Source: Convolutriloba macropyga
Lineage: Eukaryota
Assembly: GCF_964194025.1 (NCBI RefSeq)
Contig: NW_027451353.1
Location: 62,001-126,000, forward strand
Direction: 5' to 3'
Length of the DNA stretch: 64,000 bases
Shown here: piece after piece, positions 1 through 64,000 of the stretch
How positions within the stretch are numbered: the stretch's first letter is position 1
How the letters are laid out: every line of letters begins with the position of its first letter
Notes under the pieces: model-generated
What the model was told of the DNA's origin: nothing
Databases searched by the model: none
What the model saw: only the letters and a program-made list of their open reading frames with translations
Made by a program: the position numbers and the translations under genes

Positions 1-1850
1 TAACAATCCCAGATTTAAACAAAACCAGACTAGGTTTTACAAGTATTGCAAACGTTCAGGTCACACAATTTCATATTGCTTTAAATACAAAGACTTTATA
101 AACAAAAACCCGCCTCAAAATCGAGAAAAGTTCACAGATATTTATAAACGTAGTCGGAGCCATTCACCGAGTCAACAAAATTACAGATCAAACAATTATG
201 ACAATCAAAACTGTAGTGACCAACACAAAAATAATTATAACCAAAATCAATCAAATTATCGAAAGAACTCTAGGTCAGAATACCGACACCAATCACCATA
301 CCCATCAGACTCTTCAAACAATTAGCGATCATCATCCAACGATGGCCGGTCACAGGAACGACAAAGTAACTATGTAACAACTTTTATAGTGATAGCAATA
401 GGCAAAATAGTAGGGATAGACAGAGCAACGCTCCCCCAAGATCAGATAATTGGTATCGTGATAGGAGTAGGGACCAGGATCGTGATAGGACACCTACTAG
501 ACAAAGCAATGCTAATCATTCAAGAGATAGCAGTGATGGGCAAAGCCTTCGATTCCACTTTACCAGCGAAACTCCCGGAGGCTATTACAACGAGGACAAC
601 TACAACAAAGAGTATTTAAACTAGATCGGTCTCCGTTCATAAACACTACTAATAGCAAAGCAAGTTATTCACATATTTATTTTAATTTATATCAAACCAT
701 CCCAGACAAAAATAAAAATAACGGCTTAGAAACACAGTTTTTATTAGACACAGGAGCATCAAGCTCTATAATTAATTACTACAGTTACATTGAATTGTTG
801 AAAACACAATACTTTGAGTTGAAAGCTTCAAAAAATCATACTTTAATGGTTAATGATGAGAAACTAAAACTGCTAGGTCGAATAACTTTTATAACTTCTT
901 TCGACATTGAAGGAAAGTTACCAAGTGGAAGTTACCGCATGGCTTTCAGCCAAAGATGATTGCAAGCCAAACTTGTTGAGAATGGATTTCCACTGTAAAA
1001 ACCATGACACACCAAACAATTATGACAATCAAAACTGTAGTGACCAACACAGAAATAATTATAACCAAAATCAATCAAATTATCAAAAGAACTCTAGGTC
1101 AGAATACCGACACCAATCACCATACCCATCAGACTCTTCAAACAATTAGCGATCATCATCCAACGATGGCCGGTCACAGGAACGACAAAGTAACTATGTA
1201 ACAACTTTAATAGAGATAGCAATAGGCAAAATAGTAGGGATAGACAGAGCAACGCTCCACCAAGATCAGATAATCGGTATCGTGATAGGAGTAGAGACCA
1301 GGATCGTGATAGGACACCTACTAGACAAAGCAATGCTAATCATTCAGGAGATAGCAGTGATGGGCAAAGCCTTCGATTCCACTTTACCAGCGAAATTCCC
1401 GGAGGCTATTACAACGAGGACAACTACAACAAAGAGTATTTAAACTAGATCGGTCTCCGTTCATAAACACTACTAATAGCAAAGCAAGTTATTCACATAT
1501 TTATTTTAATTTATATCAAACCATCGGAGACAAAAATAAAAATAACGGCTTAGAAACACAGTTTTTATTAGACACAGGAGCATCAAGCTCTATAATTAAT
1601 TACCACAGTTACATTGAATTGTTGAAAACACAATACTTTGAGTTGAAAGCTTCAAAAAATCATACTTTAATGGTTAATGATGAGAAACTAAAACTGTTAG
1701 GTCGAATAACTTTTATAACTTCTTTCGACATTGAAGGAAAGTTACCAAGTGGAAGTTACCGCATGGGTTTCAGCCAAAGATGATTGCAAGCCAAACTTGT
1801 TGAGAATGGATTTCCACTGTAAAAACCATTGACATAAGCACTCCAAAAAT
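1..1850 (+). pseudogene. Gag C-terminal R/S/D/N-rich region plus retropepsin-type aspartic protease (two copies)
   Basis: TTATTAGACACAGGAGCATCAAGC encodes LLDTGASS(SIIN) at 741 and 1565. Upstream is low-complexity RDRSRDQDRDR-type coding sequence. Frameshifted. Confidence 0.8.
189..1834 (+). repeat. Tandem duplication of ~824 bp covering gag C-terminus and protease
   Basis: CAAACAATTATGACAATC occurs at 189 and 1013, and CACTGTAAAAACCAT at 991 and 1815 (offset 824). The copies are near-identical with scattered substitutions. Confidence 0.95.
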
Positions 1851-2651
1851 TGACTTGAAAACTTACCCTGAAGTAACCGTCGAACTATCTAGGTACCAAA
1901 CCAAAAGCTATTCGTTTGTTAGTTCCTTCAAAATTGCAACTCTTGATCAGCAGCTACCCTTAGCACCAAAATCAACTCGCGTAATATCAATTAGACAACC
2001 CAAACGAATTTTTCAGAAATTGAACCTCTTTTATAATCGGAAGTGGACTGCAAGCTCAAGGTATTTATACTCACAACGTTCAGTGTTTTAGAAAAGAAGA
2101 AGATCTACCAATAATGCCAAACAATGCTCAAAACAACAAGTTTGTCATTCATAAGGGTCCTATGGGGCACACTTTGGAAGACATTGAAGTTAAACAAGAC
2201 ATAGAATATTCTGTAGTTGACAACGTTGCATTCATAAACCACCTAATGAACACTGACACTAATTGGGATCAAATATTCCATGTTAACGAAAAGTAAGGTC
2301 CAAAAATTTCGAAAATTCAAAAATTGCTTTCAAACCAACAAAACCCCTGAAAAACAAAAGAAAACAGAAAAGCGCAAAAGACAGCAAGATTTTACCAAGA
2401 ACTACGAATTATAAACAGACTTTAGCGACGACCTTAAGGATCTTAAGCCACAATTAGAAACAACTGATGAGAACATCAGACCCGTTGAGCTTCCCAAAGA
2501 AAAACTTAACAGATTTGACAAAACCGATCAAGCGTTCCTCGAAGAATTTGATTTCAGTCAAGCTGACATCAGTGACGAAAACTTAGACAAATTACTGAGA
2601 ACTGTAATTAAAAATAAGGACGTTTATTCTAAACACAAATACGAGGTTAGC

Positions 2652-3583
2652 ATGATAAAGCAAAAATTTCATGTCAAACTTTTACCAAATACAACTTTAA
2701 CAAAACAGAGACCGTCCAAAGTACCGTTACATTATCAGGAAAAACAAGAAAACTTTTTGGAACAACTGTGTAAAACAGGTATAATCCGGGAAATGGGTAA
2801 TGATAAAGAAATGGGTTCAGAATTTATTAATCCAATCAGAATCCTACTTAAGGGGAACACAATAAAACTGATCGTAGACGCCCGATATTTGAATTCAATA
2901 ACAGATCTTAGCCGATTTTCATGGCCGCTCGAACCAATCGGAAGCCTATTAACTAGACTTAAAGGTAATTTCTTCACAACCAGTGATCTTTGTTCAGCTT
3001 ATATCCAAGTGCCTATAAATGAGGAAACCAAACAGCTCGTAAGTTTTGTAATTGGTCCAAAGCAATACACATTTGAACGCGGATTTAATGGACTATGCGG
3101 TCTACCTAATTTCTTCAGCCGTATAATGACTATTCATTTTGCACTATTAACCAAAAAAAAGCTATGACATACATTGATGACACCATCAAGCAAGAGCAAT
3201 ATGAAACCCAACTGTTTGAAATAATTGACAAGTACCATGAACTCTTAAGGAAATCAAGGTTAAAAGCTCAATCTGAAAAGACTAAATTTTTCCTTAGGAA
3301 AGTACAGTTCTTAGGACACGTAGAAGGTAAAGATGGAATGCAGCCAGTCAAGAGGCGAGTAGCAGATTTAAAAGCACTCAAGTCGCTTGAAAACAAACGT
3401 GATGTCATGAGAGTTATAGGTTACTTAGGATTCTACAGCATGTACATCAACAATTTGATCGTTGACTGCCAACCATTTTTTGAACTAACCCGCACAGAAA
3501 CTAAACTAGGTTTGTCTGGACAACGGAACACGAAAAACTGTTTAATGACATTCAAGACAGGATTAGCGAAGATAATATCTTAG
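2652..3583 (+). pseudogene. Reverse transcriptase (frameshifted)
   Basis: Motifs LIVDARYLN, FTTSDLCSAYIQVP, GLCGLPNFF, TYIDD, VQFLGH and GFYSMYI span ORFs 2652..3167 and 3164..3583. Confidence 0.93.
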
Positions 3584-4220
3584 CAATACCTGATACTAAA
3601 CACCCTTTCTACGTGCATGTAGACGCTCCTTCTAAAGGAGTAGGCTCATTTCTCGTCCAGAAATTTCCAGAAGGGAAACGAATAGTGTCTTTTAACTCTA
3701 GAATTTACACTAAAGAGGAACAAAAAATGAGCACACAGCACGCGAACTTTGCGGTGTAATATCTGCATTACAAACGTATGAGCCTTACTTAATTGGTTCT
3801 CCTCATCCCGTATACGTGTACATAGACGATAAGCCTTTAAGGTACCTATGGGGTAGACGAGGAAAATTCTCTCACAGGTTTTTCAGATACCAGTTAGTAA
3901 TTTCTCAATTTCAGAACTTGAAAATTATCTGGACCGAAGGAAAAAATTTAGCTTTTCTCGGCATTCTATTTCGTAATGTAAAAATTAAAGACCTTGACAA
4001 GTATCAACTTAAACACAAAAAGATACCAAAAGACATTAGTTTTTACGACGAGCATGGTAACAAGGAAAAATATTTCATTTTGCGTTATTATGAAAAGGGA
4101 CCAGCAGATGATTTTTTTCCAATCTTAAAACAAAGCTTAACAAGAATCGACAAATTTATTTTCAAAAACGACAAAATGGTGAAGCAAAAGTACGACAACC
4201 TTCAAAACCACCATAAATAA
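3584..4220 (+). pseudogene. RNase H (Ty3/Gypsy type), frameshifted
   Basis: Manual translation gives PDTKHPFYVHVDAPSKGVGSFLVQ...IVSFNSRIYTKEEQKMS, then YEPYLIGS..VYIDDKPL and EGKNLAF. Confidence 0.85.
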
Positions 4221-4770
4221 TATTTCCGAAGATTTCTCGCATGGTTCATCAATTAACCATTACAGACGTCACCGCGAACATGAAGTATCCCCTGTATCAG
4301 AACAGGAGGAGGACGAAATGTCTGACCACTATACAGAAATCCCTTCCTACCAGGAAGAGGAGACATCCAAACGATATTTTGATCCAATTTCGGAGTTTGA
4401 GCTGTTCAATGAGAACCAGCCGCCGAAATTAAATTTTGATGAACTCTACATTGATCAAAATAATACAACTGACTCGAGGTATAGGTTGCCATTCGAACAC
4501 GATAAAGTTTTTCTCGTGAAAAATAGTACATGTATAGATAAAACCGAATTAGCTAAAAAATTTCCCGAAAACCCAAAGTTAAAGATGCAAGAGAACTCAT
4601 CGATAAACTTACAACCTTCTCAAAGGAAATTGATCTAAATACTTCAGTATTTGTCAGGAACAATTAAAAGACCCTGTGATACGACAAATTTGCCAATTCA
4701 GGACGAACAATAACAAAGATGAGGAGAAAATTGAATTCCGACAATCCAGATGTTAAATATTTGAAAATTT

Positions 4771-6401
4771 GTGTACCACTGTCATTGTTCTTTAAAGTTT
4801 CACTTAGCTCATTGTGAACTGTCAGGTCATGGTGGATTAGATAAAACACTTGCTATAGTAAAAAAAAAATTTATTGGCCCGGAATGTATAAATGGATTGA
4901 AAACTTCAATCCAAAAACGGAGAGACATCCACAAAGCACCTCTTGAAAAATGGACTGATACAGTCCCATTCCCTTTTAATACAGTCTACATTAATCACAA
5001 GCGACCTTTAAATCCTCCATCGAACGGTAAACATGATTGCCTAGTTTTTGTCGACTCATTTTCACGTTTCATTCAGGTATACACTGTACGATCCACAGTT
5101 GCTGTAGATACCATAAAAGCTTTAGAAACATTTATTAAGTCTTTTGGAATACCACAAAAACTTGTTTAAGATAAGGGTTCCGCGTTCATGAACCAAGATT
5201 TTACGAGTTATATTCATGAATTAGGCATAACACCTGCACCTTGGACAGCTTATTCACCTTGGACTAATGGTAAAGTCGAGATCCAAAACAAACATCTAGG
5301 AGCACATTTCCCAATTTTTCTAGAACAAGCTCGAGGTCAATGGAATTATTTGGCACCAAAATTTGCTTTTTCTCATAACACGGTTCCAAACGGTAGTGCT
5401 GGAATCTCACCTTATGAAATTGTGTTCGGACAAAAACCACAGATACCTCTGTCACTTAAGTTATGGCTCCTACGAAATTCAGAACTCACATGCTCCTCCG
5501 AGTTTTGTAAAGACCTGCCCCTTCACAGGCAAACTTTGCAAACTTCGAAAAACACAAAAATTGACAAGCTCCTAAAACCTACCATAAACAATTCAAAGGT
5601 CATGCGTGAAAACCAATTTAAACAAATATACAATAACACCTATAAAAATAGCTTAGAAAACAATAACCGCGCACATAAAAACAGAAATAAACACAAGTTA
5701 GGTAAGCCACTGGATATTGGACAAAAAGTTTTAATTGAAAATCATCAAATTGAATTGGGAACGTCAAAAAAACTACATGAGCTAAGATCAGACCCTTATA
5801 CGGTAGATAAAAAATAACCAATGTGAACTACGAAATAAATTTAGATAACAACCCGGTTACCAGAAAAGTTGCTCATGTAAATCACGTAGTCGAGTACTAC
5901 CCAGCTACTGAAACTATACCAGAGTTAACCCTAGAATATGGTAGAGATAAAAATAATTGTTACACATTTTATAATAACTTGATAACAAGTCAAATGAATA
6001 AACTCAACAGTCCTTTGACTAAATTTTCGCTCCAAAGCCCAACTAACACCGAATTTTTCCCCGTGGAGATTTTCACAAGAGGAGATCCACCTGTGCAGAG
6101 CCTAGACCTTGATCGAACTCCCACCATTTTTGACTCTGGATTTAAAAAAGAAAGTTCAGGTAGCCGTGACAACTACCCTCTAGTTCCAATAAATCTGCCC
6201 AGTGACAGTCGAACAAGGAGCTCAACTCCTTGCAAGCTGAAAAATTCTAGAATACTTATAGACCCAAATTTAAGTCCTTTCCGCCCTATTAGATCGGAAC
6301 AAGGACCTTCTAATTTTCAAACTTTAGAAAATAATAATAATAGGCGAACTTCTAGTCACTTGACTAAGCCGCCATCAGGTTATCAAGCCGGATTTACTTA
6401 A
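4771..6401 (+). pseudogene. Integrase with GPY/F-like C-terminus and low-complexity tail
   Basis: HCELSGHGG (HHCC half), VFVDSFSRF, DKGSAF, SPWTNGKVE, SPYEIVFG, SDPYTV; interrupted by stops. Confidence 0.9.
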
Positions 6402-6506
6402 TTTTGATTTGAGATACTAGAAACCCAGTCAACATTTACTGGACGTGCCTATTACTACAATTCGTAGCCTTAACCCCTCGCTTGAAACGCTAAAAAAAAG
6501 AACAGA

Positions 6507-8760
6507 ATGAAAAGATATCCTTGTTTTGAAAAACTCTATTTTTCTTATTTAGTTATAAGTCTTTCCTACTTTTGTACTCCTTTTATAGTTATTAACTCTA
6601 CTGAACCTATCCTTGACGATATAAATGATGTATCTAGCAAACTTAGGGTCATTCGTTATGACTGTTCTAAAATGAAAGAAAACAAAATGTATGCTCTAAC
6701 ACAAGTTTCTCCTTGCAAAATCACACCCGAAAACATTCAGATGGTTGATACACATGTAACACTTTGTCAGCGGTCTTATCGGACTTTTGTCAAAGCTCTT
6801 ATGTGCAAGGTCACTGCGATGCTCATTCGTTATAATTGCGGAATGTTTTCCTATTCATCAATTCTACACAACGCTCCAATAATAACATACAAAATTACAG
6901 CTTCGCCTGAACAACGTTTAAATGCTAAAAAAACTGAAAAAATTATTGTTACAGAAATTGATGATGATGACATGGAAATTGACATAAAACATGGAATAAG
7001 AACTGTCTCTTATAAAAACCAGGGATTTGATCTTGAAGGTGAATCATCAACATCTTGTGATAAATTGTGGTCAAATTAAACATTTTTCTTTTGGAACCTT
7101 GTTGCAAGAAACCGTACTCTATATTGATCTTAATGACAGAACTGTCTATAACAGTCAAGGACTAAAATTTCCTTGTGCCCTCTCAGAAGGAGGTTGTCAT
7201 TCGACATCACTCGACTACTTTCCTTACAATTGGGAGGCACCGGAAAATTGTATAGTTACTAAAAGTTTTTCACAAAAAGCTAAAAAGCATAAACATGAAT
7301 ACGAACTTGGTAACGTACAGTATTTCATAGTGAGTGATGAAAAACCGGAGACGCCCTATGAAGGACCAGGAACGTTTTCTCCTGCTGAAATGGATATAAA
7401 AGTTAGAGTAGTCTATGAAAAAGAAATTGTGTGTGGAAAACCTGAGTTTATTTACAGAACAAATTTAGATTCTATATATGTACAGGCGGATTTAATATGA
7501 AGTCTGGCAAACCTTATAAGTCAAAAACTCAACAATTTTTTTCATAAACTTCGTATTGATCCTGACAACAGCCGAAGTGTAAATGGGTTTAATAGGAAGC
7601 CTTCAGATGAACAGATTCGAACATTCGAAAATGGTTTTGTTGCATGGGAACACTTAGACAAAGACAAGTTAGACTATGATCTTAACCTTGCGGTAAAAAT
7701 GCAATTTGTCATATGTCATAATTACATGCAAATGAAACAAGCATGGTTCGGTCATAGAGGAATGCAAACTTGATCGAACTCAAAAACAAATGATAGACAA
7801 AGATAAAAGAAAACAAATGATAACAAATGCAGACTGTCCAAAATAATCGTTTAGCTGGATACATATTAACTGGCAACTGCTCGATCTTCTTAGACACAGA
7901 TGGTAGCATAGGTTGGCTGTACCACTGTCCAAAACGAAACTCACCAATTAAGGTTCATGATCAGTGTTCTGATAGGATTCCTATTCACTATGATGATGAG
8001 ACAATGTTCGTCGACCCAATTACTCGACAAACATATCCATTTGCTAACGAAGTTAATTGTATTGGAGGCTACAAAACGCCTACCAATTAGGTATTGATAA
8101 TGATAATTCATGGTACCATTTGATACCAGCACTTGTTCCTTTACAACCGCCAAAATTATTCTCTTCAAGAGTTGTTAGTTCTGTTCCAAAATTTACCGGT
8201 TACGAATAACAACGTGCCGGAATTTACACACCAAATCAATTAAAATCGTTTTGTGACCATATCTTGCATTCGGAAGCATCAAAATCAGTTTTGACAAAAA
8301 ATTCGAGAGAAGTTCTAGAAAGAAGAAGTATAGACTACTCACAAAAAGGCATCTATGCGTCCGCGATGGGCATAAATAGACAAATTTATCTAGACTCTCT
8401 ACTCTCAACTACATTTTTTACGGAGCAGTTCAAAGGCACTTTTGGAATTATCACTTTCTATCTGTAAAAAATTGGAGTTTATTTTGCTTGTTTCTTGTGC
8501 ATAAAATTCCTTACTGATGTAATTGTAACTATCATTAGAGCTTTCGAAATCCACAAAATATCCAAAAAAATGGGTTTTTGGAAAACTGAATTAGGAGCAA
8601 TTTATTATATTTGTATTTTATCGTTCTTTACACCGGTATTTTCTAACAAAACCACACCATCGGATCCAGAAAACACCAATCATTTTTTACCGCTTAGTAG
8701 TTATCAACCTTACATCACAATAGAAAAAATTACAAATGCGTTGAGGATCAACCAAGGGAA
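6507..8760 (+). pseudogene. env: Env-like viral fusion glycoprotein (chuvirus-G / gB-like class III type, inferred), frameshifted
   Basis: N-terminal signal-like segment, then YDCS..MYALTQVSPC, CKV..YNCGMFS, CALSEGGC, YNWEAPENC, VCGK..IYRTN, WLYHCP and CSDRIPI..FVDPITR..C. Hydrophobic segments at ~8440-8640. Located directly after pol. Confidence 0.8.
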
Positions 8761-9017
8761 ACTAAAATTGATGAGCATTATCATACTGAAAATAACAAAC
8801 CAACATACCCAAGTTTTGAGCCATATCAACCACAACCACAAAATGATGCTACCATTTGAAGTGAGATGGCACCGTCTTGGGGCTGTAACCAAGAAGGAAA
8901 AATCATCCTTTTTATATAAAAAAATTACTTTGTCTCAAAACAACATAAAAATTATTTGTATTAGACCCTACCAATTAGTTATTATCTTGTTTAGATACAC
9001 CTCAAGGATGCTATGTT

Positions 9018-11257
9018 ATGCAGCCCAAATTCATTAAACAGACTAACACCTTATTCATTCGATTTGGACAATACATTGGACAAATCTTATCAACAAGTAC
9101 TTCTACTTTAGGAACTACTGTAACTATTAGAGTTTCATCTTTCTATTTCAGTGACCTTATTGATCTGGACGTACCGCACTCAAATTTTCAATATTTCTTG
9201 TTGTTAAGAGCCCTGGTTGATAACACAACTACATTTGTAAACATTGGAATCGAATACAAAATTGTTTCAAAGCGCCTCAAGTAAAACCTTGCTAGATTTT
9301 GAATTCCCTTGTTAGTTCAACATTGAGAGAAATGTGCAGATTCCTTTCTTTCTTTTTATTTCTTATAATCCAATTATGACTGTTTAATCGCAATTATGTC
9401 TATCTGGCTATTGCCTGAACTCTTCCCCTACTCCGATTGTGCTACAGGGAATCCTATTGAAAGATGATCTATAAATAGTAATCGTTGTCAATAATCCTAC
9501 TTTCAGAAGTAACTGGCACCTTTATATCATCTATCTTTACAAATAAGCATACGTCCATACACAGCTATGAAATGAAAAACAAACAAAATATTAACTAAAA
9601 CGCCTCCATTAACGTACTTTTTATTTCAAGATCGACTTGTTACAATCTATCAAATAAAGAAAACATTTGAAGAAAATCACGGAGCCATTTTCGCTCAAAT
9701 TATTATAAAATTTGAGTTTTGGGACACTTGGGTAACGACAGTGTCATTTTAACCCCTCATTCGTTGTATTAGAACTATTTCGTGTATTTAGCACAGTTTG
9801 ATCCTAATAGTTTGCGTAGTGAACTAGACCAGCAAACATGACTCATCTCACTAATAGAAAACTACAATTCAGAATCGGAAATCAAATTTTTGAGCTTTTA
9901 GCCTTATGCAATGTTTCTGCTATAAGTATAATGACTTTCGTGAAAAAGCCTATGGCAGATATTTACAGATTTTTAACAATATTCATTACCCATACTCAAT
10001 TCGCCGAATTCATCATTTTTCTAGCTTACAAACAGACCCGATATTTTAAAGTTCAACATCCAATCTACATTGCTTATGTACAATTCCAAACTATGATATT
10101 TGCTGTTAACAATAAAATTGTAGGGTTGCACCAAAATCAACGATCTTTCGATGCATACCCAATTCCCGTACCTACCATACAAATAACACTCAAAAAAGAT
10201 CCAAAATGAAAAATTTGGTTTTTTAAGTATTAACCCTCTCTCAGTCCATTGGAAATTCTTCCTCTTTATTCTAGAAAATCCAAACTGTGTACCTCACAAT
10301 ATTTATTTTGATCTGCCAAAAACTGATTCTTCCAAAACGATTCAATCACTAATGAGTTGGAAACAAAAACAATAATAATATTATCATACCAAAATTGCCT
10401 AGTACAAATTCAATTTTTTGAAAAATCATTTGTCACGACAAAATGCCACAGAGTAATCCCACAACTAATACTCCATTTTGAATATTTAAACACTTGGACT
10501 AATGGCAATATTACCTTAACGCCATCTTCCCCCTATTGGACATTTCTTATAAATATATCCCAGGCTTTAAGCGGCTCAAAAATCCCTTTTAATTTAGATC
10601 TTCTGTAATGCTGTTCCATTTTGGTGAGCGCCTAGTCAAAGTAGAGTCCCTCGAGAGATCGTTCACTGAAATTTCCACCGCAGAGATTAAACCCTGTATA
10701 ATAATCAATTATACAGACTACGAACATGGATGCGAGGGTTCTAATCGACTCACCATGTGAATGATGCACTGGTAAATTTTTCTAGCACTCATTGATATCA
10801 AAGAACACTTCCCAGTCAACTTGGGCGCTCTTGAGTAAAATAATTCAGTTTACAGAAAAAACTTTTTTCCCTTTAAACATTTTTTTCGCCAGCTCATTTT
10901 TTTCCCTTTCCATCTCTCTTTCTGTTAATTCATCTCTATTCAAATAAGTTAGTTACTTCCTCGTCGTTTTTTTTTGTGTTGTTAAAAACAATGATTTTAT
11001 TCGTTGGTAAGGAAAAAGTTAAAATTGTTAAAGTAGAAAGATGGTTAACTTTTTGTTACTTACAGTATGAATCCAGCAACAAAATAACTTATATGTTCCT
11101 AAGCACAGGTACCCTTAACCATTATTGCATTTATCCAGACGAGAAACACTGGAATCGCTTTTTTGCTATTGCAGATTTAAATGTAACTATCCCCAATGAA
11201 CTCAAATACCATGGATCAGAAGTCTCATGCCCAAATATCTCTGATTTGTCCATATAA
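9018..11257 (+). CDS. Tandem array of small (~80-95 aa) divergent paralogous accessory ORFs of unknown function; several frameshifted
   Basis: Shared pattern by eye: FLFQDRLVTIYQIKKTF (~9620), MIFAVNNKIVGLHQNQRSF (10093), LSYQNCLVQIQFFEKSF (10357 ORF), MLFHFGERLVKVESLERSF (10608) and MILFVGKEKVKIVKVERW (10991). C-terminal P-x3-[HY]W-x2-hydrophobic motif (NPLSVHWKFF, TPSSPYWTFL, YPDEKHWNRF). Confidence 0.65.
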
Positions 11258-11655
11258 TGGGAAACATTTTGAAAATATACTCTCAGCAACTACAAACTGA
11301 TAAAACCCCAATAATGGAATGCCCTATTTTTTACCTGCCTTGCCGTCAATTCAAAAAATTGCACAAAAACCCAAATGGTCAACCTCCCCATTTTGCTTGC
11401 ATCCCCTGTAGAAATGAGTTATTTAAATATTGGAATCAAGATAATTGCCCCATTTGCGTACCTCCCATTTATACAGTCACTAATTGCCATTATTTCCAGT
11501 GTAATACTTGTCAAGAAATCAAAAAGTTGTCCACTTGCCACAGTCATTTCAAAGACTTACACCCAAAAAAAACCTTTTGTTTGCAGTGTATGACCTTCAC
11601 AACTACAAAATGCCCTTTATGTAAACAAACAATTGACCCAAACAATCCGTGGTAA
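11257..11655 (+). CDS. Double RING-like zinc-finger accessory protein (copy 1), 132 aa
   Basis: HFACIPC..CPIC..YFQCNTC..H..FCLQC..KCPLCKQTI; open frame; starts MG; its ATG overlaps the previous stop (TAATG). Confidence 0.75.
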   Translation: MGNILKIYSQQLQTDKTPIMECPIFYLPCRQFKKLHKNPNGQPPHFACIPCRNELFKYWNQDNCPICVPPIYTVTNCHYFQCNTCQEIKKLSTCHSHFKDLHPKKTFCLQCMTFTTTKCPLCKQTIDPNNPW

Positions 11656-11693
11656 AATCTTCGATTCAAAATTTTGTTTGCAAACTATTCAAA

Positions 11694-11893
11694 ATGTTTA
11701 CACCTACATTACTTGATTTTTTATTAATGGCCCTCATGATCATGCAGCAGCCTTTTCTTTCGTTTTAACCATTTTCCTTGTAGCTGTAAGTATTCCTTTC
11801 AATTTTTTGATGTTAATAGTTATATTAGTAAAAAACCGAACAATAAAATCCCAAGGTAATCAACAACCAAATCCTCCAACCGTATCAGCTTAA
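11694..11893 (+). pseudogene. Small single-pass membrane protein ORF (frameshifted)
   Basis: Manual translation AAAFSFVLTIFLVAVSIPFNFLMLIVILVKNR...; frameshift in the T-run near 11720. Confidence 0.45.
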
Positions 11894-11925
11894 ACACAAT
11901 CGCCTCCAATGACATTCTTTCAAAA

Positions 11926-12306
11926 ATGAATACTATTGACAAAGAAACCAATACTGAAGAATCCAAACCGGTCACATTCATTTGCCTGTGCTGCAAACGC
12001 GCGAAACGATAGTTTTCAACAAAATAATATGAAAACTTCCCAAACGAATTACACCACGTGATGTGTCTGCTTTGTTATCAATATGTTATAAAAGATATGG
12101 GTTATGATTTTTGTACCAAATGCTCTAAATTTAATGTTATCTTTTCAATCCTTAACTGGTTTCAATGTGATATTTGCAGACAAACAAGATTTCAATACTC
12201 TGTTGCAAAAACATTTCATCACAGTGATCATAAGCCCATCAACTTTTGTAAATTTTGCGTAAAAGGTTACAACTTATGCCCTCTTTGCAAAAAAACAATC
12301 ACCTAA
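11926..12306 (+). pseudogene. Double RING-like zinc-finger accessory protein (copy 2), two in-frame stops
   Basis: ATG 11926 is in frame with ORF 12058: FICLCCK..HVMCLLC..FCTKC..WFQCDIC..FCKFC..LCPLCKKTI, which aligns with copy 1. Confidence 0.75.
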
Positions 12307-12312
12307 TCTAAA

Positions 12313-12450
12313 ATGCGTCCAAAAACTTCCAAAATTTTAATTCCTTTCCTGGTTTTACTTTTAGTCCACTTGATATCCCTAATCCAATTCAGTTTTTACC
12401 AGGAACAAGTCACCTTTTTCACCCTATTTCTTCACTACTCAGTGATATGA
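12313..12450 (+). CDS. Small hydrophobic ORF (45 aa)
   Basis: MRPKTSKILIPFLVLLLVHLISLIQFSF...; starts 6 nt after the previous stop and ends 4 nt before the next ATG. Confidence 0.4.
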   Translation: MRPKTSKILIPFLVLLLVHLISLIQFSFYQEQVTFFTLFLHYSVI

Positions 12451-12454
12451 CAAA

Positions 12455-12649
12455 ATGCACCCCATAATATTGTTTATTCTTTTATTTGCTCTGCTGAGCG
12501 TATTGGCAATATCATTTTTATCAACTATTATCTCCTTTATGCAATCGGCCAAATTTTTTCCAGATACGGAAGATGACCGATCTAGATCTCACAACAAAAA
12601 TATTTATCCTAATCTTAATTACCTTACTTGCCATATCGTTCCTCATTAA
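12455..12649 (+). CDS. Small single-pass membrane protein ORF (64 aa)
   Basis: MHPIILFILLFALLSVLAISFLSTIISFM hydrophobic stretch followed by a polar tail with IYPNL. Confidence 0.5.
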   Translation: MHPIILFILLFALLSVLAISFLSTIISFMQSAKFFPDTEDDRSRSHNKNIYPNLNYLTCHIVPH

Positions 12650-12718
12650 TCTCATCCTACTTCAATTTCTCGAAGGTTTTCCTGTTTTTGTCTAAGAAAA
12701 ATAAAAAACAGTCACTCA

Positions 12719-13090
12719 ATGGGTCTCTCACAATCCCTACTTGACAGTTTTCGTTGGCTCTATCCCAATAAGGACATTATTTGCACAATATGTTCGCTCA
12801 AAACCGTTATTGTAGAAAAACTAAACAAATGATTCCCCAAAGAAAATCCACACTATGTATGTATTCCTTGCAGAAAGGCCCTTTTTAAAAGATACTCAAA
12901 CCCTAAATATCCCATCTGTCTTCGACCCTGTCTTCCCGTCCCGATTCTACTTCCGATGCAATTTATGCAAAAAAAAGAAAACAGAATTAAGAGTAACAAA
13001 ACACCCACATTTTTCCCAACATGAGGATCGTCGATTCTGTCCAGTATGGATAAAAAAGCAGACAAAATGTCCCATTTGAAAAAATTTTTT
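12719..13090 (+). pseudogene. Double RING-like zinc-finger accessory protein (copy 3), N-myristoylation-type start
   Basis: MGLSQS..ICTIC..HYVCIPCRKALFK (cf. HFACIPCRNELFK), then a frameshift to YFRCNLC..RFCPV..KCPI*. Confidence 0.7.
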
Positions 13091-13422
13091 AGTCGACGTT
13101 GTTTAATAAACCAAAAACAACTCGAGTCAAAACGACCTTTTTTCACATTTTTCACCTTTTCCTCGGGAAGGGGTCACCTCAGCTTTCTCCAGCTTGCCCT
13201 CCCGGGCTTTAGAACCTACATAAGTTGGAATATCTAGCCAAAATTTCATCCATTTAATAATCTCCTTCATGGCCATTTACATAACAATCTTAATCTTATG
13301 CAACATATTTCAAATTCTTCTTTCCTTCCTTGAAGAGGGAATAAAGTTTATCTTATGGGCTTAAATCTACGGTGGAACACTAGCAGGATAATTGAAAAAT
13401 GATAAAAATAATCTCTTTCTTT

Positions 13423-13556
13423 CAGCTCAGCAAGTTTGTCTCCCCAGCTGCACGGGTCGTTCCAACCGTGTTAGTGTGACACACGCCCCAAGACTCACAC
13501 CTCCGGGCAGCGGAGAAAAACGTACTTGTGCCAGGGCTGCCCGCCTGGCATAAGTA
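13423..13556 (+). promoter_or_regulatory. Structured cis-RNA element: consecutive hairpins with complementary (kissing) loops
   Basis: 13-bp stem TACTTGTGCCAGG/CCTGGCATAAGTA (one G-U) with loop GCTGCCCG, complementary to CGGGCAGC (13504-13511) in hairpin CTCC..GGAG. Upstream stems CAGCT/AGCTG, CACGG/CCGTG and GTGTGA/TCACAC. Confidence 0.55.
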
Positions 13557-13773
13557 TAAAATTTTTTATTATTCCACCCTCTTTCATTAAATAAACTTTG
13601 CAGGTAGCAAAAAAACTTTTCTACCAAACTTTGATAAAAAATGCATTTAGCATTATAATTTGTAAAGAAAGCAGTTAGCAATAAAACCTTACAAGAACAT
13701 TTTTAGAATTGAATTCTTTTTTATATTAGCAATACATTTGCAAACATGAAATAGAAGCCATAATGTGTGATAA

Positions 13774-14996
13774 TTGAGGACACAGGCTAACCAAAAGAAA
13801 AAATTTTACATTATCAACAAGAAGCGGAAAGAACTAGAAATGGCAGCCAAGAAGATCCCAAGCTTCATTATTCCCGTTCAAAGTCAAACGCCGCACCATC
13901 TAACAATCAACAACAAGCACAGATCCATCAAACACCAATTCCCGCTTTCTCAAGCCCACCATTCAAACCTCGAATCACAGTAACCCAAACGGCCAAAAAC
14001 AGCTCAGAATTTTACCCACAATACAACTGACAAGTTAGCAGAAAGGGACCAATCACAACCCAACAAATTAGTAGTCACAAAAACAAAATTATTAAGCTTA
14101 TCAACATTGAAGATCTCGTTCCCGACGCTATCAGAAAAATACCTTCAGAAGGCTTGGAATTGCAGAAACCACGAGAGGAGAACATGGGCAAAGAGAACCC
14201 GAGGTACGTTAACACCCTTCTCTATTTCTTCAAACCAAAGTGAAACAAATTCGAGGTTGCTGATAAAATAAACATCATCCAGTTAAATGGACATCAATAA
14301 CTATTAGCCAACAGCGAAAAACTTCCAGTTCTAAAAACTTTCTCGCTTCCCACAGATAACAGCAAATAGAGAATTAAAAATCTTGACCCTAAGAAGGGCA
14401 CCTATATCCTTAGAAATAACTTGGTCGACGTATACATTGAAATCCCCTATGATGCAATTTCTGCTTTTCCTGTCGAGATGCCAGAACTGACGAATATCAA
14501 TACCAGTAAGCTAATAGAAGAAAACACCAAATTTAGTCAGGAACTATTTCAAAAGGAAACAGAGTTGCAAGAACTGCAACTGAAATTCGAACAACTAAAA
14601 ATGGAGTCGCAGAAACTACCAGAGGAGAAACAACAACCTAACGACTATTGGCAGCGCCAATGTGTCGTTGCCCATCAACTTCAAAAAACCAGCGAATCGA
14701 ACGCAAAAACAATGTTAAAAACGTTTTCTTTGAAACATTTAGAAATAACAAATGCCAACAAAAACCGGAGAAAAGAATCTGGAGCTAGGAAAGAAAATAA
14801 CTCAATTAATGAAGGAAAACGTAGAACAAAAAGCCAAAATTTCCGAACTCAAAAGAAAGGTAAAAATTACAAAAAACGACAGTCGATGGATAAAAACGAA
14901 CCTATTGAAGACGATATACAGAAAGTTCTTTTAATCGAAGACGATGACAGTCCAGTAACAAGCCCGGTCATCTTACCACCAGAATTCTTTAACTAA
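13774..14996 (+). pseudogene. Terminal accessory ORF with coiled-coil region, frameshifted
   Basis: Overlapping ORFs 13774, 14421 and 14752 with heptad-like E/K/Q/L-rich sequence (ELFQKETELQELQLKFEQLK; LGKKITQLMKENVEQKAKISEL). Confidence 0.5.
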
Positions 14997-15055
14997 CATG
15001 GTCACCACCCTTTGCGGTTTATTTTGCATCTCACCACTCCAGTTCTTTTACAGCT

Positions 15056-15190
15056 TTTTGCGATCTTTTTATAGCACAAATGTATCGCCTTTTGCGGTCT
15101 TTTTTATAGCACAACTTTATCGCCATTTGCGATCGTTTTTATAGCACAACATTATCGCCCTTTGCGATTGATTTTGTATTACGACGCCAT
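15056..15190 (+). repeat. ~35-bp tandem repeat in the 3' UTR of the retroelement
   Basis: About 4 copies of TTTGCG(A/G)TC..TTTTATAGCACAA...TATCGCC. Confidence 0.8.
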
Positions 15191-15367
15191 CAAGCCTCGT
15201 ATTTAACCAACTCCTGCAAACTTCGCAACCAACCTACATTGGCAACCTCCAACTCAATTGATTACAACCCCAATCAATGGAAGCTTGAACAAAACTCAGA
15301 ACTTACCTGACCTTCATTTAAAAGTTTTATATGATGTAGAATAATTTATTAAATCTGTTTCTCACTG

Positions 15368-15382
15368 AAAATTGGGGTGAGC
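15368..15382 (+). other. Polypurine tract (candidate)
   Basis: AAAATTGGGGTGAGC immediately followed by TGTA. Confidence 0.6.
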
Positions 15383-16704
15383 TGTAGTATTACGAGAGCC
15401 AATACAAATGAAAGAATAAATAATTTTGCATTACAACGAACGCTTTTAGGCGTTAATTAACCATTATATCGCTGCGCGCTGAACAAATTAACGCTTGTTA
15501 AGACTACCAGTACACAAGTATTTAAACTACTTAGATCGACTTATTTAAATTAACACAACTTTAGGCCTGGATCTCCTCGCTTATATCCAGGATAGAAAAT
15601 GTACGTTGTTGAGCGTAGGCGGTCTGTATAACCACACTTTCTTTTGATTTATATCACTTCAGCTTTTGACAGTTGCATTGCAGATCTCTTCCCCCAAGTT
15701 CAATAAGATGAAGCAGATTACTTCAGGGGAAAAGACAATAGAGTCTCATAAAAAGCCCCCAGGAAAACCATAATTGTTGCGGTTTTAGAAGAGGGGAAAA
15801 GCAGAAAACAGGCGCCTACGTGATCAATAATTGATGCTCTCAGCTTTTTAGATTTTTATTAATTTTTGGATTTTCAATCATTTTTCCTTGAGATAAAAAA
15901 GAGTTAATTCTCTTGCCTTCTCGGCCCATAGGAAAATGAAGAAGCACCTCACTATGAATGTGAGTTTGTGATTTGCTCCCCATTGGCCCAAATTGAGCTG
16001 AGATGAATTTGTAAATTCTCTCAGCGAAGTGGGACGGAATAAAGGTAGAGAGACAGAAACAAGAACCAGAAATCAGCTGCAGACAACTGCTTTCCTATTT
16101 TTTGATAAATAGCTCTAAATTCAGAACAGAGATTGCTTATAACTTTCAAACAGAAAATACTCAAAATACACAGTTTAAACAACTTAACTTACAATTTCTT
16201 CATTAAATCTTATAAGTTTTTTTCCCGTCTAAACTGAAAATCTAACCGACTAACAAGAAGAACTGAACGATCGCTACTCAGCTCATCTCGATATCACAAC
16301 AATGCAACTGGTAATTAGTAAGCTGTAACTTTATATTTATTTTTTATAAATTAAACACTTTCTGCCCCCCCCCCCCCAACAATTTTAAATTGAGACTTAT
16401 AGCACAGACTGGTCTTGGGCATATATCTTTGCCTTCGATTTGTTATATCTTTTGTGTCAAGTAAGACTGACATACATAAAAAGATCCCTTATCGTGTGAT
16501 CTGTAGCAGCCCAGCCTAATTTGATACATCAACTTAAGTTCTCTCCTGATCATCAGGCAAAACATCAATCATGAGCAAAATTTTAATTTGGTTTTAGCCA
16601 AAATTATCTATAATAGCTTGGTGACCACTACCAGTTGTCATAAACCGAAGTACTCCTTTTTAACGTCGCCAGTAAGTGTACAACAAAACAACAAACCACT
16701 TACA
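15383..16704 (+). repeat. Probable 3' LTR (right end tentative)
   Basis: Begins TGTAG after the PPT; candidate end ..CTTACA at 16704 (TGTA/TACA). The 5' LTR is outside the window, so this is unconfirmed. Confidence 0.45.
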
Positions 16705-19700
16705 GGGCAATGAAGCAGAAAAAGGTTTATATTGAATCCTGTTTTTCTCAGAAGACATTGAGAAAACCTCATCTGATGGTAAGACTCAAAACTTTAAAAT
16801 GCTGAAAACGAAGAGAAAATGCTTTTATATAAAATAGCTTTTGAAATTAAATATGAGAATTTGTGTTTCCATGAAAAGCTGGAACAAATAGGAAATACGA
16901 ATTCTTTAATTGAAGGAAAACCTTAAAGTTTTCTTAAAATAAATAATTTTGGAATAGAAGCTATCAACAGCATAAATGAAACCCGATCAAACAGACTAAA
17001 ATGTAGTTCAGATAATTCATGTTCCTAAAAATATTGTGCTTCCCAAAACATAAACCGTGGCCAGGAGACAAAAATTATACATAAATAAGTGCATAGCTAA
17101 TTTTTGTTCACCTCAATTAGGAACGGACGCATACTAAACACATTGCTTGAATTGACTTTTAATATGGGTCTTAACTAATTTTTTATGCCTATAGTTGTTG
17201 CAAAAAACTTAATTCTATTGGAAATCTAATGTTTTTTTGCTGACCATCGGACATCAAATTTTATACAAAAATTAACAATCAGTGTTTAAATTTTTTAACT
17301 TCTGAAGTAAAAACAAGTTACTTGATTAATTTTGAAAAAAATAAACGGTCGTCAAAATATAGAATTTTTGTGAAAATTATGTAATGGCTATTCAGAAAAC
17401 TCTATGGTAAAGATATACGAATTCTCACTCAGGAAAAGCTTACAACGAGCTTTCAACTGTTATAACTCTGTCCGAATATTAGGTTTCTGCAGTTAATTTT
17501 GTTAATTATTTGATCCGCTGTAGTGTAGATTACTGGTTCATTGTTTGGTACTCAATAGGCTTCGAAGATTAATCGTCTAGCTTTGCTGAATAGCAATTCT
17601 TTTTGCTTGAATTATCGAATATCTCCAAACAATTAAACAAATTTTTGTCAATAATTCTGACAGTAAAACAATTCAGGGAAATCCCGAATCAAAAAGCTTT
17701 GGTCCATTGTTGTGCAAAGTTTCAGGACTGTAATTTAATTAAAGCAACAAATTGATATTCTCAGAATTTACTAAGGAAATTATGGCGCTTCTTTGTGATT
17801 TTTTTATTCAAATCCAGTTCACAGTTGGTTTAAATAACATCAAAAAGGAAACTTGGCTCTACTTTGTTGAAGTTGAAGCCAGCACAATAAACTGCCCTTG
17901 TTTTTTAAAAATTACTATCAATTAGGAATTTTATTCCTCAACAGACAAAGAGATTGCGAATATCAAAGTTCAGTTTTTTCATTAAGTCAAAGTAAGTTAA
18001 GCTGTACAATCACTTAGATGAAGTACAAGAACAAAAAAACAGTTAACGCTCGAGAATTTTGTTTCAAAACGTGATGTATATTTTTTAAAAGACAAAAACA
18101 ACGAATTTCAATTTGTTTTGGTATATTATCAAGCTCATTTTTTACGGCTAGTCACTTCGTTTTACATGTCAAAATTGCATCGTTGATTCCCTTTTGATTA
18201 AAGGCGTCGTCAGAAATTGAATAATTTTCTACTTTTCAGTTTAAATTTGTTGTCAACAGAACTCCTGTAACTGTCTAAAACAATAGCGATCATTCAGTGC
18301 TAGCAAACGAAATGGCCGCGAGCCAATAGTATCATAACTGACGCAAAGTGATAGTAGATATTATAAATTGCACAAAGGTTGGAATACGGATTTGCTGATA
18401 GCGAAACACTTCGATTTTGAGCTTCACTAGATGAATGATATTCACGCACCAAAATTAGTTAATAAAATTAATAAAATAGCTGACAAACGTTAACTAATTG
18501 ATAGAGCTCTGATGAAAATTAGTAATAATTTTTGTTTGTCATATGCTTTTCTACCTCTAATGTTTAATTTGCTCTCGACTGCGTTAAATTTGACTTCAAC
18601 ATAACGAGCTTGTTTTACATCATTTAAACATCATTGCTGTTTGGTAGTTCAGGAGTGAGGTTCACTATTGGTGTTTTAAAACACCGTCATTTATTCAATT
18701 TTTCTCTGATGGACTGAAACCATCAGACCTTTCGATGGTCACCGTAACTCGATTCAATTTATATTAGCCTTGCATATTGCTGTCTTTGATCGGCCAATTG
18801 AGAATACCTTCCAACAGCTCCCAAAATATCATGGTATCTCTAACAGCTTTTAAGTTATAGTAGCTATATCGAAAATGATCTCTCCGATTTGGTGCAGAAG
18901 AATTTTTTTCAATTTCATAATTTTTTTCGCGGTTTCAGAGTTTTGATTTCCGAATTCCACTGGCAAAAAAACAGCTTTGAGAACAAAAAACTGCGTCGAC
19001 GTTCATAATGGTCAAAAAAGAAAAAAGACACGACATTTATACAACACACTATTTGTGTTTAGAGAGGCTAAGTGTAGTTGGGGTCTCCAAAAAGGTTTGT
19101 TTATTTCAAAGAACAGCTTTTTTCCCAGCCTAAGAAACTTGAAAAAGTCATGACAAAAAGGTGTATAACCTTTCAGTGATCTTCAGTACATTGTCGATAC
19201 GCTTCTCGCGAGAAGTTAAGAGCATACTACTTCAATGTAATTCAGAAGTCAACTTAAAGCAGTAGTTCTCAATTTGTGCTTATAGTGAATTCGTATTGGT
19301 ATCTTCTGAAAAGTAAGGCTGAAGAATTGTAAACTGTTCTCCACTTGATGAACTATTTGAATAATCCTAACAATTTATTAGTTTAACCGCGAAAACAATG
19401 CATCACAAGTAAACAAATTTTAATTTTATTATCCAAAGTCTCGTAAACAACATCACTCTGACAGCTTTGTTTGTTTTCAAGTAAAATTTTATGAAAAGAA
19501 ACAACACCTGTGGAAAATTAGACACCTTTTACAGTACATTGTTGTTGTTTATAGTATAAGAAGGAATCCCTCAGACAAGAATCCGATTGGCCGTAAGAAT
19601 GTTGATTCTGTTCAATAAAAAGTACTAATATTCGGAGGGTGGGGTTTGTCTTTAAAAATAATAATAGGAGCGTGAATTTTTAATAAAATTAAATGATATT

Positions 19701-20187
19701 TTCAGAAAAATCCTAATAACCTTCTCTCTTGATTTTCAACTTATTTGAACTTTGAAGTAGAAATTAATCAGTTTTTTTAATCTCATTCACATCAACAACG
19801 TTTTTGGCGACTTTGGTTTTATGAATCTATATTATTAAAACTTTGCCATGGACATCTGTATGCTTTTGATGTCCAGTATTTCAGTCAACTGCAGTCCCAG
19901 GTATTGTCAGATCAAACCAATTTTGTGCAGTCACAGTTTTCAATTAAAGATCAATTGTGCAGTTCAATAACTCTATTTTTCCCATAAGTATCTTTTCATT
20001 CCGAAAGCAAAACTTTAAGATTTTTTCTTGTCGTTTTTCGAACAAACTGTTCAGACTTTAAAAACAATTAGCAAAAAGTGAACTTGATAACTTGACTATC
20101 ATGCAGTTTAAATTACTACAATTATTATAGATACCGTTTTTTTATTATGAGATCGGATCCGTCATTTTTTGTTTAAAAAAAGCTCAC

Positions 20188-20440
20188 CTGGATTATTGGA
20201 CGGGGCACTGTGGTCTGTGTGGGGGTGTCTGCTCTCATCTGCCTCTTGGGTGGGACTGTGCTGTGTGATGAAACTCTTCTCTCTGGGGGTGGGTGTAATT
20301 GGGGGCAGGGGGTCCCTTTTGAGTGCAAATGTGTCCCACATAATGTTTTCAACACCAGCTTCCTTTGATTTGTTGATGCACTCTTCCAGGTAGCCCAGGG
20401 GGTCTTCTGGCCGAGAGTACATCAGACCAGTCAGCATGCT
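20188..20440 (-). CDS. AK5: Adenylate kinase 5-like, coding exon 2 (dimerization/docking domain)
   Basis: SMLTGLMYSRPEDPLGYLEECINKSKEAGVENIMWDTF..PLPPI resembles AK5 SLLNGLMCSKPEDPVEYLESCL..WDTF..LPPL. Acceptor TTCCAG at 20441-2 and donor GTGAG at 20187. Confidence 0.88.
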
Positions 20441-21439
20441 CTGGAATGTGAACAAATCAATACACAGAATCTCTTCATTCAAATTAGAATGAAAAAAATT
20501 TTAAACAGATAAAGTAACAATACTAATAATGACAAATTGTTGGTAAATAAATGGTCCCTAGACTCGAGAAACGGTACCATTTCGAAAATTACAATGTACA
20601 AATACATCAGAAAAAATTGTCGCTACAAGACACTAAAATGTAACCATAATCCTAACAATTAGGTATTTACTCAGCTATAGATAGGCACAACCACACTCGA
20701 CCGCAAAGTGGTGTAAAAAAACATGCTCGACCGAAATTGCCGAATACCTTTTTCTCAACCCTTATGATCTCTTGCATATTCTCAGATGCACAAAATTGGG
20801 TTGAACTGAAGTCAAATTATGAGACCAGGAAACAACTTTTAGCGCAACAACCTTTCCAACGAAATCAAAACGCATTCAAATTGAGTTTTTATCAACAACA
20901 GTTAAATTTGTTTTCCACAGTAAAAACTTTCCGCAGAAAATTATCAGTTCTTTGTCAATCACCTAAACAAAAAAAGGGAAAAATTTTGAAACATTAAAAA
21001 ACATGATTTTTCTTCTACTGTTAAACTGTTTTTTTTTACCGAGCTGGGGTTTCATTCTCTTATAACATTATTTGTTACTAATCCACTTCTCCTCTGAAGC
21101 TCCTAAAAAATTGAAAATCGGGATTTATCGATTTTTAACATGAATGAAGAAAACCATGTGAAAAAAAAACAATCTACCTGCATTTTTTTATTCTTTGTTC
21201 TGTTTGCTTTTTTGTTTCTCGAATATTATTTTCAGTAAAACGAAAACAGTACCCTGTTTTTTGTGTTGATTTTGGAAACCTATTTTCTCACGGGTAAACT
21301 CCTCAAAATAAAACAAAGATCTTGTTCAATATTTGTGGATATAAGCACCACTTCCCAAACAAGCAATTGTTGAATATCATTCATTGTTTAATTGATATAA
21401 GCATTATAATTCAATTCTGCAACTATCTCAAAAAAAGGG

Positions 21440-22672
21440 AGATACTTTGTTTTTTGATAGATTTGGACTAACTTCTCAGCAAAAAATCTGTTTTGATCAA
21501 TTGAACTTTTCAAGAATTTCATCGTGAATTTCTGATGGCTATTTTGTTTTAAGAGGTTCCATTGTGCCAAATAAAAAAAGTTTTGTGAAAAGTCTGAATT
21601 TTAAAAAATGCAATGATTTGGAATCTGCCACGAACACTTCCTACAGAGAACCGTACAAATATTCAAAGGAAATTATTTGACACTGAAAACAATTTGAAAC
21701 AATACACAACACAATATGTTCATGAAACAGCACAGGAAAAAAAGATCCTAATCAATTTTGATTCTTCTAAAAGTTAAACCGTAGTTATTTTAGTAAAATT
21801 TTTTGTCTCTTTTGTTATCCTCCAAAAAGTTAGGTTTTAATCTCAACTCGCATCATTTGACAGTTTTATGTCTGAAATTGTATTTTGAATTAAATCGTGA
21901 CAAAAACTTTCGAAATTGTTTTTCCGAGCAAGTCTTCTGAAACTCCATGTAAATGACTTTCTTGTAAAAGCAAGTGCGTGAGAACTATTTTGATTATCTT
22001 TCTCAACTTGACCTTTACAGTCCATTTCACGAGTAAAAACATAGTCGGTTTTACTGAAACATAGGTTTTAACGTAGTGTGCAGAACTGTTGTTATAAAAA
22101 TTTGATTGAATAATAAACTTTCTCTCATCAACTCATCAGTCTAGCTCAATCGGTCTTCGTTTTTGTGTTTCCTGCGTTTTTGTCCAGTATTAAATTTGCA
22201 AAACAAAATCGACAAAGTACCTACTTAATTGCATTCTACTCAACTTATTACATCAATGATGCAAAATCTTGAAAATTTTCCTACTTTCTTTTTGATAGAT
22301 TTGGAGCAACCTCTCAGCAAAGTCTGTCTTGATCAATTGCACTTCTCAAAAATTCCAACGTGATTTTCTGATGACCTTTTTGTTTTAAGGGGTTCCATCG
22401 CGCCAAATAAGAAAAATTTGTAAAATGTGTGAAATTTACAAAATGTATTGAATTGGAATCTGCCAAGAACATATTCAACAGAGCACAGTACAGATATTCA
22501 AAAGAAATGAATTGGCACTAAAAACAATTTGAAACGTTACACAACACAATATGCTAACGAAACAGCACAGGAAGAAAGATCCTACTCAATTTTGATTCTT
22601 CTAATCATAAAACCGTAATTGTTTTAGTAAAATTTTTGTCTCTTTTGTTATCCTCCAAAATATTAGGTTTCT
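21440..22672. repeat. Diverged ~400-bp direct repeat (21440-21840 and ~22280-22672) in AK5 intron
   Basis: TTTTGATAGATTTGGA..GGAATCTGCCA..AAACAGCACAGGAA..CCTCCAAAA..TTAGGTTT occurs twice, offset ~835. Confidence 0.85.
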
Positions 22673-23999
22673 ATTCAATCAATCCAAAATATAAGGTTTC
22701 TATTCTAATCACTAAACTATGTTAAGATGAAGCGTAATCCGGGAGCTAAATTTGTTGCTTTAATCAAATAAATGTTTGAGGAAATTTATAATGCTCGGCC
22801 TCCTACTTAAATTTTAACATCAGTCAAGCAAAATCTTGAAAAATTCTGTAAAGTGGTGTAATTTTTCAAGAATTTTACATTTTTTACGATGAGTGATGAG
22901 TTTCTCTCTGACAAATAGCAGAACAAAAACCACAAGCTGATGTCTATAACATTTATATGACATTTTTTGTAGATTTTTTGTTACTGTTTGTGTGCGAACT
23001 GATTTTTTTATAATGCACTGGACTAATAATGCATAAATATTAAGAATTCATTTCAAAAACAGTTCACAATTCAGAGTGGACTAAAATAATCAAGTAGGGT
23101 AAAAAATAATTGGCTTTTTTTGGTATCGATATTTCACATGAGTCATTGCCTGAATCTAACAAAAAAGGACTAATTGCACAACTATGTCTTAAAAATTATT
23201 ATACGCTTTGGAAATAGCTTTGACTCAGTTTTAGTTTCGCGGGCTGCAACGAAAATTGAAAGTTACACTTCTTTGTCTGCTGCGATGAACAACTCACATT
23301 TGCGTGATCTAAAAAATATTCAATCCGTATGAAAACTTAATAGAACTTATAAGATGTTTTGGTATAAGGTTTGAATATTCTATTTTGTTTTTTGGCACTG
23401 ACTGATGGCAGGACAGAAACTTAGCTTCGACTTCAGAGGATTCAGCTCATATCTTCTATACTCTTCTCATGTTGCCTCAGTCTTTACACCTGGCTCTCTG
23501 GTGTCCTTCTCTGCGCTATTAATACCGGCAACTCTTATAGTGTACTTCAATTTTATACTAATGAACCGTCTCGTAAGAAATGCTTTCCAAAGCAAGGAAA
23601 TAAGTTAAAATTATGTAAGAAGTATGCTATAAATTTGTGAATGTGCTGCATCTGTTTAACTGTCGTACTGTTGTGTAAAAATTTTGAGTTGAAATATGTC
23701 TGACAATTTCTGGTTATTCAGGCCATTTAGGCGCTTTCAGGGCATTTCTTACGAATGAATGAGCTGAAATGGCCCTGACACCTGGAACCGAGATTGCATC
23801 TTATACAATCCAAAAAAGTTTGTTAATCAGAAAACGAAAGAACTCTGCTCCTCAAAAATGTAGTCTGAGAATTAGATAACGATACAAACAAAGAGAGCGT
23901 TCAAATTCACTCGGCCTAATGCTGGCTCAGTGAAACAATGCAAAAACCAGTTTTATCAATATGAAAAATTTCATAGCATCCCAAGACGAGAATCCCAGA

Positions 24000-24357
24000 A
24001 TCTCAAGATGAGGTCCTCGACACAAAACAGATATGGGCCAGACGCACTTAGGTCGCGGACCGGGTGGTTCAGCCCGAACCGACCTAAATTCAGGTAGGGT
24101 CCAGACCCATCAGACTTTGGTCAACCTGGACCAGGCCGAACAGACCCAATGCCGACACTGGGTCACACCAAACGGAGGCAACAGACCCAACTCAGGTATG
24201 GGCCAGACAGAACAGATTCATATCATGTATGAGCCAGACGTAGCAGCGCAACCGAGCATTTGTCCAGAATATGAACTGGGTCGCACAGGACCCCTTGTCC
24301 GCGAACCAGGTCCGGCTGGTCCATACCTGTCTTGGGTCGAGTACTTCATCCTAGGAT
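24000..24357. mobile_element. Old MITE with imperfect 40-bp TIRs and internal GGGCCAGAC-type subrepeats
   Basis: ATCTCAAGATGAGGTCCTCGACACAAAACAGATATGGGCC matches the reverse complement of the 24318-24357 end at 31/40 by eye; GC-rich relative to flanks. Confidence 0.6.
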
Positions 24358-24739
24358 ACGGTACAGAAATCCAAATACATTATTAACCCACACTTGAACT
24401 CTTGCCCGATTTAGTGACGTCAATAATGCAAAAAATATTGGGTCGCTCTAATTGCATTTTCCACTTGCCGCTATGAGGTTTTTCAGGCAGGTAGGTCTGG
24501 ACTATTGAGGTCGGTATAACATTTATCATGAGCTTCTTATGCATGATTTTTTAAACCAGATTTTCTGGTTTCACGATTTATAAAACATAATACCTATTAA
24601 AAAATACTCGCGTATCTCTTTTGTGAAGTATTTTAAAACCCCAGAAGTTGCTGGCTTCAAAATAGTTGGCATCAGCATGAGTTGCTGAAAAACAATCACG
24701 AAATCTCTTCAGCTAGAGGACCTATCAAGAAGTGCTTAC

Positions 24740-24820
24740 CTCAAATAGCTGGGGAATTTCTTTCTCCGCCAAATAGCTCTTGGCTTCGGAGTCAGTTGTG
24801 GTGGATTTCAACGGATCCAT
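24740..24820 (-). CDS. AK5: Adenylate kinase 5-like, first coding exon
   Basis: MDPLKSTTTDSEAKSYLAEKEIPQLFE (27 codons) resembles AK5 DAKEYLARREIPQLFE. Donor GTAAG at 24739, phase 0, joins exon 2. An upstream acceptor at 24850-1 implies a 5' UTR exon further right. Confidence 0.88.
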
Positions 24821-25908
24821 CGTACCTCAGACCCAATCTTCAGTTATAACTAAAAGAGTAAACAAAATGGTAAACAGAAGATTAATTTTTGGTTAAGTCG
24901 GAAGAATATAGATGCTATCAAAGTTGACTTGGAATGTTTTTGAAATTTAAATTTGTTATCAGTTGACTATATTTTGTTTGATGCTTTCAACTAAAATACA
25001 TCAGTGGTCTTGTTTTTAGTCGTCACAATAAAAAACAAATGTAATCTAAAGCATTGTATCAAGAAATTAGCTGAAACTTCACGAAGTTCGCGGCGTGTTA
25101 AATGTTTGTGCGTTTTTCATTGTACAATAAACGATATACTATCAAAATATTGGTGCACTGTGTAGCGTATGGTTTGAGATTTGAAGCACGTGCTTGTTAA
25201 ATCGTATCGCGGCATAGTATATATAGAGATGAACACGCTCAATTATGAATTTGATTCAAAATTCTCAAAAAAATCACTTTTGACTGGATGGATTTTTCCA
25301 ACGAAGGCCGGAGGAGATTTAAAAAACATTATAGCAAAGATTGAATGAAATAGTATTCAAAACGTTTAGTAGAGCTTTTGTAAATGAAATGATGTTATTT
25401 TTGTGTCCGTTTGATAACTGATATGTATTCAACTCTTTAGGGGTTGGGCGGACTACAAAATAGCACATGCGAATGGGCGTGGGGGCGTAAAAGTATAAGT
25501 TATATGCCCACTAAGCGGGGGGGGGGGGGGGTGGGAAGGGGCTAAACAGATTCCCATTTTTCATTATATTCTTTACCTCTAACATTTCGTATGAGTTGAC
25601 ATACATTACCGCTCACATGCATGACTAGTCAATAATGTGCCATCGTCAGACAAAACCCTGATCATAATTACGGTGGTCAGACATTGAAAAAGTTCTCCTT
25701 GACTGGGCAAGTTTTTTGCTGTCGCAGTTGTAAACTTATTATAACGAAAAAGTTGAATATTTCCATGTTATTTTTTAAGAAAGACTTGAGTTACCGTATT
25801 CTTTGAAAATTTAATACGAAGTGATAGTAATACTAGCTAGAAGTAGAATATGCAGATTCAATCTTTTGTTTATCAAATAATTCTAATATTGATTTCTATT
25901 AAAAAAAA

Positions 25909-26090
25909 TTTGGATCTTTTCCGTTTGTGCCGCCCACCCCCAGCTTAGTGGGCGCATATTATTTGCACCCCCCAGACGCACGTGCCAAAATTTTACATAA
26001 TGATTTACTAAGTAATGGCACGTGCTCTGTAACTGGGGGGAGCATAACGTACTGGGGGGGGGGGGGGGGCACAAACGGAAAAGATCCAAA
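25909..26090. mobile_element. MITE with 23-bp perfect TIRs
   Basis: TTTGGATCTTTTCCGTTTGTGCC ... GGCACAAACGGAAAAGATCCAAA; a related fragment lies inverted near 25500-25555. Confidence 0.8.
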
Positions 26091-26342
26091 AATTTTTAAA
26101 AAGTTATAAATAAAATTTAGTTTTACTGCTACATTTTGGCAACAAGAGGAGGTTCTGGAAATGATGTAGATTTTTGATAACTCTGGGAAGACAGCATTTG
26201 GTTTTCTGGACTTTGAGCCCTGGTATGTTTAGTTTGTGAGGGGTTCTGACTCTGAATGGAATGATCCGGTTGATACGGAATGGCCTGCTTTGGATGTCTC
26301 AACTGCTTGTTGGTGCTCGGGTGCTTCTAAATCCGTACTAGA

Positions 26343-26497
26343 TATAGTCAGTCCCATAAAGTTGCAACGCTATCGAACGTTTCAAAGGTCAAAGTTCAAA
26401 TTTAAAACACGCAGATATCTAGCAAAACATTGCCCATTTGCATGCCCCGAGTTTTTCGAACGTTCGCTTGCGTTGCAACTTTATGGGACTTACTATA
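26343..26497. mobile_element. Tc1/mariner-type MITE with TA target duplication
   Basis: TA-TAGTCAGTCCCATAAAGTTGCAACGC ... GCGTTGCAACTTTATGGGACTTACTA-TA; one mismatch in 28. Confidence 0.88.
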
Positions 26498-28504
26498 GAT
26501 TGACTGTATGATAATCTTCTGATTTGGTCTTCATTTTCGCATCAATTCTATCGGTTTTTAGAACGTTGACGAGAACGGGGTGCATTTCGAGACTTCTTCT
26601 AAATCAAGCAATATATGTATGAAAAATTGCCAACTGTGCTTCATGAGATTAAAATTTATACGGGTACTACAATAGCCTTGCGTATTTGGTTCTCTTGCTG
26701 AAGTGGGCCTGGAAGGGGAAAGGAGTGATGCCTCGATTTTAATTTTAACAAACCAGATTTCTTACTGTTGGAGGAAGCATTAATTAATAAATGCCATGTG
26801 TATATTCCCTACAACAGCTGGGAGCATATAGTTCTCAAAACTCGATGCTTCTACCAGTTTGTCACCTTGCACTGCTATTAGCAACGGCAGACTATAAGAA
26901 ATTAATGTTAAAATGGAAAAATTATCTTAAATTCTTATTCCTAATCCCTTTCCTCTATCTAACATAATAACTCTTTTACTTTTATGCTTTTGCACTGGTA
27001 ATGGCGTTAATGCGCGTTTGCACATAATTTCGACAACCGTCATCCCCCTTCGTGGCTAAATTGTCGGCAAATGAAGCAGAGATTTAAAAATTTTTTATAG
27101 AAACCGGAGTGAAAGGTTCTCAAGTATATATGAGGGATTCTCAAATATGGACAGAAAAACACTAAATATGGACAAAAGCATACCAGTGAGGATATTTTTT
27201 CTTATTTCACTAACATGGACAGTTGAGCTGCCGAAACATTTTGTTAACAGCAATTAATAGGCTAATACAGTATCTCGACAAGAAAAAGTCGATTTTAAAA
27301 AGATCTGCCCAGTGTTGACTAATGAGATTCTGTCTTCCAACTTCATTAAATTTAAGCCAAAAAGAGCTGTCTAATGGCTTGAATAATAGAATATTTTTCA
27401 ATAAGAGCAGTTTTCGGTTGTCAACAAAGCAATTGACCCTATACATGCAAAAATAAACAAAGAAAATAGCAAACAATGTACCAAGTTTTTTTTTTACTGT
27501 TTGATGTACTTAATGCATGCTCATAAAAACTGTTCGCATAGTGTACAAAAAATTGTCATATAGAACTGAAAAAAATAGACTCTTTGATTTTTGTTTGCCA
27601 AGTGGTCCGATGATTGCATCATACATCGATGAAAACCATACATTCGGAAAAAATTAAAATTGTTTGATAGGCCCTCAATTTCCAACCTAAAGACTGTGGA
27701 AACTAACGACATGAATATTAACATTTTTAGGACAACAACAATTTTTGCTTGTCGAATTTTACTTGCTGCATATGCGAACAAGCAAAAGGAGATTGAAAAT
27801 GGAAATATCTTTTTTTCCAAAAACTGTTTTTGTTAAAACTATCAAACCCAATAACATTATGTTAAAAGAATTTAAAATACGAATTGAGGCCGTAATCAGA
27901 AGCATCATTTGCTAATTAAACTTTAAAAAACGAGGCGAAAAAATGATCAGAGTCAAAACACAAAATTGTTTTCCAACTGTTTGGCGTTAAATTAAACAGA
28001 ACACGTAACCATATATAAAATGAGTTTAAAATTAATTGTGAAAGAACTCCCAACACTGTTTTCTAAATACACAGACACAAAAACTGAAAACGAACACACC
28101 ACGCCATACAAATAAGAACGAACGACATGAAAATGTTGAAAAACAAAAGACCTCTTAGTTCACAACAAAAAATGAAAAAGTAATCGGTTGTTACAAAATG
28201 CAACATTATAGAGCAGATGAGATCTGTTATTTTTGCACATTATATCGGTAACTACTGCTAGTTGTTGCTTAATTTTTAATAAGGGTAAAAAGGAAAAATT
28301 TCAAAAACAAATAAAATTAAAGTAAAATAAACTTACCTTTTAACTGAAAAACATGTATATCTTAACGCTTGTTTCTGTCTTCTGTCGAAGTTCAGTGACA
28401 CTAAAACTTTTTCCTTCAGAAACAAATCAGGTAAAACCAAAAATAAGAATTTTTGTAGACACACACATAATGTCCAAGCAAAAAAACGTACTTCCCCTAG
28501 TCAA

Positions 28505-28634
28505 GGCAAAAAGTTTATCTTGTAAGATCTTGCAAGATTCTTGCAAAAAAAGTTTATCTTACAAGATCTTGAAAGAAAAAGTTTATCTTGTAAGATTCTT
28601 GCAAGAAAAAGTTTATCTTGTAAGATTCTTGCAA
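28505..28634. repeat. ~30-bp tandem repeat built from TCTTG(C/T)AAGA palindromes
   Basis: About 4 copies of AAAAAGTTTATCTTGTAAGATTCTTGCAAG. Confidence 0.8.
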
Positions 28635-28849
28635 ATACATAAACCACCATAAAAAACCTGGAATATGAAACAACTAACCAACTAAGAGCACAATTGCTAT
28701 AAACTGAGTGAAAAGACTTGCAAAGCAAGTGCAACGTATGACTTTTTTACAGGTATAACACGATGGCTTTCTTATGACTTTTTTGCGGGAAATCATGGCT
28801 TTCTTTAGTTTTTTTAACGTTTTTGCGATACAATGGAGGGCTAGATATA

Positions 28850-31800
28850 ACTGAAGGAATTTTTTGCTTGAAGCAAAATTGTCCGAAACAACAAAGAAGG
28901 TAGGTTATCAAAAAAATACTTAGAGGGCACTATCATCGTAGAAGTTAAAATTTCGTTTTTTTTCTGTTAGATTTTTTTGATAGCAAATATCATCCAACCA
29001 GGCTTCAAAAAAATCCGGCGGTGATTTTTGTATTTATTGTGTATAATTAAGCGTGATAACTTGAGATTTGTCAGAAAAAAATGGTTTTTGAAAAATTTCA
29101 TTAAAAGTTTCAGTCTTTTCTTTAAATGACAAGGAATCCTGTCTTTCCTCAGCTTTCTTTTCACGGTTGTTGCATTCAAACAGAACATGCAATGGAGGGC
29201 AAGATGTAGCTAAAAGAACGTTTTCCTTGAAAACAATACTGTTCGAAACAACAAAGAAGGCAGATTATCTGAAAAAAAACACTTATTGGCCCGATGGGCG
29301 TATAAGCGTAGAAGTTGTTATTTTTTGTTATAGTTTGTTTAAGATAACAAATATCATCTGACCATGCTTCGAAAAATCTGGCGTCGATAGTTTTTTTTAT
29401 AAGTCAGTGTGTACATTTTTGCGAGATGACTCGCAATTTGTCAGAAAAAATTAGTTTTTGAAAAGTTTGAGTGAAACTTTTTATTTTCTTTAAATGAAAA
29501 CGAACCTTCTCTTTTCTCAGCTTTCTTTTCACAGTTGTTGCAGTCAAACAGAACATGCAATAGAGGTCAAGATGTAGCTAAAAGAACGTTTTGCTTGAAA
29601 ACAATACTGTTCGAAACAACAAAGAAGGCAGATTATCTGAAAAAAAAACACTTATTGGCCCGATGGGCGTATAAGCGTAGAAGTTGTTATTTTTTGTTAT
29701 ACTTTGTTTAAGATAACAAATATCATCTGACCATGCTTCAAAAAATCTGGCGTCGATAGTTTTTTTATAAGTCAGTGTGTACAATTTTGCGAGATAACTC
29801 GCAATTTGTCAGAAAAAATTAGTTTTTGAAAAGTTTTAGTGAAACTTTTTATTTTCTTTAAATGAAAACGAACCTTCTCTTTTCTCAGCTTTTTTTTTCA
29901 CAGTTGTTGCAGTCAAACAGAACATGCAATAGAGGGCCAGATGAAGCCAAAGGAAAGCTTTGCTTGAAAATGAAACTGTTCGAAACAACAATGAAGACAG
30001 ATTATCAGAAAAAACACTTATTGACCCGATGGGCGTAGAAGCGTAAAAGTTGTTATTTTTTTGGGTTAGTTTGTTTAAGATAACAAATATCATCCGGCCA
30101 TGCTTCAAAAAATTTGGCGTTGATAGTTTTTATAAGTCAGTGAGTATAATTTTAAGAGATAACTCGCAATTTGTCAGAAAAAAATTAATTTTTGAAAAGT
30201 TTGAGTGAAATTTTTTGTTTTTTTAAATGACAACGAACCTTGTCTTTTCACAGTTTTCTTTTCACAATTGTTGCAGTCAAACAAAACATGCAATAGAGGT
30301 CAAGATGTAGCCAAAGGAAGGCTTTGCTTGAAAATAAAACTGTTCGAAAGAACAATCAAGGCAGATTATCAGGAAAAACACTTATTGGACCGATGGGCGT
30401 AGAAGCGCAGAAGTTGTTTTTTTTGTGTTAGTTTGTATGAGATAACAAATATTTCAGCATAGTTACTTCAATCAACTCATTTCATAATTACGAGAGTTAC
30501 AAATATGTATTACATTTTAGTACAAGAGGAAAAGAATTTCGTTTTTTGCTGTCAATCTTTAATTTTGTCCATTTTGATAAAAAATAGTTTTCTTAAATTC
30601 CATTAAACTTCGACGTGTACTTGCTCTAATGATCCGTGTTTATTCCTTTTTTTCAATCAAAGTGTACCCAAAACTGCTTACTGTGTCACAAGAAGATAAT
30701 TTACTGTTGTGTTCGTTCAGTTGAACCTGTGGTTTTTCAGGAAATTTTTAAAGTGTTTTATAGAAACACTGAATATCTTTAAAGACTGTCTGTTTTTGAG
30801 GATATAGAAGTAATAATAGGCACCAAAATAATTTCCAACCTTGAATTTATTACTGGTAGTGCAGTTTGATTTCAATATTATCAATGTAAGGGCTTAATAA
30901 TTATCATATTGTAAGAAATCTGGAAACTTTTTACAAAATTTTATCCTACATTTTTTTTGTTCTTTTATCTAGTTCTGCATTATTGGTCATTTGATGTTTT
31001 AAAGTTATTTTGTTTCAGCACGAAATTGGTTTCAGCACTACTGCTGTGATCAATTTTTATGGAAACCGTTATAAAAGGAAAGAAAATCGTTCGGAACTTT
31101 GGGAGCAAAAAATTAGACATGAAGAGAAACTCCTTACCTTATAACTTTTTATTTAAGGAATCAAAACTTACTTTCAATAGCGCAATATAACGCTCAAAAT
31201 ATGACCTTGGAAACATTATCAAGAAAAGGTAGTTTAGAGGGAGATAAAAGCTCTTTTTTGCCAATTTTTTCCTAAAATATCATTAAATTGACCTCAATTT
31301 GCAAATCATTGCTGAATATGTTTTACAGACAGCAAATACCCTATATTTCTACAGCCAAAGGAAGGCTTTGCTTGAAAAAAACTGTTTGAAACAAAAAAGA
31401 GGGCAGATTATCAGAAAAAAAACTTATTGGCCCGATGGGCGTAGAAGCGTAGAAGTTGTTAGTTTTTTGTGTTAGTTTGTTCAAGATAAGAAATATCATC
31501 CCACAATGCTTCAAAAAATTTGGCAATGGTAGTTTTTATAAATCAGTGAGGATAATTTTGCGAGATAACTTGCAAATTGTCAGAAAAAAATTTGTTTTTG
31601 AAAAGATTGATTGAAATTTTTTGTTTTTTTTAAATGACAACGAACCTTGATTTTTCTCAGCTTTTTTTCACAGTTGTTGCAGTCAAACAGCACATGCAAT
31701 AGAGGGCAAGATGTAGACGAAAGAAGGCTTTGCTAGAAAAAAAACTGTTCGAAACAACAATCAAGGCAGATTATCAGAAAAAACACTTATTGGACCGATG

Positions 31801-34800
31801 GGCGTAGAAGCGTAGAAGTTGTTTTTTTTGTGTTAGTTTGTATAAGATAACAAATATTTCAGCATAGTTACTTCAATCAACTCATTTCATAATTACGAGA
31901 GTTACAAATATGTATTACATTTTAGTACAAGAGGAAAAGAATTTCGTTTTTTGCTGTCAATCTTTAATTTTGTCCATTTTGATAAAAAATAGTTTTATTA
32001 AATTCCATTAAACTTCGACGTGTACTTGCTCTAATGATCCGTGTTTATTCCTTTTTTTCAATCAAAGTGTACCCAAAACTGCTTACTGTGTCACAAGAAG
32101 ATAATTTACTGTTGTGTTCGTTCAGTTGAACCTGTGGTTTTTCAGGAAATTTTTAAAGTGTTTTATAGAAACACTGAATATCTTTAAAGACTGTCTGTTT
32201 TTGAGGATATAGAAGTAATATTAGGCACCAAAATAATTTTCAACCTTTGAATTTTTTACTGGTAGTGCAAGTTGGTTTCAATATTATCAATGTAAGGGCT
32301 TAATAATTATCATATTGTAAGAAATCTGGAAATTTTTACAAAATTTTATCCTACATTTTTTTTGTTCTTTTATCTAGTTCTGCATTATTGGTCATTTGAT
32401 GTTTTAAAGTTATTTTGTTTCAGCACGAATTTAGTTTCAGCACTATTGCTGTGATCAATTTTTATGGAAACCGTTATAAAAGGAAAGAAAATCGTTCGGA
32501 ACTTTGGGAGCAGAAAATTAGACATGAAGAGAAACTCCTTACCTTATAACTTTTTATTTAAGGAATCAAAACTTACTTTCAATAGCGCAATATAACGCTC
32601 AAATTATGACCTTGGAAACATTATCAAGAAAAAGTAGTTTAGAGGGAGATAAAAGCTCTTTTTTGCCAATTTTTTCCTAAAATATCATTAAATTGACCCC
32701 AATTTGCGAATCATTGCTTAATATTTTTCACAGACAACAAATACCCTATATTTCTACAGCCAAAGGAAGGCTTTGCTTGAAAAAAAATGTTTGAAACAAA
32801 AAAGAAGGCACATTATCGGAAAAAAAACTTATTGGCCCGATGGGCGTAGAAGCGTAGAAGTTGTTAGTTTTTTGTGTTAGTTTGTTCAAGATAAGAAATA
32901 TCATCCCACTATGCTTCAAAAAATCTGACAATGGTAGTTTTTATAAATCAGTGAGGATAATTTTGCTAGATAACTTGCAAATTGTCAGAAAAAAATTTGT
33001 TTTTGAAAAGATTGATTGAAATTTTTTGTTTTTTTTTTAAATGACAACGAACCTTGTCTTTTCTCAGATTTCTTTTCACAGTTGTTGCAGTCAAACAGAA
33101 CATGCAATAGAGGTCAAGATGTAGCCAAAGGAAGGCCTCGCTTGAAAATAAAACTGTTCGAAACAACAATCACGGCAGATTATCAGAAAAAACACTTATT
33201 GGACCGATGGGCGTAGAAGCGTAGAAGTTGTTTTTTTTTTGTGTTAGTTTGTTTAAGATAACATATATTTCAGCATAGTTACTTCAATCAACTCATTTCA
33301 TAATTACGAGAGTTACAAATTTGTATTACTTTTTTGTACAAGAGGAAATGAATTTCGTTTTTTGCTGTCAATCTTTAATTTTGTCCATTTTGATAAAAAA
33401 TAGTTTTCTAAAATTCTATTAAACTTCGACGTGTACTTGCTCTAATGATCCCTGTTTATTCCTTTTTTTCAATCAAAGTGTACCTAAAACTGCTTACTGT
33501 GTCACAAGAAGATAATTTACTGTTGTGTTCGTTCAGTTGAACCTGTGGTTTTTCAGTTAATTTTTAAAGTGTTTTATAGAAACACTGGAAAACTTTAGAA
33601 ACTGTCTGTTTTTGAGGATATAAAAGTAATATTAGGCACCAAATTAATTTCCAATTTTTGAATATTTTACTGGCAGTGCAGTTTTGTATCAATATTATCA
33701 ATATAAAGGCTTAATAATTATTATATTGTAAGAAATCTGGAAACTTTTTACAACAATTTATCCTACATTTTTTTGTTCTTTTATCTAGTTCTGCATTATT
33801 GGTCATTTGATGTTCTAAAGTTATTTTGTTTCAGCACTAACTTAGCTCGAAAATCTGCTGCTGTGATCAATTTTTATGGAAACCATTATAAAAGGAAAGA
33901 AAATCGTTCGGAACTTTGGGAGCAAAAATTTAGACATGAAGAGAAACTCCTTACCTTATAACTTTTTATTGAAGGAATCAAAACTTATTTTCAATAGCGC
34001 AATATAACGCTCAAAATATGAGCTTGAAAACATTATCAAGAGAAGGTAGTTTAGAGGGAGATAAAAGCTCTTCTTTTGCCAATTTTTTCCTAAAATATCT
34101 TAAAATTGACCTCAATTTGCGAATCATTGCTTATTTTTTTTACAGACAGCAAATACCCCATATCTCTACAGACAAAAGAAGGCTTTGCTTAAAAAAACTG
34201 TTTGAAACAAAAAAGAAGGCAGATTATCAGAAAAAACTCTTATTGGCCCGATGGGCGTAGAAGCGTAGAAGTTGTTATTTTATTTGTGTTAGTTTCTTCA
34301 AGATAAGAAGTATCATCCTACTATGCTTCAAAAAATCTGGCAATGGTAGTTTTTATAAGTCAGTGAGGATAACTTTGCGAGATAACTTGCAAATTGTCAG
34401 AAAAAAATTTGTTTTTGAAAAGTTTGATTGAAATTTTTTGTTTTTTTTAAATGAAAACGAACCTTCTCATTTCTCAGCTTTCTTTTCACAGTTGTTGCAG
34501 TCAAACAAAACATGCAATAGAGGTCAAGATGTAGCCAAAGGAAGGCTTTGCTTGAAAATAAAACTGTTCGAAACAACAATCACGGCAGATTATCAGAAAA
34601 AACACTTATTGGACCGATGGGCGTAGAAGCGTAGAAGTTGTTTTTTTTTGTGTTAGTTTGTTTAAGATAACATATATTTCAGCATAGTTACTTCAATCAA
34701 CTCATTTCATAATTACGAGAGTTACAAATTTGTATTACTTTTTTGTACAAGAGGAAATGAATTTCGTTTTTTGCTGTCAATCTTTAATTTTGTCCATTTT

Positions 34801-37800
34801 GATAAAAAATAGTTTTCTAAAATTCTATTAAACTTCGACGTGTACTTGCTCTAATGATCCCTGTTTATTCCTTTTTTTCAATCAAAGTGTACCTAAAACT
34901 GCTTACTGTGTCACAAGAAGGTAATTTACTGTTGTGTTCGTTCAGTTGAACCTGTGGTTTTTCAGTTAATTTTTAAAGTGTTTTATAGAAACACTGGAAA
35001 ACTTTAGAAACTGTCTGTTTTTGAGGATATAAAAGTAATATTAGGCACCAAATTAATTTCCAATTTTTGAATATTTTACTGGCAGTGCAGTTTTGTATCA
35101 ATATTATCAATATAAAGGCTTAATAATTATTATATTGTAAGAAATCTGGAAACTTTTTACAACAATTTATCCTACATTTTTTTGTTCTTTTATCTAGTTC
35201 TGCATTATTGGTCATTTGATGTTCTAAAGTTATTTTGTTTCAGCACTAACTTAGCTCGAAAATCTGCTGCTGTGATCAATTTTTATGGAAACCATTATAA
35301 AAGGAAAGAAAATCGTTCGGAACTTTGGGAGCAAAAATTTAGACTTGAAGAGAAACTCCTTACCTTATAACTTTTTATTGAAGGAATCAAAACTTATTTT
35401 CAATAGCGCAATATAACGCTCAAAATATGAGCTTGCAAACATTATCAAGAGAAGGTAGTTTAGAGGGAGATAAAAGCTCTTCTTTTGCCAATTTTTTCCT
35501 AAAATATCTTAAAATTGACCTCACTTTGCGAATCATTGCTTATTTTTTTTTACAGACAGCAAATACCCCATATCTCTACAGACAAAAAAAGGCTTTGCTT
35601 AAAAAAACTGTTTGAAACAAAAAAGAAGGCAGATTATCAGAAAAAACTCTTATTGGCCCGATGGGCGTAGAAGCGTAGAAGTTGTTATTTTATTTGTGTT
35701 AGTTTCTTCAAGATAAGAAGTATCATCCTACTATGCTTCAAAAAATCTGGCAATGGTAGTTTTTATAAGTCAGTGAGGATAACTTTGCGAGATAACTTGC
35801 AAATTGTCAGAAAAAAATTTGTTTTTGAAAAGTTTGATTGAAATTTTTTGTTTTTTTTTAAATGAAAACGAACCTTCTCATTTCTCAGCTTTCTTTTCAC
35901 AGTTGTTGCAGTCAAACAAAACATGCAATAGAGGTCAAGATGTAGCCAAAGGAAGGCTTTGCTTGAAAATAAAACTGTTCGAAAGAACAATCAAGGCAGA
36001 TTATCAGGAAAAACATTTATTGGACCGATGGGCGTAGAAGCGTATAAGTTGTTTTTTTTTGTGTTAGTTTGTTTAAGATAACATATATTTCAGCATAGTT
36101 ACTTCAATCAACTCATTTCATAATTACGAGAGTTACAGATTTGTATTACTTTTTTGTACAAGAGGAAATGAATTTCGTTTTTTGCTGTCAGTCTTTAATT
36201 TTGTCCATTTTGATAAAAAATAGTTTTCTAAAATTCTACTAAACTTCGACGTGTACTTGCTCTAATGATCCGTGTTTATTCCTTTTTTTCAATCAAAGTG
36301 TACCTAAAACTGCTTACTGTGTCACAAGAAGATAATTTACTGTTGTGTTCGTTCAGTTGAACCTGTGGTTTTTCAGTTAATTTTAAAGTGTTTTATAGAA
36401 ACACTGAAAAACTTTCGAAACTGTCTGTTTTTGAGGATATAAAAGTAATATTAGGCACCAAATTAATTTCCAATGTTTGAATATTTTACTGGCAGTGCAG
36501 TTTTGTATCAATATTATCAATATAAAGGCTTAATAATTATCATATTGTAAGAAATCTGGAAACTTTTTACAACATTTTATCCTACATTTTTTTGTTCTTT
36601 TATCTAGTTCTGCATTATTGGTCATTTGATGTTTTAAAGTTATTCTGTTTCAGCACTAACTTAGCTCGAAAATCTGTTGCTGTGATCAATTTTTATGGAA
36701 ACCATTATAAAAGGAAAGAAAATCGTTCGGAACTTTGAGAGCACAAAATTAGACATGAAGAGAAACTCCTTACCTTATAACTTTTTATTTAAGGAATCAA
36801 AACTTTTTTTTCAATAGCGCAATATAACGCTCAAAATATGAGCTGGCAAACATTATCAAGAGAAGGTAGTTTAGAGGGAGATAAAAGCTCTTCTTTTGCC
36901 AATTTTTTCCTAAAATATCTTCAAATTGACCTCAATTTGCGAATCATTGCTTATTTTTTTTTTACAGACAGCAAATACCCCATATCTCTACAGACAAAAG
37001 AAGGCTTTGCTTAAAAAAAACTGTTGGAAACAAAAAAGAAGGCAGATTATCAGAAAAAACACTTACGGGCCCGATGGGCGTAGAAGCGTAGAAGTTGTTA
37101 TTTTATTTGTGTTAGTTTGTTCAAGATAAGAAGTATCATCCTACTATGCTTCAAAAAATCTGGCAATGGTAGTTTTTATAAGTCAGTGAGGATAACTTTG
37201 CGAGATAAATTGCAACTTGTCAGAAAAAAATTTGTTTTTGAAAAGTTTGATTGAAATTTTTTGTTTTTTTTAAATGACAATGAACCTTGACTTTTCTCAG
37301 CTTCTTTTCACAGTTGTTGCAGTCAAACAGAACATGCAAAAGAGGCCAAAAAGTAGCCGAAAGAAGGCTTTGCTTGAAAAAAACTGTTCGAAACAACAAT
37401 CAAGGCAGATTATCAGAAAAAACACTTATTGGACCGATGGGCGTAGAGGCGTAGAAGTTGTTTTTTTTGTGTTAGTTTGTTTAAGATAACAAATATTTCA
37501 GCGTTGTTACTTCAATCAATTCTTCTCATAAATACGAGAGTTACAAATAAGTATTACATTTTAGTACAAAAGGAATTGAATTTTGTTTTTTGCTGTCAAT
37601 CATTAATTTTGTCAATTTTGATAAAAAATAGTTTTCTTAAATTCTATTAAACTTCGACGTGCACTTGCTCTAAGGATCCATGTTTATTCGTTTTTTTCAA
37701 TCAAAGTGTACCTAAAACTGCTTACTTTGTCACATGAAGATAATTTACTGTTGTGTTCGCTCAGTTGAACCTGTGATTTTTCAGGAAATTGTTAAAGTGT

Positions 37801-38390
37801 TTTATAGAAACACTGAAAATCTTTAAAGACTGTCTGTTTTTGAGGATATAGAATTAATATTAGGCACCAAAATAATTTCCAACCTTTGAATTTTTTACTG
37901 GTAGTGCAGTTTGGTTTCAATATTATCAATGTAAGGGCTTAATAATTATCATATTGTAAGAAATCTTGGAACTCTTTACAAAATTTTATCCTACATTTGT
38001 TTTGTTCTTTTATCTAGTTCTGCATTATTGCTCATTTGATGTTTTAAAGATATATTGCTTCAGCTTTAATTTAGCACAAAAATCTACTGCTGTGATCAAT
38101 TTTTATGGAAATCGTTATAAAAAGAAAGAAAATCGTTCGAAACTTAAAAATTGTGAGCAAAAAATTATACATGCAGAGAAACTCCTTAACTTATAACTTT
38201 TTATTTAATGAGTCAAAACTTATTTTCAATAGCGCAAAATAACGCTCAAAATATGAGCTTGCAAACATTATTAAGAGAGGGTAGTTTAGAGGGAGATAAA
38301 AGCTCTTCTTTTGCCACTTTTTTCCTAAAATATCTTAAAATTGACCTCAATTTGCGAATCATTGCTTAATAATTTCTTACAGACAGCGAA
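28850..38390. repeat. Satellite: ~365-bp monomers changing into ~1.41-kb higher-order units (~6 copies)
   Basis: Marker GATGGGCGTA at ~29293, 29662, 30028, 30392, then in pairs at 31434/31797, 32839/33206, 34250/34616, 35660/36027 and 37073/37435. Confidence 0.95.
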
Positions 38391-39229
38391 TACAGCATAA
38401 TTCTACAGCAAATTATTCAGCTCATTTCATGCGCATTTTGAAAATATAATTTACTATTATGCTCTTCCTACATTTTATCAACAAAATTTTGCTTTGATTG
38501 GGCGGTACTTTTGCCCAATATGTGGTAATAAAACGTTTTTTTTTAAGTTTAGCAGTTGAATAACTTTTATCTAGCTTTTGTTACCCGGGTTACCATAGCT
38601 CATTTTAAAGCTTATTTTACGTTCGTTAAGAATATTGCAAATTTACTTCGAAAAAAAGCATCAAATTGGCTAATTTTAGCATTTTTTTGAGGATACCAAT
38701 ATTCGAGGAATTCGACCTGTCAATGCTCAAAATCGTCGAATTAAAATTTTAGATTCACCGGACAAATGTTATATAGTTGTAAAGCCTATTATCTCCTCAG
38801 TTCAGAACCGTTTTTAATTTTTCAAACAAAGATCTCGTTCAGGAGATATTAGTGTTTTTTTGACCTATACCTCGAAAAATTCGAATTCCGATCAATTTTA
38901 GTTATGGTCACGTGTCAATACACGCTAACCGTCAGCAGGTATTTGTTGGCAAATAATGCTGTCGGGATGTATGCTTGTTTCTTGTGGATGGCATAGGCCA
39001 CTCTGGGCATAGGCCGTAGAATGTGGTCAGGGTCCCTCTTACACTTTTTTATTAAAGTGATTATAATCATTGTACTGTTCATTGTTTCAGATTAGTTGGT
39101 TATAAACGAAGTGTTATATGAAGAGTTATAAACGAAGTGGCACCGTAGAAAAACACAAAGGGTTGTTTATTTTGCTGACTGTATCTAATGGCTTCACAGT
39201 GAGTATTGTTAGGTATTATTATTATTAAA

Positions 39230-40305
39230 TTCACATCGAGCACATGGTTCCGGGTCTTAATCTCTGTCGATGTCCCCACTCGTCACTGAGCTTTTTTTCG
39301 CAATCAGCTAATGGAAAAGTGATGTTATAAATATGGTTTAAAAGCTTGTTTCATGGCGGGCCCAAAAAGCTTAGTCCTGTCGCAATTGATACGGTAGTTT
39401 GGTAAATATTAAAGATTTCAGGTCGTGTACCCCGAAAAAGTGAGGTATGCCATGTGCTCGATCGTTAATAATTTTTTACAGAGCAGTTGTAATTGGCTCA
39501 AATTTTGATATGATGTGTCTCATTGTGTCTATTAACTATACCAATAGGTCCAATCACGTTGCGTTTTAATGTCGCTGAAAAATTCATCTTTGAGGACATG
39601 GTATACGGTTTGGCCACAGGTCGATGTACGCACTCCTCACTGAGCTTTATTTCGCGATCAGCTGATGAAAAAGTAATGTTATATATATGGTTTTAAAGCT
39701 CGCTTTATGACGGTTCTAACAAACAAGGTCCCATTGCGATTGGCACAGTAGTTTGGTAGATATGGAAGATTTCAGGTCGTGTTCCCCGAAAGAGTGATGT
39801 ATGCCATGTGCTCGATCGTTAATAACTTTTTACATAGCAGTTTTATTTGGCTCAACTTTTGATATGATGTGTCTTATTATGTCTCTTAACTATCCCAATG
39901 GGTCCCATTGCGTTGCGATTTAATTTCGCCGAAAAATTTGTCATTGAGGACATGGTATACGGTGGGGCCCTAGGTCGAGATACCTACCGCTCACCGGGCT
40001 TTATTTCACGACCTACTACAGCAAAAGTGATGTTATGTATCTGGATTTATAGCTCGTTTTATGACGGTTCTAACAAGTTAGATCCCTTTGCAATTGGTAC
40101 AGTAGTTCGGTAGATTTCAGGTCGTGTACCCCGAAAAAGTGAGGTATGACGTGCTCGATCGTTAATAACTTTTTACATAGCAATTGTATTTGGCCCAAAT
40201 TTTGATATGATGTATCTTATTATGTCTGTTAACTTTCCAAATAGGTCCGATCAAGTTGCGTTAAAATTTCGCCGAAAAATTTAGGATCGAGCACATGGTA
40301 CCCAA
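39230..40305. repeat. ~350-bp tandem repeat, about 3 copies, running into the gap
   Basis: GATTTCAGGTCGTGT(A/T)CCCCGAAA at ~39414, 39768 and 40113. Confidence 0.88.
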
Positions 40306-40319
40306 TGCAAGTTAGTGAG

Positions 40320-40561
40320 NNNNNNNNNNNNNNNNNNNNNNNNNNNNNNNNNNNNNNNNNNNNNNNNNNNNNNNNNNNNNNNNNNNNNNNNNNNNNNNNN
40401 NNNNNNNNNNNNNNNNNNNNNNNNNNNNNNNNNNNNNNNNNNNNNNNNNNNNNNNNNNNNNNNNNNNNNNNNNNNNNNNNNNNNNNNNNNNNNNNNNNNN
40501 NNNNNNNNNNNNNNNNNNNNNNNNNNNNNNNNNNNNNNNNNNNNNNNNNNNNNNNNNNNNN
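40320..40561. other. Assembly gap (N run)
   Basis: Run of N bases. Confidence 1.
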
Positions 40562-40589
40562 TCGGGTGTGGGGGGGGGGGGCTGGATGT

Positions 40590-40628
<39 letters not shown>

Positions 40629-40765
40629 TGTGTGTGTGCGTGGGGGTGTGTGTGCGTGCGCGTCTGTCTGTCTGTCTGTCTGTGTGTGTGTCTGTCTGTC
40701 TGTGTCTGTTTCTGTGTCTCTCTGTGTGTGGGGTGTGTCTGTTTGTGTGTGTGTGTTCGTGTGTC
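40562..40765. repeat. (GT)n/(GTCT)n compound microsatellite
   Basis: Direct inspection. Confidence 0.97.
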
Positions 40766-42057
40766 AAAGTTTTTGACCGTTTTTTCTTTTTGAGTACCTT
40801 TTACCTTTTAAGCCCTTGAGTTTCTACGTTTTGCGTGATCTAAAGTTCTCTCTTACTCACAATTTCAAGCAATCGAACTCAATTGTTGGGCAATTTAACA
40901 CTGAAGGTGAATTGACAAGTGCACCGAAATTGATGTCATTATCTCACTTCATCTAAAATACTCATAGTGATATGTTTTACTCGATTTGAGCCCTGTTTGT
41001 TAGTACAAAACCTCTTTTCTGTGTTATCACCAACAAACAGTCAAGTTGAATGAGTGCTGAAATTAAACTTGCGATTTTACAATTCTATGGAAAAAGCTGG
41101 TACTTTTAGAGGTTGATGATTTCAAATGAGTCAAAAAACTGGAATAAAAAGATCTGCTCGTGTGTTAGAAAAGGAAGCCTGTGCAAATGTATCGGCAGAT
41201 GATATAGTTTTGCCAGAAGATTGGAGGTTCATTTTTTCTTCGAAATTGATAGAACGTTTTCACTTGTTGAAGTGGAAAGCAAAACATGGCCAGCGAATTT
41301 CAAAAATTCTGAAAAACTGTCTCTCTCGGTCGGTGATGAAGTTACAATAAAATGTGGGTTCAATTACGATGATCCGCAATCAGGAAGCTGTAGGGTACAA
41401 GGGCACGAAATACATCTTGAAAAAATATTGAAGCAAGCATATAAGTTGAGGAGAGGAGGCCACGATGCTAGCAAAATTAACTGCTAAGAATTGTTGGAGC
41501 AACTGGTGAGCAATGAGAAGACAGTTCAATCGCAGGTAGTTGTTGAGAGTGGCCGTGAGAAAATTTTCCCAAAGTTTGCAAAGATGTTGCAATTCCGGTG
41601 CAAAGTACGCAAAATGACAAGGTCGCTGACTTGCCGGAACTTGACGATCAAATGGTTTATGATTTACTGAATAATGCGGCCGAAGTCCCTGCGCCATGTG
41701 GGTCCGGAACTCAGCGACATAAAACGTGCATGCAGCGTACAGATGAGGTAAAATGTTTCTTGTGCCTATAAAAAATGTCACAGCGCTCTGGAAGGGACGC
41801 ATGGCTTTTTGCTTTTAAATTTTACTAAAAATCAAAACTTGAATTTTAGTAAGTCTCATAAGTATTTTTTTGCTCTCTTGAGTTTTATCAAGTCTCAACC
41901 TCAATTAACTGATCCAAGGTTTTTTATAGTCATGTCACAGGCTCTGAAAGGACGCCTGGCAATAACTTTTTCTTCATTTCAAAACATACGCCAAAGTAAA
42001 ATGCCCTTTGTTTGTAATTTGAGGCAAATTCAATTTGCTTAACCATTTGATTTTTCA

Positions 42058-42560
42058 ATGGGATTTTCAAACGGAGAGTTGCGGCACGTTTTGATTAAAA
42101 TTGAAACGCGTTTCGATGAAAGCAGCAATGTCTTGAACCAGTAAATGATTTTTTTCAAGAAGGCCTTGGACGAGATAACTCGCCTGCACCAAAACTCCTT
42201 GCCAAATCAAGGTTCAAGTCCTGATTCGGAATCTGAGCAAGAAGAGTCAAATGTTGAAAAACGTGACTGGAGTGACAAAAATTTGTTTGCTCTTGGTGGC
42301 TCAACTTATCGCGAAAGAGCGATGAACTTAGCCAATGGGCTGTGGTCAGAAGACGAAATGATCAAGTATTGCGTCGAGCCGAAAAAAACTCTCGTAGGAG
42401 ATCAAGAACAAATGTTCTAAGAGAAATGATGGTAAAAATTATGAAGCGTGATTTTTGCGAGGACACTTATCGTGCTGTTTTGAAACATGTAAACCAGCAA
42501 GGAGTCAATCTATGCAAAAAGAGGAGACGGCCAGAGCAAGAAGAGAACAATCCAATAGAT
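42058..42560 (+). pseudogene. BEN-domain-like accessory protein
   Basis: Coiled N-terminus, then LGGSTYRERAMNLANGLWSEDEMIKYCV.. and, after a frameshift, TYRAVLKHVNQQGVNLCKKRRR. This resembles the BEN helical pattern common in EnSpm elements. Confidence 0.5.
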
Positions 42561-44717
42561 AGAGGAACCTTCAGCACGACTTTTAGTCTGCAAGGGATAA
42601 AAAAATACTTTGCTGCCAATTTCAAAACTTCCTTGATTGGAAAAAACTTGACTTCAATTGCAAACTTATTATCTATGCAAAATTAACATTAATGCAAAAT
42701 TCCTATCTTAACTCTCTGCGGTTGTTTTTGCTTTTGCTAACTTGTTTGTCTAAATTTGTTTGGCGCCTGATTATGGTAATATGGTTTTTTACTGTCTCCA
42801 AGATTAAATTCATGTCTATATAGTCTATGACTTGTCTATTTAGCTCTGCAACATTGAAACTTTTTGCACTGAAATGCACAAAAAGTCTATTTCCATGCAA
42901 TTATCGCTTTAATTTTTGTGATTGAAATGAACTCGAGATTGAGAGCAGAAAACTCGAGAATAAAAGCAGAATTGTTCCTTTGTGCAGCCCCTTGAAAATT
43001 TGTTAGGTTCTTTTTTTCACAAAAAACTTGATTTAAATTTGGTCTATGCCGTCAATTTTTCCAGTGATTACTTTCCACTTTATTTTCATGATAACGCTGT
43101 TACTGTCTTCAATAAAAATTGACCATACTTTTTTCCATACTTTCAACAATGTGTTTTGGTTGTGAATGCCCCACCTATTTACAATTTTGAATGCTTTCAG
43201 AGTTTGTTTGCTGTCGTTTATTTGTAATTAAGTGGAAGTATGAGTGATACTGGTAGCTCTCCTTGTAATGCTGTACTTCTAAACATTATGGACGATGGTG
43301 AGTCAATTGAACTGTCAAATCAGGGGCAAAATGCACTAGAGAATCTAAAGGTTAACCAAAGATTTTCAATTAAGAATTTAATGGGATGCTCACAGAATGT
43401 TTGCTACGAGAACTTTCAAAGCTTTGAAAATCGGTGCCGTAAACTTTTGTTTTGAAAGGGTTAAAATGTTTTGCGCTAAGTTATTTTTTTACGTTTATCT
43501 GTAAGGCTTTGTTCAAGGTGCGTATTTTTTCGGCAAGAGCGGAACGGCAGTCACGTTTCCTGTGTAGCAGCTTTAAACAATGTAGAGGAGGCGCTGAGGA
43601 GATCTATTAAGCTTGAGGTTGCTGCCGCTGATCAAATGCTGAAAGCTTAGAGGCGACTTCGTGAAATTGTTATTTTTTGTAGTTTTTGAGAGTTGGTCTG
43701 TAATTTTTTTCTGAAATTGTGTCTTGCGTTTGAGAATTGCTCAGAAATTGAAAAAGGCAGGAGGAAGCCAAAGAGTCATTAATTTACAAGGGTAAAAATC
43801 TCTTGGCCTACAAGGGCAGAAGAGATGATCACAACGGATTTGGCAGGTTTCTTAGTCGGTGCATACTCACAAAAGAAGAACGTATTGCACAAAGGTGTAC
43901 AGTTGAAGGCAGAGAACTAGCCTTCGAAGAGGAGGAGAAATATTTCAGAGGTATTAATTTTTAGCAATCTTAAATATGGATTGGAGTTTTTAGAAAGATT
44001 GACCCATCGAAAATCTGTATGTCTGTTTTAGAGGCAGTTAAAAGGTTCTGTGGCGACAATTTATATGCGCTGCGCCTCGTGAAAGACGCCGCAAATACTC
44101 TGGGTTGGAGAGAGCGTAACGAGTTAATCATCTCTGGTTGTATATCTGAGGGAAGCGTTGCAAAGTTGATGTCCCGGAAAAAATAAATCAGTTTAAGTCA
44201 CGCTCTGAAAGGGACGTGATTGATTTGTGAATAAAGTGAAACTGATAATGTTTAAATAAACAAAGACCTAATCTGCTTCGTTGATTTTCTTGTTTGTGTT
44301 TGGTGTACTTATTTATTACTGTCAAAAGGTTTCTCATTTTTGTCGAAGATTGCCTTTCGCTTTGAGCTACGTGAGGTTAAATAACCTTCATTCGGAAAGC
44401 TAAATATCTTTGCTGTTTTTTGTTCATTTCTGTACTGATTGTACATTGTGTGATCCTTAAAATCATTCAAAACACGACTCTTCTAGCGATCAGAAAGAGA
44501 ATATCAATAGCCGCGAAGCAATAGCTCAGGCTCTTTTAGGCCTTCTCTTGGTTTTTTCTTATTTCTCAGGAATTTGTTCAAAAAGTAAATGTCTTTTGCG
44601 ATCTTTTAAAATTTTTTGAAATTGCAAAACTACCGAACTATCGCGGCTATTTTTGGGCAATCTGCGGGCTATTTCAATTTTTCTGACCATCTTAATGAAC
44701 ATTTTTTTAAGATAGTA

Positions 44718-45345
44718 ATGTCAACAATATCGCTAGCTTTTAACACAACATCTTCGAAGACCTTCGCAAAAATTGATGTGAGCTGGAGAGAACTAGCAAA
44801 AGTTGATGCGCAGTTAACAGGACTCTGGCTGGATACGAATGATCTCTGCATGCACAAAATAGACGTACGTTCAGGACAACGTAGCTGAGAGTGAAAGCCT
44901 GAATAATCTATACGGGTTTCTCGATGGCGAGTATGGTAAAAGTATGATGTTGGTTGAGTACAAGCCGGTGAGTTATTTAACTAGTGACTCCTTTCATCAA
45001 CTTGGACTGTTCGCCGAAGCCCAGATACCTAAAAGTAGTGTTGTAAATGGTGTTATTGGTTTGCTTGCTGATTTAACCGAGGATGAGATTGTTGAAGGGT
45101 ACAATGACATGCCAATTATTTATAGTAAGCTAAGAAATGTTCAGTAGGTGATGCTGGGACCTATTTCTTTTGTAAACGCCGCATGTAGAGCAAATGTCGA
45201 GTATAAACGAATAAGGAAGTTAATATGCTGCATGGCAAAAAGAGATATAGTAGTAGGAGAAGAACTTACCGTGTTTTATTCAAAATATTTCTTTGAAAGC
45301 TTTAACGAAAATTGCTCTTGCCCTTTTAAAAGTGAACATGGTGAT
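44718..45345 (+). pseudogene. Suv4-20/KMT5B-C-like SET domain (H4K20 methyltransferase family)
   Basis: RELAKVDAQLTGLWLD..MHK (cf. KELCENDDLATSLVLD..THK), GLFA, Q*VMLGPISFVNAACRANVEY (cf. LWLGPAAFINHDCRPNC), KRDIVVGEELTVFYSKYFFESFNENCSC (cf. RDIEPGEEI.CYYG.GFFGENNE.CEC). Confidence 0.85.
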
Positions 45346-45636
45346 CCCTGGCCAAAAGATCCAGAACTGCCCAGGAAAAAACATAGATCAAGGTTGGATT
45401 TAGCTTCCACACCATTAAATGAGGTATCTAATCAAAAATCCATCGAAACCCCTGTGAAGAGAATAATAGTTGATAACTTTCCTCCTAGGCGGGTTCTGTA
45501 CGAAACACCCACAAATGAAAACGATGAAAAATATCTGTTATATGATTCAACTTTCGGTTCGCTTGATTTGCCAAGTCCTATTAAGAACACTCCCCAAACC
45601 ACAACTTCAGATTGCTAGACTTTAAACAGTTTTGCT

Positions 45637-47660
45637 TTGCCAACAAATCCTTCGGAAAAAAATGACTCGACTATTATAGAATTACATGTAATTGAAGATG
45701 AGACAGATACTAATGATATCTTTTGTTCAGCGGTTGTAGACTATGCTTATTTTCAAGATCAAGAAAGAATTCCTCTATTTGAGGGTGCTTCCTCTACTAC
45801 AGAAAGCTTTATGCTTGAGTTTAATAGCATGTCTGATATACATAAGTTTCCCAAAAATGCCAGGCAGGACTCATTAAAATTTTTTGCAAACAATTTGCCA
45901 GTCCCCAACAACTTTCCTTCCCCTTTCTACCAACTGTATGTACGACGGAGTTCGAAAATGGCAGATTTTGTTGTGTAGATATTAGGAGTCATATTGAAAA
46001 AATTCTCGACGAGAATGCAAAATATATTTTGAGCTCGAGGTCTGAGTACTGTTCTTGGAAAACGTCGTGGGATGTTTTTTGCCGACCAGAAATTCAACTC
46101 GTTCTTAACATCGATGGTGCACCGGTATTTAAGTCTTGGAAAATTTCTGTTTGGCCGATTTGGGTGCAAGTTTTCAATCTCCCGCCGAAATTGCGTGGAG
46201 ATTTTTTGAAATCTTTGTTGACTGGCTCTGTGGCATGGAAAATCCAAACCCGATTTCGCAAAACTGTTGCCTCGTTTCTTTTTTGAGATTCAATCGTTAA
46301 TTCACAAAAGTTTATATATTGACGGCTTAGGATCATTGAAATTTTCTGTGCGTTCAATTGTTGCAGACATGCCGGCGACTGCTTGTGTTCTATGTATGAA
46401 CCAGTTCAATGGCTACTCATCGTGCCCGCATTGCTATATCAAAGGATTTTCTCAAGATCACCGAATGCTCTTCTCAGTTAAAAATGTTTTGGGTTGCGCG
46501 AGACTAAGGATTTTAAAGCTTGTGGCATAATTGACGAGCAAAATAACTCAGTAACACGCGGAACAAAGTCGTTAACCCCCCTAAGTAAAGTAATAGAATT
46601 ACCTTGGAACTGTCCAATAGATCCAATGCACCAGGTCTTTCTTGGAACCGGTAAAACTAATAGCTTCGTTAGCCAAAGGTCAAATTCTACAAAAAGCTGA
46701 GGCCTATATGTCTTTTGTTAAAGTGCCTTTTGACATTCAGCATCGAATTAAATTGCTGGCTGACATCAAATTTTGGAAAACATTTGATTTCAAATTGTTC
46801 TTTTTTCATGTAGGACCTCTCGTTTTTTGTAATCTCCCGATCAGAGAAGTCTATTTCAAAAGTTTCATTACATTGTGCATAGCTATCAGACTCCTATCCA
46901 GAACATCAGTAAATGAGCGTGATATTAGTGAGGCAAGTGTCTTAATTAATGATTTTTTTGAAAAATTTGTTGAAGTTTACGGCGAAAACTCCCAAACTTT
47001 CAACTTTCATACTATGCGGCATCTCTGTGAACAAGTTAAATGAAATGGCCCGCTCTGGTCATTTTCTGCTTTATGTTTTGAATCAGCCAATCACTGTCTC
47101 TTAAGTGCGGTGCAAGGAACAGTTAAAGGACCCGAAGCTTTTGTTGAACAATTTCTCAAGCATCAGGCTTCTTTTGGTAAGATAACTACTACGTCGGACA
47201 AATGCTTGCGAGGATTAACGATTGTTGGCGAGGATGCAAAAGCCTTCTGTTCTGATAAAAATAATGACCGTTTTTTGCTAGGTTTGTGAATTCTTTCGGT
47301 AATTTATTTTCATCCGTGTCTTATTCGCGAATAGGTAAAAGTCTCGGCGAACGTTTGTTTCAGCTCCGTGATTTGCGATTGTTTAGAGTTGAAATCTATT
47401 TCTCGAATTCTACCGGTACATTTGCCGTAGGAAAAGCAGCAAAAAGTGTAGTTGAAGCAAATTTAGCTGGAATCTCGCAAGGTTTTGGGTTTTTCTTTGA
47501 ATTTTTTGTTCATGAATCATTCGAAGTGATTTCTACTGAACAAATAAATTTCAAAACTTTTGTCTTGATTCAAGGAAGCAAATTTATCGTAAGCATAATG
47601 AATGAAGGTTTTGAACACAATAAATTATCATTGTTTAATTTTTTTCCAAAGTTTTTCTAG
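45637..47660 (+). pseudogene. CACTA/EnSpm-type DDE transposase, frameshifted
   Basis: LFEGA..H..LPVPNNFPS, LNIDGAPVFKS..SVWPI..NLPPKLR, ADMPA..QFNGYSSCPHC, IDPMHQVFLG, FWKTFDFK, TFNFHTMRHL..GPLW.FSA.CFESANH. Confidence 0.9.
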
Positions 47661-47702
47661 TTATGTTTTTCGCGGTGACTATGTAGCTATATTGCGCTTT
47701 TC

Positions 47703-48398
47703 TTGGTCTACTGTTCTTTCGCATATGTAAATATAACCAAAAAAATATTCACTTCAAGCTGCACTGAAAGGGTCAGCTTGTCCTCAAGTTTCAAAAAATT
47801 TTTTATTTTTTGTTTTAGTCCCTCGGTGGTAATTGTCGGTGACAGCAACTTAGTGAGGCTGGCAAATGATGTTGACAAGGACAACCTTCTAAGCAAACGC
47901 AACGTAACCGTAAGATGCAGGCTTGGTTTCAGGGCGAAACACCTAAACAGCGAGGACGTTGAATTCTGCAGCAATTTTGATTTGTGTATCGTTATGTTGG
48001 GCAACAACGATTTGTCGCAACACCCCAGCAAGCGCTGTATTACTCCCGAATCGCCTCTAAAAACAGCGGCACGGATGTGCGGCTTTGCTAGAGTCTTGCT
48101 TGACAAAAATGTTGAGACTACAGTTATTGGATTAATGGCCCGTCCCGATGTTAGATACGAACTCGTACAGACGGCAAACAGTCTGATGCAAAAATTTATG
48201 GGAAATCTATATGTTGGACCGAGGAAAATTCATGCTTCACATTTTCGTAAACAACACTCCCGTGATATTGCCCATCTGAATTTTTTCGGTAAAAAACTTG
48301 TACTGGCGCTGTTCTTGAGAATACTCGATACGGGGTTCGGCGAGTTGACGTGTGTAAAGAAATCTCAAAAAGGAAAATTGCATTCCATCAAAAACTAA
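47703..48398 (+). CDS. SGNH/GDSL hydrolase-like protein
   Basis: Block I VVIVGDSNL, block II G, block III MLGNND, block V D.AHLN..G. Probable short intron 47772-47818, so the true start is uncertain. Confidence 0.75.
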   Translation: MVYCSFAYVNITKKIFTSSCTERVSLSSSFKKFFIFCFSPSVVIVGDSNLVRLANDVDKDNLLSKRNVTVRCRLGFRAKHLNSEDVEFCSNFDLCIVMLGNNDLSQHPSKRCITPESPLKTAARMCGFARVLLDKNVETTVIGLMARPDVRYELVQTANSLMQKFMGNLYVGPRKIHASHFRKQHSRDIAHLNFFGKKLVLALFLRILDTGFGELTCVKKSQKGKLHSIKN

Positions 48399-48907
48399 GA
48401 AAACTTCAACTGAGTTTCCAAATGCAGAGAAACTCGGCATTTTGTGAAAGCGTTCCTGTTTTTTGTATTTAATCAAGATATCCCAAAAAACTAACTTAAC
48501 TTTGCTTTCCTGGCATTTTCAGAAAGCGTTCCTGTTTATGGAATTGATTCCAGATACTCCATTTCGCTTGTAAAACTATCCTTTGAACAACTTGTTTTTT
48601 GTTTGTTTGTTAATTGAAAAGGTTTCAATTCATTGTTGATTTCATTTTAAATTTTTACCGGCAAAAACAATATTCACTAAGAACTGCTAATATTTCGCTT
48701 CCTATAATTCCTGTAAAAATAAAAAAAACAAGTTTTCTCGAAAAAAATTTACTTGAAAATAATGATGCATTGTAACAATCAATTTTGCGATAGTCATTTG
48801 TTCAATTTAAAAATCATTATCCACTTTGATTGAAAAGATAAAATATACAGTTAAGAAATGCAGAAAACTTGAAAAAATTAACTTTGCTTTCTTGAGAATT
48901 TTTGAAA

Positions 48908-51900
48908 GGTTCTGGTTTTGTGCGCATTTTTGGTTTTTGGGTTGGTTTTAGGTGGTTGGCTTTTGGGTTTTAGGTGGGTAGGTTTTGGGTGAGGGGGTTT
49001 TGGGTTTTAGGTGGGTGTTTTTTTGGTGGTTTGTTTTTGTTTTTTGATTGGCTGGCTTTTAGGTTATGTCTTTTGGTAGGTGGGTTTTGGTTTTAGGTGG
49101 GTGTGTTTTGGTTTTGGTGGGTTTTAGGTGCCTGTTTTGGGGTTTAGGTGGGTAAGTTTTGGGTTTTAGGTGCGTAGATTTTGGTTTTTGGTTGGTGGGT
49201 TCTGGTTTTAGGTGTGTGGATTTTTGGTTTTTGGGAGAGTTTTAGGTGGCTGGGCTTTGGATTTTAGGTGGGTAGGTTTTGGGTGAGTGGCTTTTGGGTT
49301 TTTGTGTTGTAGGTGGATGGGTGTGGGTTTTTGGTGGTTGGGTTTTGTCTTTTGGATGGCTGGGTTTTAGGTAGGTAGGTTTTGGTTTTTGGTAGGTTGG
49401 ATCGGGTTTTAGGTTGGTATAATTGGTTTTTGTTAGGTGGGCACTGGTTTTGTGTGGACTTTTGGTTTTTGGGTTGGTTTTAGGTGGCTGGCTTTTGGGT
49501 TTAAGGTGGGTAGGTTTTGGGTGAGGGGGTTTTGGGTTTTAGGTGGGTGTTTTTTGGTGGTTTGTTTTTGTATTTTGATTGGCTGGATTTTAGGTTTTGT
49601 TTTCTGGTAGGTGGGTTCTGGTTTTAGGTGGGTGTGTTTTGGTTTTGGTGGATTTTAGGTGGCTGGGTTTTGGGGTTTAGGTGGGTAGGTTTTGGGTTTT
49701 AGGTGGGTAGATTGTGGTTTTTGGTTGGTGGGTTCTGGTTATAGGTGTGTGGATTTTTGGTTTTTGGGTGAGTTTTAGGTGGCTGGGCTTTGGATTTTAG
49801 GTGGGCACGTTTTGAGTGAGTGGTTTTTGGGTTTTTGTGTTGTAGGTGGGTTTTGTTGGGTGTGGGTTTTCGGTGGTTGGGTTTTGTCTTTTGGATGGCC
49901 GGGTTTAGGTGGGTAGGTTTTGGGTGAGTGGGTTTGGGTTTTAGGTGGCTATTTTTCGTGTTTTTGGCGGGTGGGTTTTTGGTGTGTGTGTGGGTTTTTG
50001 GTGGCTGGGTTTTAGTTGGGTAGGTTTTGGTTTTTGGTAGGTGGGTTCTGGTTTCAAATGGATTTTTGGTTTTTGGGTGGGTTTCAGGTGGCTGGGTTTT
50101 GTATTTGAGATGGATAGGGTTTGGGTGAGGGGGTTTTGGGTTTTAGGTGGGTGTTTATTTGGTGGTTTGTTTTTGTTTTTTGATTGGCTGGCTTTCAGGT
50201 TTGTTTTTTTAGGAGGTTGGTTCTGGTGTTAGGTGGGTGTGTTTTGGTTTTGGTGGGTTTCAGGTGGCTGGGTTTTGGGTTTTAGGTGGGTAGGTTTTGG
50301 GTGAGTGGTTTTTGGTTTTTTGTGTTGTAGGTGGGTGGGTTTTGGTGGGTGTGGGATTTTGGTGGTTGGGTTTTGTCTTTTGTGTGGCTGGGTTTTAGGT
50401 GGGTAGGTTTTGGTTTTTGGTTGGTGAGTTCTGGTTTTAGGTGTGTGGAATTTCGTTTTTGGGAGAGTTTTAGGTGGCTGGGCTTTGGATTTAAGTGGGT
50501 AGGTTTTGGGTGAGTGGTTTTTGGGTTTTTGTGTTGTAGGTGGATGGGTGTGGGTTTTTGGTGGTTGGGTTTTGTCTTTTGGTTTGCTGGGTTTTAGGTA
50601 GGTAGGTTTTGGTTTTTGGTAGGTTGGTTCGGGTTTTAGGTTGGTGTAATTGGTTTTTGGTAGGTGGGCTCTGGTTTCGTGTGGATTTTTGGTTTTTGGG
50701 TTGGTTTTAGGTGGCTGGCTTTTGGGTTTTAGGTGGGTGTTTTTTGGTGGTTTGTTTTTGTTCTTTGATTGGCTGGGTTTTAGAATTTGTTTTCTGGTAG
50801 GTGGGTTCTGGTTTTAGGTGGTCGTGTTTTGGTTTTGGTGGATTTTAGGTGGCTGGGTTTTGGGGTTTAGGTGGGTAGGTTTTGGGTTTTAGGTGGGTAG
50901 ATTTTGGTTTTTGGTTGGTGGGTTCTGGTTATAGGTGTGTGGATTTTTGGTTTTTGGTGAGTTTTAGGTGGCTGGGCTTTGGATTTTAGGTGGACACGTT
51001 TTGAGTGAGTGGTTTTTGGGTTTTTGTGCTGTAGGTGGGTTTTGCTGGGTGTGGGTTTTCGGTGGTTGGGTTGTGTCTTTTGGTTTGCTGGGTTTTAGGT
51101 AGGTAGGTTTTGGTTTTTGGTAGGTTGGATTGGGTTTTAGGTTGGTATAATTGGTTTTTGGTAGGTGGGCTCTGGTTTTGTGTGGATTTTTGGTTTTTGG
51201 GTTGGTTTTAGGTGGCTGGTTTTTGGGTTTTAGGTGGGTGTTTTTTGGTGTTTTATTTTTGTTTTTTGATTGGCTGGATTTTAGGTTTTGTTTTCTGATA
51301 GGTGGGTTCTGGTTTTAGGTGGGTGTGTTTTGGTTTTGGTGGGTTTTAGGTGGCTGGTTTTTGGGGTTTAGGTGGGTAGGTTTTGGGTTTTAGGTGGGTA
51401 GATTTTGGTTTTTGGTTTTGGGGGGTTCTGGTTATAGGTGTGTGGATTTTTGGTTTTTGGGTGAGTTTCAGGTGGCCGGGCTTTGGATTTTAGGCGGGCA
51501 CGTTTTGAGTGAGTGGTTTTTGTGTTTTTGAGTTGTAGGTGGGTTTTGGTGGGTGTGGGTTTCCGGTGGTTGGGTTTTGTCTTTTGGATGGCTGGGTTTA
51601 GGTGGGTAGGTTTTGGGTGAGTGGGTTTGGGTTTTAGGTGGTTATTTTTCGTGTTTTTGGTGGGTGGGTTTTTGGTGTGTGTGTGGGTTTTTGGTGGTTG
51701 GGTTTTAGTTGGTTAGGTTTTGGTTTTTGGTAGTTGCGTTCTGGTTTCAAATAGATTTTTGGTTTTTGGGTGGGTTTCAGGTGGCTGGGCTTTGTATTTG
51801 AGGTTGGTAGGGTTTGGGTGAGGGGGTTTTGGGTTTTAGATGGGTGTTTATTTGGTGGTTTGTTTTTGTTTTTTGATTGGCTGGCTTTCAGGTTTGTTTT

Positions 51901-52471
51901 TTTAGGAGGTTGGTTCTGGTTTTAGGTGGGTGTGTTTTTGTTTTGGTGGGTTTCAGATGGCTGGGTTTTGGGTTTTAGGTGGGTAGGTTTTGGTTGAGTG
52001 GTTTTTGGTTTTTTGTGTTGTAGGTGGGTGTGGGATTTTGGTGGTTGGGTTTTGTCTTTTGTGTGGCTGGGTTTTAGGTGGGTAGGTTTTGGTTTTTGGT
52101 TGGTGGGTTCTGGTTTTAGGTGTGTGGATTTTTGTTTTTGGCTAAGTTTTAGGTGGTTGGACTTTGGATTTTAGGCGGGCACGTTTTGAGTGAGTGGTTT
52201 TTGGGTTTTTGTGTTGTAGGTGGGTTTTGGTGGGTGTGGGTTTTTGGTGGTTGGGTTTTGTCTTTTGGATGGCTGGGTTTTAGGTGGGTAGGTTTTGGTT
52301 TTTGGTAGGTTGGTTCGGGTTTTAGGTTGGTGTAATTGGTTTTTGGTAGGTGGGCTCTGGTTTTGTGTGGACTTTTGGTTTTTGGGTTGGTTTAGGTGGC
52401 TGGCTTTTGGGTTTTAGGTGGGTAGGTTTTGGGTGAGGGGGTTTTGGGTTTTAGGTGGGTGTTTTTTGGTG
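48908..52471. repeat. GT-rich strand-asymmetric satellite (left arm)
   Basis: Degenerate GGTTTTAGGTGG(G/C)T units; the + strand is overwhelmingly G/T; kb-scale recurring blocks. Confidence 0.97.
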
Positions 52472-52885
52472 TGTCGTACATCATAATTTAGTGCAGTAAA
52501 CTTATCATACGATGTACTTAATTTAATCAGTGTACCTATTCCTGAGGGGCATGTGCATAAATCATTATTACTTCACATGCTTGTCTGTTGCTACCATTTT
52601 CCCACAACGGGAAAATATTGTTCACATTTAATTTGACTTCTGGAATAACAGTTGAGTTATTCTTCATTCTCTTAGTTTTGCTTCTCGCGTACAGTTGCCC
52701 AATTTAACTTATTCTTCATTAACTGTCTTTACAATTCGAGTAAAGTAAATATTAGTCCTTACGCGATTCGCTAAGCGAATTCATTTGGAAATTGTGAAAA
52801 GCGCACTCGCCGCGCAAGTAGGACATAGAACATAAACGCAACTTGCGACTCAAGATCAAGTACGCAACTTCACTCGCGTACGACA
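52472..52885 (+). repeat. 5' LTR
   Basis: Matches 59377-59790 with about 5 substitutions counted by eye; 8-bp terminal inverted repeat. Confidence 0.98.
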
Positions 52886-54537
52886 TGGCGCAGTCAGCAG
52901 CCCAAAAACGAACTCCACTTGGCATTGAGCCATTTTGGGATAAACCTAGTGTAGACCCGCCACTGAAATGGGAAAAGTGGCAGATGCAGGCCAAGTTAGC
53001 GCTTCTTGCGAAGGAAAATATCACAATAGACACTTTGTTGGAACCAAAACCTGAAACAGTACAACTACCACTTGAACCGATCTATGAGGTTACGATAACG
53101 GGATCATCGGCACAATCGGAGCGGGAAAGATTGGCGAGAAATGCTCAATCAAAAATGAATTGGGAAAACCGGTGCCAGAGACAATTGGAGATAGGAATAA
53201 TGTGCGGAGACAAGCCATGGGCACAAGCCGATCGAAAGACTGTGTCAATGCTATTTCTCAGTTTGGGCACTGAAGGACGTCAAATTGTCCGTAGTCAAAA
53301 CCCACACCTGAAGATGGACAGTCTCTCAACAGCAGAACTTTGGACAATCATGGAAACAGCATTTATTCGTCAGCGCAACATTACATTCGACAGATATGTC
53401 CTTCTCACCACGAAACAGACAAGACGAGAGTCTATCGAACATTTTTTCGGAAAATTGAAAGAACTTTCTGAAAATTGTGAGCTCGGAAGTCAGGAAGAGA
53501 CCCTCATTAGAGACTTATTTATTGCAAATATGTTAGATCCAGAATTTCAACGGGAATTGTTGCGAGAAACCTTAGAACCAGCCCAAGCATTACGTTCGGC
53601 CATAAATATGGAATTAGGCCAAAGAAACCAACTACAAATTACAAACTCGCAATCTGCTCCGCAAGTTAATGCAATAATTCCTCAACGATTGTTTCGACCA
53701 CCGAATCAGAGACCAACTACATCCAGCTTTCCTCGATCACCAAACCAACTATGCAGGAACTGTGGCCTAACTTGGTCAGCTAATCATAGAGTCAAATGCA
53801 TTGCGAGAGGCAAGACTTGCAACAATTGAGGCCTTCAAAACCATTTTTCGCGAGTGTGCAGAAAACCAAAATCATCATCAAACAAATCTAATCGCTCTAA
53901 TGTTAACTCTGTTCAAGAAACTACAATTGATCAAACGGTAAATGCCATACAAAATATGAACTATAACCCGCAATGCGAATCGGATTACGACAGCTCAGAT
54001 GACAATATGGTCGCCAGCATCGCAAGTACCGCAATTCAGATCGAACCAAAGAACACTATCCTACAAATTGGTAACAACCATGTTGGACTTCTCATTGACT
54101 CCGGCAGTGTGTGCAGTATTTTGCCCGAGTCTCTTGCTTCGGAAATTGTGTAAAATTCTCCCCTTGCTCGATGGTTGATGATAGCGCCTCCCCAGGAACT
54201 CAAAACAATTTCCATTGAACCTATAAACGTGATAGGTATGATACAGGCACCAATTGCGAGCAATGGATGGCGACTTGAAGAAGCTGAATTTGTAGTAGTT
54301 CGTGATGGACTAAAACCACTAGTGGGAAGAGATCTATTTGACGCTCTTGGAATTTCAGTAAATCAAACCCCAAAACAGGAAGGTAGTATGGTCAACACTA
54401 TCACATCTCAATGTCCATTCAAAACACGTATCGCACAACAATTCCCTCAACTTATTACACGTATTGGTCGCTCAAAAATACACATTGTCAAATCTAAATT
54501 TCATCGTCATTTCCAGCCAAAACATCAAAAAGGGTAG
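52885..54537 (+). pseudogene. gag: Gag plus aspartic protease, one frame with two premature stops
   Basis: ORFs 52843, 53854 and 54175 share a frame. Motifs LIRDLFIANM, knuckles CRNCG..H..C and CNN*G..NHFSRVC, protease LLIDSGSVCSIL and LVGRDL. Confidence 0.92.
52886..52900 (+). other. Primer binding site, probably tRNA-Ser
   Basis: TGGCGCAGTCAGCAG directly after the LTR; its reverse complement CTGCTGACTGCGCCA resembles eukaryotic tRNA-Ser 3' ends. Confidence 0.75.
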
Positions 54538-57500
54538 AAGAGTACCCATCAATTTGCAAGAACGAGTAAATACTGAAATTAAAAAACTTCTTGCAGAGGG
54601 ACATATAGAAAAATTGAATAACTGTTCTGACCAATATTTTATTTCACCTATAGTAATCACAGTCAAACGAGATCAAACCATAAAATTAGCACTAGATTCT
54701 AAAACTCTTAACAAAGCAATACATAAGAACAAATATCAAATGCCAAATATTGAAACACTCATGGATTCGATATCACAAATAATAACAAACTACAAAACAG
54801 AACCCGCGGAGCAAATATATTTCTCTACTATTGATCTTAAATATGCTTACAGCCAACTAAATTTACACCCTGAAACTGCTAATCATTGTAATTTTAATAT
54901 TATCAGTGGTGACATGACAGGCACATACCGATTCAAAACAGGGTTCTACGGTCTTACTGACATGCCTTCCGAGTTTCAGAAGGCAATGGACTACACCCTG
55001 ATTGGACTTAAAAAAACATTCTGTTTCTTAGATGACATTTTAATTGTTAGTAAAGGTTCAGAATATGATCACTTTCAACTTGTACTGGATTGTCTTAGAA
55101 AATTAGATGCAGACAACCTTCGTATCAACCTTCCGAAATGCCACTTTGCAAAACAACAAATTTCATGGTTAGGATATAATATAACTCAAGCTGGAATCTC
55201 GCCACTCGAATCCAAAACATCATCTATTATGTCATTACAACCTCCTGATACACTCAAAAAATTACGCTCATTTCTCGGCTCAGTCCACTATATTAGCAAA
55301 TTTATTCCCAATTTAGCTCAACTCTGCCATCCTTTAAGACCTCTACTTCGTAAATCCACTAAATATATTTGGACTGACACTCACACATTACATTTTAATG
55401 CAATTAAAACTCGCATAGCAAATCATACCGAAAACATGCATTATAACCCCCAGTTTAAAACGCGAATCAAATGTGATGCTTCACGTTCTGGTTTGGGAGC
55501 AGCACTAGAACAACTAACATTTGATGGTTGGAAACCGATATCTTTTGCATCCCGATTTTTAAACAGCAGTGAAGAACGTTATAGTATTAACGAATTAGAA
55601 CTTCTTGGGGTAGTGTGGTCGATAGAATATTTTAAAATTTATTTGTATGGCAAAGAATTCACTGTTATAACTGACCACCGCGCATTACTTTCCATTTTAA
55701 AAGAACATCGATCAAATAAAAGTTACAATAGTAGGTTAGCACGGTGGGTTGACCGTCTCTTGCCTTATCAATTCTCAACAGAGCATTTACCCGGCGCAAA
55801 AATGGGCCTAGTTGATTACATATCCCGTAACCCATATCAACCAGCAAAAAGTGTTTCCAAATATGACGAAGAATTTCTAGTTGCAACATTATCGAGCATA
55901 CATACTGATGCTCAATTACTTCAACAAAAACACAATCTCACAGCTAATTCACTTCATAAATTATATATTGATATTGATGGAGAACATAAAAATTCCACCA
56001 CCATTACAGCACAAGTTTTAACCATAGATTATGAAGCTCAAAATCCTCAAACTGAAATTTCTGATTTACTCGCTTCGCGAAATAATAGTTCAAAATACTA
56101 TTCAAAACAATCTTCTACTCCAGGTATAAAACCCGCTCAGCGGGTACGCTTAACAAACGTTAATTCAAATTTCGCTCCGCGAATTAATAGTCCACAATTC
56201 TCTTCCAAACAAACTTCCAATTTAGACATAAATCCCGCTCAGCATGTTCGCTTAACAAATAATAGTTCGAATCTCGCGTCGCGAAAATACAACTCTAATA
56301 TTATCCCTTCCAAATTTAATCATCTGTATAGCACACACGCTCCAGACGTACATTTAGCTCATAAAAATAATTCATTCGCGGATCAAATGCGACACATATT
56401 TATCCATTCCACCAATGGTATTAATTGTACTAGTGTACATGATCAGCGAGTACATTCCAGTCAAAACGATTTCGTACTCGCTAACACATATTATCCTCCA
56501 AAAGTTAACACTTCTAGTTTAATTAATACCACCTCTAATCTCGCATCGCGAGTACGCAAGTCCTTTAACAAATTAACACCCGCCTGGCATAATCCTTTAC
56601 TAGTTACTCAAAAGACTAAAATGCATTCCTTAGATGACTCTTTTGCAACGCAAGTTACTAAATACCCAAATCATTCTAAATATGCGTCACATAGTCTACC
56701 ATTTACAACTACTCCCCTACAAATTGAGTCTCAAAGACTAGTAAATACAAGAAAAGCGTCACTCGCTCACCAAAATACATCCAAATTTACTTCTTTAAGT
56801 CATTCTCACTTGTCAATCAAAAATCAGCCTCAAATTCCTACCTTTTTTAGTAAGCCACACTCAAATACTTTAAATAACTCACGTGCTCAATTAGTAAACA
56901 AAAATCAAGTGCTTTTTGCCCAAACTCAACCTGAATTTCAGTTGCCTTCCTTCTCGTCAATCAATTTAATTGAAAAAACAAAAATCTCATCAACAATGAG
57001 TCAACAAGCATCTTCTCTCAAGGGAAAAACTCTCTCCACTCGATCTACCAGAGCTTCGCCTCGCGTGTCAATCACTGACAATGCAACAACGAGTACGCCA
57101 CGCAGATCCTCCTCGCACTCCAACCTAAGTACCCCACTAACGGATAGCCCCCAAGTAATGTCGTTCGAACGAGTGGTGGGAAAAGTTTTTAGCAAAGGCC
57201 TCATTGCGTCACTGACAAGTAAGGATGCAGTCTTAAAAGAAGTGCGAGACTGCATAATTCGGGGGGATGAAGAAAGACTGAAGGCCCTCAATCCATACCT
57301 TCACAGTTATTGGCGGGACCTTCACGTGACAGGCGGGTGTGTCTGCATGGACGAGAAGGTGCCAGTTCCCAATGCACTCAAAGAGGCCATCATTGACGAT
57401 CTCCATGCAAGTCACCCGGGTAGCTGGGAGATGATATGTATGGCTCAGCACTGCTGGTGGCCATACATGAACCGCGATTTGCTTGTCAAAGCAATAGAGT

Positions 57501-59224
57501 GCAAATATTGCACTGCTATCGGTAAAAATTTGAAATCTGTTATTCCCGCAAAACAATTTAAAGCACATACACCATGTATGGTTCCAAACCAAGAAATACA
57601 AATAGACTTTGCAGGGCCCATTAATAACGAAAAAGAACATGAAATATACATTTTAACATGCATTGATAGATTTTCAAAATATCCTTCTGCGGAATTAGTT
57701 GATAATGCAAATGCCTCGAATGTCATAAAATTTTTAGACAATTATATACAAATTCATGGAGTTCCTCGTTCCTTAAGAATAGATCAAGCCCGTTGTCTTT
57801 TAGGTAACCAAGTAAAAAATTTTTGTACAAAAAACAATATCACACTAATACCAGCTCCGGCAAATGATCATCGTGCAATAGGTTTAGTTGAACGATTAAT
57901 TGGTACAATTAAACAACGCTTGGCATGTATTAAAGACGCACACAAAGAACGAAATACGTTCACCATTAAAGCAGCATTAAAATCAATTATATACCAGCTT
58001 CGCATATGCAAACATAAAACAACTAAGCTTTCGCCATTCGAATCTCACTTCGGGCGTACGGCCAATACACCACTTAGTAATATAAGTACTCAACCCAAAT
58101 CATCTGACCTAAGTTATGAAAAAAATTTGAATCATTATTTAGATGAAGAAACTGTAACCCCCAACGAATTGCTGCCGGAAGAACATTGGGGAAACATCCG
58201 GAGTGATGACGAAGTTGAGCGTAATATGTGCAAGGCGACAAAGGATGCTACTAATCGCGAACGGCAAGCAACGGATACTGAATTACGCTTCCTTCGTACC
58301 ACGCATGCACACCGTCCACTCCCATTGAAAGAACACGCTGTCCAACTAAACATTGCCCGAAAGAAGCACCTTCATAAGAGATCAAAGAAGAACCTGGACG
58401 GCTTGTATGAGGTATTGGCCCCAGGATCGGTCGTCCAAAAGACCGACCAATACACTTCGGTCATTCGCGAGCCGGGTAAGGTGGAAGTGATTGTACGCAA
58501 TAGCGATATTGCAAAATTTGGCACTCGTGAAGAACGAAAAACCAAATTGACGGATTACATCAACCGCAGAGGACCCCGCACACATGAAAAGACAACGTAA
58601 GCTAAGATACTTAGCCATATCAAAGAGTGTACCCGCATCCAGAAAGGAGACAGGAAAATGAAACATCGAAAACGAGAAACTGGTAGTGGCGTATCCTCGA
58701 ATAAATCTAACATTGCTCGCGCAATGCGAGTACGCATGCCAAAAGTTCCGGACAATTTCGCTCCGCAAGTACTACCCGAAATTCCAGAGGCTGCTCCAGA
58801 TCAGCCAATTATAACGGAAGAAGTGCTTATTGCACCCCCGCCTACAAACATTCAGCAAGAAGCACTTGAATCATCTCATTCAGCTCCAACAACATCTTTC
58901 CCCAATACTCTGACACGATCAACCAAACGAACTAGGAAAAGTCCCAAATATTATGGATATGACAAAGACGACTCATCAGGTGATTCTACTAATTCGTGTC
59001 CTCCGAACTTTGCTCCACCCCGTAGGAAGCGTCGAGTGGGCGACATAGAATCGATTCAACCCTCAGTGATACAAACAATTGTGGACACAGCTACTCGAGT
59101 TGAACCGATTCATAACGACTTACCCTCGCCTATCATAGGACAGGTGTCTCCGACGGACCCCCGTATACGGCCAGCCGATCATAGCACTTCAAATGAACTG
59201 ATTATTGATGAAGAAGACATGTGA
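54464..59224 (+). CDS. pol: Pol polyprotein: RT, RNase H, long repeat-containing spacer, integrase, C-terminal tail (stop at 58598)
   Basis: STIDLKYAYSQL, FLDD, CDASRSGLGA, TDHRAL, HASHPG..CKYC, QIDFAGP, IDRFSKY, GLVERL. ORF 58658 continues in the same frame after one TAA. Confidence 0.95.
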
Positions 59225-59363
59225 AAACTGATACATTATTAATTATGACTAGCTATGATAACCAGTAAATATATTGTTGATACTATTTAGCCGGTGAATA
59301 AGTATTATTATTATTATTCATATTGTTATTAAAATTTTATTTCATGCAATTTTATTTTTTTTT

Positions 59364-59376
59364 GAAGCGGGAGAAA
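59364..59376 (+). other. Polypurine tract
   Basis: GAAGCGGGAGAAA directly before the 3' LTR. Confidence 0.9.
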
Positions 59377-59790
59377 TGTCGTACATCATAATTTAGTGCA
59401 GTAAACTTATCATACGATGTACTTAATTTAATCAGTGTACCTATTCCTGAGGGGCATGTGCATAAATCATTATTACTTCACATGCTTGTCTGTTGCTACC
59501 ATTTTCCCACAACGGGAAAATATTGTTCACATTTTATTTGACTTCTGGAATAACAGTTGAGTTATTCTTCATTCTCTTAGTTTTGCTTCTCGCGTACAGT
59601 TGCCCAATTTAATTTATTCTTCATTAACTGTCTTTACAATTCGAGTAAAGTAAACATTAGTCCTTACGCGATTCGCTAAGCGAATTCATTTGGAAATTGT
59701 GTAAAGCGCACTCGCCGCGCAAGTAGGACATAGAACATAAACGCAACTTGCGACTCAAGATCAAGTAAGCAACTTCACTCGCGTACGACA
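59377..59790 (+). repeat. 3' LTR
   Basis: 414-bp copy of the 5' LTR. Confidence 0.98.
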
Positions 59791-62700
59791 TGGTGGTTTG
59801 TTTTTGTTTTTTGATTGGCTGGATTTTAGGTTTTGTTTTCTGGTAGGTGGGTTCTGGTTTTAGGTGGGTGTGTTTTGGTTTTGGTGGGTTTTAGGTGGCT
59901 GGGTTTTGGGGTTTAGGTGGGTAGGTTTTGCGTTTTAGGTGGGTAGATATTGGTTTTTGGTTTGGGGGGTTCTGGTTATAGGTGTGTGGATTTTTTGTTT
60001 TTTGGGTGAGTTTTAGGTGGCTGGGCTTTGTATTTTAGGTGGGCACGTTTTGAGTGAGTGGTTTTTGTGTTTTTGTGTTGTAGGTGGGTTTTGGTGGGTG
60101 TGGGTTTTCGGAGGTTGGGTTTTGTCTTTTGGATGGCTGGGTTTAGGTGGGTAGGTTTTGGGTGAGTGGGTTTGGGTTTTAGGTGGTTATTTTTCGTGAT
60201 TTTGGTGGGTGGGTTTTTGGTGTGTGTGTGGGTTTTTGGTGGTTGGGTTTAGTTGGGTAGGTTTTGGTTTTTGGTAAGTGGGTTCTGGTTTCAAGTGGAT
60301 TTTTGGTTTTTGGGTGGGATTCAGGTGGCTGGGCTTTGTATTTGAGGTGGGTAGGGTTTGGGTGAGGGTTTTTGGGTTTTAGGTGGGTGTTTATTTGGTG
60401 GTTTGTTTTTGTTTTTTGATTGGCTGGCTTTTAGGTTTTTTTTTCTTAGGAGGTTGGTTCTGGTTTTAGGTGGGTGTGTTTTGGTTTTGGTGGGTTTTAG
60501 CTGGCTGGGTTTTGGGTTTTAGGTGGGTAGGTTATGGGCGAGTGGTTTTTGGTTTTTGTGTTGTAGGTGGGTGGGTTCTGGTAGGTGTGGGTTTTTGGTG
60601 GTTGGGTTTTGTCTTTTGTGTGGCTGGGTTTTAGGTGGGTAGGTTTTGGTTTTTGGTTGGTGGGTTCTGGTTTTAGGTGTGTGAATTTTTGGTTTTTGGG
60701 AGAGTTTTAGGTGGCTGGTCTTTGGATTATAGGTGGGTAGGTTTTGGGTGAGTGGTTTTTGGGTTTTTGTGTTGTAGGTGGATGGGTGTGGGTTTTTGGT
60801 GGTTGGGTTTTGTCTTTTGGGTGGCTGGGTTTTAGGTAGGTAGGTTTTGGTTTTTGGTAAGTTGGTTCAGGTTTTAGGTTGGTGTAATTGGTTTTTGGTA
60901 GGTGGGCTCTAATTTTGTGTGGATTTTTGGTTTTTGGGTTTGTTTTAGGTGGCTGGCTTTTGGCTTTTAGGGGGGTAGGTTTTGGGTGAGAGGGTTTTGG
61001 GTTTTAGGTGGGTGTTTTTTGGTGGTTTGTTTTTGTTTTTTGATTGGCTGGATTTTAGGTTTTGTTTTCTGGTAGGTGGGTTCTGGTTTTAGGTGGGTGT
61101 GTTTTGGTTTTGATGGGTTTTAGGTGGCTGGGTTTTGGGGTTTAGGTGGGTAGGTTTTGGGTTTCAGGTGGGTAGATTTTGGTTTTTGTTTGGTGGGTTC
61201 TGGTTTTAGGTGGGCACGTTTTGAGTGAGTGCTTTTCGGGTTTTTGTGTTGTAGGTGGTTTTTGGTGGGTGTGGGTTTTTGGTGGTTGGCTTTTGTCTTT
61301 TGGATGGCTGGGTTTTAGGGGGGTAGGTTTTGGTTTTTGGTAGGTTGGATCGGGTTTTAGGTTGGTGTGTTTTCGTTTTTGGGTGGGTTTTAGGTGGCTG
61401 GGTTTAAGTGGTTGGTTTTTGTATTTTTGGTGGGTGGGTTTTTGATGGGTGTGGGTCTTTGGTGGTTGGGATTTGTCTTTTGGGTGGTTGGTTTTTATGT
61501 GGGTAGGTTTTGGTTTTTAGTAGGTGGGTCCTGGTTTTAGTTGTGTGGATTTTCGGTTTTTGGGTGGGTTTCAGGTGTCTGGGCTTTGTATTTGTGGTGT
61601 GTAGGATTTGGGTGAGAGGGTTTTGGGTTTTAGGTGGGTGTTTATTTGGTGGTTTGTTTTTGTTTTTTGATTGGCTGGCTTTTAGGTTTGTTTTTTTTAG
61701 GAGGTTGGTTCTGATTTTAGGGGGGGGGGTGTATTTTGGTTTTGGTGGGTTTTAGGTGGCTGGGTTCTGGGTTTTAGGTGGGTAGGTTTTGGGTGGGTGG
61801 TTTTTGGTTTTTTGTGTTGTAGGTGGGTGGGTTTTGGTGGGTGTGGGTTTTTTGGTGGTTGGGTTTTGTCTTTTGTGTGGCTGGGTTTTAGGTGGGCAGG
61901 TTTTGGTTTTTGGTAGGTGGGTTCTGGTTTTAGGTGTGTGGATTTTTGGTTTTTGGGTGGGTTTTAGGTGGCTGGGTTTTTGGGTTTAGGTAGGTAGGTT
62001 TTGGGTTTTAGGTGGGTAGATTTTGGTTTTTGGTTGGGTTTTAGGTGGCTGGGTTTAGGTGGGTAGGTTTTGGTGAGTGGGTTTTGGGTTTTAGTTGGGT
62101 GTGTTTTGGTTCTGGTGGGTTTTAGTTGGCTGGGTTTTGGGGTTTAGGTGGGTGGGTTTTGGGTTTTAGGTGGGTGTTTTTTGTGTTTTAGGTGGGTGGA
62201 CTTTTGGTGGATTTGGGTTTTTGGTGGTTGGGTTTTGTCTTTTGGGTGACTGGGTTTTAGGTAGGTAGGTTTTGGTTTTTGGTAGGTTGGTTCGGGTTTT
62301 AGGTTGGTGTAATTGGTTTTTGGTAGGTGGGCTCTGGTTTTGTGTGGACTTTTGGTTTTTGGGTTGGTTTAGGTGGCTGGCTTTTGGGTTTTAGGTGGGT
62401 AGGTTTTGGGTGAGGGGGTTTTGGTTTTTAGGTGGGTGTTTTTTGGTGGTTTGTTTTTGTTTTTTGATTGGCTGGATTTTAGGTTTTGTTTTCTGGTGGA
62501 TGGGTTCTGGTTTTAGGTGGGTGTGTTTTGGTTTTGGTGGGTTTTAGGTGGCTGGGTTTTGGGGTTTAGGTGGGTGGGTTTTGGGTTTTAGGTGGGTAGA
62601 TTTTGGTTTTTGGTTTGGGGGGTTCTGGTTATAGGTGTGTGGATTTTTGGTTTTTGGGTGAGTTTTAGGTGGCTGGGCTTTGGATTTTAGGCGGGCACGT

Positions 62701-64000
62701 TTTGAGTGAGTGGTTTTTGTGTTTTTGTGTTGTAGGTGGGTTTTGGTGGGTGTGGGTTTTCGGTGGTTGGGTTTTGTCTTTTGGATGGCTGGGTTTAGGT
62801 GGGTAAGTTTTGGGTGAGTGGGTTTGGGTTTTAGGTGGTTATTTTTCGTGTTTTTGGTGGGTGGGTTTTTGGTGTGTGTGTGGGTTTTTGGTGGTTGGGT
62901 TTTAGTTGGCTAGGTTTTGATTTTTGGTAGGTGGGTTCTGGTTTCAAGTGGATTTTTGGTTTTTGGGTGGGATTCAGGTGGCTGGGCTTTGTATTTGAGG
63001 TGGGTAGGGTTTGGGTGAGGGGGTTTTGGGTTTTAGGTGGGTGTTTTTTCGTGGTTTGTTTTTGTTTTTTTGATTGGCTGGATTTTAGGTTTTGTTTTTT
63101 GGTAGGTGATTTCTGGTTTTAGGTGGGTGTGTTTTGGTTTTGGTGGGTTTTAGCTGGCTGGGTTTTGGGGTTTAGTTGGGTAGGTTTTGGGTTTTAGGTG
63201 GGTAGATTTTGGTTTTTGGTTTGGGGGTTCTGGTTATAGGTGTGTGGATTTTTGGTTTTTGGGTGAGTTTTAGGTGGCTGGGCTTTGGATTTTAGGTAGG
63301 TAGGTTTTGGGTTTTAGGTGGGTAGATTTTGGTTTTTGGTTGGGTTTTAGGTGGCTGGGTTTAGGTGGGTAGGTTTTGGTGAGTGGGTTTTGGGTTTTAG
63401 TTGGGTGTGTTTTGGTTCTGGTGGGTTTTAGGTGGCTGGGTTTTGGGGTTTAGGTGGGTGGGTTTTGGGTTTTAGGTGGGTGTTTTTTGTGTTTTAGGTG
63501 GGTGGACTTTTGGTGGATTTGGGTTTTTGGTGGTTGGGTTTTATCTTTTGGGTGGCTGGGTTTTAGGTAGGTAGGTTTTGGTTTTCGGTAGGTTGGTTCG
63601 GGTTTTAGGTTGGTGTAATTGGTTTTTGGTAGGTGGGCTCTGGTTTTGTGTGGACTTTTGGTTTTTGGGTTGGTTTGGGTGGCTGGCCTTTGGGTTTTAG
63701 TTGGGTAGGTTTTGGGTGAGGGGGTTTTGGTTTTTAGGTGGGTGTTTTTTGGTGGTTTGTTTTTGTTTTTTGATTGGCTGGATTTTAGGTTTTGTTTTCT
63801 GGTGGTAGGTTCTGGTTTTAGGTGGGTGTGTTTTGGTTTTGGTGGGTTTTAGGTGGCTGGGTTTTGGGGTTTAGGTGGGTAGGTTTTGGGTTTTAGGTGG
63901 GTAGATTTTGGTTTTTGGTTTGGGGGGTTCTGGTTATAGGTGTGTGGATTTTTGGTTTTTGGGTGACTTTCAGGTGGCTGGGCTTTGGATTTTAGGCGGG
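59791..64000. repeat. GT-rich strand-asymmetric satellite (right arm, continues beyond window)
   Basis: Same units as 48908-52471; resumes in register after the TSD. Confidence 0.97.

Follow-up and report, generated by a model that had tools for sequence, protein, structure and literature searches.

Extent and boundaries of the element

The window analysed here, a 64-kb stretch of the genome of the acoel Convolutriloba macropyga, begins inside a gag gene and continues on the forward strand with a broken pol, a broken env, a series of short frames that includes three zinc-finger-like genes (ZnF1 to ZnF3), an accessory gene that we call ORF4 and a putative 3' long terminal repeat (LTR). We consider it likely that these first 16.5 kb are the 3' part of a Ty3/gypsy LTR element (order gag-pol-env-accessory genes-LTR) that occurs in many copies, of which this is an older and decayed one, and that resembles an endogenous retrovirus (ERV). 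The start of gag, the PBS and the 5' LTR lie beyond the window edge. The 3' end of gag (1-1448, zinc-knuckle region and tail) was recognised by tblastx against the gag of a distant relative, the locus L001 described below (77% identity over 26 amino acids). The end of gag and the protease are spanned by an 824-bp tandem duplication (180-1834, 97.8% identical) that is probably private to this copy; the depth of run X1 falls to about half over the bins of the duplication.

Contigs from four runs were mapped on positions 1-20,000 of the window, and their summed depth, which does not equal copy number, was used for the boundary only. In run X1, which like X2 may stem from the source sample, this depth is 5,800-16,600 over positions 1-14,007, 2,500-2,800 over 14,008-15,341 (ORF4) and 27,600-49,600 over 15,342-16,675 (LTR), with only 37-207 downstream; the pattern of run X2 is the same. 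A single-copy contig of depth 23.5 spans 16,498-20,000 with zero differences. At the left side a purine-rich tract is followed by TG at 15,383, and an identical GGGGTGAG-TGTAG junction is found after the last ORF4 copy of L001; at the right side loose contig ends lie at 16526, with CA at 16,528. From the depth peak, the shared junction and the CA matching the loose ends we infer a 3' LTR of the TG...CA type of about 1.15 kb (15,383-16,528, forward strand). No second LTR of this kind was found within the 64-kb window. The element measures 16.5 kb or more and, if its gag and LTR are as in L001, we estimate some 18 kb for the whole. In addition, one contig joint found in runs X1 and X2 connects the integrase (5237) to position 11684, which suggests that a derivative of the family has lost env. 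A 35-bp repeat (15056-15168, 3.3 copies) lies between ORF4 and the purine tract.

gag and pol

The pol gene (1361-6401, forward strand) is present as broken pieces in the order protease, spacer, reverse transcriptase (RT), RNase H, bridge and integrase with a C-terminal tail, the last integrase frame stopping at 6401. Its pieces matched the Pfam families RVT_1, RT_RNaseH_2 (E 5e-17), RT_RNaseH, rve, Integrase_H2C2 and Integrase_p58_C, most of them below the cut-off. A metagenome scan for env relatives gave five loci from 66 stretches (L001 to L005). Of these, L001 (13.2 kb) is the sole one that reaches upstream of env, with a gag, a pol in two frames and an open env, and it is 57-65% identical to the window in the main RT, RNase H and integrase pieces. 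The gag of L001 matches PF03732 and its pol PF17917, PF17919, PF17921, PF22938 and PF24626; no BEL-specific Pfam family was matched. Relatives of the RT were found in none of 14 stretches of the viral contig set. On the basis of Pfam and best matches we read pol as Ty3/gypsy, with the order PR-RT-RH-IN.

The best match of the L001 integrase is a foamy virus integrase (116 bits, against 94 for Ty3), and the element recalls foamy-like fish ERVs in its accessory ORFs downstream of env and in being about 17-18 kb long (PMC6431247; this and the other publications below are cited from the portions accessible to us). Pol could then come from an Odin-, loki- or foamy-like lineage close to retroviruses, and the element would be a relative of complex retroviruses instead of Ty3/gypsy. 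We regard this as very improbable: the L001 RT is nearer to Ty3 (122 bits) than to foamy viruses (92 bits), the set of Pfam families is that of Ty3/gypsy, and only RT_RNaseH families, no second RNase H family, were matched in the L001 pol at E 0.1. Odin elements are defined, in the descriptions available, by a dual RNase H and the lack of env.

The spacer between protease and RT (1804-2296) is also present in L001. It has what we take to be a resemblance to a dUTPase motif; Pfam and PDB searches gave no support to a dUTPase identity, which was discarded.

The env gene and its siblings

An ATG at 6507, 105 nt past the integrase stop, opens a frame of 190 amino acids, the longest open env piece with a start, which has a hydrophobic beginning and the motif YDC..YAL..V..C. 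The first-pass annotation of this DNA had noted the motif (as YDC..Y[AS]L..V..C) and described an ORF of about 750 codons directly after the integrase, ending at 8760. The gene and its position hold, but there is no single ORF. By tblastn, the best-matching sibling protein (P0001, 786 aa) aligns at 74-86% identity with five consecutive frame pieces (6507-7061, 7063-7752, 7827-8075, 8072-8728 and 8725-8874) and also with one short piece in an alternative frame; in-frame stops are found near 7498, 8207, 8465 and 8857. Seventeen residues of P0001 (418-434) are unaligned; of its 21 cysteines, 20 fall within the aligned pieces and 18 are kept in the window. Since P0001 can be aligned piecewise through frameshifts and stops, env (6507-8877, forward strand) is a real gene that is dead in this copy, and its end has to be moved from 8760 to near 8877.

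The intact form of the gene is found in the siblings, which are about 82% identical to the env of the window and have open frames of about 786 aa. They fall in clusters of 148, 90, 1 and 47 members. Among the 46 members listed, at least 750 aa are reached by 11 of 31 in the three close clusters and by 5 of 15 in the distant one. The early proposal would have failed if sibling elements lacked the ORF; actually they carry env. The window copy is broken, siblings have an open env, and L001 combines gag, a two-frame pol and an open env that is 43% identical to that of the window family. Further away, a representative library contained 1127 env relatives at E 0.001 and 104 at 1e-30; the viral contig set contained none in 12 stretches.

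The N-terminus of P0001 (residues 9-34) is hydrophobic, its cysteines number 21, and further hydrophobic stretches lie at 640-676 and 689-707, in agreement with the signal peptide, cysteine-rich body and C-terminal anchor proposed earlier. The element accordingly has, after pol, an env encoding a signal peptide, an ectodomain and a transmembrane anchor, as read from the hydropathy and the model of P0001.

Env is a class III glycoprotein

The first window piece of env (6507-7076) matched PF24664 (Monjiviricetes_fusion) above the cut-off (E 2.8e-12) and another (7824-8087) below it (E 6.9e-5); with the open sibling P0001 the match reached E 2.3e-39. When Env was compared with the ESM Atlas, clusters of PF24664 came first (score 0.96), followed by clusters of gB and rhabdovirus G. 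The model of P0001, built from an alignment of 54 sequences (mean pLDDT 74), has beta-rich domains and a central helix (392-439). Foldseek against viral models gave 195 matches at E 0.001, with chu-like, qin-like and xinmo-like glycoproteins at the top (E 4e-31 to 7e-30 and 14-17% identity for the chu-like and qin-like ones), and against solved structures 111 matches headed by herpesvirus gB (E 1e-12). VIA-align gave Z 8.4 with prefusion HCMV gB and Z 7.0 with gB domain IV (rmsd 4.0, 165 residues aligned). Over the whole chain the scores stay low (TM about 0.2, rmsd above 30); it is the E-values and the agreement of local domains that carry the fold match. At E 10 the PDB had no sequence matching Env.

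At the domain level, the modelled Env has a class III fold of the gB/chuvirus type. Pfam, the ESM Atlas and Foldseek all back this assignment, which had been suspected from the letters only, and the best structural matches are viral glycoproteins and not non-viral proteins. The contrast drawn earlier with the baculovirus F type of Env is also borne out, as Env is placed in class III and no F-type protein appears among the structural matches listed. Furthermore, no furin motif (R-x-K/R-R) was found in the ectodomain of P0001. With a class III Env and no furin motif, the element falls outside the class of the insect errantiviruses, which have a class I F-type Env with a furin site and a fusion peptide.

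The closest structural neighbours are glycoproteins of chu-like viruses, and captures of this kind have been described in mosquitoes (PMC7642597), so that env might have come from a chuvirus that inserted recently (EVE) next to or within a gypsy element. This is extremely improbable and largely refuted by L001. The identity of Env to viral proteins is only 14-17%, and L001 has a 43%-identical env in the same place after a 57-65%-identical pol, which points to a long co-descent of env and pol.

The region between env and ORF4

After env, the window continues at repeat-level depth with several short frames (8878-11256, forward strand), of which 9823-10209 and 10877-11257 are hydrophobic; no Pfam match above the cut-off was obtained for the frames of this region that were examined. 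Then follows ZnF1 (11257-11655, forward strand), an open ORF of 132 codons with 14 cysteines in two RING-like halves. Its cluster has 117 members, 84% identical. All 15 members listed are 131-133 aa long, and two identical sequences are found on 26 and 13 contigs. Two stretches of ZnF1 matched the RING family PF13920 below threshold (E 8e-4, 19.6 bits with a cut-off of 27), and the PDB gave no sequence match under E 1. A similarity to the arenavirus Z protein (PF03854, E 0.041) was dropped as weak.

Two paralogues of ZnF1 follow on the same strand. ZnF3 (12719-13079, one stop and a frame change) was found by tblastn with the ZnF1-type protein P0216 (E 9e-9, 45% over 51 aa) and by an HMM (E 5e-9). 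The link is weaker for ZnF2 (11926-12306, two stops), which was detected by tblastn of P0216 (E 8e-4, 27%) and by alignment, the HMM search not being significant. Among and after the ZnF genes (11717-13364, forward strand) there are short, strongly hydrophobic frames at 11717-11893, 12307-12450, 12446-12649, 12498-12695 and 13224-13364, with 19-residue hydropathy maxima of 2.6-3.1. Judged by sequence, these are candidate small membrane proteins, or else chance frames in AT-rich DNA.

ORF4, a conserved and mosaic accessory gene

ORF4 (13840-14996, forward strand) is an accessory gene of about 390 aa, broken in this copy and recognised by homology to ORFs located after env in L001, L002 and L003. 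A screen of 2322 candidates gave 33 relatives within the family; they form variant groups whose identity to the ORF4 of the window is 69-81% or 41-47%. In the model, a disordered N-terminus is followed by a small beta domain and a long coiled coil; there is an acidic tail, and basic clusters are present in all five variants examined. All Pfam matches were below the cut-off and BFVD gave none at E 0.001. With VIA-align the only matches were coiled coils of a generic kind (Z 7.4 at best, so none reaching 8), and the beta domain (residues about 100-215 of P0225) was barely covered. These blanks in family and fold searches do not show a new fold. The best ESM Atlas score of ORF4, 0.76, was treated only as a lead and rejected.

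ORF4-like frames are located 3' of env in the distant loci, two in L001 and one each in L002 and L003. The sequences of the other two, L004 and L005, run out no more than 61 and 9 bases from env, so ORF4 is present in all three informative distant loci (env 37-43% identical). The relationship was recovered in both directions. An HMM of the four ORFs from L001 to L003 put the window ORF4 at the top of the six-frame window (E 0.001; next and unrelated, 0.76), and an HMM of the 33 family ORF4s put those four ORFs at the top of 125 frames (E 2e-6 to 2e-3; next, 0.44). Together with hhalign (85%, E 6e-6), these values are of modest significance and partly due to the coiled coil. Compared with L001 to L003, the beta domain of ORF4 in the window family has an insert of about 39 residues (window about 14190-14460; residues about 128-215 of P0225) which seems to repeat the first strand unit internally. 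In L001 (9651-12092), a frame of 102 aa separates two ORF4 paralogues that are 28% identical; next come a purine tract and an LTR containing tandem repeats of 61 bp.

The genes are also linked in the siblings, a linkage inferred from equal contig sizes and not from DNA, where one contig may hold several copies. Exact size matches among 108 ORF4 contigs were found for 16 of 31 contigs with a close env and for none of 14 with the distant env; of 22 ZnF1 contigs, 8 matched an ORF4 contig and 2 an env contig. In the nine of the 16 pairs that have a long env (36 comparisons), env is 93.4-98.5% identical and ORF4 44.8-99.7%. One ORF4 (P0247) is a mosaic of three parts, 96-100% identical to P0248, then 92-100% to P0246 and then 89-100% to P0250.

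The alternative to be weighed here is that of an ordinary three-ORF "ancient errantivirus" with gB-type Env, in which the 6.5 kb past env would be a nested or adjacent repeat, or cargo with no role. An occasional ORF acquired behind env is known from other LTR elements (PMC6431247), the depth falls about four-fold over ORF4, and no homologue of the ZnF genes was seen by tblastx in L001. The drop in depth fits as well ORF4 variants too divergent to map (41-43% amino acid identity). The repeat-level depth is unbroken from env to 14 kb and the contig joint links the integrase (5237) to 11684; env and ORF4 share contigs in the size matches (16 of 31); and ORF4 stands directly before the purine tract and LTR both in the window and in L001, and 3' of env in L002 and L003. 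We consider this alternative improbable and keep the downstream genes as part of the element.

A predicted protein of C. macropyga in RefSeq, XP_075257559.1 (P0341), is a member of an ORF4 cluster, so the family is represented in this acoel. The model has 1005 aa, of which the first 300 or so are ORF4 (44% identical to the window) and the remaining 700 or so an unrelated low-complexity, coiled-coil protein. It represents either a chimeric gene model or an ORF4 exonised into a host gene.

Comparison with known elements

An HSV/gB-type, chuvirus-like env adjoining a gypsy pol has been described across metazoans by Chary & Hayashi (eLife 2026, PMC13524379), who call these elements "ancient errantiviruses" and class 221 of 1,512 elements as ENV_HSV. 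The first-pass annotation had proposed a once-infectious, non-errantivirus endogenous retrovirus lineage. In the light of that catalogue, this env lineage is of a known kind. Both share the order gag-pol-env, a class III Env flanked by signal and transmembrane segments, a multicopy state and a dispensable furin site. The present element differs in its extra ORFs (about 6.5 kb) and its length of at least 16.5 kb, compared with about 8-13 kb for the published elements with LTR coordinates among the rows inspected. The words "accessory", "zinc finger" and "downstream of env" are absent from the text of PMC13524379, and no acoel or xenacoelomorph names were found in that text, seven supplements and the genome table.

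With the mosquito BEL/Pao elements that carry a Chuviridae-like glycoprotein (Dezordi et al. 2020, PMC7642597) our element shares the class of glycoprotein inside an LTR element. Unlike them, it is not BEL/Pao: its pol has Ty3/gypsy Pfam families, its RT is nearest to Ty3 and its Env is only 14-17% identical to viral G proteins. The Tor elements of Oikopleura (PMC4402516) are also gypsy-like elements of a marine invertebrate with a membrane glycoprotein Env, and provide a model for expression beside germ cells; in the account available they have no accessory ORFs described, unlike the present element. Extra ORFs and a larger size are found, as here, in planarian Burro, in foamy-like fish ERVs and in bdelloid elements with an ORF3 (PMC6431247, PMC5408684). 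In the same sources Burro has ubiquitination-related extra domains and an env inside the polyprotein, and the extra ORFs of the bdelloid elements replace env, neither of which is the case here; ORF4 matches none of the domains that they name. CERV of the C. elegans element Cer1 (PMC10309623) is an element-specific accessory protein, made from a spliced mRNA, that regulates genomic RNA; for ORF4 it is a functional analogy only. In the literature searched, from which most subscription papers and Repbase were absent, we found no env-carrying acoel element and no ORF4-like gene, which does not establish their absence from print.

Possible life cycle and significance

Acoels have pluripotent adult stem cells. 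In our proposal, trimeric Env on gag-pol particles would let them fuse with stem or germ cells nearby, in the manner of the Drosophila errantiviruses, so that the element would once have been infectious. In Drosophila, Env on budding particles fuses into neighbouring cells and the germ line is reached in this way (PMC13524379). The gB-type entry mechanism is unexplained there and, according to its authors, the term errantivirus implies no shared amplification mechanism. Alternatively, Env might have been retained for something other than infection, for instance the fusion of cells or budding inside the cell, with the element spreading by retrotransposition only, in stem and germ cells; the ectodomain of P0001, free of an R-x-K/R-R site, would agree with that. 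The signal, the ectodomain cysteines and the anchors are conserved in env relatives that are only 31-43% identical, gB-type Env proteins have a furin site that is "not always conserved" (PMC13524379), and Tor of Oikopleura expresses its Env, a membrane glycoprotein, next to germ cells (PMC4402516). We therefore think a non-infectious role unlikely and retain the infectious one.

The products of the 3' genes would target the host cell, and their RNAs would arise by splicing or by internal initiation of transcription. For ORF4 we tentatively suggest, by analogy with CERV, Rev or Tas, a nuclear, oligomeric regulator of the RNA of the element, acting on export or transcription; that it is an antagonist of host silencing is rather doubtful, as is some other role. 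The ZnF proteins are most likely RING-like proteins of host interaction or of the ubiquitin pathway. Template switching between co-packaged RNAs may reshuffle ORF4 segments among subfamilies and leave env near-uniform.

Env itself adds only one more member to a published kind; it is the conserved, recombining accessory region and the phylum of the host that take the element beyond it. It is possible, though we put it forward with reserve, that we are dealing with an undescribed lineage of "complex" gB-type ERVs of marine invertebrates, the first one in Xenacoelomorpha. In such a lineage an ancient ORF4 would stand before the 3' LTR, a cassette of RING-like and small membrane genes would have been added in this host, and segments of ORF4 would be swapped under a conflict over silencing, similarly to lentiviral and foamy virus accessory genes and evolved independently in Ty3/gypsy. 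We consider the 3' cassette more important than env: if this reading is true, Ty3/gypsy viruses of invertebrates reached the organisation of complex retroviruses, and the cassette offers named genes with many natural variants for the study of element-host conflict. The acoel host extends the gB-type elements to a phylum apparently unsampled, in the material available, by the survey that argues for their Pre-Cambrian origin (PMC13524379), and co-divergence of these elements thereby becomes testable in acoels.

Other features of the window

The remainder of the window contains a second, young gypsy element without env (52472-59790), with LTRs of about 414 bp that are 98.8% identical, a 5-bp target duplication, a PBS-like TGG start and an open pol frame of 1412 codons. 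It is inserted in a degenerate G/T-rich, telomere-like satellite (48908-52471 and 59791-64000) with a GC skew of about 0.85 and subunits of 14-44 bp. Tandem arrays with units of 368 bp, about 1.4 kb and 354 bp occupy 28828-38412 and 39266-40300, with 242 N near 40.3-40.6 kb. Finally, broken frames at 45148-48395 contain what we take, from their motifs, to be a piece of a SET domain, an EnSpm/CACTA-type transposase and an SGNH-like protein.

Follow-up and report, generated by a model that had tools for sequence, protein, structure and literature searches.

Finishing one gene and then restarting at the next is rare in animals, and in eukaryotes the known cases of reinitiation after a long ORF are ORF pairs (caliciviruses, influenza B, SART1) and the caulimoviruses of plants, which have an activator. 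The locus described here, a decayed copy of an env-bearing, probably Ty3/gypsy-type retroelement in an animal genome with approximately 14 small ORFs in the 3.6 kb 3' of env, raises the question of how such an array is translated. The original prediction held that stop/start overlaps (ATGA at 9838-9841, TAATG at 10606-10610 and 11255-11259) and very short spacers reflect coupled translation of the array by termination-reinitiation. All three overlaps are present, and the ORFs at 12313 and 12455 start 6 nt and 4 nt, respectively, after the preceding stops.

The window analysed (64,000 nt, ~35% GC) is from an animal-like eukaryote, and positions 1 to ~16300 hold the 3' portion of an LTR retroelement that has decayed, with the 5' end outside the window; its features from env onward are on the + strand. 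The tail of gag and a broken pol precede env. In a Pfam scan, the broken pol piece matched reverse transcriptase (PF00078, E 6.6e-5) at 23.2 bits, below the 29.6 cut-off, and other pieces, judged by eye from their motifs, are presumably protease, RNase H and integrase. An 824-nt tandem duplication at 171-1800 spans the end of gag and the protease region. The env gene (6507..8859) contains stops and frameshifts, and its end was placed where the open frame closes at 8859. It matches PF24664 (Monjiviricetes_fusion) with E 2.8e-12 at 6507-7076 and 7.4e-5 at 7827-8087 (45.9 bits vs. a cut-off of 27). We take this Pfam family to correspond to the gB-type env class of PMC13524379. Between env and the array are a broken ORF that does not belong to the main array family (~8844-9284, with 88 aa open at 9018-9284 and no Pfam match) and a non-coding gap (9285..9566) with an acceptor-like AG at 9506 (ad hoc score) and a TATA-like word at 9470; TATA-like words in the element are at chance level (12 seen vs. 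13.2 expected). A putative 3' LTR (15367..16330, end not fixed) begins with a purine-rich tract followed by TG at 15383, and no second copy lies within the window. Approximately 424 of 3701 places differ between this copy and aligned contigs (run X1; the aligned contigs are from four runs of one study, contig type unrecorded), which makes the copy an old member of a family with many copies. The 15 joints listed from this alignment all lack GT..AG ends, a result with no bearing on splicing. Junction positions do not appear among the 40 of 485 variants and 12 of 32 indels listed, and no conclusion was drawn from their absence. Scans of viral contigs, metagenome contigs and prokaryote genomes retrieved no relatives of the locus, and Rfam gave nothing at E<=1 over 8800-16400.

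Other features occur elsewhere in the window. A second gypsy-like element (52472-59793), with 417-nt direct repeats that are 98.8% identical and an open pol frame of 1412 codons, is inserted in GGGTTTTAGGT-type satellite; we take an element of this kind to be typical of acoel genomes. A nested tandem array at 28850-38400 consists of ~368-nt units in ~1410-nt higher-order repeats, and decayed ORF pieces at 41000-48400 include what by eye are presumably a SET-domain-like fragment (45148-45618) and a DNA-transposase-like one (45800-47300). A probable host exon (20162-20500, - strand) has ordinary acceptor and donor sites and presumably encodes a sequence resembling a kinase dimerisation/docking domain.

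Protein searches show that array genes are real. Five ORF families have 38-147 database members (clusters from ENA assemblies: A1, 119; A3, 38; A4, 116; A5, 147; RING1, 117; 15 members listed per cluster), and these multi-member clusters with mostly constant protein ends show that A1, A3, A4, A5 and RING1 are genuine genes. Among retrieved proteins, A3 is 77 aa in 16 of 19, A5 is 88 aa in 24 of 26 and RING1 is 132 aa in 13 of 15. A1 (9612..9841, mapped by tblastn; 76 or 80 aa in relatives) has lost its start (~9612) in this copy and is frameshifted near 9732, so that the upstream partner of the ATGA at 9838 is itself damaged. A2a (9838..10077) is 79 aa in relatives (7 of 11 retrieved proteins) and has lost its stop here, so the ORF in the window extends to 10209; this 123-aa reading frame (9838-10209) and a further ATGA at 10206-10209 were set aside as results of decay. 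A2b (10093..10375, end approximate; 94 aa in the relative P0055) is frameshifted near 10195, A3 (10375..10608, 77 aa) has lost its start (~10375), and A4 (10608..10838, 76 aa in relatives) has premature stops, the first at 10758-10760. A pyrimidine-rich gap of 152 nt (10839..10990, 68% C+T), with a top-decile acceptor-like AG at 10892, separates A4 from A5 (10991..11257, 88 aa), which is intact.

A1, A2b, A3, A4 and A5 are paralogues forming a family of ~77 aa (family A). A2b matches a profile built without it at E 3.4e-14; A2a has no match to a profile built without A2a, and amino-acid polymorphism patterns do not separate it from the other array genes. Both A2a and A2b are rarely retrieved, as singletons or from a cluster of 8 only. 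A family-A profile search yielded 29 representatives at 50% clustering, and several are ~30-50% identical to the genes in the window, so related element families carry the same gene family; A3- and A4-like genes are present in distant families. Family A matches no Pfam family, has no Atlas match and no Foldseek match at E<=0.001 (PDB, BFVD), and this family of at least five ORFs is undescribed and unannotated. A structural model of P0137, a member of the 10375-10608 family (pLDDT 89), has four strands and one helix. Its best structural rows are EF-P/eIF5A domain I (Z 4.0-5.4, rmsd 2.0-3.1, 50-54 residues aligned), and the top five are all EF-P/eIF5A N-terminal domains (Z 4.6-5.4); the predicted likeness is weak and within the range of common arrangements. 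Weak as it is, this likeness deserves notice in an array whose translation may require assistance.

The 3' half of the array encodes RING-like and hydrophobic proteins, and the seven ORFs 3' of RING1 are known from this copy alone. RING1 (11257..11655) is a Cys/His-rich protein of 132 aa starting with Met-Gly. It has weak Pfam RING matches (E 0.016-0.033) and no sequence match in PDB, and most of its Atlas neighbours are RING proteins of viruses; arenavirus Z is among them at 0.86, which we treat as a lead only. RING2 (11926..12306) is a broken paralogue, with indels near 12002-12026 relative to other copies, and RING3 (12719..13024) starts with Met-Gly and has one internal stop; the three are paralogues (z to RING1 of 7.9 for RING2 and 9.0 for RING3). 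We take the Met-Gly start of two of the three (11257, 12719) to be a possible myristoylation signal. Four hydrophobic ORFs are interspersed. TM0 (11694..11893) is apparently frameshifted, with a putative start and a hydropathy of 2.74, and TM1 (12313..12450, 45 aa) is the ORF that begins 6 nt after RING2; no relatives were retrieved for either. TM2 (12455..12649) begins 4 nt after TM1. A frameshift near 12514 is possible in TM2 (~1/5 of depth, run X1), in which case this ORF would end at 12576 and form an ATGA overlap with TM3 (12573..12695, 40 aa; z=3.9 to TM2). A candidate 63-aa ORF (13046..13237), the exact sequence of which is absent from the protein collection, closes the array. It is followed by ~520 nt of non-coding DNA, which includes a patch of 61% GC and a TATAAA at 13555, and by the last long ORF (approximately 13760..14996; ~410 codons, broken), with a coiled coil and a basic stretch. 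In a Pfam scan its last 172 aa gave a sub-threshold coiled-coil match only, with no TAV family. The placement of this ORF before the purine tract recalls the caulimoviral TAV or the internal-promoter genes of foamy viruses, a resemblance of position alone, not of homology.

The junctions between these ORFs are tightly packed. The offsets from stop to start are -17 (or -4), +15, about +8, -1, +152, -1 and +38 nt for the first seven junctions and +32, +6, +4, -4 (with TM2 frameshifted; otherwise a 77-nt overlap), +23 and +21 nt for the last six. Thus, 12 of 13 junctions are within -17 to +38 nt, the consecutive arrangement with short overlaps and spacers that is expected of caulimovirus-type translation, and 8 of 13 place stop and start within ~20 nt, the spacing typical of TURBS (the value for A2b/A3 comes from one loose contig end). 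The overlap motifs are not enriched: TAATG occurs 8 times in 9501-13100 (5.3 ± 2.3 expected from shuffles) and ATGA 22 times (18.8 ± 3.7), and 31 of the 67 ATGs in this interval (57.6 expected) sit in one context or the other. Under a conditional null that leaves out A2b/A3, the number of exact overlaps does not differ from chance (3 of 12 junctions, p = 0.37; TAATG type, 2 of 12, p = 0.15). A TAATG context at the A1 start was rejected as a junction, there being no ORF upstream, and a distant gene call (P0120) suggests a junction in a frame class that can form neither TAATG nor ATGA. The signal is nearness, i.e. tight packing, and not the exact pentanucleotide.

The three overlaps differ in their conservation. 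The ATGA at 9838 is a minority form. Among 40 A1-type proteins, 14 are broken in other ways; of the 26 that can be classified, 19 continue for four codons past the ATGA and 7 end at it, like this copy. In the main A1 cluster, 12 of the 15 listed members have the longer form (one of them on 30 contigs) and 2 the short form. The usual A1/A2a overlap is therefore 17 nt and the ATGA is not conserved; one loose contig end at 9835 points to an A1/A2a spacing one base shorter in DNA. Relatives of four of the six A-block genes (A2a, A2b, A3, A5) start with Met-Ile, so an ATGA is obtained for free and this type of overlap is cheap.

The TAATG at 10606 appears to be the best-conserved junction, kept in two lineages that are ~51-56% identical to A4. 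In this copy, the upstream A3 has no start and A4 is interrupted. Three gene calls (P0099, P0101 and P0112; 51-56% identical to A4) cross A3/A4 in the A4 frame, and in all three the Met directly follows an Ile, with an Arg at -4. Ile at -1 and Arg at -4 are what the end of A3 followed by TAATG would yield in the A4 frame, and the shifted frame allows a stop exactly there. A close copy, P0073, has Val before the A4 Met, also compatible with TAATG (Ile, Val, Leu and Met account for 26% of sense triplets in the array). P0101 and P0112 are 86% alike, so the distant support comes from two lineages only, and it is indirect, relying on gene calls that are frameshifted or extended rather than on DNA. 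None of the contig pieces listed bridges A3/A4 by 31 letters on both sides.

The TAATG at 11255 is the only one of the three noted junctions with both partners intact in this copy. Ten of the 32 contig pieces listed (at least 3842 more exist) bridge A5/RING1, several of them being the same contig from different runs; 2 are gap-free (83% and 89% identity), 4 have one gap and 4 have 16 gaps. A read-through protein, P0010, crosses A5/RING1 in the same register. The contig register and the fixed protein ends on either side indicate that this overlap is kept in close copies.

Several translation routes make predictions that can be compared with the array. Leaky scanning of the RTBV/badnavirus type does not fit: internal AUGs number 4 in A2a, 3 in A2b, 2 in A3, 5 in A4 and 7 in A5, which argues against this route, with A1 alone lacking an internal AUG in this copy and some of the others private to it. 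A TURBS consists of a structured element, 40-87 nt upstream, that holds a motif complementary to 18S rRNA. Five junctions were tested for TGGGA, and the 100 nt upstream of each are free of it; it occurs once, 118 nt before A1/A2a, and at none of the other four. Given the 18S of this particular host and the decay of the copy, a variant of the motif is possible. No stable structure flanks the five junctions (z -0.96 to +1.66 vs. shuffles). SART1-type coupling uses UAAUG, as found at 10606-10610 and 11255-11259, and in this copy the 100 nt 3' of these two sites show no SART1-like hairpin (z +0.15 and +1.14, mononucleotide shuffles).

The reading that we tentatively place first, though we hold it with less than even confidence, is that a few subgenomic RNAs are each read onward by proximity-based reinitiation. 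The array grew by tandem gene duplication within an env-bearing Ty3/gypsy family, as the paralogy among its ORFs shows. Under cap-dependent translation, an array that lies behind env needs subgenomic RNAs, and these most likely enter at the few real non-coding gaps (ahead of A1, A5 and the last ORF) through splicing, trans-splicing or internal promoters. Good acceptor-like sites are present in the gaps before A1 (9506) and A5 (10892), and the 152-nt gap between A4 and A5 is likely the entry point of a second RNA. Within a block, ribosomes ending one 75-95-codon ORF would restart at the adjoining AUG, and restart would depend on nearness (-17 to about +20 nt) over the exact pentanucleotide, with no recognisable TURBS. 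True coupling is most plausible at A3/A4 and A5/RING1. The spacing fits, but long chains are costly: in TURBS viruses, stop-start pairs lie within 20 nt and reinitiation is 3-20% (PMC10275272), and at such a rate per step a fifth cistron would be starved unless reinitiation were boosted. The original prediction of a coupled accessory array is upheld in part: the element is a eukaryotic retroelement, the array is real, coupling is plausible, both TAATG registers are kept and leaky scanning is unfit, while the ATGA at 9838, a minority form, lacks the conservation that the prediction asked of the three overlaps, and a TURBS-like motif was not found.

Nearly as likely is one spliced or trans-spliced 5' end per gene, so that each ORF comes first on its own mRNA. 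Acceptors within the upstream gene would be joined in cis to the 5' LTR or in trans to a spliced leader, giving a 3'-coterminal nested set, with the overlaps being the packing left by duplication. Tor elements express env by splicing or internal promoters (PMC4402516), and trans-splicing would be available if the host is an acoel, being used for 30.2% of Symsagittifera roscoffensis genes (PMC9911081). Of 15 array starts, 7 are preceded by a top-decile acceptor-like site with no AUG in between, compared with 13 of 55 AUGs elsewhere (p = 0.08). A2a and A4 each have an AG 10 nt ahead of their AUG, and the shift at A1/A2a is tolerated in the commonest subfamily. However, the acceptor score is ad hoc, and the count falls to 6 of 15 (p = 0.17) once the site at 10563, which is private to this copy, is dropped. 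Moreover, at RING1 no acceptor that is free of an intervening AUG scores above the 54th percentile, and in this copy 6 of 15 starts, including those of RING1, RING2, TM1 and TM2, lack any AG after the previous AUG. Individual mRNAs also leave unexplained the persistence of the A3/A4 register at ~50% protein identity.

We consider it doubtful that the array is operon-like, with serial reinitiation through three or more cistrons, in chains of up to five ~80-codon ORFs, on an unspliced or singly spliced RNA and without TURBS. We judge it slightly less probable still, and on balance unlikely, that the overlaps are neutral relics of duplication in AT-rich DNA, with block-leading ORFs well translated and inner ORFs expressed at low levels by mixed routes (A2a by leaky scanning, the others by internal promoters) and no dedicated coupling. 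The chance-level motif counts agree with this explanation, as does the rarity of A2a and A2b among retrieved proteins; A1 has no internal AUG in this copy, and A2a thus provides the next AUG. On the other hand, A3, A4 and RING1 keep their length and ends across many copies, and the constancy of these inner genes, together with the A3- and A4-like genes in distant families, points to selection on their expression; the many internal AUGs in the other ORFs also speak against it. Serial reinitiation boosted by a product of the element itself, either the last ORF (by its TAV-like position) or the family-A proteins (by their weak eIF5A/EF-P likeness), is very improbable.

The architecture is the solid novelty of this locus; the mechanism we infer. 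In the literature searched, which left most subscription journals and Repbase-type entries outside, no description was found of an env-carrying gypsy element whose 3' array holds a dozen duplicated small ORFs. Whatever the translation route, this gypsy element resembles complex retroviruses in having a ~77-aa family in at least five copies, three RING-like ORFs and four membrane ORFs. Under proximity-based reinitiation, an element with many copies in an animal genome and a dozen closely spaced junctions would be a test bed for the distance and frequency of post-termination restart, and the natural -4 vs. -17 polymorphism at A1/A2a is a built-in comparison for reinitiation distance.

Gypsy elements carrying env are widespread, and the errantiviruses with a gB-type env share with this element the gag-pol-env order, an animal genome, many copies and an env of a viral fusion-protein family, but the element described here has ~14 additional small ORFs behind env (PMC13524379). 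The main text of that work makes no mention of accessory or small ORFs, RING, splicing or reinitiation; its supplements may list related elements. Small accessory ORFs are found in the Drosophila MDG1 group, in which sORF1 and sORF2, one transmembrane and with predicted myristoylation, are carried on an unspliced gypsy-type RNA and were detected as peptides; these are two ORFs 5' of gag in env-less elements, in contrast to the 3' array here (PMC11952523). The planarian Burro element is likewise gypsy-like, with an env matching mononegavirus fusion proteins and RING-bearing accessory functions, but most of its functions are fused in one polyprotein of ~5000 aa rather than encoded by separate tiny ORFs (PMC6431247).

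With respect to translation, the array may work like a caulimovirus- or SART1-style coupled system, but it is not shown to be one, and the test for a TURBS motif was negative. Caliciviruses and influenza B have, as here, UAAUG or AUGA with stop and start within 20 nt, but their TURBS couple ORF pairs, whereas chains of up to five would be implied here, with no TGGGA in range (PMC10275272). The SART1 non-LTR retrotransposon likewise has a UAAUG stop-start within a retroelement; it has a single junction that needs a hairpin 34 nt downstream, in contrast to the many junctions of the present LTR element and their lack of stable downstream structure (PMC10275272, PMC5902531). The Caulimoviridae, which translate a polycistronic pregenomic RNA by TAV-activated reinitiation, are also reverse-transcribing and have a series of ORFs that overlap slightly, share a fused stop-start or lie a short spacer apart, and both they and this element have a last ORF with possibly separate expression (PMC5902531). 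Caulimoviruses overcome the cost of reinitiation with TAV and use splicing too, and according to a 2018 review no TAV-like activator was known outside this family (PMC5902531). The element described here differs from them in its animal host, its integrating LTR form, its short duplicated accessory ORFs and the lack of demonstrated TAV homology.

What the first reader, a model, noticed from the sequence alone, without database searches (positions are those of the whole stretch)
9018..11257. Tandem array of a novel small-protein family
Seen: five clear paralogues (~9600, 10093, 10357, 10608, 10991) share F-x-[FYV]-x3-[LIK]V-x-[IVL]-x3-[KR][ST]F, a hydrophobic strand, and P-x3-[HY]W-x2-hydrophobic. 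ORFs 9018 and 9838 look like more distant members (IRFGQY/FRIGNQ; PHSNFQYF/THTQFAEF). Little DNA similarity remains, so the duplication is old and the copies diversified. Most members are hidden from the ORF track by frameshifts. Function unknown.
Basis: partly seen in the sequence, partly recalled or inferred. Interest (0 to 1): 0.85.

Follow-up and report, generated by a model that had tools for sequence, protein, structure and literature searches.

The report
Small-protein gene array inside a retroelement
The repeated small proteins are real and have no known relatives, but they are accessory genes carried between the envelope gene and the 3' LTR of a ~20-kb retrovirus-like mobile element; the window holds an old, broken copy.

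Summary
Five of the seven claimed paralogues (A ~9614, B 10093, C 10375, D 10608, E 10991) form a true protein family. Their alignments are co-linear and significant, and the similarity appears only in the proposed reading frames, with no DNA-level repeat. ORFs 9018 (U1) and 9838 (U3) are real conserved genes, but no sequence test joins them to the family. A predicted structure gives a U3 relative the same strand-strand-strand-strand-helix order at moderate confidence.

The array is not a set of host genes. It lies between a chuvirus-type envelope gene (PF24664) and the 1.1-kb 3' LTR of a Ty3/gypsy-type element of about 19.9 kb, gag-pol-env plus more than ten extra ORFs. Twenty-two loci fetched from one public assembly carry this lineage, and the ORFs occur on up to 54 contigs.

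In younger copies all seven ORFs are intact (76-94 aa), tightly packed with TAATG/ATGA stop-start overlaps. Between subfamilies pN/pS is 0.20-0.41. The window copy is 84-88% identical to these and has decayed, which explains the frameshifts.

The family has no Pfam, PDB-sequence or Foldseek match. A search of 1.84 billion proteins found 43 relatives, and those traced come from three assemblies. Biochemical function is unknown. The best guess is small soluble binding modules acting with the adjacent RING-like proteins.

The parts
3..5817 (+). Degraded gag (partial, cut by the window edge) and pol of the retroelement. RT fragment at 2652-3583, integrase at 4771-5817.
   Evidence: Pfam RVT_1, rve and Integrase_H2C2 fragments. 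Window 3-13223 aligns to intact copies L013/L003 at 84-88%.
6507..8860 (+). env-like gene, a class III fusion glycoprotein of the chuvirus/mononegavirus type, broken by frameshifts. The C-terminal membrane anchor is near 8560-8640.
   Evidence: PF24664 Monjiviricetes_fusion, E 2.8e-12 and 7.4e-5 on two pieces. Intact 802-806-aa homologues in L005 and L014.
9018..9284 (+). U1: accessory ORF, 94 aa when intact. Here it is cut six codons early by an in-frame stop at 9282-9284. It is a separate conserved small ORF, not a demonstrable family member.
   Evidence: An orthologue in the divergent lineage L025 is 25% identical, E 1e-7. hhalign against the family gave P>0.09.
9470..9477 (+). TATAAATA box in the U1-A spacer, about 140 nt upstream of unit A and conserved in L003. 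It may be an internal promoter element (inference only).
   Evidence: Sequence read.
9614..9840 (+). Unit A (family member, 80 aa when intact). In this copy the start codon is absent, there is a 1-nt deletion near 9732, an in-frame stop at 9770-9772, and a 1-nt insertion at 9834.
   Evidence: The intact orthologue is L005:8994-9236.
9838..10092 (+). U3: accessory ORF, 79 aa when intact. Its start overlaps the end of A (ATGA). Here its terminal stop is missing, so it reads through into B as the 123-aa ORF 9838-10209. It is not a family member by sequence, but a relative has the same predicted secondary-structure order.
   Evidence: A U3-like sequence in L025/P0131 is 30% identical, E 2.6e-10. 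AF2 of P0131.
10093..10375 (+). Unit B (family member, 94 aa when intact). It is frameshifted by a 1-nt insertion at 10198 and 1-nt deletions near 10332 and 10364.
   Evidence: The intact orthologue is L005:9475-9759.
10375..10608 (+). Unit C (family member, 77 aa). The frame is open here but the start codon is absent. The listed ORF 10357-10608 begins at an upstream TTG.
   Evidence: P0001-P0005 are 73-87% identical.
10608..10838 (+). Unit D (family member, 76 aa). Its start overlaps the stop of C (TAATG). There are two in-frame stops, at 10758-10760 and 10773-10775.
   Evidence: Intact in 14 of the 15 copies examined.
10839..10990 (+). D-E spacer. It is pyrimidine-rich and is the least conserved segment of the cassette.
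   Evidence: 60% identity with 46 gap positions against L005, compared with 84-90% for the ORFs.
10991..11257 (+). Unit E (family member, 88 aa), intact in this copy. Its stop overlaps the start of the next gene (TAATG).
11257..11655 (+). Cys1: a 132-aa Cys/His-rich protein, intact here, with a RING-like first zinc module and an N-terminal MG... motif. It is translationally coupled to E.
   Evidence: Eighteen invariant residues, 13 Cys and 3 His among them. The profile hits the TRIM32 RING at E 0.005.
11649..13079 (+). Remnants of the remaining accessory genes: hydrophobic o67 (11649-11768), Cys2 (12058-12306) and Cys3 (about 12855-13079).
14421..14996 (+). Remnant of the last accessory ORF (o413), the coiled-coil part.
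15368..16531 (+). 3' LTR of the element. The insertion ends near 16531.
   Evidence: Window 15368-16531 aligns to L013 14480-15604. The same 1.1-kb block forms the 5' end of independent copies (L015 4409-5511).

Best explanation
**What it is.** The region is the accessory-gene cassette of a large LTR retroelement of Ty3/gypsy type, about 19.9 kb, that carries an envelope gene (an endogenous retrovirus-like element). The intact order is: LTR, three pre-gag ORFs, gag, pol, env, U1, A, U3, B, C, D, E, Cys1, o67, Cys2, Cys3, o413, LTR.

**The family.** A, B, C, D and E are one family of small soluble proteins (76-94 aa, acidic to neutral). Each starts at its own Met and is predicted to fold as a four-stranded beta-meander followed by one helix. 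The family arose by old tandem duplications. The A, B, C and D types are each kept in diverged lineages of the element. Purifying selection has acted on the ORFs during the element's spread, so they serve the element.

**The window copy.** It is an old insertion that has decayed neutrally, which explains the lost starts, frameshifts and stops.

**Inferred, not shown.**
- The genes form two tight blocks, A-U3-B-C-D and E-Cys1, with spacings from a 17-nt overlap to a 15-nt gap, including TAATG/ATGA stop-start overlaps. They are probably translated from shared subgenomic RNAs by termination-reinitiation or leaky scanning.
- The proteins are probably non-enzymatic binding modules that act with the adjacent basic RING-like proteins. 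They could be adaptors that direct host or element proteins to ubiquitination, or assembly cofactors.
For: **Location inside the element**
- RT, integrase and PF24664 env lie directly upstream in the window.
- Window 3-16531 aligns to intact copies at 84-88%.
- The same gag-pol-env-small-ORF order appears in L001-L014, with different flanks beyond a common 3' end.
- The 1.1-kb LTR is present at both ends.

**Real coding genes**
- All seven ORFs are open in most younger copies. There are 0 stops in frame against 3-9 in the other two frames.
- pN/pS between subfamilies is 0.20-0.41, binomial p from 5e-4 to 2e-10. Median pairwise dN/dS is 0.13-0.38.
- The ORFs are more conserved than the spacers and have far fewer indels.
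- Paralogue similarity is frame-specific, and codon position 2 is more conserved than position 1, which is more conserved than position 3.

**Family and fold**
- The alignment has Met1 and one Trp invariant.
- The AF2 model of D has mean pLDDT 82.3 and pTM 0.69, with four strands then a helix.
- The B-type half of P0131 gives the same fold at pLDDT of about 90.

**Old duplications kept**
- B-, C- and D-type clades have strong support (the A-type clade is weaker, 88/82) and each contains members of diverged lineages.
- L025, L024 and L023 carry 2-3 members in the same position.

**Coupling**
- TAATG is found at C/D in 17 of 17 copies and at E/Cys1 in 9 of 10. ATGA is found at A/U3 in 19 of 19. 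TAATG is also present in L025.

**Neighbours**
- Cys1-3 are paralogues with RING-like ligand spacing and weak RING profile hits.
- The order 'family member then Cys1-like' recurs on a contig from another assembly (L023).
- Family members have pI 4.2-7.9 and no hydrophobic segment. The Cys proteins have pI 8.2-9.6.
Against: - No transcript, protein or interaction data exist, so the translation mode and the biochemical role are inference.
- pN/pS was computed only on copies whose ORFs are still full length. That selection biases the ratio downwards.
- The AF2 alignment consisted only of paralogues and near-identical copies.
- The RING assignment of the neighbours is weak: best PDB profile E 0.005, and Pfam RING E 0.4.
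- E is full length in only 8 of 15 copies.
- The host organism is unknown to me.
Confidence: 0.82

Rival explanations
1. It is a tandem array of host small-protein genes that happens to lie next to a retroelement.
For: All units lie on one strand and several start with Met.
Against: The array sits between env and the 3' LTR. It is present in the same order in all 14 loci fetched through the C and D proteins (L001-L014), which lie on different contigs with unrelated flanks. In the window it is 84-90% identical to those copies. All four relatives whose context was fetched are also in element contexts.
Confidence: 0.03
2. It is a decayed non-coding tandem repeat in the element's 3' region, and translating it gives spurious protein-like similarity.
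For: The period is roughly regular at about 250 bp, and this copy has many stops and frameshifts.
Against: No DNA repeat is detectable. Similarity exists only in one frame pair. The ORFs are open in younger copies and pN/pS is 0.2-0.4. The predicted fold is confident.
Confidence: 0.02
3. The units are domains of one larger repeat protein or polyprotein, made by frameshifting or readthrough and then cleaved. They are not separate small proteins.
For: Natural fusions exist: P0110 (C-type plus D-type, 156 aa), P0113, P0131 (U3-like plus B-type, 158 aa), and the window's own U3-B readthrough.
Against: In intact copies the units use all three frames with stops between them. Every unit keeps an invariant Met1 that is part of the first strand. 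The fusions retain that internal Met, as expected from loss of a stop codon.
Confidence: 0.05
4. The proteins are PUR-repeat-like nucleic-acid binders. They would pair up to form PUR domains and bind the element's RNA or DNA, for example for export or packaging of the long genomic RNA.
For: They share the strand-strand-strand-strand-helix order of a PUR repeat. PURA and Pur-alpha entries appear among the best Foldseek rows. Human PURA repeat I-II is rank 1 for the two-unit model at E 0.07. Borrelia Pur-alpha appears.
Against: TM-scores are 0.2-0.36 and no E-value falls below 0.06. No member hits a PUR family in Pfam. The members are acidic to neutral, which suits nucleic-acid binding poorly.
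Confidence: 0.08

Closest known systems
Extra (accessory) ORFs of LTR retroelements and complex endogenous retroviruses. Examples: extra ORFs in bdelloid rotifer LTR elements (PMC5408684), accessory ORFs of giant planarian Burro elements and of fish foamy-like ERVs (review PMC6431247).
   Same: The ORFs lie downstream of env inside the LTRs. They have no role in the core gag-pol machinery, enlarge the element well beyond 10 kb, and are kept across copies.
   Different: Here one accessory gene has expanded into five diverged tandem paralogues, alongside a second three-member Cys-rich family, with stop-start overlaps. The sequences match no described accessory ORF. I searched the paper library and read only text passages found by term search. 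No such array turned up, so absence from the literature is not proven.
Env-carrying Ty3/gypsy 'errantivirus-like' elements of metazoans, and retroelements that captured a chuvirus-type glycoprotein (PMC13524379, PMC7642597).
   Same: gag-pol-env order, Ty3/gypsy-type RT, RNase H and integrase domains, and an env matching PF24664.
   Different: As described in the passages I read, those elements are gag-pol-env only. The authors state that they did not search for other ORF arrangements. This element adds three pre-gag ORFs and at least eleven post-env ORFs.
Termination-reinitiation at overlapping stop/start signals (UAAUG/AUGA) in eukaryotic viruses: influenza B segment 7, calicivirus VP1/VP2, hypovirus CHV1, victoriviruses. 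This comparison rests on my own knowledge.
   Same: The same overlap signals sit at unit junctions and are conserved across copies and lineages.
   Different: Nothing here shows that reinitiation occurs. The upstream ORFs are about 80 codons long, and no upstream ribosome-tethering motif was sought.
PUR repeat (Pur-alpha).
   Same: About 70-80 residues with four antiparallel strands and then a helix.
   Different: There is no significant sequence or structure match, and the proteins are acidic.
Multigene families of large DNA viruses: tandem, diverged small paralogues used against host defences. This comparison rests on my own knowledge.
   Same: Tandem duplication and deep divergence of small genes without cellular homologues inside a mobile or viral genome.
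   Different: The carrier is a retroelement. The paralogue types are stably retained across lineages, and overall selection is purifying rather than showing rapid turnover.

Membership tests
Accessory cassette of an env-carrying Ty3/gypsy-type LTR retroelement | The genes lie inside the element, between env and the 3' LTR, in independent insertions. | tested here: met
   The order is the same in L001-L014. The flanks diverge only beyond a shared 3' end. The window aligns throughout.
Accessory cassette of an env-carrying Ty3/gypsy-type LTR retroelement | gag, protease, RT, RNase H and integrase are present in Ty3/gypsy order. | tested here: met
   Pfam families PEG10_N-capsid (faint or weak on the main lineage, unmarked on the related L026), gag-asp_proteas, RVT_1, RT_RNaseH, Integrase_H2C2 and rve occur on single ORFs of up to 1630 aa.
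Accessory cassette of an env-carrying Ty3/gypsy-type LTR retroelement | Long terminal direct repeats. | tested here: met
   L015 4409-5511 (a 5' end next to unrelated flanks) matches the 3' ends of L013, L005 and L014 at 89-97%.
Accessory cassette of an env-carrying Ty3/gypsy-type LTR retroelement | Target-site duplication and a tRNA primer-binding site. | not tested
   No fetched locus spans a whole insertion with both flanks.
   Met for A, B, C, D and E. Not met for U1 and U3, with P>0.09 and P>0.5.
   D and the B-type unit give four strands then a helix with confidence. The U3-like half of P0131 shows the same order at pLDDT of about 70, but no superposition could be computed.
PUR repeat / Pur-alpha | A sequence-profile match to the PUR family. 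| tested here: not met
   No Pfam hit for any of 22 members at E up to 10. No PDB sequence hit.
PUR repeat / Pur-alpha | Structural superposition at fold level (TM above about 0.5). | tested here: not met
   The best TM to Pur-alpha entries is 0.35-0.36 for one unit and about 0.2 for two units.
Termination-reinitiation (UAAUG-type) coupled genes | Overlapping stop and start codons at gene junctions, conserved. | tested here: met
   TAATG in 17/17 copies at C/D and 9/10 at E/Cys1. ATGA in 19/19 at A/U3. TAATG also in L025.
Termination-reinitiation (UAAUG-type) coupled genes | Demonstrated reinitiation, and an upstream ribosome-tethering element. | not testable with these tools
   This needs reporter assays or ribosome profiling.
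RING-type E3 ligases (for the neighbouring Cys1-3 proteins) | A cross-brace of eight Cys/His ligands and a profile match to RING domains. | tested here: inconclusive
   The invariant C/H pattern is compatible. PDB profile hits are TRIM32 RING 0.005, RLIM 0.04 and RNF4 0.19. Pfam RING hits reach only E 0.4.

The most novel reading that the evidence does not exclude
An invertebrate 'complex retrovirus' encodes its own ubiquitin-targeting toolkit. A set of sub-functionalised small four-strand-plus-helix proteins (A-E, perhaps also U3) would act as interchangeable substrate adaptors for three element-encoded, partly myristoylated RING ligases. The proteins would be made in fixed ratios by stop-restart translation and used to disable host restriction or silencing factors.
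Probability: 0.15. Interest if true: 0.8.

Novelty: new variant of a known kind. Interest (0 to 1): 0.6.

Why it matters
Envelope-carrying Ty3/gypsy elements are usually described as three-gene elements, in contrast to the 'complex' vertebrate retroviruses with accessory genes. This element has about 14 extra ORFs and appears recently active. Single protein sequences occur on up to 54 contigs, and 90%-identity clusters hold 38-158 variants. At least seven of the extra ORFs are under purifying selection. Five of them form a new fold-level family with no relatives outside this clade of elements.

The element offers a system for asking how retroelements acquire and expand accessory genes. It could show whether stop-restart translation is used to express them, and which host pathways an invertebrate endogenous retrovirus must manipulate.

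For annotation there is a practical consequence. Gene callers will report such cassettes as 'orphan' host gene clusters.

Tried and rejected
- **Extra remnant unit.** A possible unit in the D-E gap (window ~10830-10950, 'IIQFTEKTFF') was rejected. The family profiles did not detect it, and intact copies have a non-coding spacer there.
- **'No LTR'.** My first tail-versus-head comparison found none because I had taken the head to begin after the LTR. Loci with true 5' flanks showed a 1.1-kb LTR.
- **Circular contig L003.** An extrachromosomal virus reading was rejected. The 18,783-bp contig equals the internal region plus one LTR, and L013 shows two elements sharing an LTR. It is a collapsed repeat.
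- **Family membership of other ORFs.** The pre-gag ORFs G1, G2 and G3 showed nothing against the family. G1 and G2 are paralogues of each other.
- **Chromodomain, COMM, SH3-like or OB folds.** Weak Foldseek rows only, or no row at all: E at least 0.06 and TM at most 0.51 on about 48 residues.
- **No result.** Rfam scan of the window and tRNA scan found nothing. Paper searches for the assembly accessions found nothing. The host organism was not identified.
- **L001 versus L002 for unit C.** pN/pS was 8.9, but it rests on 17 differences and is not significant by my hand estimate.
Full report
**1. What is in the window**

They are U1 9018-9284, A about 9614-9840, U3 9838-10092, B 10093-10375, C 10375-10608, D 10608-10838 and E 10991-11257. 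No DNA-level direct or tandem repeat exists there.

I joined the pieces only with X at each break and compared them by Smith-Waterman against 500 shuffles.

| Pair | z |
|---|---|
| A-C | 15.6 |
| C-D | 8.3 |
| A-D | 5.4 |
| B-D | 4.8 |
| D-E | 4.5 |
| U3-E | 3.3 |
| U1 with any unit | below 1.3 |

A profile of A+C+D searched against all 2,790 six-frame segments of the window ranked E and the C-terminal piece of B as the two best non-members. The similarity is frame-specific: only the proposed frame pairs score, and nothing scores on the reverse strand. Aligned codons are most alike at position 2 and near random at position 3. The copies therefore diverged as proteins.

**2. Context**

Directly upstream lie fragments of reverse transcriptase and integrase, then a frameshifted gene matching PF24664, the fusion glycoprotein of chuviruses and other Monjiviricetes, at E 2.8e-12. 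Downstream lie three Cys-rich ORFs that resemble each other. The whole region has the composition of an AT-rich, repeat-rich eukaryotic genome.

**3. Other copies**

A word-indexed protein search with C found five 77-aa proteins at 73-87% identity. Their contigs, and contigs found through exact-sequence look-ups of the neighbouring ORFs, all come from one public assembly (ENA analysis ERZ25071359). They show one architecture:
- three pre-gag ORFs (85, 78 and 124 aa), gag (444 aa), pol (1630 aa) and env (802-806 aa, PF24664);
- U1 (94 aa), A (80), U3 (79), B (94), C (77), D (76) and E (88);
- Cys1 (132 aa), a hydrophobic 67-aa ORF, Cys2 (125-127), Cys3 (126-130) and a 413-aa coiled-coil ORF.

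Copies share a common 3' end and then diverge into unrelated flanks. The last 1.1 kb is repeated at the 5' end of independent insertions, so it is the LTR. The element is about 19.9 kb long.

An 18,783-bp 'circular' contig at twice the usual depth (L003) equals the internal region plus one LTR, so it is a collapsed repeat.

Clusters at 90% identity hold 38-158 different sequences per ORF, and single sequences occur on up to 54 contigs. The element is abundant and was recently active.

The window copy aligns to these from position 3 to 16531 at 84-88%. It is an older, decayed insertion. Its breaks are:

| Unit | Breaks in the window copy |
|---|---|
| A | no start codon; two 1-nt indels; in-frame stop at 9770-9772 |
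| B | three 1-nt indels |
| C | no start codon |
| D | stops at 10758-10760 and 10773-10775 |
| U1 | early stop at 9282-9284 |
| U3 | no terminal stop, so it runs into B |
| E and Cys1 | intact |

**4. The family**

With intact sequences, BLASTP links all five units co-linearly: A-C 1e-13, C-D 3e-10, D-E 3e-7, A-D 3e-7, B-C 2e-6, B-D 1e-5, and A-E and B-E about 1e-3. hhalign of per-unit profiles agrees.

The alignment has an invariant Met1 and an invariant Trp. Conserved features run in this order:
- a hydrophobic pair and a [KR]-[ST]-F motif at the end of the long second strand;
- a Pro before the third strand;
- P-x-S-x-[HY]-W-x-[FY]-F at the start of the helix;
- a late P-x-x-L.

U1 and U3 are conserved genes with orthologues at 25-30% identity in a diverged lineage (L025). 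They show no similarity to the family, even against a 53-sequence profile.

**5. Selection**

In a young copy each ORF has no stop in frame, against 3-9 in each other frame.

Between subfamilies, pN/pS over the concatenated units is as follows:

| Comparison | pN/pS | Binomial p against neutrality |
|---|---|---|
| L005-L009 | 0.20 | 2e-10 |
| L005-L010 | 0.23 | 8e-9 |
| L005-L001 | 0.24 | 2e-8 |
| L005-L002 | 0.41 | 5e-4 |

Per-unit medians are 0.13-0.38. The ORFs are 84-93% identical with almost no indels between diverged copies. The three spacers are 60-89% identical with many indels.

One caveat applies: only full-length ORFs entered the pN/pS counts.

**6. Structure**

AlphaFold2 with the family alignment gives D a mean pLDDT of 82.3 and pTM of 0.69. 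The model has strands at 2-5, 8-21, 27-37 and 43-49 and a helix at 55-63.

P0131 is a natural 158-aa fusion of a U3-like and a B-type unit. Its B half gives the same fold at pLDDT of about 90. Its U3-like half shows the same order of elements at pLDDT of about 70. That hints that U3 is a very distant relative, but I could not superpose the two halves.

Foldseek found nothing significant in the PDB or in BFVD. The best E-values were 0.063 and 0.013, with TM at most 0.51 on partial alignments. PUR-repeat proteins recur among the weak rows and share the topology, but TM is only 0.2-0.36.

No Pfam family and no PDB sequence matches. The members are acidic to neutral (pI 4.2-7.9) and lack any hydrophobic segment.

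**7. Distribution**

A full HMMER scan of 1.84 billion representative proteins with the family profile found 43 proteins at E below 1e-3, all 49-162 aa long.

The four whose contexts I fetched lie just after env, or before a Cys1-like gene, in related elements. They come from three assemblies: ERZ25071359, ERZ25878734 and ERZ17086273.

A tree groups the sequences into A-, B-, C- and D-type clades. Each clade contains members from diverged lineages, so the duplications are old and the types are retained.

A more distant element with 44% env identity, in NCBI assembly GCA_013332775.1, has o413-like genes after env but no member of the small family.

**8. Gene packing**

In intact copies A and U3 overlap by 17 nt. 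U3-B and B-C are 15 and 8 nt apart. C/D and E/Cys1 overlap by one base as TAATG.

These junctions are conserved: 17/17 and 9/10 copies for the two TAATG junctions, and 19/19 for ATGA at A/U3. TAATG recurs in lineage L025. Larger spacers precede U1 (129 nt), A (302 nt, with a conserved TATAAATA) and E (138 nt, pyrimidine-rich).

From established knowledge of UAAUG/AUGA stop-restart signals in several eukaryotic RNA viruses, I infer coupled translation from a few subgenomic RNAs. This is not shown.

**9. Most likely function**

Shown: these are element-encoded proteins kept by selection.

Inferred, with low confidence: they are small binding modules that work with the adjacent proteins. Cys1-3 are basic and have 18 invariant residues, 13 Cys and 3 His among them. 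Their profile weakly hits RING domains of TRIM32, RLIM and RNF4. E is coupled to Cys1, and the same gene order recurs in another assembly.

The rivals are set out separately. The host-gene and non-coding-repeat readings are contradicted.

**10. Comparison with the literature**

Capture of extra ORFs by LTR elements, giant gypsy-like elements and env capture from mononegavirus-like viruses are all known (PMC6431247, PMC5408684, PMC13524379, PMC7642597). In the passages I read, the survey of env-carrying Ty3/gypsy elements states that other ORF arrangements were not searched for. I found no description of a tandem multi-paralogue small-protein cassette in such elements.

I therefore rate this a new variant of a known kind. 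The family is new, and its placement, expansion and packing are unusual. The category, accessory genes of a retroelement, is established.

**11. Limits**

- The host is unknown.
- There are no expression data.
- U1 was not folded.
- No site-level test for positive selection was run.
Broken genes were read only with X at the breaks.

Noticed in passing
window 11257-13079 (Cys1 11257-11655, Cys2 12058-12306, Cys3 ~12855-13079); L009 10623-12463: A second tandem family of three Cys/His-rich proteins of about 125-132 aa, with 18 invariant residues (13 Cys, 3 His) and weak RING-domain profile hits. Cys1 and Cys3 begin with MG..., a myristoylation-like start that recalls small viral RING matrix proteins (my own association).
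   Followed up: partly
window 11649-11768; L009 11060-11263: A 67-aa ORF with a very hydrophobic core (Kyte-Doolittle 19-residue maximum 2.93) lies between Cys1 and Cys2. It may be a small membrane protein. It is truncated in the window.
   Followed up: no
window 14421-14996; L014 13056-14297; L026 9882-12095: The last accessory ORF (413 aa, coiled coil) has homologues after env in a distant relative in NCBI assembly GCA_013332775.1, which lacks the small family. It is therefore the older, more widespread accessory gene.
   Followed up: partly
L013 17126-18274; L003 8523-10939: Three ORFs lie upstream of gag (85, 78 and 124 aa). The first two are paralogues (hhalign 1.2e-9). They are preceded by 104-bp tandem repeats in the leader. 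The window copy is cut before this region.
   Followed up: partly
L010 and L011 (same contig, ctg36442): Inside one insertion the block 'env 3' half - U1 - A - U3 - B - C - D' is amplified three times in tandem.
   Followed up: no
window 54464-58600: A second, different Ty3/gypsy-type pol ORF (1378 aa: RVT_1, RNase H, integrase) appears largely intact. It lies between two blocks of G/T-rich satellite (48.9-52.5 kb and 59.7-64 kb, with repeat units of about 15-44 bp and longer nested periods).
   Followed up: no
window 28860-38400: A 368-bp tandem repeat grades into about six copies of a 1.41-kb higher-order repeat at 92-100% identity.
   Followed up: no
window 45148-45618 and 20162-20482 (-): Possible host gene fragments: a SET-domain piece (E 1e-5) and a 106-aa ORF without a Pfam hit. 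An N run lies at 40320-40561.
   Followed up: no
L001 vs L002, unit C (L001 10001-10234): 16.5 non-synonymous against 0.5 synonymous differences between two older copies of C. The counts are too small to be significant, but they differ from all the other comparisons.
   Followed up: no

Follow-up and report, generated by a model that had tools for sequence, protein, structure and literature searches.

The host element and its GC-rich island

Positions 1-16528 (+) of the window, by which we mean the whole 64,000-nt stretch of DNA analysed, are the 3' part of a Ty3/gypsy LTR element that totals ~20.8 kb, in a host genome of 1.18 Gb. Its place among the env-bearing Ty3/gypsy elements is given by its LTRs, the protease-RT-RNase H-integrase order and a fusion glycoprotein. 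Pfam identifies the RT, RNase H, integrase and Monjiviricetes-type fusion glycoprotein, every one of which is interrupted in the window copy, and the 5' LTR, in the stretch upstream of the window, is 92% identical to the 3' LTR. Short accessory ORFs form an array between env and the 3' LTR. The island that is our subject lies 3' of three zinc-finger-like ORFs, 5' of the last ORF and ~1.9 kb inside the 3' LTR; no Pfam family matched that last ORF above cut-off. The features of this region are as follows.

13411..13425, + strand: polypyrimidine-TTTCAG acceptor-like site, with a second CAG at 13428-30
13435..13521, + strand: family-specific long-range helix (13435-13443/13512-13521) closing a multiloop in the MFE fold
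13443..13466, + strand: shared core, predicted H-type pseudoknot, CCC-A-GCNNC-RC-GGG-UCG-NN-GNNGC, made up of CCC (13443-45), A, GCNNC (13447-51), RC, GGG (13454-56), UCG, NN and GNNGC (13462-66)
13474..13500, + strand: GTGTGA/TCACAC hairpin, the form that the variable hairpin 3' of the core takes in the window's family
13504..13511, + strand: CGGGCAGC, 5' partner of a proposed loop interaction, invariant between subfamilies
13523..13556, + strand: family-specific 13-bp hairpin with loop GCTGCCCG (351 genome matches, 0 in the control)
13554..13603, + strand: candidate short intron (GTATAA ... TTTGCAG), paralleled by GTAGG..AG in CACTA-type families
13747..14996, + strand: last accessory ORF region, interrupted in the window copy and open for 371 aa in copy L124
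15382..16528, + strand: 3' LTR (TG...CA), preceded by a purine-rich tract

Between env and the 3' LTR, env-gypsy families (window 9000-13100; L075, L082, L067) carry ~8-12 short ORFs, many of them joined stop-to-start (TAATG/ATGA), which fall into two paralogue groups, proteins of 75-105 aa and CxxC zinc fingers. By analogy, these arrays would be an accessory cassette like that of complex retroviruses. Just 5' of the purine tract of the 3' LTR stand three 35-nt repeats (15056-15168), each able to form a short GCGAT/ATCGC hairpin and differing in number among copies, and a direct duplication of ~830 bp occupies the gag-protease boundary of the element (window 1-1840). Elsewhere in the window are a 1410-bp tandem repeat made of ~365-bp units (28860-38400) and a strand-asymmetric, G/T-rich satellite with 21-22-nt subunits (48900-52450 and 59700-64000).

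The first-pass annotation had read 13423-13556 as a GC island of five abutting stems, forming an RNA element upstream of the last ORF. The island is there, in surrounding DNA of ~35% GC, and a conserved, structured element on the + strand can be upheld, though the stems and pairings as described partly fail. Folding the 134-mer gives z = -2.35, only modestly above shuffles, 7/200 of which are equally stable. The island is real and under selection: its identity between two subfamilies is 87% compared with 56%, 76% and 57% in the flanks (36 pairs). Diverged DNA contigs align to 13418-13567 only, and their flanks are unrelated.

Aligned copies were compared for compensatory versus disruptive changes, and two of the claimed stems went opposite ways. 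The 13-bp stem (13523-13535/13544-13556, loop at 13536-13543) is present, has one G.U pair that favours the + strand and shows a compensatory C-G to U-A change in 8/21 aligned copies, which amounts to one subfamily event. In contrast, the CACGG/CCGTG stem is disrupted, with one pair broken in 10/21 aligned copies, the second subfamily among them. The GTGTGA/TCACAC hairpin is paired in 98.4% of cells and has one-sided changes in 4/6 pairs (21 aligned copies), and within the long-range helix five of nine pairs are invariant, two vary on one side and two are mostly mismatched.

A kissing loop had also been proposed, in which the loop of the 13-bp stem pairs with the preceding hairpin. Its exact complement does exist at 13504-13511 and is unusual by shuffle test, arising in 41/20,000 dinucleotide shuffles of the 5' 100 nt. 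However, the 8-bp kiss and the full 5-bp CTCCG/CGGAG stem are mutually exclusive, because the complement includes the closing C-G of that stem, and GGAGA can instead pair over a greater length with 13435-13443. Across the 21 aligned copies the loop pairs are 95% paired, and both 7-mers are intact in 62/81 distinct copies; no common variant of the complement was found in the DNA contigs of two runs. Family-level covariation was not seen, the one double change being in one heavily decayed copy of the 21. The region of the complement is better read as a 7-nt linker or loop, and a 7-bp loop interaction is possible as a putative feature of the window's family alone, which covariation neither supports nor refutes. 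A retroviral dimer initiation signal has a self-complementary loop in the 5' leader; here each loop is complementary only to the other, and both are close to the 3' LTR.

A small core shared among transposon families

The earlier annotation picked the right place and identified one true stem; what is conserved, however, is a smaller unit, a core common to several transposon classes. The window copy departs from other copies at 13462 and 13465, breaking two of the five pairs of the core stem, and this probably hid the core from the earlier reader. When 17 family representatives are aligned, 13/36 columns are invariant and the 5-bp GCNNC/GNNGC stem covaries across families. Two of its pairs show double changes in five rows each (10 double-change cells), one varying three ways (U-A/C-G/A-U) and the other as G-C/A-U. 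No shuffle of 500 reaches this score, a control that ignores relatedness, so that the 17 related rows represent a few events and not ten or 17 independent ones. The stem is paired in 95.6% of cases compared with 29-52% in slid controls.

The second helix of the predicted pseudoknot, CCC:GGG, pairs in 17/17 rows, and the CUC of one subfamily retains pairing through G.U. Such near-invariant pairs are compatible with a pseudoknot, from which we infer one, but they are not covariation, and an inner mini-stem of C-G and G-C within the loop offers an alternative. The variable hairpin 3' of the core covaries as well (GCCC/GGGC and GCUC/GAGC), with loops of 4 to ~25 nt. There are two exceptions to the general layout: the core stem of family 2 has just 3-4 pairs, and family 3c has no hairpin 3' of the core. 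Families 5-7 (L241, L253, L255) have an extra hairpin directly 3' of the core, with a GGC triloop and a stem covarying between AUC/GAU and GUC/GAC; in family 7 it is repeated downstream together with a second GTAGG.

Similarity searches with the env family led to other gypsy families, one of which matched over 22 nt at the corresponding position and carried a compensatory change. The core pattern has 270 genome matches and 3 in the control, and the same pattern without the first two families has 101 and 44, respectively. Thirty loci from this exclusion pattern comprised 11 of one new group, 8 of another, 2 of the window's family and 9 without a complementary stem. Among 40 matches chosen by the core word alone, 38 were from the window's family, one resembled family 2 and one belonged to a new family, which led to two further families.

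Altogether, the core was found in nine repeat families of three kinds within the same animal genome. Two are env-bearing gypsy families (families 1 and 2). In a third gypsy (family 4, L179-L182), two tandem cores 74 nt apart head a unit that runs antisense between pol and an env-like ORF; a guess that the ORF of this unit is a JmjC protein was dropped, as it had no Pfam support or other Pfam match. The remaining six are CACTA-type families, with the core 5' of a GDSL-like ORF. A CACTA-type transposase region was found in 4/6 of them, with Pfam support in two and a flanking HTH_psq in a third; the other two are assigned to this class by their shared GDSL-like ORF. The CACTA-type carriers include Transposase_21/DUF1258 and SET domains, and L184, L190 and L270 are CACTA-type transposons that carry both GDSL-like and SET-domain ORFs. 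Terminal inverted repeats were absent from three CACTA-type flanking pairs. The GDSL-like ORF has few relatives (8 matches) and none in viral contigs, and no Pfam or Atlas identity was found for the last ORF of family 2. Viral contigs gave 8 matches to the core pattern, zero of them with a complementary stem, and six metagenome matches were set aside as chance, being in GC-rich DNA with some pairing partly forced by the pattern (one was inspected for ORFs).

The distribution of the module is patchy, as expected from exchange or loss. When other env-gypsy copies were scanned with a covariance model, 19/20 of their downstream stretches lacked the core and one had it. Neither core nor island is present in the closest sister gypsy family, which has an env segment 79% identical compared with 69% for family 2. 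We propose that the core moves between unrelated elements as a cassette, to which the window's family adds its own 3' domain, consisting of the long closing helix, the 13-bp hairpin and the possible 7-bp loop interaction.

Transcript context and resemblance to known RNAs

Across families, the core is always sense to the ORF downstream. The first-pass annotation had pointed to the acceptor-like site ending at 13425, which is present and is backed by enrichment: an acceptor-like AG lies 5-26 nt 5' of 8/12 family cores, against a background of 8-19%. A YYCAG word is found upstream of the core in 81/81 distinct family copies. In family 2, the strongest acceptor lies 3' of the core. On the other side of the core, GTAGG follows the hairpin in CACTA-type families, and an acceptor-like AG occurs <=8 nt before the ATG in 7/8 CACTA-type ORFs compared with 42/438 other ATGs. 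Since an acceptor precedes the core, a GT donor follows it and an acceptor-like AG stands near the ATG, the core probably occupies a short 5'-UTR exon without coding sequence; excision of the intron predicted to come next would remove 0-4 upstream ATGs.

Downstream of the core in L088 and L122, candidate GT..AG introns of only 29-30 nt precede the ORFs, which suggests that the host may have very small introns. A CGGTGG(G)A word 5' of the last ORF is kept in three families (window 13370-13379; L075:2419; L082:2851). We take it to resemble motif 1 of the calicivirus TURBS; helix 26 of the host 18S has no loop matching it.

The Rfam search suggested by the earlier annotation brought no match to any Rfam 15 family. 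At E<=10, scans gave three chance matches on 2001 nt of the window and three on eight family loci, none near a gathering score. Other candidates were considered and rejected. TURBS/HCV-type elements act by Watson-Crick pairing with 18S helix 26, and the invariant loop of the core meets host helix 26 only through several G.U pairs; its best Watson-Crick match to the host 18S is 6-7 nt, elsewhere than helix 26 and at chance level. A 5S-derived element of the SINE3/Cassandra type was dismissed on host 5S alignments with p 0.09-0.88 in 8/8 cases, and no tRNA or tmRNA was found in the eight family loci. Pol III promoters have an A-box/B-box consensus; A-box-like and B-box-like words are only 12-18 nt apart here, a spacing that by eye is too short. 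A Helitron 3' end was also dismissed: some families have CTRR words 3' of GTAGG, but the upstream bodies are not shared.

Possible functions of the core

We tentatively prefer, at a little short of an even chance, the reading that the core is a 5'-UTR-exon pseudoknot bound by a host factor, which raises or regulates how efficiently the mRNA for the next ORF is translated or how stable it is. On this reading the 24-nt core, which recurs as a conserved RNA module in the nine transposon families of this genome, would fold as a small pseudoknot within the short non-coding exon, and a host factor would bind it and act on the accessory-gene mRNA. The partner would be a host factor or ligand, and not an element protein, because gypsy and CACTA elements share no proteins. 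Counting against this reading, the distance from core to ATG ranges over 83-826 nt on the DNA of eight copies measured, in contrast to IRESs with fixed spacing. A stable pseudoknot in the 5' UTR could equally repress scanning.

Several other functions are suggested by parts of the same evidence. Eukaryotic TPP riboswitches set a precedent for splice control, and the core could likewise bind a protein or small ligand and shift use between an upstream GT donor and the downstream GTAGG donor. In families read by eye, a GT donor-like word (GTAAGT, GTAGGT, AG|GT) lies 0-25 nt before the core and a second one after it; the unpaired bases that never vary could make up a pocket, and the tandem cores of family 4 would sharpen a response. 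However, GT words are common and the donor-like count was by eye with no computed background, no Rfam riboswitch matches, and no spliced (GT..AG) copies were among the joints listed in the DNA contigs of four runs. Metabolite riboswitches are not known from animals, which counts further against a splice switch, and we consider it improbable. It seems less probable again that the core is a small self-cleaving ribozyme of a new class, which would process the transcripts of the elements. The core is small and pseudoknotted, has invariant unpaired bases, is common to unrelated mobile elements and is sometimes tandem, traits reminiscent of retroelement ribozymes, both HDV-like (R2/L1Tc/RTE) and hammerhead (Penelope/retrozymes) (PMC6765202). 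Those ribozymes are described at element ends or in terminal repeats (PMC6765202), whereas the core is internal. In families 1 and 2, it lies on the genomic-RNA strand ~1.9 kb inside the 3' LTR, and constitutive cleavage is disfavoured because at this mid-genome position it would cut the reverse-transcription template. No known ribozyme class matches either. A hammerhead core combines CUGANGA with GAAA and a UH site; the CTGANGA word is absent from the sense strand in 12/12 elements, with one antisense word in family 5. An HDV-like ribozyme is a nested double pseudoknot with P3/L3, P1.1, P4 and a catalytic C in J4/2; there was no such Rfam match, and inspection by hand found a 7-bp loop helix without P3, P4 and J4/2 in that order.

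An exonuclease-blocking role, also raised by the first-pass annotation, would make the core an exoribonuclease-resistant RNA, protecting the ORF 3' of it against 5'-3' decay. Classes 1 and 2 of these xrRNAs need a three-way junction, which the shared core does not have. Its position as a compact pseudoknot 5' of an ORF is that of the class 3 xrRNAs of plant viruses (PMC12397905). As that source describes them, class 3 xrRNAs have a coaxial P1-P2 stack, a J1/2 bulge docking a T-loop, an AGY linker and a pseudoknot of greater length, 9 bp in the structure that was solved (PMC12397905). By eye the core has none of these, which leaves resistance very unlikely. The core could also mimic the SRP Alu domain and recruit SRP9/14, affecting exon inclusion or ribosome binding; Alu folds are known to link SRP9/14 to exon inclusion (PMC10450188). 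Its 3-bp stem, 8-nt loop (A, GCNNC, 2 nt) and 5-bp GCNNC pairing reproduce the geometry of Alu helix 4 in the Rfam consensus for the SRP RNA Alu 5' domain (RF00017), and families 3a and 3b align to nt 3-36 of host 7SL (p 0.011 and 0.015). But the order of partners is reversed, with the covarying one downstream and not in an upstream helix-3 loop, the three-way junction with a U-turn that SRP9/14 contacts (PMC4238359) is missing, and families 2, 3 and 4 lack the UGU that precedes the stem. Only 3/12 sense alignments to host 7SL have p<0.03 (0.011-0.029, at two different places) compared with 1/12 antisense alignments (p 0.029); looser gap costs gave two stronger scores, and covariance model R1 finds nothing in host 7SL. 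Homology to host 7SL is marginal, and derivation from it does not reach useful significance. We consider mimicry of the Alu domain very unlikely. The kissing loop had originally suggested a signal for the export, packaging or dimerisation of genomic RNA, as in the MusD transport element (MTE), a structured non-coding RNA close to the 3' LTR that combines a pseudoknot with a kissing interaction and presumably binds a host protein (PMC4588558). The MTE rescues the export of unspliced RNA and needs its kissing pair to do so (PMC4588558). The island resembles it in its position near the 3' LTR and its possible loop interaction, and the family-specific 3' domain is conserved. The MTE is ~400 nt and retroelement-specific (PMC4588558), whereas the core has 24 nt, is predicted to lie in a 5'-UTR exon and is also found in DNA transposons. 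Packaging or dimerisation is unlikely for the shared core because DNA transposons need no such signal, and the core is found in CACTA elements and antisense to gag-pol. With the island missing from the closest sister gypsy family, loops that are not self-complementary and loop pairs that do not covary, this reading too is very unlikely, though it could still apply to the family-specific 3' domain alone.

As a rule, a structured RNA element of transposons belongs to a single family. One small, covarying fold common to env-gypsy elements, an antisense gypsy unit and CACTA transposons points to a common host target, and its spread points to the exchange of regulatory RNA modules between transposon classes. 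In bdelloid rotifers, accessory ORFs, including GDSL esterase ORFs, are common to diverse retroelements (PMC5408684). The parallel lies in modules shared between unrelated elements, here with the core 5' of a GDSL-like ORF in CACTA-type families; the bdelloid module is a coding ORF (PMC5408684), whereas here a non-coding RNA fold crosses from retroelements to DNA transposons. In the literature searched, mostly open-access texts (PMC5408684 and PMC13524379 among them), there was no description of such a motif or element type. The module is real, under selection and apparently undescribed, a structured cis-acting RNA of transposons. The preferred reading, of a core bound by a host factor, leaves some room for a bolder one, which we consider unlikely: that the core represents a class of small functional RNA new to science and found here in an animal, either a ligand-sensing splice switch or a regulated ribozyme, which unrelated retroelements and DNA transposons exchange as a plug-in 5'-UTR exon that controls their captured accessory genes. 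If the core is a ribozyme or riboswitch, it would be a new class in animals. Its size of ~25-70 nt, its tandem form and the compensatory variants that exist in nature make it directly testable.

When the base after CCCA was varied in the search pattern, it yielded no new family with the stem, just the end of an old repeat. This AT-rich, MITE/Helentron-like repeat (L119, L126, L155-L159) ends in CCCC-N8-GGGTCGG without a covarying stem. It also has ~10 more bases in common with the stretch ahead of the core in family 4 and is a possible candidate for the source of the core.
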